Virus record (IMG/VR): IMGVR_UViG_3300044723_003732
Coordinates: 1 to 25,891 of that record
Strand: one strand, 5' to 3'
Length of the DNA: 25,891 nucleotides
DNA from: a virus
Taxonomy: Duplodnaviria; Caudoviricetes
Shown here: in pieces, positions 1-25,891 of the stretch
Position numbering within the stretch: the first letter of the stretch is position 1
Layout of the letters: every line of letters begins with the position of its first letter
Notes under the pieces: model-generated
Told to the model about the DNA's origin: nothing
What the model saw: only the letters and a program-made list of their open reading frames with translations
Databases searched by the model: none
Position numbers and translations under genes: made by a program

Positions 1-791
1 AATACAGGATTAGTTCTTCCTTGTTGGTTTTGAACTGTCATAGCTCTATTTATAGCTGCTATTGTGTTTGCATCTAATACACCTGCTTCAAAAGAACCTG
101 GATATAAATATCCTGCTTCATGTAATGCTAATTGAACATTAATTAACTCTTCTGCAGACATTCCATTAAACAACCCATATTGCATACCCTCAACATATAG
201 TGGTAGCTTATCAGGAGATGTAGGAGTTATAGTTCCTTGTAATCCTATATATGGTAAATCTGATGGAAGTAATGTCTGAACAAAATTTAATTGGTCATCA
301 GAAAAATCACCTGCTTGTATTTTTTCATCAATATATTGTGATTGTTGTTCCTGAATAGACATAGGCTTGAATACTCTTCTTTGTTCTTGCCTTGCAATTC
401 TTTCTTCTCTTGTCTCATCAGCAAAAAGTTCTGTAACTAATGGGTCAGGTATAGGTTGTGTTTCTATATCTTCTAAATCTAAACCTGAAAAACCTGCACT
501 AAATGCTTCGATTACATCACTAAAGTCTTCAGGATTTTCTATTGATTCTTCAAATAAAGGTTGCAGCATTTGAGATGGTTCGCCTATTCCTGCTTGACCT
601 GCAACTGATGCTGCAGCAAGAAGTCTGCCTAAATTCTTTTCATTAATTACTAAACCAAATGTATTTTCTAATAATGTTTTAGCAAAATTGTTTAGGTCAT
701 TAATTGATTTAAATAGATTAGTTTTATACCAAACACCAAATGTATTTATTAATCTACCTAATTCGTATGCTTTTATTTGGTCTTCGTTCAT
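1..791 (-). CDS. Putative virion protein with a peptidoglycan-binding-like segment (partial, runs off the left end)
   Basis: Not in the ORF track. ATG at 791 overlaps the upstream TAA (TAATG) and the frame is open to the window edge (MNEDQIKAYELGRL...). It contains VQLALHEAGYL..GSFEAGVLDANTIAAI, resembling the PG_binding_1 pattern LQxxLxxxGY...G....T..A. Confidence 0.75.
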   Translation of the reverse strand, partial: MNEDQIKAYELGRLINTFGVWYKTNLFKSINDLNNFAKTLLENTFGLVINEKNLGRLLAAASVAGQAGIGEPSQMLQPLFEESIENPEDFSDVIEAFSAGFSGLDLEDIETQPIPDPLVTELFADETREERIARQEQRRVFKPMSIQEQQSQYIDEKIQAGDFSDDQLNFVQTLLPSDLPYIGLQGTITPTSPDKLPLYVEGMQYGLFNGMSAEELINVQLALHEAGYLYPGSFEAGVLDANTIAAINRAMTVQNQQGRTNPV

Positions 792-3700
792 TAAAATCCT
801 AACTCAATGTTTTGCGTAGTAGCAATATCTTCTTCAATTTGCCTTGATAATATATTAACCCATAAATGGTAAAAATCAGGATGTTCTTTCAATAAAACAT
901 CTTCTACGTATCTACGTAGATATTCTCTCTGAGCTATCATATCACCTGAACCTATTGTAACATTAGGTCTTATATTTCTCTGTCCCCAGTCTAGTACTTT
1001 ATCAAAGGCTTCTAAGTATTTTGCTAACCCTTGACCTGCATCAGAACCTGCTAATACAGCATTCTGTTTCCATGTTCTTAGTTCACGAACTTGTGATTCG
1101 TTGTCTATAGTTCCTGCTAGTCCCAAACTTTCCCTAAATCCTGGTAATGTTTCTATCAAATGTATCTCTATTTCTTTAAGTATTTGTCTTCTTACATAAT
1201 CTGATACACCAAAATAGTTAGCATCATTAAGTAACATTCTTCTATTACCCTCATAAATAAACCTACCTTTTGCATTCATAATCTCTGCTGCAACTTGGTC
1301 TGTAGTTAAAGAAACTCTATCTCCCTCTGTAAATGCTTTCCAATATGATGCAATATCAAACTCATCTAGTGGATTATCAGGATTATGATAGTAAGCTGTA
1401 TTAGGTGCGAACTCATAAACTTCTTTGTTTTTTGCCATATATGCTGAACCCTCTGCTGTATATGGAGTTCTTACTACTGTTTTAGATTTTCTCTGTAACA
1501 TAGCAAATGGTTCAAAACCAAATGTAGTAATAAACTCTTTTGTTGCTTCATAGGAATCACCTTTATTACTTCTAAGCATGTCATAATATAAATCTGTGAA
1601 TACTGAGAAACCAAACATAACAGCACCATCATCTGTATCAGGGAAGTCTCTAATATCCAATTTAAGTTTTTCTTGTATCTCATCTGTTAAAAACTCACTA
1701 GGTACTTCTTTATAATATCTGACTGTACCACCTGTAGGTGCAGCGAAAGCTAATGCAGCCTGTATCAATGTAACAAATGTTGCAGTTTTCTCTGCAGCTT
1801 TTACTGCTTCTCTTCTTTCTTGTGTAGTAGTAAATTTAGCTTGTCCTGCTAATACTCTTGCTTTTAATATATCTGAAGCAACGTTTGCAAATAATCTTCT
1901 ATACTGTGGGTCTGCATCATCACCAAGAGTTAATACTTTTTTATACCAAGTAGGCAATGCTGCTTCTATAGGACCTACATTTGCAGGTTCACCTAATGGA
2001 AATATTACTTTTTTAAGTGAAGCAAATCTCTGTGTATCAGGTAAATAAGATGCAGGTAATTGTACAACTGGACCAAAACCTGGAAGAACACTTTGTCCTA
2101 TCAAGTTAAGTCCTGATGTATAACCTACAAGATTAGCTCTGATACCTGAATCTTCATCTACAATATCATTACTTAATCCTTCATTAAATGGAAAGTTAAA
2201 TACTTCTTCACCTGTTACAGGGTCTGTTGTAAAGAATCCATTCTCTTGTGCTTTGTTTACTAAGAGTTCTGCTTTACGTAATTTACCTGGATTTGTTGCA
2301 ATAAGTCTTGACCATGTTCCTAAAACTTCTTTATAAACTTCAACGAATGGGAACATCAATCTAGTTGCATCTGCAAACTGTGAACGTTTATTTAAATCAT
2401 AAAGTAATCTTCTTGTTTCCTCTAATGCAAAACCTTTTGATATTTCATCTGCTCTACGTGTACCAATCTTAAATGCATCATCAACATCTGAGACTAATGA
2501 CTCTAATCTTTGTATATATTTTTTATCTAAATTATTTTTCTTAGCCTGTTTAATTAGATTATTTAATGCAGTCTCTGTAAGACTTGGTGCAAGTTTTTCC
2601 ATTTTATCAAAGTAAAACTGTCTAAATGCAGGAGACCTTGATAGTTTGTTTGTAGGTGTAGAACCAAATATTCTAAATATAGAAGATACAACTTCATCAT
2701 ATTTACTTAAAAGACTTGAGTCTACGTCTACTTTAGAAACTTTTACATACTCGGGTCTGTTAAAAGGTAAGTCTGAATTATCCCATTGCTTTAACTTTGA
2801 ACCTAGTACTTGCTTTGTTTTATTATATTCTGCTCTAAATTCTCTTGATATATTTTCTAATGATATGAATGTACCATTTACTTCACCACTACCATTAGCA
2901 ATAAGATTAAGAATCTCATCATCTCCTGTTTGTGTAATTCTAAATCTTGGAACAGCATCTGCATATTGTGTAGGTATTGGTTCACCTGCTTTTAATATTA
3001 TTTCCTGACCATCTACCACTACATACTTTTCGTATTTACCTCCTGCTTGTTTATGTAATCTAGCTTGTATAGATTCTAAATAAGCTCTAACATTTTCTTT
3101 TGATTCTGTAATTCTAGCTTTTTGTGCATAAGAAGAATCATCAGCTAACTCAACAAAATCATCTAACAATGGTTTTAAATCTCCACTATAAGCTGCATCT
3201 ACTAACTCATCTAATGTTGCATATCTACCTTTAGCATTTGTTATTGTAGAAGCTAGCTCTTTAGTAAGAACATCATTAGCAAGTAATACATTTTCCAATA
3301 CATAACCGTCTAAATATTTTTTATTACCTTTTGATACAGCAACAAATATGTTTGTTCTTTTTGGTGCAAGTCCTCCAATAGATACTGATTTACCTCTAGC
3401 CATAGCATTTTTAAAAGATACATCCATTAGAAATTCATTTCCTAATATATCTTCTAATCCTCTTGCTTTAACTCCTGGTATCTTTGCCAAAGCATTTTCT
3501 ACTTTACCTACATACTTACCTGCAGATGGTGTACCTAATACCCATGCAATATGTGATATAGGATGATTAAAAACGCTTGTCATATCAGCAGCCCACATTC
3601 TTGCCTGTTCTTCACCAACAACTCTTGATGTCCATGCTGCTCTAAGAAGTATGAATGGTTTCCATAAACCTTGCATATAGGTATCTGCTATCTGTGTCAA

Positions 3701-5689
3701 TGCACCTTCTGTAACTCTTACACCATCAGGGTCTACACCATAAAATAATTTAGATAGATTCTTAGCTACAAAGTTAGCATCTTCTGATTGTGCTTTTACA
3801 AATGTTTCTAGTGTTAAGTCTTTACCTGTAAGTTTTCTACCACCAATAAGTCTCCACATAGCATTTCTTGTATTACCTACAATTCTTGATAAATCTCTAC
3901 CACCAGGTAAAAAGATATTTCCGTCAAAGTATTCTGAAAACAAATGTGCAGTAGGTTGTATTTGTATTTTCCCATCTACAATAATATCTGACTTAGCACC
4001 TAAGAATGCTTCAGGATTACCTAACTCATCGTGAAAGTAATCTCTCATTTTAGATGTATCTGCTTCAAACTTCTCGAACGCTCTACCTACGTATCCTTCA
4101 CCTAATACTTCATCTGTGGCAGGAAATACTTCATCATTTAAAAACTTAAATACTCTTGATACAATTCCGTAACTAGGAATAGCTTCATTTGCATTAGCAC
4201 CTTTACCTTTTACTTCTGCAGTTATATCTGTAAATTTACGTAGCAAGTCATCTTGTTTATCTACAGCTATACCTACACCATCCATAAATTCATTTAGTTG
4301 GTCATAGGCTTCATCAAAGTTTTTTACGTTTAAGTTAACAGGAGGTAGGTCACCCATCATTCTAAGTATTGGTGTACCCTCCCAACGTCTTTTAACTACA
4401 GCTTTTAATCCTAAGTCTGCAAACTCAGGGTCAAACATCTTACCTAATGTTGTAGAAAACTTTCCGTTAAATATTGCAGATGTAGGGTCAAACCTTTCAG
4501 TAATAGTTCCCCTAGATATTTCACGTCTTAATGTATTAATAACTCCTTCTGTATTAGCATCTGCAAGTTCTCTGTAAATTTCATGCGGTATAGAATCTCT
4601 GTTTTTTCCAAACATCTTTTGTATGTTTTTAATATTTGTTTCTTTACCCATAAGTTCAGCAATATTTCTTCCTGGTCCTCTAAGAAAGTAATCATCTGCT
4701 GTAGGTGAATGCACTGACTTTCTTATTGCTTTATCTATGATTCCTACACCTTGTAATGACTCGCCAGTCTTAAATGCTTTCTTTGCTTTACCTACTTTAC
4801 CTACACCTGCACCAACAAAGTTAAGTGGGTCTAATCCTGCGGTAACACCAAAGTCTATCGCACCTGACATAATGTTAAATGCTTTAGTTCCTGGTTCATA
4901 TACATTTGCAGCAACTACTGTTCCTGGAGATAAGATATATCCATCTTGTGCTAATAAACTATTTACATCTTGTCTTTCTTCTATAGTTATTGGTTTACCT
5001 AATTGTTGTTCAATTATATTTCTAGCTTGAGCTATAACTTCTTCATCATCTGTAGAGTCAACAATAGCTCTAAAGATATCCATGTTTTCTGCTACGTCAC
5101 TGTTGCCAAAGTATCCTGAACCTAAGTTCACATTGTTTCCTGCTTTAAGTTCATCTATAGCTCTACCCATAACAGTAGGACCTAATAATTCTTTGTTCTC
5201 TCTGTATTTCTTATAAAAAGATTCTTCACCCTCATCTCTTGTGAATGGGTCTGTAAGAAAACCAAGCAATGGTCCACCTAATGCAAGAATAGGATTATCT
5301 CCTCTTTGCACATGTGTAGCTGCAGCAGCTTGAAAAGGTCTTTTAATAACAGCCTCTGCTAATGAGTCAGCAGCAACAAAAGCTGTTCTTACAAAACTTC
5401 TTCCTGCATCTCTTATTCTTTTAGATAATTTAGATTCTTGTTCTAAATACGAATCAACAACTTGTTTTATTTCAGGAGCTTGTATTGCAAGTTCAGATAA
5501 ACCTGATGCAATTATTGCACCACTAGGCATTACATTTCCATATTGTCCTGCAAGTTGTGAAGTAGAAAAACCTTGAGATTTAGATATTTGGTTTTTAATT
5601 ATTTGAGTTTCTTTTATTTCTCTTTCTTGGTCAAATATCTGTTGTAACTCTGCATCAGGGTCTACCCAATATTGTGAAAATCTAGTCAT
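791..5689 (-). CDS. Large (1632 aa) putative internal virion/ejection protein
   Basis: Long ORF downstream of the portal, preceded by AGGGAG. Its size and N-terminal pattern (SGAIDFGVTAGLDPLNFVG) resemble podovirus core proteins. No catalytic motif recognised. Confidence 0.6.
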   Translation of the reverse strand: MTRFSQYWVDPDAELQQIFDQEREIKETQIIKNQISKSQGFSTSQLAGQYGNVMPSGAIIASGLSELAIQAPEIKQVVDSYLEQESKLSKRIRDAGRSFVRTAFVAADSLAEAVIKRPFQAAAATHVQRGDNPILALGGPLLGFLTDPFTRDEGEESFYKKYRENKELLGPTVMGRAIDELKAGNNVNLGSGYFGNSDVAENMDIFRAIVDSTDDEEVIAQARNIIEQQLGKPITIEERQDVNSLLAQDGYILSPGTVVAANVYEPGTKAFNIMSGAIDFGVTAGLDPLNFVGAGVGKVGKAKKAFKTGESLQGVGIIDKAIRKSVHSPTADDYFLRGPGRNIAELMGKETNIKNIQKMFGKNRDSIPHEIYRELADANTEGVINTLRREISRGTITERFDPTSAIFNGKFSTTLGKMFDPEFADLGLKAVVKRRWEGTPILRMMGDLPPVNLNVKNFDEAYDQLNEFMDGVGIAVDKQDDLLRKFTDITAEVKGKGANANEAIPSYGIVSRVFKFLNDEVFPATDEVLGEGYVGRAFEKFEADTSKMRDYFHDELGNPEAFLGAKSDIIVDGKIQIQPTAHLFSEYFDGNIFLPGGRDLSRIVGNTRNAMWRLIGGRKLTGKDLTLETFVKAQSEDANFVAKNLSKLFYGVDPDGVRVTEGALTQIADTYMQGLWKPFILLRAAWTSRVVGEEQARMWAADMTSVFNHPISHIAWVLGTPSAGKYVGKVENALAKIPGVKARGLEDILGNEFLMDVSFKNAMARGKSVSIGGLAPKRTNIFVAVSKGNKKYLDGYVLENVLLANDVLTKELASTITNAKGRYATLDELVDAAYSGDLKPLLDDFVELADDSSYAQKARITESKENVRAYLESIQARLHKQAGGKYEKYVVVDGQEIILKAGEPIPTQYADAVPRFRITQTGDDEILNLIANGSGEVNGTFISLENISREFRAEYNKTKQVLGSKLKQWDNSDLPFNRPEYVKVSKVDVDSSLLSKYDEVVSSIFRIFGSTPTNKLSRSPAFRQFYFDKMEKLAPSLTETALNNLIKQAKKNNLDKKYIQRLESLVSDVDDAFKIGTRRADEISKGFALEETRRLLYDLNKRSQFADATRLMFPFVEVYKEVLGTWSRLIATNPGKLRKAELLVNKAQENGFFTTDPVTGEEVFNFPFNEGLSNDIVDEDSGIRANLVGYTSGLNLIGQSVLPGFGPVVQLPASYLPDTQRFASLKKVIFPLGEPANVGPIEAALPTWYKKVLTLGDDADPQYRRLFANVASDILKARVLAGQAKFTTTQERREAVKAAEKTATFVTLIQAALAFAAPTGGTVRYYKEVPSEFLTDEIQEKLKLDIRDFPDTDDGAVMFGFSVFTDLYYDMLRSNKGDSYEATKEFITTFGFEPFAMLQRKSKTVVRTPYTAEGSAYMAKNKEVYEFAPNTAYYHNPDNPLDEFDIASYWKAFTEGDRVSLTTDQVAAEIMNAKGRFIYEGNRRMLLNDANYFGVSDYVRRQILKEIEIHLIETLPGFRESLGLAGTIDNESQVRELRTWKQNAVLAGSDAGQGLAKYLEAFDKVLDWGQRNIRPNVTIGSGDMIAQREYLRRYVEDVLLKEHPDFYHLWVNILSRQIEEDIATTQNIELGF

Positions 5690-5698
5690 GTTAGCTCC

Positions 5699-6103
5699 CT
5701 ATGCACCGTAAGTTTTTTGTTGTTTATTTAACTCACTTTCCATCAAAGCTAGTATATCAACATCAGGATAGACACTATACAGACTTCTTAGTACTGCTAG
5801 TTTATCTACTGGTCTTTGTTGTTGAGCTACTACTGAATCTTCTATTGCTGATACATTTGGTCTCTGTGTTGGCTGTGATAATGGAGTAACTGATGCTCCA
5901 GTAGCCCTCACCCTGTCTATTGGTTCAACTTGAGAAGGTGGTACTTGTATTGGTTCTTCCTGTGCTACAGGAAAACTTCTAACTAGTTCCTGATTTCTTG
6001 CTCGTTGTAAATCTGCTCCACCACCAACTAAATCTGATGGACTTATCTTATCCTTACCTGGGTCATAATTTAATTTATCTTTACTACCTCGAGTCATTTT
6101 CAC
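5699..6103 (-). CDS. Hypothetical protein (P/Q-rich, post-portal)
   Basis: 134-aa ORF tightly packed in the structural operon. An AGAGGTG SD suggests the ATG at 6097 is an alternative start. Confidence 0.7.
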   Translation of the reverse strand: MKMTRGSKDKLNYDPGKDKISPSDLVGGGADLQRARNQELVRSFPVAQEEPIQVPPSQVEPIDRVRATGASVTPLSQPTQRPNVSAIEDSVVAQQQRPVDKLAVLRSLYSVYPDVDILALMESELNKQQKTYGA

Positions 6104-6272
6104 CTCTAATAATTAACAAATCTATTCTTATTCCTGGAAACTGTGCAATAGTTACAGCATTAAACATAATGCCATCTTCAAACTCTTCATCTTGAAACAA
6201 TACATTTTGTGCTACGTCAGGAAATTCTTGTAAAATTATATCTATAAATTTTTCGTTTACAAAGTCGTCCAT
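6084..6272 (-). CDS. Hypothetical acidic protein
   Basis: 62 aa. Start overlaps the portal stop (TAATG). Confidence 0.7.
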   Translation of the reverse strand: MDDFVNEKFIDIILQEFPDVAQNVLFQDEEFEDGIMFNAVTIAQFPGIRIDLLIIRGENDSR

Positions 6273-8017
6273 TACTGACCTGCAGCAATCTGTGCAAATA
6301 TATCTTGTACTGAAGAAGGTCCTTGTCCTGGAGCTACTTGTTGTTGAGCAATAGCGGCTGCTTGTTGTTGCTGTTGTTGTTCTACTTGCTCTGAGAAAAA
6401 GTTTTCTAAAATATCATCTATCTTATTAGGATTTCTGTATATTTCTGTGATAGCTGCCATTGCCTGCATATCTCCTCCTTGTGACCTAGCTAATAATGAT
6501 TCAAACATAACACGTTCTGCACGTTCTTTTGTAATTCTGTCATTAATCTTTGTTAAGTCTTGTAAGCCGTCCATTTCTTCCTGCATGGTTTGTCTATCGA
6601 TAATACCTGCTTGAAGTAATTGCAACCCTGTTATGATTTTTTGTGGCTCATCAAAACCTGCCATAGTTCCATAAACTCTTGTAGTTTTGTAATTCTTATT
6701 AATATCAGTGCCAGGAGTATAGTTTTCTGAAAAAGCAGCTCCTCTGATATAACCTGATAATGGTTTTCTTTTTTCTGAGAATAATACTTCATCAAGTTCT
6801 AATCTCTTGTAATCAACATCTTCTAATGCTTTTGATAATACTTGTTGATATTCTCTAACCATAAGAGAAACACCACTTTGAAGTTCTTCTAAACCTCTAC
6901 CTGTTACAAAAGAATTAGGAGATATTGCATCATCTTGTACAGGATATCCTGCTACAACTCTTAGATGTCTTTCTATTCTTCCTACTTGTTCAAATAATTG
7001 ATACGGTAAGTTGTTTACTGGTTTTACTACTTGTGAACCTGGAGTTAAATAGTTAACAGCAAATCTTCCTTTACGGTATTGACCTGACTCTATTTCACCA
7101 ACAACGTTAGTTTCTGTAAATACAGCGTCTTCCATAGCTATAACAGACATAATATTTATCTTTGCCATAGCTGCCATAAGTCCTATTGTTTGGTCAAACT
7201 GTCCTTGTAATTGGTCAAAGCTAAATCTTTTTGCTACTACAAATGCAGGACCTGATTGTAATGGGTTAGGAACAAAGTCTACAATTTTTCCTGACGCAGG
7301 ATGTACTATGTAAGTTCCCTCTTCGTTCATGTATTCGACTATATTGTCTCCATTATCATCTGAGTTTTCCCATGAACCATTTTCTACTCCAATATTGTTA
7401 TTGAGTTTTCTTATGTTTCCACTACCACTACTAGATTTATCTGCATTATTAAAGTAACTTTTAAGTTCAGGATACATTTCTATAAGTTCAGCAATAGGAA
7501 CTTTACGTATTGTAACTAATTCATCAGGTGTTTGGTTAGCACCATAATATCCAGGAAAACAATCATAAGGGTCTCTTAGTTCTGCTACAGGATATGAATT
7601 ACCTTCTGCGTCTTTTTTTGTCGTAATTATCCATACAGCAAAACCATAACCAGGTAACCATCTAGCTACTTGTGGTAACTGACCCTTAAGATTCTGCATT
7701 TGGTCAAATGAAGTTATTATTCTTTCAAGTTTATCTTTTTTTCTTTTAGACCTCTCTGAATCTCTTGGGTTTGTTAAATCTACTCTAAGGTTAGGTACAC
7801 GTCCTAGTTTCTGTGCAAGTCTATCTAAACCTGACATTAGTAAGTTTGGAGCAGGTAGTATGGATTCATCCATCATATCTAGTTGAGTTCCAAGTAAAGC
7901 TCTGATTCCATCAGCTCCACCATTCATAATTGCTCTAAACCTATGTCTATCAACTAACGCATTCTCATGCATATTTTTAAGATGGACACTTCTGTTTAAA
8001 ATATCTTCAACTAACAT
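6272..8017 (-). CDS. Portal protein (head-tail connector)
   Basis: 581 aa, immediately after the large terminase, with a GGAG SD and a Q-rich C-terminal tail as in P22/T7-type portals. Assigned mainly from position and size. Confidence 0.8.
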   Translation of the reverse strand: MLVEDILNRSVHLKNMHENALVDRHRFRAIMNGGADGIRALLGTQLDMMDESILPAPNLLMSGLDRLAQKLGRVPNLRVDLTNPRDSERSKRKKDKLERIITSFDQMQNLKGQLPQVARWLPGYGFAVWIITTKKDAEGNSYPVAELRDPYDCFPGYYGANQTPDELVTIRKVPIAELIEMYPELKSYFNNADKSSSGSGNIRKLNNNIGVENGSWENSDDNGDNIVEYMNEEGTYIVHPASGKIVDFVPNPLQSGPAFVVAKRFSFDQLQGQFDQTIGLMAAMAKINIMSVIAMEDAVFTETNVVGEIESGQYRKGRFAVNYLTPGSQVVKPVNNLPYQLFEQVGRIERHLRVVAGYPVQDDAISPNSFVTGRGLEELQSGVSLMVREYQQVLSKALEDVDYKRLELDEVLFSEKRKPLSGYIRGAAFSENYTPGTDINKNYKTTRVYGTMAGFDEPQKIITGLQLLQAGIIDRQTMQEEMDGLQDLTKINDRITKERAERVMFESLLARSQGGDMQAMAAITEIYRNPNKIDDILENFFSEQVEQQQQQQAAAIAQQQVAPGQGPSSVQDIFAQIAAGQ

Positions 8018-9916
8018 TTAACTCCAAGGGGCATCATTCCAAGATGCCATTTCTATTCCGCTATAACTCGGACTATATTCTACCATCATATCATCAAATC
8101 TCGCAGTTTGTAATCTTCTTATAACTTTCATTGGAAACCAAGATGCCATAACAATATCAGATTTGTAACCTTTACCTTTGCTTGCAAAGAAAGATAACTG
8201 TTTTTTATACATATCTGATTTTATTTTTGCTTCTACAGATTTATATGGAAGTATTATGTTTTGTTCTGCAAACAAAGAAGTCATTGATGTCACACCATAT
8301 CTTGTATCCCATTTGTTTTTTGCTTGAGTCTGATGTCCTTCATGTATAATTCCTTGAGTAGCACAATACTCTTTAAGCTCAGTATCTTGTCTAATTGCTT
8401 TTTGGAAAGCATTTTCTTCTATTACCCAGTGATAACAACCATGTATTTCTTTCCATTCTTTCATAATTCTTAATGCTTCTTTGATTCCTCCACCTTTGTT
8501 ATTTTCTATATCAACCATTTGTAGTCTTAATGGAGAACTATCATAGATAGCCCATAAGAATGCTGCTTGATAACCTGTAGCAGCAGGGTCTAGTCCTGCA
8601 ACTAAGTATGCAGATTCTTTTACTTCTCCAATATCTACTGTGTCATCAAAACATTTTGTTATAGTCTCAGGATTAAATATTGTTGTACCTACTGGGTTTG
8701 CTCTATTAAGATATACCATTTCAAATACATGCACACCACCTGTAGTTGCTGATGCTTCTTTTTGTGTATTTAACCATTTGTAATCTCTTTTGCCTTTCCA
8801 TAACATACAATCTATATGTTCATCTAAATCTTGCTCAGGTATTTCGCAATCATCTGAATGTGCTTGCTCTACAATATTGTCCCAAGCATTGTTCTCTAAT
8901 AAAGAATTATATAAATCGTCTGAATGCTGTCTTGAACCAATAACTACAACAGCAGTATGTGACTCTACACGAGATGACAAAGTTGTTGTCCACCATCTTT
9001 TAGTTGCAGCTCTACCTGATGGTTGTGCTGTAGAACCAAAATCTTCTATGTCATCTGCAATTATTAAGTCGCAGTCACGAGATAGAATCTTTCCACCCTT
9101 ACCTACAGCAACCATCGTTGGTGATTTTATACCAGTAACATTTCTTGTAGCTACTGAAAATGCTGTCTGTGACCAGTTTTTACCTGACCTACTCTTAGGT
9201 CTAAAGGTTTGTCCTGGTCCACAAAACTCTTCTATTAACTTATCGTTAGAATCTAAATGGTCTAGTACAGAACCGACTGCATTTTTTGCAATATCTTCGT
9301 TTCCACCAACCCACATAATTCTTACGTTAGGATTTCTACAAATCTGCCATATAGCAAAATGTATAAGTAGTTCTGTCTTTCCATGACGTGGTGGACTCAG
9401 TATCATTAAGTTGCCACCCTCAGCAATATTTTTTGCTATAGAATTTACCCACTTCTCTTGAAAGTCAGGTGTTTCATACTTTTGTCCTGTTTCTGTTTTA
9501 AAATATCTATCTCTGAATTGTTTAAAGTCTTCTAAAGATTTTATTGCTTCTTTAGGTACAGTCCAGTCTTCTCTTTTTGTTTCTAGTTCTTTATCTTCTA
9601 TAAAAGCTGCATACATTCTTGATACTTGTGCAGGTGAAATCTGATATAAGTCTGCTACTTCTCTAGCACTTAGTTCACCTTTTAACATTTCTAATGCATA
9701 ACCATCTTCTAAAAATTGGTCATAGAACTCACCTTTACGTGATGTAGCATTCTTTTTTTGTGGCTTAGGTACGCCTAAAGTTTTATCTCCATGTAATGCT
9801 CTTTGATTTTGTACATATCTTTTGTGTTCTTCAGAGCAGTATCTTCTTTGTCGTCCTTTTAGTATTGTTTTACATTTAGGATGCTGACAAATTAGATTTT
9901 TTTCAATATCTACCAC
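8018..9916 (-). CDS. terL: Terminase large subunit with N-terminal Zn-finger and HTH extension
   Basis: Walker A PPRHGKT, Walker B LIIADD, coupling motif IGSR, RNase H-like nuclease start GLDPA, VIEENAFQ and a terminal SDIVMA acidic motif. Confidence 0.93.
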   Translation of the reverse strand: MVDIEKNLICQHPKCKTILKGRQRRYCSEEHKRYVQNQRALHGDKTLGVPKPQKKNATSRKGEFYDQFLEDGYALEMLKGELSAREVADLYQISPAQVSRMYAAFIEDKELETKREDWTVPKEAIKSLEDFKQFRDRYFKTETGQKYETPDFQEKWVNSIAKNIAEGGNLMILSPPRHGKTELLIHFAIWQICRNPNVRIMWVGGNEDIAKNAVGSVLDHLDSNDKLIEEFCGPGQTFRPKSRSGKNWSQTAFSVATRNVTGIKSPTMVAVGKGGKILSRDCDLIIADDIEDFGSTAQPSGRAATKRWWTTTLSSRVESHTAVVVIGSRQHSDDLYNSLLENNAWDNIVEQAHSDDCEIPEQDLDEHIDCMLWKGKRDYKWLNTQKEASATTGGVHVFEMVYLNRANPVGTTIFNPETITKCFDDTVDIGEVKESAYLVAGLDPAATGYQAAFLWAIYDSSPLRLQMVDIENNKGGGIKEALRIMKEWKEIHGCYHWVIEENAFQKAIRQDTELKEYCATQGIIHEGHQTQAKNKWDTRYGVTSMTSLFAEQNIILPYKSVEAKIKSDMYKKQLSFFASKGKGYKSDIVMASWFPMKVIRRLQTARFDDMMVEYSPSYSGIEMASWNDAPWS

Positions 9917-10200
9917 TTTACTTCATTAGCCCACCACGCTGCTGACATCTTGCCTTTAGCTATGTTCTTAGCGTGTCTTTTTTTAAAAGATTTACGTCTA
10001 GCTTTTTCTTTAGCTGATTTAGGATTCTTACCTGCACCTCTAACACCTTGCTGACCAAATCTAATTAACTTCATTTGATGACCTTCTTGAGCCAAAACAA
10101 CGTGTGACTTAGTAGGATGCTTAGGTGTACGTTTAGGTTTATTAACACCTGACAATCCGTGTTTCTTTAATAATGTTTTTTTTCTATTAGCATGTGACAT
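9910..10200 (-). CDS. Small basic protein (LIRFGQQG...RRKSFKKRH...SAAWWA type)
   Basis: 96 aa, K/R-rich. Motif recalled from small proteins of aquatic phages (DUF5754-like, from memory). Confidence 0.75.
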   Translation of the reverse strand: MSHANRKKTLLKKHGLSGVNKPKRTPKHPTKSHVVLAQEGHQMKLIRFGQQGVRGAGKNPKSAKEKARRKSFKKRHAKNIAKGKMSAAWWANEVKW

Positions 10201-10280
10201 TATATTTTATCTTTCTTAATTAGTATCCATGCCCATGCATTAATTACAACAAAAGCAAAAAAAACTATAAATCCATCCAT
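10200..10280 (-). CDS. 26-aa membrane peptide MDGFIVFFAFVVINAWAWILIKKDKI
   Basis: Below the ORF-track cutoff. TAATG overlaps at both ends. One hydrophobic helix with a basic tail. Confidence 0.6.
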   Translation of the reverse strand: MDGFIVFFAFVVINAWAWILIKKDKI

Positions 10281-10414
10281 TAGCTCATCTTTGGTTTTCT
10301 TTTACCGTTTTGACGTAACTTTTTAAAATCAGCTCCTGTGATTTTGTCAAACGGTGGTGCAACACCTGCTATTTTTTTCTGTGCTGCAGAATACTGTCCG
10401 TTACCTTTTAGCAT
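10280..10414 (-). CDS. 44-aa basic protein (QKKIA...DKITGADFKKLR)
   Basis: TAATG overlaps at both ends, with AGGTAGG upstream. Confidence 0.7.
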   Translation of the reverse strand: MLKGNGQYSAAQKKIAGVAPPFDKITGADFKKLRQNGKRKPKMS

Positions 10415-10587
10415 TATTTACCTACCTTTTTCTGTGCGTTTACATGTGATTTAGAAAAACTAGAACCACGTTTCATTGAGTTTACCATATATTGAATATG
10501 TTTTTTTGTATGATGTTTAGAATGTTTTTTTAATGCAGTTTGTTGTCTTTTAGTTAACTTACTTGCATCAACTCCTTTTACTTTCAC
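10414..10587 (-). CDS. 57-aa His/Lys-rich protein (LTKRQQTALKKHSKHHTKKH)
   Basis: GTG start overlaps the previous TGA, with GAGG upstream. Fills the gap exactly. Confidence 0.75.
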   Translation of the reverse strand: MKVKGVDASKLTKRQQTALKKHSKHHTKKHIQYMVNSMKRGSSFSKSHVNAQKKVGK

Positions 10588-10781
10588 TTTTTGTTTTTCC
10601 TCTTAGTTGTAGCTCTTGATTTCTGTACAGCTTTCAAATCTATGTATCTACCTTCTTTATATGCTTTAGAAGTTCTTTTTATTTCTGCTGCAACTTTAGA
10701 TTTAGGATTCTTTTTATTTTTTAAATATTTAGCAGGTACGCCTTTTTCGTATTTGACTTTACGTCTACTTCTTTTTTGCAC
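10584..10781 (-). CDS. Small Lys-rich protein
   Basis: 65 aa, with a GAGG SD, overlapping its neighbours. Confidence 0.7.
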   Translation of the reverse strand: MQKRSRRKVKYEKGVPAKYLKNKKNPKSKVAAEIKRTSKAYKEGRYIDLKAVQKSRATTKRKNKK

Positions 10782-11049
10782 GAGACTTACCTCTTTTTTT
10801 CAAATCATTATCTTGAGAATGACCACCCCTAATAAAAGAGTTAACTCGACCCATAGCCCAAGCTGCCATAGAAGCTGACTTACTTCCTGAGCTAAGGTAC
10901 GCACCTTGTCCACGCCTATATACTGCCGCCAGTTGCCCATACGTATACTTACTATTCTTAGCTTTCTTTTGAAGCGTTGCTTTAGTTTTAGCATTAATAG
11001 GTTTTCTAGCAGGTTTTTTTCTTGAACTACTCTTCTTCTTTGGTGGCAT
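10765..11049 (-). CDS. Small basic protein (VYRRGQGAY..SGS...WAMGRVNSF, DUF5824-like from memory)
   Basis: 94 aa, with a GGAGAAGG SD and a histone-tail-like N-terminus MPPKKKSSSRKKPARK. Confidence 0.75.
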   Translation of the reverse strand: MPPKKKSSSRKKPARKPINAKTKATLQKKAKNSKYTYGQLAAVYRRGQGAYLSSGSKSASMAAWAMGRVNSFIRGGHSQDNDLKKRGKSRAKKK

Positions 11050-11230
11050 TTACCTTCTCCATATTAACGTTGTAATCATTTACAAATTTTTCTACCAAAG
11101 TATCTATCTTGCTAATATTTGGTTTTTTATTAGTAATAATACTACCACAAGCATCTGCTAGGTCCATTGACCATTCTTTTAAATCTTGTGGTGTAGAGAA
11201 TATATTTCTTTTCTTTTTAATTTTTGCCAC
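11027..11230 (-). CDS. Hypothetical protein
   Basis: 67 aa, GTG start with an AGGAGG SD. Confidence 0.7.
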   Translation of the reverse strand: MAKIKKKRNIFSTPQDLKEWSMDLADACGSIITNKKPNISKIDTLVEKFVNDYNVNMEKVNATKEEE

Positions 11231-11324
11231 GTTTCCTCCTGGCGTAATATGCTTTTACTTGTTTTAAAGTATAGCGTTTTCCACTAGGAGAGTAATAAAA
11301 TTTTCCACGCTTAGTAAACGGCAT
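11217..11324 (-). CDS. 35-aa basic protein MPFTKRGKFYYSPSGKRYTLKQVKAYYARRKRGKN
   Basis: Translated by hand. Fits between its neighbours. Confidence 0.65.
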   Translation of the reverse strand: MPFTKRGKFYYSPSGKRYTLKQVKAYYARRKRGKN

Positions 11325-11325
11325 G

Positions 11326-11388
11326 TTATTTTTTATAGCCTTTTTTAGACTTACTCTTCTTCTTCATTTTTTTTGTATGATACGCCAA
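11326..11388 (-). CDS. 20-aa Lys-rich peptide MAYHTKKMKKKSKSKKGYKK
   Basis: TTG start 6 nt after GGAG. Stop lies 1 nt before the next ATG. Confidence 0.5.
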   Translation of the reverse strand: MAYHTKKMKKKSKSKKGYKK

Positions 11389-11503
11389 TTTTTACTCCAA
11401 ACTTCTTATTGTACTCTATACAACCTAGATTAGCACAGTATCTGAATCCACCTCGTATCACAAAATCTTTTTTACAAGTTTTGCACTTGAGTATTTTCTT
11501 CAT
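11351..11503 (-). CDS. 50-aa Zn-ribbon protein (CKTC-x11-YCANLGC)
   Basis: Translated by hand. No SD, with TAAGAT 7 nt upstream of the ATG (leaderless-type). Confidence 0.65.
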   Translation of the reverse strand: MKKILKCKTCKKDFVIRGGFRYCANLGCIEYNKKFGVKIGVSYKKNEEEE

Positions 11504-11519
11504 TGTATTTATCTTACAG
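11504..11519 (-). promoter_or_regulatory. Putative -10 element (TAAGAT) for a leaderless late transcript
   Basis: TAnnnT hexamer at 11516-11511, 7 nt before ATG 11503 and just after a terminator. No clear -35. Confidence 0.4.
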
Positions 11520-11530
11520 TTTTATAAATG

Positions 11531-11555
11531 AAAAAGCCTCTATTGCTAGAGGCTT
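11531..11555 (-). terminator. Intrinsic terminator after the SET gene
   Basis: Minus strand AAGCCTCTA-GCAA-TAGAGGCTT ending in a T run. Confidence 0.75.
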
Positions 11556-11598
11556 AATCCGTACATTAAACATAAAGGAGGCTTCATGAATAAAGTTC

Positions 11599-11889
11599 TT
11601 ATATTGTATATAAAGAATACGTAAGTGTCAACTCTTCATCAGCTTTTATATTTTTTATTGTTTGTAAATACATTTCTTGTCCTACTTCTCGTAACTTACA
11701 GTTAGAGTCTTTTTTGTGATTTATAAATCCACCTAGAGGTGTTCTAATTAGTCCATGTAGGTAATCATCATGCTTTACATGACTAACTCCTATTGTTGTA
11801 TTTTTTTCTATATCTTGTAAGGCAAATAAACCAAGACCATCTATCTTAGATTCTTTTATAGTTAGATACTTAGGCAGTGGCTTGTACAT
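11599..11889 (-). CDS. Minimal SET-domain protein (putative lysine methyltransferase)
   Basis: SKIDGLGLFA (motif I), GGFINH..DSNC (motif III) and IKADEELTLTY (motif IV). Confidence 0.85.
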   Translation of the reverse strand: MYKPLPKYLTIKESKIDGLGLFALQDIEKNTTIGVSHVKHDDYLHGLIRTPLGGFINHKKDSNCKLREVGQEMYLQTIKNIKADEELTLTYSLYTI

Positions 11890-12415
11890 GTGGTTCTAAT
11901 ATATCAAGTGGTACTTCGAGCGTTTGCACAACACCCGTGGCTTTCATTGCGTCTACGCTTACGAGTAAAGAGCGTGAAAAAAAATTTTTATTTTGTGTTT
12001 CTACTATTCGTGGATTGTCTTGTAGCCAGTCAATAATAAACGGATTTAATTTTTGTGGATTCCAGTACAGTACGTCGCTCGTTGGGTAAATCCAATAGAA
12101 GAGATAGTCAGGGAATGTTTTCATCGCACATCCAATACCGTATTTTGTATCCCCATACACTATTTGTATTTCTAGTGCTACATTCCCCGTATCTCTGCTT
12201 TGAGTATCTGTTTTGACCTCAAAGTATTTTGTACCTAACTCATGGTTAACTACAAAAAAATCTGCACCTTGTTGTTGCTCCCACTCTTGTGCAGGTCGCA
12301 CAATATATATATCTTTACCTTCTGTAGTACGCCTGGAGCGGTAATAATTTCTTATGAGGTCTTCGCCTCGCTTGCCAATGTTGTAATCGTCTTTAAATTC
12401 GTGTATAGTTCCCAT
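11870..12415 (-). CDS. PD-(D/E)XK-family nuclease-like protein
   Basis: GKRGE...GADF...FEVKTD...TGNVALE pattern. Confidence 0.7.
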   Translation of the reverse strand: MGTIHEFKDDYNIGKRGEDLIRNYYRSRRTTEGKDIYIVRPAQEWEQQQGADFFVVNHELGTKYFEVKTDTQSRDTGNVALEIQIVYGDTKYGIGCAMKTFPDYLFYWIYPTSDVLYWNPQKLNPFIIDWLQDNPRIVETQNKNFFSRSLLVSVDAMKATGVVQTLEVPLDILEPHVQATA

Positions 12416-12452
12416 AATGTAATAAATAATACCCTACTTAAATTTATAAGTA

Positions 12453-12461
12453 TGTTATTAT
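12453..12461 (+). promoter_or_regulatory. Putative extended -10 promoter TGnTATTAT
   Basis: TG-T-TATTAT directly before the structured non-coding element. An inverted repeat TACTTA-N6-TAAGTA (12435-12452) abuts it. Confidence 0.45.
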
Positions 12462-12465
12462 AAAA

Positions 12466-12820
12466 ATCAACAAACACAATGTTGAGATGTGGTTACAGGT
12501 AAAGCGGATATCGGGCGTACGAAAGCTGCTTACTGACTCTTAAGTCAGGATAGGGATTACCTCAAAAAGCAGTACCCAAGGACCACGGAAAAACTTTGTA
12601 AGAGCGTTTTAGAGCTTTTTTTTATAACAAGCATAGATGCCCGCACGCTCACAAGAACACGAACAACACTCCATTAAAAAGAACAATAAATATAAACAAA
12701 ATAAACTACCATTTATTGCCAATATCTGTTAAGCTACTAGCAGGGCTAGTATGTCTCAACAGTGTATTAATTACCCCTAATTAATACGTAATCCCATAAG
12801 TAACCTGTAACTAGCCCTAA
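12466..12820 (+). ncRNA. Candidate large structured RNA of unknown class
   Basis: ORF-free, with several local and long-range helices whose mismatches are mostly G.U on the + strand (see findings). Confidence 0.5.
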
Positions 12821-13138
12821 GTTTTACCAAGAATTACCATTAATATTACTGGGGCTTACAGTACATATACACCCCGTACCTATGTTAAACCACGTGTACG
12901 CAACGTGACTATGTAACATCACCGTATACCATTATATATAACTAACTAGTACTGATATGCATACGTATGAGCTGTACCACACATATACGTAATAGACTAT
13001 ACTTCTCTTTCTAAAAACATCCCCCCGTCTATAAACATCACACACTATCCCCACAACTACACTACTCATTACATCAAGACTTAAGTACTCATACCAAATT
13101 AATCAGTCATACGCTCACCTAGTTCGCTAGCTCCCTCT

Positions 13139-13347
13139 TAATTTATATTCGTACTAATAGATATATAAGAATATATCTACCGTCTTTCAGTAATTCGTAG
13201 ATATAAATTATTATTCAGTCGTGCCGATTAGTCGAGCCTAATCGCTCTTTCCCGAAACGAGAGAGTACGCACTATTCATTGAATAATTTATATATGTAGT
13301 TAGAATTAAAACAAATACATACTTCATACAAGAGTACGAAGTATGTA
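13139..13347. repeat. Cluster of nested inverted repeats upstream of the first early gene
   Basis: TAATTTATAT 13139/ATATAAATTA 13201/TAATTTATAT 13284. TAGATATAT-AAGA-ATATATCTA 13158-13179. CGATTAG/CTAATCG 13225-13244. TACATACTTC/GAAGTATGTA 13316-13347. Confidence 0.8.
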
Positions 13348-13383
13348 CACAACGTACATACATAACAGAAAGGACTAGTCAAA

Positions 13384-13728
13384 ATGCCTAGTAACAAACT
13401 AATACCTAACGTAGAGTATCAAGCTCACCAAGTAGGTACAACAACTAAATTCCAAGACGGAATGTTAGTAACACGTAGAAGACAACTAGAAAAGGACAAT
13501 TTCAAAAGACGATACAATGTATCGTATGTTCTTGACGGTAAGTTCCACGACCTAGTGGATTGGGAAACTTGCTACAATTCAAGTACTCCCGACAAAATCA
13601 AGAACATGCTCTTGCAAGGTGTCGCTACAATCAAGGTATCTGACACGGGAAAAGTGTCAAGCTCGATTACAAAGAAACAACTCCAAGCTATCAACAAGAC
13701 TGCATTGGACGAACTTCTCAAGAAGTAA
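13384..13728 (+). CDS. Hypothetical protein, first gene of the early arm
   Basis: 114 aa, with an AGAAAGGA SD. Confidence 0.85.
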   Translation: MPSNKLIPNVEYQAHQVGTTTKFQDGMLVTRRRQLEKDNFKRRYNVSYVLDGKFHDLVDWETCYNSSTPDKIKNMLLQGVATIKVSDTGKVSSSITKKQLQAINKTALDELLKK

Positions 13729-13843
13729 TCGAGCAAGAGTTATACCACTCTACACTTTCAAGTGATACACATTACTTAGAAGGTGGATGTTCATACTGTA
13801 TTGATGATGAATACGTTTCATTACAATACGCAATCTAATAATT

Positions 13844-13879
13844 TAGCTAGTGGGTTTCGGCTCACTAGCTATTTTTTTT
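13844..13879 (+). terminator. Intrinsic terminator
   Basis: TAGCTAGTGGGT-TTCG-GCTCACTAGCTA followed by T8. Confidence 0.9.
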
Positions 13880-13889
13880 AAGCCTATAA

Positions 13890-14034
13890 ATCCCCACACG
13901 AGTACCACAATCACTTATGAATAACCACACGACCACACCATTTCTTACACACACACGCACACGGTTACCACACTCACTGTTGAAACCAAACCATAAAACC
14001 AATAACCATAAAATATTTATTTATAAATATTTTA
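13890..14034. repeat. CCACAC-rich tract followed by a perfect AT palindrome
   Basis: Several CCACAC/CCACAA copies and a (CA)n run, then TAAAATATTTAT-TT-ATAAATATTTTA (14009-14034). Confidence 0.75.
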
Positions 14035-14132
14035 ATATAGCAAGTCAATACGTGAAGCTAGCTGATTAATGTTGTTGGAAACATTTGCTTTGGCTTGCAG
14101 ATGTGAATAACGTACAAGAGAAAGGATAAGTC

Positions 14133-14363
14133 ATGTTAAACGAAATAGAAGTATGTGAGAGCTGTTACAGTTGCAATATCATTGTAGCTAAACAACCAAA
14201 CTCACAATATCCGAACGAGGATTATGTTCAATGTATGGATTGCGAGCATGTATCCAACTGGTCATTAATCAGATACGTAGAAAAAATGTGTACTGATTGT
14301 GGAAAAGATAGCGATTACAGAACAGCACACCAATACGATGAAGGGGACATTATTTATGAGTAA
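14133..14363 (+). CDS. Small Cys-rich protein
   Basis: AGAAAGGA SD and three CxxC pairs. Confidence 0.8.
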   Translation: MLNEIEVCESCYSCNIIVAKQPNSQYPNEDYVQCMDCEHVSNWSLIRYVEKMCTDCGKDSDYRTAHQYDEGDIIYE

Positions 14364-14802
14364 ACCAAAACGCACAAGTACTATCCCTCGTATGAAAGTT
14401 GCCGTAGACGTAGACTTCATACAATCGGATAGCAGAACTATACGTGCAAGTAAAACAATTACTCGTACAGATATTCCAAACCTATCGGGTATGAGAATAG
14501 AACACGTAGACATAGGTGCAAAAGAAGTACCATGCTGTTCGCTATGTGGTAAACACCTTAGTCGATACGGTATGTGTAGAGATTGCAAAGAGACTCGTAA
14601 CGTACAAGAGTTAGAAAAACGTAGAGCTTTATTGCAAGACGATGTATCTAACTATGTTAGAAATGGTAGCCATCGATACGTGAAAGGCTTCGACCATAAT
14701 ATTGAGAAAGGTTGTTGCCAATCACATGCAGAACTCTTTGCGAGTTACTGCCCATGTGGTATGGCGATACCTAGTGGATTACAAGATTGTGAGGTGTGTT
14801 AA
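14356..14802 (+). CDS. Cys-rich hypothetical protein
   Basis: Start revised to ATG 14356 (GAAGGGG SD). CxxC motifs. Confidence 0.75.
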   Translation: MSKPKRTSTIPRMKVAVDVDFIQSDSRTIRASKTITRTDIPNLSGMRIEHVDIGAKEVPCCSLCGKHLSRYGMCRDCKETRNVQELEKRRALLQDDVSNYVRNGSHRYVKGFDHNIEKGCCQSHAELFASYCPCGMAIPSGLQDCEVC

Positions 14803-14885
14803 TGCATGTATGTAATTATGAATTAACTTATTGGAACGAGTACAGATGTACAGGTTGTAATAGAAAAAGAAACGAAGAGACATGA
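14802..14885 (+). CDS. 27-aa peptide MHVCNYELTYWNEYRCTGCNRKRNEET
   Basis: GAGGTG SD. TAATG and ATGA overlaps at the two ends. HxC...CxxC pattern. Confidence 0.6.
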   Translation: MHVCNYELTYWNEYRCTGCNRKRNEET

Positions 14886-15097
14886 AGTTATACGATACGG
14901 ATTATGTGATAGTGGATAGCGAAACTTTAGAACCCATAGAGAGTTTAGATATTATCTATGCTGAAGATATGCTACAAGAAGAGTTAAAAAACAATCCTTT
15001 GAGCATGCATGAAAGAGCTATACCCATGACAAAGTTACCTAAAGAATTACAAGAGAGGTACTTAGAACACATTGAGAAAGTGAGGAAAAATGGATAA
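14882..15097 (+). CDS. Hypothetical acidic protein
   Basis: 71 aa, translationally coupled. Confidence 0.75.
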   Translation: MKLYDTDYVIVDSETLEPIESLDIIYAEDMLQEELKNNPLSMHERAIPMTKLPKELQERYLEHIEKVRKNG

Positions 15098-15167
15098 GTT
15101 ACACGATTATACAAAATGTGGTAATCATCAACTAGGTTGTGATTGCACTAATTGGGAGGAGGAATAA
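15090..15167 (+). CDS. 25-aa peptide MDKLHDYTKCGNHQLGCDCTNWEEE
   Basis: GAGG SD. Ends in the GAGGAGGAATAATG coupling junction. Confidence 0.6.
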   Translation: MDKLHDYTKCGNHQLGCDCTNWEEE

Positions 15168-15298
15168 TGCCAACTTATAAAATACTTGTCAGATTTGATG
15201 CTGAAGATTGGGATGACGCTGTTAGCGTTGTAGAAAATATGTATATAAAAGATTGGATATCAGAAATGGAGGAGGAAAAATGGATAAAGAAAAATTAG
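15167..15298 (+). CDS. 43-aa protein MPTYKILVRFDAEDWDDAVSVVE...
   Basis: GGAGGAGG SD and TAATG overlap. Confidence 0.7.
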   Translation: MPTYKILVRFDAEDWDDAVSVVENMYIKDWISEMEEEKWIKKN

Positions 15299-15423
15299 AG
15301 TACACGATATGGGACGTGATTGTAGAAGACCAACACGGTAAACTCTACAAGCTAGACTCCCCGTGGATAAATGAGAATTGGAAATACGATGAGCAATCAG
15401 AGACACTATGGGACGATTTCTAA
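15280..15423 (+). CDS. 47-aa acidic protein MDKEKLEYTIWDVIVEDQHG...
   Basis: GGAGGAGG SD. Stop overlaps the next ATG. Confidence 0.7.
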   Translation: MDKEKLEYTIWDVIVEDQHGKLYKLDSPWINENWKYDEQSETLWDDF

Positions 15424-15767
15424 TGAGTAAGTACACAGTCAAAGATGTGGTAAAAGAATTACAACATCGAGGATATGACGAGCAAGAGTGCCAAGCTATT
15501 TACGATGTTTTCTTAGAACACTACAGTACACCTGAAAAAAATACATATTACTTTCAGGACTTCATGGCTAGTGTTCATTTCGTAAGTGAAGATGAATACA
15601 ACTACACGATATTCAACGACTTCGTAGAGGTATGGGGTATTGATGACAAGCTCGTACCATACCTAGATGAAGAAGCAATAGTATCTGATTACTCAATGGA
15701 TTGGCATTGGGAAAACGTAGTGTTGAAAGACAGGCGAATAGGTATCGTAATGTGGAGAAGTTTTTGA
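15423..15767 (+). CDS. Acidic protein, ArdA-like antirestriction candidate
   Basis: Start revised to 15423 (TAATG). C-terminal IDDKLVPYLDEEAIVSDYSMD resembles the ArdA IP..L..YIDYEA..RD pattern. Confidence 0.5.
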   Translation: MSKYTVKDVVKELQHRGYDEQECQAIYDVFLEHYSTPEKNTYYFQDFMASVHFVSEDEYNYTIFNDFVEVWGIDDKLVPYLDEEAIVSDYSMDWHWENVVLKDRRIGIVMWRSF

Positions 15768-16530
15768 TTGCTTCAGTACGTGAGAAGCAACTGATAAGCT
15801 GATAGCCAAAGCAATTAGCTATCTACTAGTATGCGTTTGTTTACTGCCCTGTTTCCAAACGACTGAACGTAGGTAGCTTGTAGCACATAGGACAATGGGT
15901 GTTATTACACGACTTAAATGCGTGGCATTGAAATAATATGCAAATCGCTCTCTGATAACATCATTGATGAGTGGTTATCGCCATCTGATAACATCATTAG
16001 ATGTCTTGTGTGTTACAAGCTATCTACACTGTACTAGCAATAGTTCAGTACCATAGCTCAGGTGTTTACTCTCCGTTCATGCCTGAGCTGTAGGTAGCTT
16101 GAAGATAACGGCTGAACAGTCTTAGTTTAAGTACGGACGCAGACATTTATCGTTTAGAGATAAACGGACTATGCATAGGTAAGCCACATGTTTTGCTGTC
16201 GTGGAGTAAGTAAGCTAGTTGTCTTCAAGCTATCTATGTAAGTACGCAAGTCAGGAACACTTAGGTGGAAAAGTGATATAAACAAAGTTAATAACTAATT
16301 CCTGTTTCACTCGCTTACACTGATAGCAATGTATTAGACAATAAAAGAAATATAAATATCTATACGACTGAGTTGTCTAATGACATCATCAGAAGCTACT
16401 TACGAGAAAACCTTTTTCTCTCACAAGAGAGAACTAGGATAACCGTTGTAGGTAGCTTGATAGACGTGGGGTGTGTACGTAGCTAATGACAGTCCCTTTC
16501 TGTTTCCTTGCGTCTATCAAGTTATCTATA
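15768..16530 (+). ncRNA. Structured non-coding cassette: array of long stems with a conserved base motif
   Basis: GTAGGTAGCTTG at 15869, 16090 and 16448, each pairing with CAAG(C/T)TATCTA at 16016, 16226 and 16518. Stems are 21-26 bp with G.U pairs. GNRA tetraloops at 16037 and 16157. Confidence 0.75.
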
Positions 16531-16545
16531 TACGAGGAGGTGAAC

Positions 16546-16734
16546 ATGGGTAACAAACTCAAAGAAGTACACGGTGCAGGTAATTTAGAATTAGCTCACC
16601 GTATCTACAGAGACTTTGCTCTCTTTATCAAAGCTGATACCACTATCGCTGATAGTGTCATGGGCAGAGGTACAAGGAACAGAGCATTGCTCAAAGCAAT
16701 CAAGGATAGGCTCAATGAACTCGATAGCATATAA
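16546..16734 (+). CDS. Hypothetical protein
   Basis: Start revised to ATG 16546 (GAGGAGGTG SD). Confidence 0.8.
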   Translation: MGNKLKEVHGAGNLELAHRIYRDFALFIKADTTIADSVMGRGTRNRALLKAIKDRLNELDSI

Positions 16735-16882
16735 ATGTGAGATTTGTCAAAGTAGTGATTCCCTGTGGGGTTACTTCATTGGCGATGGCAAATGCGAGAT
16801 GTGTTGGGAACTATTCAAACAAGTAGGAAGTTGGCGTAACGTTACACGTCAAAGAAAGGATAAACATGTGGGTACAAACTAA
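16715..16882 (+). CDS. Small Zn-finger protein (CEIC...CEMC)
   Basis: Start revised to ATG 16715 (AAGGATAGG upstream). Confidence 0.65.
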   Translation: MNSIAYKCEICQSSDSLWGYFIGDGKCEMCWELFKQVGSWRNVTRQRKDKHVGTN

Positions 16883-17078
16883 TTACGATAAGAGAGCTAA
16901 CGCTTGGATATCTTCTTTACCGAAGACTCCAATGGATAAAGTGTTTCTCAATATCTCAGGTGAGGGCAACGATTGTGTCAACCTTGTGTTCAAGGACACA
17001 ATAGAGTATGCAACATTTGTTGAAAGAGTACGTGAAGTACTTGATGAGATTAACACAGAGTTCAAGGTAAAGATATGA
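16866..17078 (+). CDS. Hypothetical protein
   Basis: AGAAAGGA SD, 70 aa. Confidence 0.8.
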   Translation: MWVQTNYDKRANAWISSLPKTPMDKVFLNISGEGNDCVNLVFKDTIEYATFVERVREVLDEINTEFKVKI

Positions 17079-17320
17079 GTACAGTATACGAATACATAGT
17101 TAGAGACAGCTCTGTGGACGTAAGAACTCATGTCATACACTCTGAGGAACAACTTACAAAAAATGAGATATCAGAACTCATAAGTGAATCTGCACTCAAA
17201 GAGGGTGTTGAGGAACTAATGAGAAGTAATCCTTATCTCATAACAATGCAATACAGAGGTACAGAATACGGTGATGATTGTCAAGTGCAATGCTACGGTC
17301 CCGTACTAGAGGAGGAATAA
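17075..17320 (+). CDS. Hypothetical acidic protein
   Basis: ATGA overlap. Ends EEE at a coupling junction. Confidence 0.8.
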   Translation: MSTVYEYIVRDSSVDVRTHVIHSEEQLTKNEISELISESALKEGVEELMRSNPYLITMQYRGTEYGDDCQVQCYGPVLEEE

Positions 17321-17538
17321 TGTATAGAGTAAAAATGGAAGTCTATTTAGACATAGACGGAACTAATGCTGAAGTAGTAGATACAGTGCGTGACTTCGAG
17401 ATGAGAAATCTAGTAGAGTTTGATTTCCTTGATATCTTATTTGGTGAGCCAATGGTAAGACCATTGAGAGAAACAGAAGATGAGGAATACAAACCATACG
17501 AGTTACTCACAGAGGAGTGCGATGTTTTCAACAACTAG
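17320..17538 (+). CDS. Hypothetical acidic protein
   Basis: Start revised to 17320 (GAGGAGGAATAATG). Confidence 0.8.
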   Translation: MYRVKMEVYLDIDGTNAEVVDTVRDFEMRNLVEFDFLDILFGEPMVRPLRETEDEEYKPYELLTEECDVFNN

Positions 17539-17815
17539 TTTTGATACTGTTATCAGATACACATGGGGTTACTCTCTGCATTTACACAATGCAGGATTTC
17601 ACATGGAAGAGTGTGAGCAATGTAACAACAGTATCCGTAACAGAGATGACATGGTGTACATGTTTGTAAACGAAGATGTTGACTCGGGAGAGTGCGAGAT
17701 TGAATATGACTTTGGTTTTTTCTGTTCAACAGAATGCTTAGTCAATTCAATACGACTGCATGAAATATCAGAGCCACCATTTAATTATCAAGATTCCGTA
17801 TGGGAGGAGGAGTAA
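17522..17815 (+). CDS. Hypothetical protein with a treble-clef-like CxxC...FCSxxC motif
   Basis: Start revised to 17522 (GAGGAG SD). CEQC...FCSTEC. Confidence 0.75.
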   Translation: MFSTTSFDTVIRYTWGYSLHLHNAGFHMEECEQCNNSIRNRDDMVYMFVNEDVDSGECEIEYDFGFFCSTECLVNSIRLHEISEPPFNYQDSVWEEE

Positions 17816-17976
17816 TGAACGAGTATAACTTTATTATGCATTTCAGTAAATCAATCAAAGCAACTGATTACGAACAAGCATGTAAATTCATTAAAGAAAA
17901 AACAAATTACATAAACGAGAATTTAGATTTCTGTTTAGATTCAAGTACAGATGTATCACTATACGAGGAGGAGTAA
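17815..17976 (+). CDS. 53-aa protein MNEYNFIMHFSKSIKATDYEQA...
   Basis: GAGGAGGAGTAATG junctions at both ends. Confidence 0.75.
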   Translation: MNEYNFIMHFSKSIKATDYEQACKFIKEKTNYINENLDFCLDSSTDVSLYEEE

Positions 17977-18197
17977 TGGAAAGACTAAAGATATATTGTC
18001 TCACTTACGAAGAAGACGGTGATACACGTTCAATCTTTCATGTAAGTAAAACTTACTTACAGAGTTTGAGAGAGACTTGGAAAGTTTCAGGCAACGAGAC
18101 TGACCTTGACAAAATATTTACAGTGTATCCAAAAACAAAGAACGAGCTTGTTTACATATTGACAAGCGTAAGTCAGAGAGGATTTTATGACGGTTAA
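17976..18197 (+). CDS. Hypothetical protein
   Basis: 73 aa, strong SD, coupled. Confidence 0.8.
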   Translation: MERLKIYCLTYEEDGDTRSIFHVSKTYLQSLRETWKVSGNETDLDKIFTVYPKTKNELVYILTSVSQRGFYDG

Positions 18198-18672
18198 TGT
18201 AGATTTATATAAACCAAGACACATAGCTGTGACTCTTGCACAACTACAAGCATTGAACGATACTTCACTTGTAATGAAGTATGACAAGAACATACACCCT
18301 GCTTGGTTTTTGCACGAGTTACCAAAGTCGGAGCTTGATAAACTCGACAGGACAATGCGTTGGTATTCTATCTCAGATGAAGTACCAATCATTATGAGTG
18401 TTGCGTTTCCTAAGTTCTATAGAAACAACAAACCTATTGCTGCGTACATGCGTACGTATTGGGTAGCGATGTTAAAAGATAGAGTAACAAATGTTACGTA
18501 TCAACTTGCAGAGGAAGACTTCTGCATAGACATACCTATGGATATTTATTTATCCCTAGATGATGTACCCGAAGGCAAAGAGTTCGACAACATAGAATCG
18601 ATAGAGCTTGACAAAGTTCAACTCGAGCAAGATGTTGAAGAAGCAATCAAACTAATACTAGAGGAGGAATAA
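18187..18672 (+). CDS. Hypothetical protein
   Basis: 161 aa, GAGG SD, acidic C-terminus. Confidence 0.85.
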   Translation: MTVNVDLYKPRHIAVTLAQLQALNDTSLVMKYDKNIHPAWFLHELPKSELDKLDRTMRWYSISDEVPIIMSVAFPKFYRNNKPIAAYMRTYWVAMLKDRVTNVTYQLAEEDFCIDIPMDIYLSLDDVPEGKEFDNIESIELDKVQLEQDVEEAIKLILEEE

Positions 18673-18830
18673 TGAACGTACAACTTGGGTTTAACTACAC
18701 ACGTGGTGAAACCATAAGTAGAAATCTGTTTGACTGCATAGCCGAAGAAATTGATTGGCTTGATGCACAAGAGTCAGACAAAGAAGAACTAATAAATAAA
18801 TTAAAACTAATAGTGGATAGGAGTACATAA
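18672..18830 (+). CDS. 52-aa protein MNVQLGFNYTRGETIS...
   Basis: GAGGAGGAATAATG start. Stop overlaps the next ATG. Confidence 0.75.
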   Translation: MNVQLGFNYTRGETISRNLFDCIAEEIDWLDAQESDKEELINKLKLIVDRST

Positions 18831-19108
18831 TGACGCTATACAAATTGGAGTATGAACAAAGAAATGAAGTCTTTGTCGAGGCAAATAATGCAGACGAGGC
18901 ATACGACTTAATTAATGAGTACACATCAAACGGTGGTGATAATATGCACCAAATACGTTTGATTGAGTGTGGTTGGTCAATCACAGAGAACTTGGGTGAG
19001 CTAGAAGAATTAGAAGAAAACCACCCAAACATACAGTTTGATACTCACAAAGCAGAGTACGGTGGGACGTTTCAACAACAACACCCAACATGGATGTATT
19101 ACGACTAG
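18830..19108 (+). CDS. Hypothetical acidic protein (VEANNADEA motif)
   Basis: 92 aa, AGGAG SD. Confidence 0.8.
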   Translation: MTLYKLEYEQRNEVFVEANNADEAYDLINEYTSNGGDNMHQIRLIECGWSITENLGELEELEENHPNIQFDTHKAEYGGTFQQQHPTWMYYD

Positions 19109-19116
19109 GAGTAGTA

Positions 19117-19287
19117 ATGGATATAAAGATAGAAGAAGTAAAAATAATTTATACTTATAACCCTACTCAAACTAGCACTGCGTTTGATGAAATAATTACA
19201 TGTGTAAGTGATAATCAAATGTTGGGCGAGTACACAGTAGTAGGATATAGCCAACCTATTGAGTACAAAATTACAAAGGAGGAATAG
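19117..19287 (+). CDS. Hypothetical protein
   Basis: Start revised to ATG 19117 (AGGAG SD). Confidence 0.7.
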   Translation: MDIKIEEVKIIYTYNPTQTSTAFDEIITCVSDNQMLGEYTVVGYSQPIEYKITKEE

Positions 19288-19670
19288 TGGATATAAACAA
19301 AGAAGCACGAGAGACTTTTGAATCTCTACTCGAGGACTTTGCAGAATACAAAGCAAATATCGAGGACGAAGAGAAGCGAGAGTCAATGGAGTACGACCGA
19401 GAGGAAATAGACAATCGTGTCTACTCTATGAGAAAAATAACAACTATTGAACTACAACTTGCAGGAGGTGGACCTGCGTATTGGATACTGTTTGACGTAG
19501 AGGGAGAAGACTATAACTACACAATATCAAACATTAGATTCAAATACGCTTGGTGGTCTGAACCAGTAATTATACAAGCAGATGAATACGCTGACCCGAA
19601 ACAACTATTTGAGTGGTTTGTTGAAGAATTTTGTGGTGGCGATGTTTCATGGCTAGAAAGTTACAACTAG
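19287..19670 (+). CDS. Hypothetical acidic protein (LQLAGGGPAYWI motif)
   Basis: 127 aa, GTG start with an AGGAGG SD. Confidence 0.8.
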   Translation: MDINKEARETFESLLEDFAEYKANIEDEEKRESMEYDREEIDNRVYSMRKITTIELQLAGGGPAYWILFDVEGEDYNYTISNIRFKYAWWSEPVIIQADEYADPKQLFEWFVEEFCGGDVSWLESYN

Positions 19671-19673
19671 ATT

Positions 19674-19726
19674 CCTAGCAAACCACTAGGTACGATACAG
19701 GGGCAAGCACCTCTGCCCCTCGTATC
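19674..19726 (+). promoter_or_regulatory. Two intergenic hairpins
   Basis: CCTAG/CTAGG (19674-19690) and GATAC-AGGGGCA/TGCCCCT-C-GTATC (19694-19726). No U-tract, so the role is unclear. Confidence 0.45.
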
Positions 19727-19739
19727 ACAAAGGATTATT

Positions 19740-20660
19740 ATGAACATACCAACGGTAAACCTATTACAAGTAGGTGTCATACATACGTGTGAGATTTGTA
19801 GACAGGTGTTCAAGCCACGTAGTAAATTACAGAAATCTTGTGGAAGTAAACAGTGTCAAAAAGATTTACACAACTTAGCACGTAGAAAGAGAATGCAACA
19901 AGGCGAGTTTTCATCTAAACGTTATCGCACATGTGAGTCATGTTCAGTTGAATATGAAGCAAAGAACAGAGATACAAACAGTAGAACCTGTAAGGATTGC
20001 TCTACAGAAAAACTTAGATACAAACCCAAAGTCACCAAGAACTGTCTGTGGTGCAATAAAGAATTTATTACCTCAAGACCAAGTCAAGAAAAGTATTGCC
20101 CAAAACAAAAACAACTTAAACCGAAAGAACGTTGCTCGTACAAACATTTTGAATCTACTCGACCAAGACAGATGAGAGAACCAAAGACTTGTTCAGTGTG
20201 CAATGATATTTACTACAGTAAAAGTTACGCATCTACTACATGTAAAAAACTTGAGTGCAAGTTGACACGTGAAAGGTCTTACGAGAAAAACAAAACAAAT
20301 TATAAATACCCATCATGGACAGAATTACAAGGTTGGATTTATTGTTTATACAATAAAGAATTTGATATTTACAAAGTTGGTATTACAAGCGACCCTCAAG
20401 AAAGAATTTACAGATACGCGTTAGAGGGATTTACTTTTAAATCAATACACAAATTTAAAAACAAAAGAGAAGCATCACAGGCAGAAAAAGAATTTTATTA
20501 CTTAGCAGAATCATTGGGCATATCACCCAGTAAAAGTGACACAGATGTCACTCATTTCTTCAAAAGATTCATGGAGTCAGGTTGCACTGAAATTATTTGG
20601 GGCGACATGATTTCTTATCGTAGTCTCAATCGAATGTTACGACAACTTTCGTTGTCATAA
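19740..20660 (+). CDS. Zn-finger-repeat protein with a C-terminal GIY-YIG-like (T5orf172-type) domain, homing-endonuclease-like
   Basis: Four CxxC..(F/Y).....C..C repeats, then GWIYCL...YKVGITSDPQER and A...EK. Confidence 0.7.
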   Translation: MNIPTVNLLQVGVIHTCEICRQVFKPRSKLQKSCGSKQCQKDLHNLARRKRMQQGEFSSKRYRTCESCSVEYEAKNRDTNSRTCKDCSTEKLRYKPKVTKNCLWCNKEFITSRPSQEKYCPKQKQLKPKERCSYKHFESTRPRQMREPKTCSVCNDIYYSKSYASTTCKKLECKLTRERSYEKNKTNYKYPSWTELQGWIYCLYNKEFDIYKVGITSDPQERIYRYALEGFTFKSIHKFKNKREASQAEKEFYYLAESLGISPSKSDTDVTHFFKRFMESGCTEIIWGDMISYRSLNRMLRQLSLS

Positions 20661-20709
20661 AAAATCACAAATACATAACTTGTCATATTTGTCAGCTATA
20701 CTACACAGT

Positions 20710-20934
20710 ATGGAAAAAAATGAAATACTAGCTAAGCTAGAAAAACCCAAGCAGTTTCCATTTAATCTCCCACCCGAGGGATTGGAACTACTTGAAGCAA
20801 TCGAGCAAGGCTTACAACAGGGGAAAAACTACAATGCTTCTGCGTTAGCGGAGATAATAACGACAGAGTTTGGAGTTCATGTAAGCGTATCAACCACACA
20901 CAGATGGCTAAAGCAAAAGACTCCGACCGTTTAG
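20710..20934 (+). CDS. HTH-type protein
   Basis: Start revised to ATG 20710, 7 nt after TATACT (leaderless-type). ASALAEII...FGVHVSVSTTHRWL. Confidence 0.7.
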   Translation: MEKNEILAKLEKPKQFPFNLPPEGLELLEAIEQGLQQGKNYNASALAEIITTEFGVHVSVSTTHRWLKQKTPTV

Positions 20935-21974
20935 CGGAACTCGTAGCCGAAGCTGAATCGAAAAAAATCGATGAGTTAAAGAAAACAAACGAAAGACTAC
21001 TCAAGCAGATAGATAAACTCAAAGATAAAAAAGCAGATTTAGTTCAAGCTGTGTACAAGGGGGCGTATGACGGAATAAATTCACTAACGTTACCTACGTT
21101 AAAACCACCGTCAAAGCCCAAATCAAAAAAGAAATCCGAAGAGATATGCGTGCCTCTTCTATCTGATATCCAACTAGCTAAGATAACTCCGAACTATAGC
21201 ACAGAGGTAGCAGAGAAAAGGGTTGAGGAATACGCACACAAGATTGTAAAGTTAGCAGACCTACAGTCTTCATCAGCATCTGTCAGAAAGTGCGTTGTTC
21301 TTGCACTTGGTGATATTGTTGAAGGGGAGCTTATCTTCCCTGGGCAATCATTCTTGATAGACGCTTCACTATATTCGCAAGTCACGGTAGATGGACCAAG
21401 AATCTTATATAAGTTTTTTGCGACATTGCTTGAAAGATTTGACGAAGTTGATGTACACTGGGTTATAGGCAATCACGGTGCTTTGGGAGGAAGAAGCAGG
21501 CGTGACTATGACCCTGAAACAAACGCAGACAGAATGCTAGGCAAGATACTAGAGACAATGTTTGCATCCGAAAAGAGAATCAAATTCATTATCCCTGCAG
21601 GAAAACATGACAGAAACTGGTATTCCGTTGCAGACTTGGGAGACAAAGCAAAGTTCCTATGTTTTCACGGTGACCAAATCAGAGGTCATGCAGGCATACC
21701 TTGGTATGGATATAACAAAAAAATACTAGGGTGGAAGTCTCTTGCAGCCAACGGACTCATGGAAGATTTCAACTATGCAGTCTGTGGTCATTACCATACA
21801 CCAACAACAATGTATATTAATGACACACGTGTATGGGTGAATGGTTCAACGGAAAGTTATAACACGTACGCTTTAGAACAATTAGCAAGTATGGGAAGAC
21901 CATCACAGTTTTGCTTGTTTGTGAAACCTGACAAAGGTGTGACGGCAGAATACTTGGTACAACTAGAGGAGTAG
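20904..21974 (+). CDS. Calcineurin-like metallophosphoesterase with N-terminal coiled coil
   Basis: SDIQ (DxH variant), GDIVEG, GNHG, FHGD and GHYH motifs. Confidence 0.88.
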   Translation: MAKAKDSDRLAELVAEAESKKIDELKKTNERLLKQIDKLKDKKADLVQAVYKGAYDGINSLTLPTLKPPSKPKSKKKSEEICVPLLSDIQLAKITPNYSTEVAEKRVEEYAHKIVKLADLQSSSASVRKCVVLALGDIVEGELIFPGQSFLIDASLYSQVTVDGPRILYKFFATLLERFDEVDVHWVIGNHGALGGRSRRDYDPETNADRMLGKILETMFASEKRIKFIIPAGKHDRNWYSVADLGDKAKFLCFHGDQIRGHAGIPWYGYNKKILGWKSLAANGLMEDFNYAVCGHYHTPTTMYINDTRVWVNGSTESYNTYALEQLASMGRPSQFCLFVKPDKGVTAEYLVQLEE

Positions 21975-21976
21975 TT

Positions 21977-22117
21977 ATGCAATTAGGTTGCATGTTTTGT
22001 GGCATAGAGTTAAGACCATTACACGGTCATCTCTACTGCGTCAACAAAAACTGTCCTAGATTTGGTGTTCCAAATTATAGACTCAGTGACAAAGAGCCAC
22101 ATTTAGAAATAAACTGA
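21977..22117 (+). CDS. 46-aa Zn-ribbon protein (CMFC-x11-YCVNKNC)
   Basis: GAGGAG SD. Translated by hand. Confidence 0.7.
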   Translation: MQLGCMFCGIELRPLHGHLYCVNKNCPRFGVPNYRLSDKEPHLEIN

Positions 22118-22168
22118 CACATATAAATACTAAGATATTAGACTCTAAGTAATAGAGGAAGGAGATAT

Positions 22169-22966
22169 ATGTCTTATGAGGACAGTCTAAAAAAATTACT
22201 TAAACCTTTTCCAAAGGAGTATGTAAAAGATGCACCCAAGGGAAAGTTTGGAAAGTATGTTTCTCACAGTCGTTACGTAGAAAGATTACGTGATAGTGGT
22301 ATACCCTACTCATGGACTTGTGAACCAATCTATGGAACACACAATGGTGAGAAAAGAATCGTTGGTGCGAAAGGCACTATCAAATTAGGAACAGATACCT
22401 ACGATGGCATAGGAGATGTTGACACATTCAAGTTAGATAATAAAAACATAAACGATGGGTCTTTGTTAAAAGACGCTGAATCAGACGCATTCAAAAGAGC
22501 ATGCATGAGATTTGGACTCGGTGTTGAGTTGTGGTCAGGAGATGTAACAGAGGAAGAGTTTATATCACCTACCACGCAAGGTAACACCACAGTCACAGAG
22601 AAGCAGAGCGAAGTCGTAGTTGAAGAGTCAACAGCTCCTTCCACACCAACTACGACTAGCTCTGAATCAAACGTATTGTTTTGTCCAAAGCCGTGTTATT
22701 CACCAGTAAAGATATACATGCCTGAAGATAAAAAGAATCCACGTTCTGCAGATTTTAGATGTACTGCAGGTGGTAAATGTTTGAACGGTGAACAAAAAGG
22801 AAGTATGACTTATTCTAAGTCTTGGTATAAAGATGCAAAGAATTTACCGCCAGGATTTCAAGAAGCATACGATAACTTAACAATAGTTGCACTAAAACAA
22901 AAAGGTATTGAAGTACCTGAAGCAAAGAGTTTAGATGACATCAAGGAAGGAGAAGCACCATTTTAG
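22169..22966 (+). CDS. Rad52/Sak-family single-strand annealing protein
   Basis: LLKPF...YV....YVERL...KDAESDAFKRACMRFGLGVELW, and a GGAAGGAG SD. Confidence 0.85.
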   Translation: MSYEDSLKKLLKPFPKEYVKDAPKGKFGKYVSHSRYVERLRDSGIPYSWTCEPIYGTHNGEKRIVGAKGTIKLGTDTYDGIGDVDTFKLDNKNINDGSLLKDAESDAFKRACMRFGLGVELWSGDVTEEEFISPTTQGNTTVTEKQSEVVVEESTAPSTPTTTSSESNVLFCPKPCYSPVKIYMPEDKKNPRSADFRCTAGGKCLNGEQKGSMTYSKSWYKDAKNLPPGFQEAYDNLTIVALKQKGIEVPEAKSLDDIKEGEAPF

Positions 22967-23100
22967 CTTTTAAACCTTGTGAGATTTGTGGAAGTATTGC
23001 AGTAGCTAAATTAACAACTGCTGATAGAAAACAATACGGTCTTTGTAAAGAATGTGCAGATGACACCATGTATGGTTGTGAGGATACCTACGACATTTAA
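22960..23100 (+). CDS. Possible 46-aa Zn-finger protein with a non-canonical start
   Basis: CEIC...CKEC frame ending at the terminator. ATT lies 7 nt after AAGGAG. Confidence 0.45.
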   Translation: MLAFKPCEICGSIAVAKLTTADRKQYGLCKECADDTMYGCEDTYDI

Positions 23101-23143
23101 AAGCAAGAGCCGAGGTAGAAAGGATAACACCCTCGGCTTTGCT
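23099..23143 (-). terminator. Terminator hairpin between the convergent arms
   Basis: Minus strand AGCAAAGCCGAGG-N15-CCTCGGCTCTTGCT then TTT. May act bidirectionally. Confidence 0.75.
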
Positions 23144-23149
23144 ATAAAA

Positions 23150-23440
23150 TTACTTGCTAATTTGTTTTTTAGCGTATGTTTTGACAACTGCTAGTGCAGC
23201 ACCACCACCTGCTAATGCAGCTAACTGAATTGTCTCAGCCTCTACACCAACTAATGGGGCAACTGTTAATGCACCAATGAACGCTTCAATGAAGGTCCAT
23301 GCAGTTCTTTCCAACATGTCTTTTAAGTCTTCACTCATTTTATAACTCCATGCATCATTCCAAGGAGTCCACCATAAGTTCTTCTTGAACTTACCCTCTT
23401 GGTCTCTTCTTCTATTATTCTTTTCGAATAAATCTGACAT
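23150..23440 (-). CDS. Holin, r1t-like, with N-terminal extension
   Basis: LERTAWTFIEAFIG...AALAVVKT with two hydrophobic helices, adjacent to the lysin candidate. Confidence 0.75.
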   Translation of the reverse strand: MSDLFEKNNRRRDQEGKFKKNLWWTPWNDAWSYKMSEDLKDMLERTAWTFIEAFIGALTVAPLVGVEAETIQLAALAGGGAALAVVKTYAKKQISK

Positions 23441-24030
23441 TATGTTATTACCCTTCCACTAAGTTTAGATTTTATAGTAAGCACATTACCGTTTATCTCT
23501 TGTAGTTTTTCCATAACTGTGCTTGTTAAAACTACATGGTCTTTAGCTTTGTTATCTACTTGACCCTCAAATAACTTGTTTATTGTTGTATATTCAATAC
23601 TTACAGACTTACCTTGTAGTAGTTGACCTGCAACTTTCTTATACATCTTTTGATAAGCAGTTCCACTGTGTCCAATAAACCCGTCCTGGCTTCTATCTAA
23701 GTCTTGTTGAGTCTCTCCCACAATGAGGCAACCGCTCGTATGCTCGTCCGTATTCCCTGCATGAATAAGTATGTAGGTAAAGTTTGGAACGTCTTGTAAA
23801 TGCAACATACCGTAGTGTGCATTCTTGTATCTATCAGAGTACTTAGCGTGGAAACCACCAGTCTTTCTAAATTTAATATCGTATGTTCCTTCAGGTATGC
23901 ATGTCTCATGCATTACCTTTACAGCTTGATATTGGTCTTCAAGTGTATAACACTCAAAAACACCGTCAATAAACAACAAACCATTTGTTGCATCTGTACC
24001 AAACTGTGTTCTAACTACAGTTAACTTCAT
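23440..24030 (-). CDS. DUF5675-like protein (L,D-transpeptidase-like fold), putative endolysin
   Basis: T.G.L.IDG.F.CYTLE, CIPEGTY and ILIHAGN...TSGCLIVG (His/Cys pair). Lies next to the holin. Confidence 0.8.
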   Translation of the reverse strand: MKLTVVRTQFGTDATNGLLFIDGVFECYTLEDQYQAVKVMHETCIPEGTYDIKFRKTGGFHAKYSDRYKNAHYGMLHLQDVPNFTYILIHAGNTDEHTSGCLIVGETQQDLDRSQDGFIGHSGTAYQKMYKKVAGQLLQGKSVSIEYTTINKLFEGQVDNKAKDHVVLTSTVMEKLQEINGNVLTIKSKLSGRVIT

Positions 24031-24121
24031 CTAATCCACCTTCCTTACAATTACTACTTCCATGTTTACAGTTACATAACTGTACGAAAGAACCATCTTC
24101 TTTTTCTTTTACCATACACAT
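24011..24121 (-). CDS. 36-aa Cys-rich peptide MCMVKEKEDGSFVQLCNCKHG...
   Basis: Translated by hand. ATG lies 6 nt after an extended -10 TG-A-TAATAT (24136-24128). Confidence 0.55.
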   Translation of the reverse strand: MCMVKEKEDGSFVQLCNCKHGSSNCKEGGLDEVNCS

Positions 24122-24133
24122 AACTTTATATTA

Positions 24134-24409
24134 TCACTTTATATGTTCTCTTTTATGATTTTTACCAATCTGTAAAACTTCATTAGCTATAGAGTTATAA
24201 CATTTATCCATATCTGCTGTAGTTCTATGATTGTTTTCTACTAATTCGTATTCTATGTTTTGACCTTTATCATCAACAATAAAATAAAAATTGTTATCGT
24301 GGTTCTCGTGTGGTGTATTACCTACTTTCACAACAACCTTTAGTATTTCTGATTTAATGCTTTCCATACCCTCACTGGTATAAACTTGCACTTCATATAT
24401 TTCTGTCAT
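24134..24409 (-). CDS. Hypothetical protein
   Basis: 91 aa, GAAAGGTGG SD. Confidence 0.75.
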   Translation of the reverse strand: MTEIYEVQVYTSEGMESIKSEILKVVVKVGNTPHENHDNNFYFIVDDKGQNIEYELVENNHRTTADMDKCYNSIANEVLQIGKNHKREHIK

Positions 24410-24429
24410 ATTTCCACCTTTCGTGTCTA

Positions 24430-24612
24430 TTAATCTCTAAAGCCTATGGTTAGTAACCATACTGCTAATGTAATTATAGTCGCAACTCCTGTGATTTGTT
24501 GAGCAGAACCAGTTAATGTAAGTGTAGCAATAACTAAACCAACCAAAGTCCAACTAAGGTTGAGTGTTTCTTTAATTGCTTCTACAAACCATTTCCAAAG
24601 TTTGTTTATCAT
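24430..24612 (-). CDS. Small two-TM membrane protein
   Basis: 60 aa, AGGAG SD, ATGA overlap. Confidence 0.75.
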   Translation of the reverse strand: MINKLWKWFVEAIKETLNLSWTLVGLVIATLTLTGSAQQITGVATIITLAVWLLTIGFRD

Positions 24613-25891
24613 AGACTTCTCCTAAATACAAAAGCTGCCATAGTAGCTATTCTAGTCAAAATAACTGGCACTACCACCTCTTGTGCTTTTTCTTTTTGGT
24701 CTTGTGTCATATCATCTCCTATATTGCTAATAGTTATACCTTCAAAATCTAAATCTACAAATGTTTCTATTGGATTTTCTAAAAATGCCTCGTATTGTAT
24801 CTCGGTAACAACATCGGCAAGGGTATAATTTTCTACGTCTTTGTTTGCTACAGCACGCTCTACATATACCTCTACAGCTTCTGCCACTGACTCATTTGTT
24901 TCTACAGTGTCAGCAATAATCTGAACGTCTTCTTTTTGTACCTGCAGTACTTCAGCTACAACTTCTACCTGCTCTTCTGTTAATTCAGCAACATCTTCTA
25001 TAGCTTCTTCTACTACTGCTTGTACTACCTCTTTTACTTCCTCCGATGCTTCAGATAAGTTTTGTACACCAATATCATTAACTTCCTGTATAACTTCAAT
25101 AACTTCCTCAGTCTCTAATTCATCTACAAATGTTTCAATGACTTCTTGAACTTCTTCTTCTGATAAGTCTTCTTCTACGACAGGAAGCTCTAGAACTTCC
25201 TCAATAACTTGCTCTAGTTCCTCTACTTCTAAGGCTACTTCTTCTTCTGATAGTTCTTTAGGTTCTTTTATTGGCTCCTGTAAAACCTCGTTTTTGACAT
25301 CTTCCTCTTGAATTGTTTCTTCTCTGATGATGTCATCTCCTGGTATCTCTTTATCCAACTCATCTTGTAATATTTCCTCTACTGGTTCTTCCTCTACAAC
25401 AATAATTATTTCTTCAGGAAATTCAATGACTTCTTCTTCAAATGTAAACTCTTCTTCAAGCTCCTTGACATCAATCTTGATTTCCTCTTTAAAAGTATCT
25501 TCTTCTTTGGGAGGTTGAATATCTTCCACTTCATCAACAGACTCCACTTCAGGTACCATAACATCATCGCCAGGAAGCTCTTCTTTGGTATCTGATTGTT
25601 TTTCATCTTCGATAATTATTATAACTTCTTCCTCTGATTCTTCCTTCGGTATATCACAATCTCCTCTATCTATCTGAGCGTCTGTCATATAACAACCGTA
25701 CAAATCTTGATTAGTTTTACGCTGATTGTCTCTATCAACTGTGCCATCTTCTACTTCTGATGGTTTATATTCTGCTTTAGAACCATCTTCCATTATAACT
25801 TCTACCTTTTCAGGTTCAGGAGGTGGAGGAGGTGGAGGTGGTGGAGGTGGTGGTGGAGGTGGCAAAGTTGTAGTAGTAGGTGGTACATACT
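24609..25891 (-). CDS. Very acidic protein with a Thr/poly-Pro linker and a hydrophobic C-terminus (5' partial)
   Basis: The frame is open to the window edge (YVPPTTTTL then P15). E/V/I-rich body, ending VVVPVILTRIATMAAFVFRRSL. Confidence 0.8.
   Translation of the reverse strand, partial: YVPPTTTTLPPPPPPPPPPPPPPPEPEKVEVIMEDGSKAEYKPSEVEDGTVDRDNQRKTNQDLYGCYMTDAQIDRGDCDIPKEESEEEVIIIIEDEKQSDTKEELPGDDVMVPEVESVDEVEDIQPPKEEDTFKEEIKIDVKELEEEFTFEEEVIEFPEEIIIVVEEEPVEEILQDELDKEIPGDDIIREETIQEEDVKNEVLQEPIKEPKELSEEEVALEVEELEQVIEEVLELPVVEEDLSEEEVQEVIETFVDELETEEVIEVIQEVNDIGVQNLSEASEEVKEVVQAVVEEAIEDVAELTEEQVEVVAEVLQVQKEDVQIIADTVETNESVAEAVEVYVERAVANKDVENYTLADVVTEIQYEAFLENPIETFVDLDFEGITISNIGDDMTQDQKEKAQEVVVPVILTRIATMAAFVFRRSL

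Follow-up and report, generated by a model that had tools for sequence, protein, structure and literature searches.

The window, meaning the whole 25,891-nt stretch of viral DNA that was analysed, encodes a terminase, a metallophosphoesterase, a Rad52-like annealing protein and a series of small unknown genes on the + strand, and within this series of early genes lies an array of structured RNA (Table 1). The original prediction described a non-coding gap of 760 nt; the gap is real, but it spans 778 nt (15768-16545) and ends at the Shine-Dalgarno sequence and ATG (16534-16548) of the next early gene, which belongs to a homologous ORF cluster found in 21 loci. The longest stop-free stretch of the gap in any frame is 63 codons, and the 82-aa ORF listed from 16486 is an upstream extension of the gene at 16546. 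The sequence GTAGGTAGCTTG is present exactly at 15869, 16090 and 16448, as had been reported, and at two or fewer mismatches it has 8 matches against 1.9 expected, a number reached in 0 of 100 shuffles. The three helices of 26, 21 and 25 bp form as claimed, with G.U/U.G on the + strand as their sole non-Watson-Crick pairs (4, 4 and 6 in helices 1, 2 and 3), and the half-sites at 15817 and 16393/4 are likewise real. Folding of both strands, as originally suggested, gave -266.5 kcal/mol (z -9.6) for the + strand and -205.4 kcal/mol (z -5.25) for the - strand, each relative to 20 shuffles.

Table 1. Features of the RNA array and the putative recombination gene of the window
Feature	Coordinates	Strand	Evidence
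Leader hairpins ending in an orphan 3' half-arm (15817-15826)	15769..15826	+	10 homologues
Spacer cargo: hairpin with AGUA/GAA internal loop and invariant loop CCCUGU	15827..15868	+	34 sequences
Unit 1: 26-bp helix 15869-15894/16002-16027 around a 107-nt cargo	15869..16027	+	6 cargo homologues
Spacer cargo: a pair of hairpins, with a pyrimidine-rich loop in the second	16028..16089	+	z -4.8; 8 homologues
Unit 2: 20-21 bp helix (continuing past a bulge) around a multi-hairpin cargo	16090..16237	+	11 sequences
Perfect palindrome of 10 nt in unit-2 cargo, a predicted dimer contact between molecules	16169..16178	+	family comparison
Spacer cargo: H-type pseudoknot	16253..16311	+	10 sequences; 15 homologues, also inside stems
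Short-stem unit: hairpin cargo, degenerate outer helix UAGC 16324-27/GCUA 16395-98	16321..16403	+	5 homologues; z -2.3
Spacer hairpin	16405..16447	+	2 homologues; MFE fold
Unit 3: 25-bp helix 16447-16471/16506-16530 around a 34-nt cargo	16448..16529	+	z -7.2; 6 homologues
Shine-Dalgarno sequence and ATG of the early gene that follows, 4 nt past unit 3	16534..16548	+	sequence
Rad52-like single-strand annealing protein	22169..22966	+	phrog_3290 E 1e-9; Pfam Rad52_Rad22 slightly below cut-off

The exact paired-arm pattern occurs in 69 viral loci, and the 5' arm in at least about 240 viral and at least about 330 metagenome stretches (estimates, among the matches listed). A set of 439 loci including the window contains 397 that hold a unit, giving 403 distinct units of 65-193 nt with spacers of 1-212 nt. 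Cultured phages yielded only chance matches of up to 38 nt, and a collection of species genomes yielded one contig with the 5' arm, from a gammaproteobacterial MAG; that MAG was set aside as a host candidate, its 3-kb contig carrying a phage ORF family. One terminase is common to 33 of 40 long cassette-bearing contigs at 51-90%, but some near-complete contigs are without it, and therefore more than one lineage carries the cassette; the carriers appear to be uncultured phages, mostly of one family. Among 25 loci chosen by terminase, with 5.8-10 kb of upstream DNA, 16 contain a unit, so the cassette is an accessory, though a common one. Divergent units escape the pattern search of 14 whole records (one is present in G055), which makes absences there soft. 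No Rfam family matched at gathering score over any unit in the window, 47 loci and part of the related locus L459, whereas such a match would have refuted the original prediction; a sub-threshold match of L170 to a miRNA-like Rfam hairpin was dismissed as a generic long stem. The literature search found no description of the element, and its exact motifs matched only papers unrelated by title. The stem and cargo motifs are absent from the readable tables of Fremin 2023, to which the comparison was confined and whose head rows carry no sequences; the same kind of data was mined there, and the stem or single cargos may be listed in it unnamed.

Over stem positions 2-20 of the 403 units there are 6457 Watson-Crick, 1159 G.U, 17 A.C and 24 other pairs, counts that are not independent of relatedness and come from units whose filters demanded pairing. 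Each stem half was therefore examined with units anchored on the other half. Outer-anchored units (n=230) have G.U at position 15 in 168 cases and U.G at position 20 in 205, with almost no A.C, and inner-anchored matches have the paired outer consensus in about 87-93 of 113, the remainder being chance coding matches. About 25 listed inner-anchored matches without an outer arm were considered as a second RNA family using the inner stem alone, and were rejected as chance, mostly coding. The inner 8 positions of 177 distinct stems comprise 1416 cells with 231 two-sided changes, 139 one-sided changes and 10 broken pairs; the arms thus keep pairing in homologues despite sequence change, as the original prediction had proposed from the copies within one genome. 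The strand on which G.U pairs occur is the coding strand of neighbouring gene clusters (59/59, 52/52 and 51/51 ORFs). The constant stem acts as RNA, and it covaries. The helix begins sharply at position 1 and is unbroken for 20-24 bp in 332 of the 403 units; in a structure-first scan positions 6-9 were the most invariant, with C9-G in 234 of 234 stems, while positions 10-12 have compensated variants and position 8 has a few G.G variants. Loci L462, L492, L518 and L152 have stem variants that combine the G.G mismatch at position 8 with a different inner helix.

The 466 distinct segments collected (346 inside and 120 between stems) form 161 families, of which 68 have a single member (Chao1 ~227). 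All nine window segments tested have homologues, 2-15 each. Covariation was tested in three window families with structures drawn from the alignments, and all three beat 500 shuffles on covariation score as well as all slid controls, in tests that relatedness inflates. In the CCCUGU hairpin (34 sequences) two-sided changes are present at 6 of 7 inner pairs, and its score was reached in 0 of 500 shuffles; in unit 2 (11 sequences) 14 of 39 pairs are two-sided, 8 of 16 within the cargo, with 0 of 500 shuffles reaching the score; in the pseudoknot (10 sequences), formed by pairing of 16253-57 with 16299-303 and of 16272-76 plus 16281-83 with 16304-11, 7 of 16 pairs change on both sides and 99.4% are paired. 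These three cargo families have covarying folds of their own, and with the covarying stem they bear out the description of a polycistronic cassette at the RNA level, with a constant stem and variable structured cargo. Stem changes among the eight homologues of 16028-16089 were judged by eye. The unit 1 cargo alone folds weakly (z -1.7), and its reading as a box C/D RNA was rejected because UGAUGA is lost in homologues. The outer helix of the short-stem unit is a full 9 bp in the homologue L021. The AGUA/GAA internal loop of the 15827-15868 hairpin is presumably loop-E-like; across the cargos the loop-E motif is not enriched (4 vs 3.0), and GNRA/UUCG hairpins occur in 31 of 161 families versus 15.7 +/- 3.8. 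Taken alone, representatives of the cargo families have weak folds on average (mean z -0.84 sense and -0.77 antisense, with 32 of 161 below -2), and the claim of structure therefore does not extend to every family.

A palindrome of at least 10 nt is present in 10 of 10 members of the unit-2 cargo family, in 6 different sequences, and about five other families have similar switching of palindrome sequence. Loops of OLE and GOLLD that switch between palindromes are taken as evidence of cross-chain pairing in 10.1101/2024.12.08.627333, and homodimers of the unit-2 cargo are predicted on this signature. Palindromes overall are modestly enriched (43 vs 34 +/- 4.8 at 8 nt or longer; 8 vs 2.8, maximum 9, at 12 nt or longer), so it is the switching within families on which dimerization is proposed. 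In the largest cargo family, made up of the L027:2481 region and 11 further units, a covarying stem of 5 bp closes a 7-nt loop with CAU at its centre, which looks like the methionine anticodon loop. Anticodon-loop mimicry as a class was considered and rejected, since it is not enriched (5 of 161 vs 2.3, maximum 7).

The stretches between the stems, on which the original prediction was silent, are also conserved RNA modules and draw on the cargo families found in the loops. Sixteen of the 47 families that have a spacer member also occur inside stems, among them the CCCUGU hairpin (5 units); spacers are cargo too. Of 23 spacer copies of the CCCUGU module, 22 lie flush against both arms; where the module precedes a unit, a 3' half-arm stands immediately before it in 48 of 52 copies. 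The 5' arm of unit 1 and the window half-arm 15817-15826 form a 10-bp helix (z -3.6). Where no upstream unit was detected, the half-arm is without a contiguous upstream partner in 26 of 27 cases (about four of which may be bulged or short units), and such orphan half-arms keep 9-10 nt, as at 15817, with CAA in only 2 of 26. A half-arm without an upstream partner implies that the swapped closing helix is preserved in its own right, which argues that the 3' half-arm and the next 5' arm pair at some stage, most simply after cutting of the long helix.

Units are shuffled among relatives, a point raised in the original prediction: pairs with both flanks 80% alike hold unrelated cargo in 43 of 58 cases, the flanks of unit 1 are found in L044 around a cargo unrelated to it, G002 and G003 (both close relatives) have slots in common with the window but different contents, and 75 of 76 multi-member families occur in at least two contexts. 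In letter comparisons whose pairs are not independent, non-consensus letters at stem positions 13-21 go with the cargo (3' position 13: 94/224 vs 7/97 with the same flank), whereas the letter at 3' position 1 goes with the flank (62/78 vs 2/159); crossovers therefore fall in positions 2-12. Thus, cargos are exchanged between fixed genomic slots by crossovers in the invariant outer 12 bp, which mark a crossover zone in addition to the role first ascribed to them, and this use alone could explain their constancy. The Rad52-like annealing protein, with relatives in 25 of 40 cassette-bearing contigs (some covering only part of the protein), is a plausible driver of the exchange, given what is established about phage recombinases.

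Exchange and accessory occurrence (16 of 25 terminase-selected loci) would also be expected of a selfish or recombining element at the DNA level, such as a Correia-like MITE or an attC-like single-stranded DNA hairpin, in which the RNA fold is incidental; the units have terminal inverted repeats with TA near both ends, and G-T is tolerated in single-stranded DNA also. Correia elements of Neisseria have ~26-bp terminal inverted repeats and an RNA stem cut by RNase III, but they are chromosomal MITEs with a TA duplication and related interiors, neither of which is seen in the array. The one clear type of empty site (L051, L291) has 8 other letters instead of a unit and no target-site (TA) duplication, in a comparison of limited power as empty sites are few; no inverted cargo was found, the lone minus-strand match being one palindromic unit seen twice; the interiors comprise 161 unrelated families with tertiary-type RNA features (the pseudoknot and the excess of GNRA/UUCG hairpins); and the units are found solely in the early region and invariably in the sense of the genes. 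The DNA-element reading is disfavoured and very improbable.

A hint of transcription comes from a relative, L459. In the metatranscriptome run X3, this locus is covered in 30 of 30 bins at a depth of 0.3-13.5 away from the array, and one 1948-nt contig lies over the array itself (8448-10376, 9 differences) at a depth of 273.6, versus 10.5 for the next listed contig. The array contig is thus about 25 times deeper than the flanks, in unstranded contig depth from one run in which DNA may be present; genes cannot be ranked by contig depth, one contig need not represent one transcript, and two promoter-like sites and a 102-aa ORF also fall within the deep contig. The depth fits an abundant transcript of the L459 array, and we infer that the window copy is transcribed as well. 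Runs X1 (probably DNA) and X2 matched only flanking coding pieces at a depth of 2-5. Sigma-70-like promoters lie immediately upstream of the L459 array, whereas no promoter-like or terminator-like site was found in 15768-16545 of the window; a dedicated promoter was rejected as a general feature, a strict sigma-70 pattern within 900 nt upstream being present in just 2 of 104 loci. Between a sigma-70-like promoter and the first unit of L459 (9700-10150, minus strand) lie about 450 nt of additional non-coding, strongly folded sequence on the high-depth RNA contig, with no Rfam match. Early cassettes of the same locus (3678-17547, minus strand) are preceded by nine promoter-like motifs that are nearly identical (TTGACA/TTGCAT, 17 nt, TAGAAT), an arrangement similar in spirit to the PeSL cassettes described below.

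In the mechanism proposed, the constant 20-24 bp RNA helix frames interchangeable folded modules inside and between stems, and recombination within its constant outer arms lets phages exchange them. Each helix would be cut by a double-strand ribonuclease of the host, likely RNase III, to yield the modules as small RNAs with clamped ends, after which each 3' half-arm may re-pair with the 5' arm that follows and so close the spacer modules. Among cassette-bearing contigs RNase III and dsRBD were found in 0 of 40 each, and reverse transcriptase (PF00078) in 0 of 40 and in 0 of 22 that are at least 90% complete; any enzyme would therefore be the host's. The unbroken 20-24 bp of most units match the 22-bp RNase III substrate described in PMC3867540. 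In terms of the boxes as defined in PMC5141509, positions 1-3 of the proximal box (CWUW/WAWG) are kept in 234, 223 and 211 of 234 stems, and an AG distal box lies at the appropriate spacing. The helix length, these three positions and the box spacing appear to fit a class 1 RNase III, for which the predicted register is a cut after stem position 14 and another just before the CAAG of the 3' arm (in unit 1, 15882/83 and 16015/16), the predicted 3' cut coinciding with the border of the constant and variable stem. Cutting of the stems by host RNase III, with release of protein-binding small RNAs, is judged probable by a modest measure.

Two determinants of the E. coli enzyme are poorly represented. 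Position 4 of the proximal box is W in only 15 of 234 stems and G-C/C-G in 218, and the distal box has A-U in 220 of 234 but the preferred U.G (G.U) in only 49, with G-C in 152. The best fit to the E. coli consensus WNAGWGNNCWUNNN^NAWGNNCWCUNW is 12 of 16, no higher than chance allows (P 0.19 vs 5000 permuted helices), although E. coli rules may not hold for the host. G-C at position 4 makes E. coli RNase III cleave 7- to 14-fold less and does not lower binding, as reported in PMC1540722 and PMC3867540, and this change from cleavage to binding is what would be expected if the helices were never cut, serving either as folding clamps that insulate modules in one stable RNA or as cleavage-resistant docks that soak up host RNase III. 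The single contig over the whole L459 array is also compatible with an uncut RNA, though a contig is no proof of a single transcript. A clamp, however, requires neither a fixed length of 20-24 bp nor a fixed sequence, and for the orphan half-arms that are kept, stable pairing requires that the next 5' arm be freed from its own longer helix, the alternative being transient pairing during transcription. Helices that stay uncut are regarded as unlikely, though deserving of consideration.

The size of the retained half-arms (9-10 nt, CAA in 2 of 26) and the invariance of positions 6-9 point to a 9-bp element and not to the 12-bp half expected from a cut by RNase III; the constancy of the outer arms can be explained by recombination alone. 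An improbable alternative is that another nuclease or a phage protein reads a 9-bp outer helix, for example a Mini-III-type enzyme at AGCU (positions 7-10) or AGGU/AUCU (positions 3-6), whose cut would release hairpins with a stem of at least 13 bp. It would account for C9-G in all 234 stems and for the short-stem units and orphan arms that keep exactly the 9-bp part, and WSSW is present at positions 7-10 on both strands in 217 of 234 stems, fitting the Mini-III consensus, although a four-letter motif carries little information. The host appears to be actinobacterial, and to our knowledge Mini-III is absent from most Actinomycetota. The arrays have no universal conserved protein neighbour, the commonest real cluster being found in 59 of 148 loci and absent near the window array, which speaks against this alternative. 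AGGU/AUCU is named as a potential Mini-III site in PMC5141509.

Once released by RNase III, the modules would likely act on host proteins as decoys or aptamers, a role suggested by their compact tertiary folds, invariant loop motifs and location in a hypervariable early region. In its widest form, a shared, recombining library of at least 161 (Chao1 ~227) independently folding aptamer or decoy RNAs, pseudoknots and self-dimerising RNAs among them, carried in a universal helix that a host ribonuclease opens to free loops and spacers alike, and disabling host proteins or defences, the proposal is tentative and somewhat doubtful. Control of the early genes themselves would be the function if the stems were T7-like signals for processing or stabilising mRNA and the modules cis controls or antisense guides: the arrays lie in the sense of early genes, in 180 of 397 loci a Shine-Dalgarno sequence and start codon lie no more than 60 nt past the last unit, and some loops are pyrimidine-rich, like anti-Shine-Dalgarno seeds. 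Yet cargo varies freely ahead of the same gene, and against phage genes (272 start regions and coding DNA of 10 related genomes, whole or in part, and the window) there was no antisense excess, with 11-mers in 12 of 161 families versus 12.2 shuffled and 10-mers in 50 versus 40.9 +/- 4.5. Such a function for early genes is quite improbable.

Comparison with known systems indicates where the array stands. RNase III sites of T7 lie between protein genes and have small loops. The T7 R0.3-R1.3 hairpins, as described in PMC3867540, PMC5141509 and PMC1540722, resemble the array in their ~22-bp helices in a phage early transcript, in the lack of a phage-encoded nuclease, and in a proximal-box-like CUU/AAG and a distal-box-like AG at the right spacing. 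Unlike them, the array stems stand in rows, enclose conserved modules of 20-150 nt from 161 families that are exchanged, and miss the two E. coli determinants, cleavage here being predicted. The PeSL cassettes of T4-like phages (Arbiol et al. 2010) share with the array a short repeat, a hypervariable early region and modular shuffling by recombination, but consist of a promoter and a terminator and shuffle protein genes (PMC2839356), whereas the array has complementary arms around non-coding RNA and no promoter or U-tail. Constant repeats that alternate with variable segments, presumably processed from one transcript, are common to the array and to CRISPR/TIGR arrays. In CRISPR/TIGR the repeats are direct, the segments are captured target sequence and an effector is linked. 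The original statement that the array is not CRISPR-like stands, since its repeats alternate in orientation and pair over 20 bp, its segments of 20-150 nt belong to folded families that recur, and it has neither a linked effector nor a universal neighbour; the CRISPR/TIGR array periods used were those of 10.64898/2026.10.21.760802. The array differs from retron and other reverse transcriptase-linked non-coding RNA arrays in the absence of PF00078 from the 40 contigs, and from phage tRNA clusters in that no tRNA genes were found in the window or in 41 loci. Phage RNA decoys, such as the pseudo-ToxI repeats of phiTE and the Racr anti-CRISPR RNAs, are small mimics directed against host proteins. 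Each of these mimics one known host RNA, whereas the array cargos are of more than 100 kinds and match no known RNA. ROOL, GOLLD and OLE are likewise phage-associated structured RNAs with palindrome-switching loops, but they are single large RNAs with Rfam models (10.1101/2024.12.08.627333), whereas the array consists of small modules in a common scaffold with no Rfam match.

The array is thus a real, widespread and uncatalogued RNA cassette system, with a stem that resembles a T7-type processing hairpin and shuffling that resembles that of PeSLs, and as an exchangeable RNA library it fits none of the families tested. Accessory functions of phages are usually pictured as small proteins; here more than 160 uncatalogued RNA families occupy a standard exchangeable frame, and the library, if truly one, would be the RNA counterpart of the small hypervariable early proteins of phages. 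If the modules are released and act on the host, they would amount to a naturally occurring set of aptamers directed at an abundant marine host, probably an actinobacterium, in which every module leads to a target in that host, and the frame would offer a ready design for making several stable small RNAs from a single transcript.

A marine actinobacterial host is inferred for these phages from sequence relationships. The nearest cultured-phage relatives of the window terminase are those of Streptomyces podophages, at ~26% identity, and the holin-like gene of the window has a 90% identical copy in an 'Actinobacteria bacterium' MAG as well as a further homologue in a gammaproteobacterial MAG. 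WhiB was found in 1 of 40 cassette-bearing contigs, which has the stem and the pseudoknot family in common with the window, and in 0 of 5 records. Elsewhere in the window, a non-coding stretch of ~900 nt between divergent gene blocks (12466-13383), with several hairpins and palindromes, is possibly an origin or genome-end region. On the minus strand, a 418-aa very acidic ORF with a poly-proline run at its start lies at the contig end (24609-25865), with no family above cut-off; a cluster of very small lysine/arginine-rich ORFs ahead of the terminase (9910-11230) may encode nucleic-acid-binding proteins; and 11599-11889 encodes a small SET-domain protein (Pfam E 4e-11), here in a phage. In the record G028 (C1:5034-6867), the terminase gene appears as two adjoining pieces.
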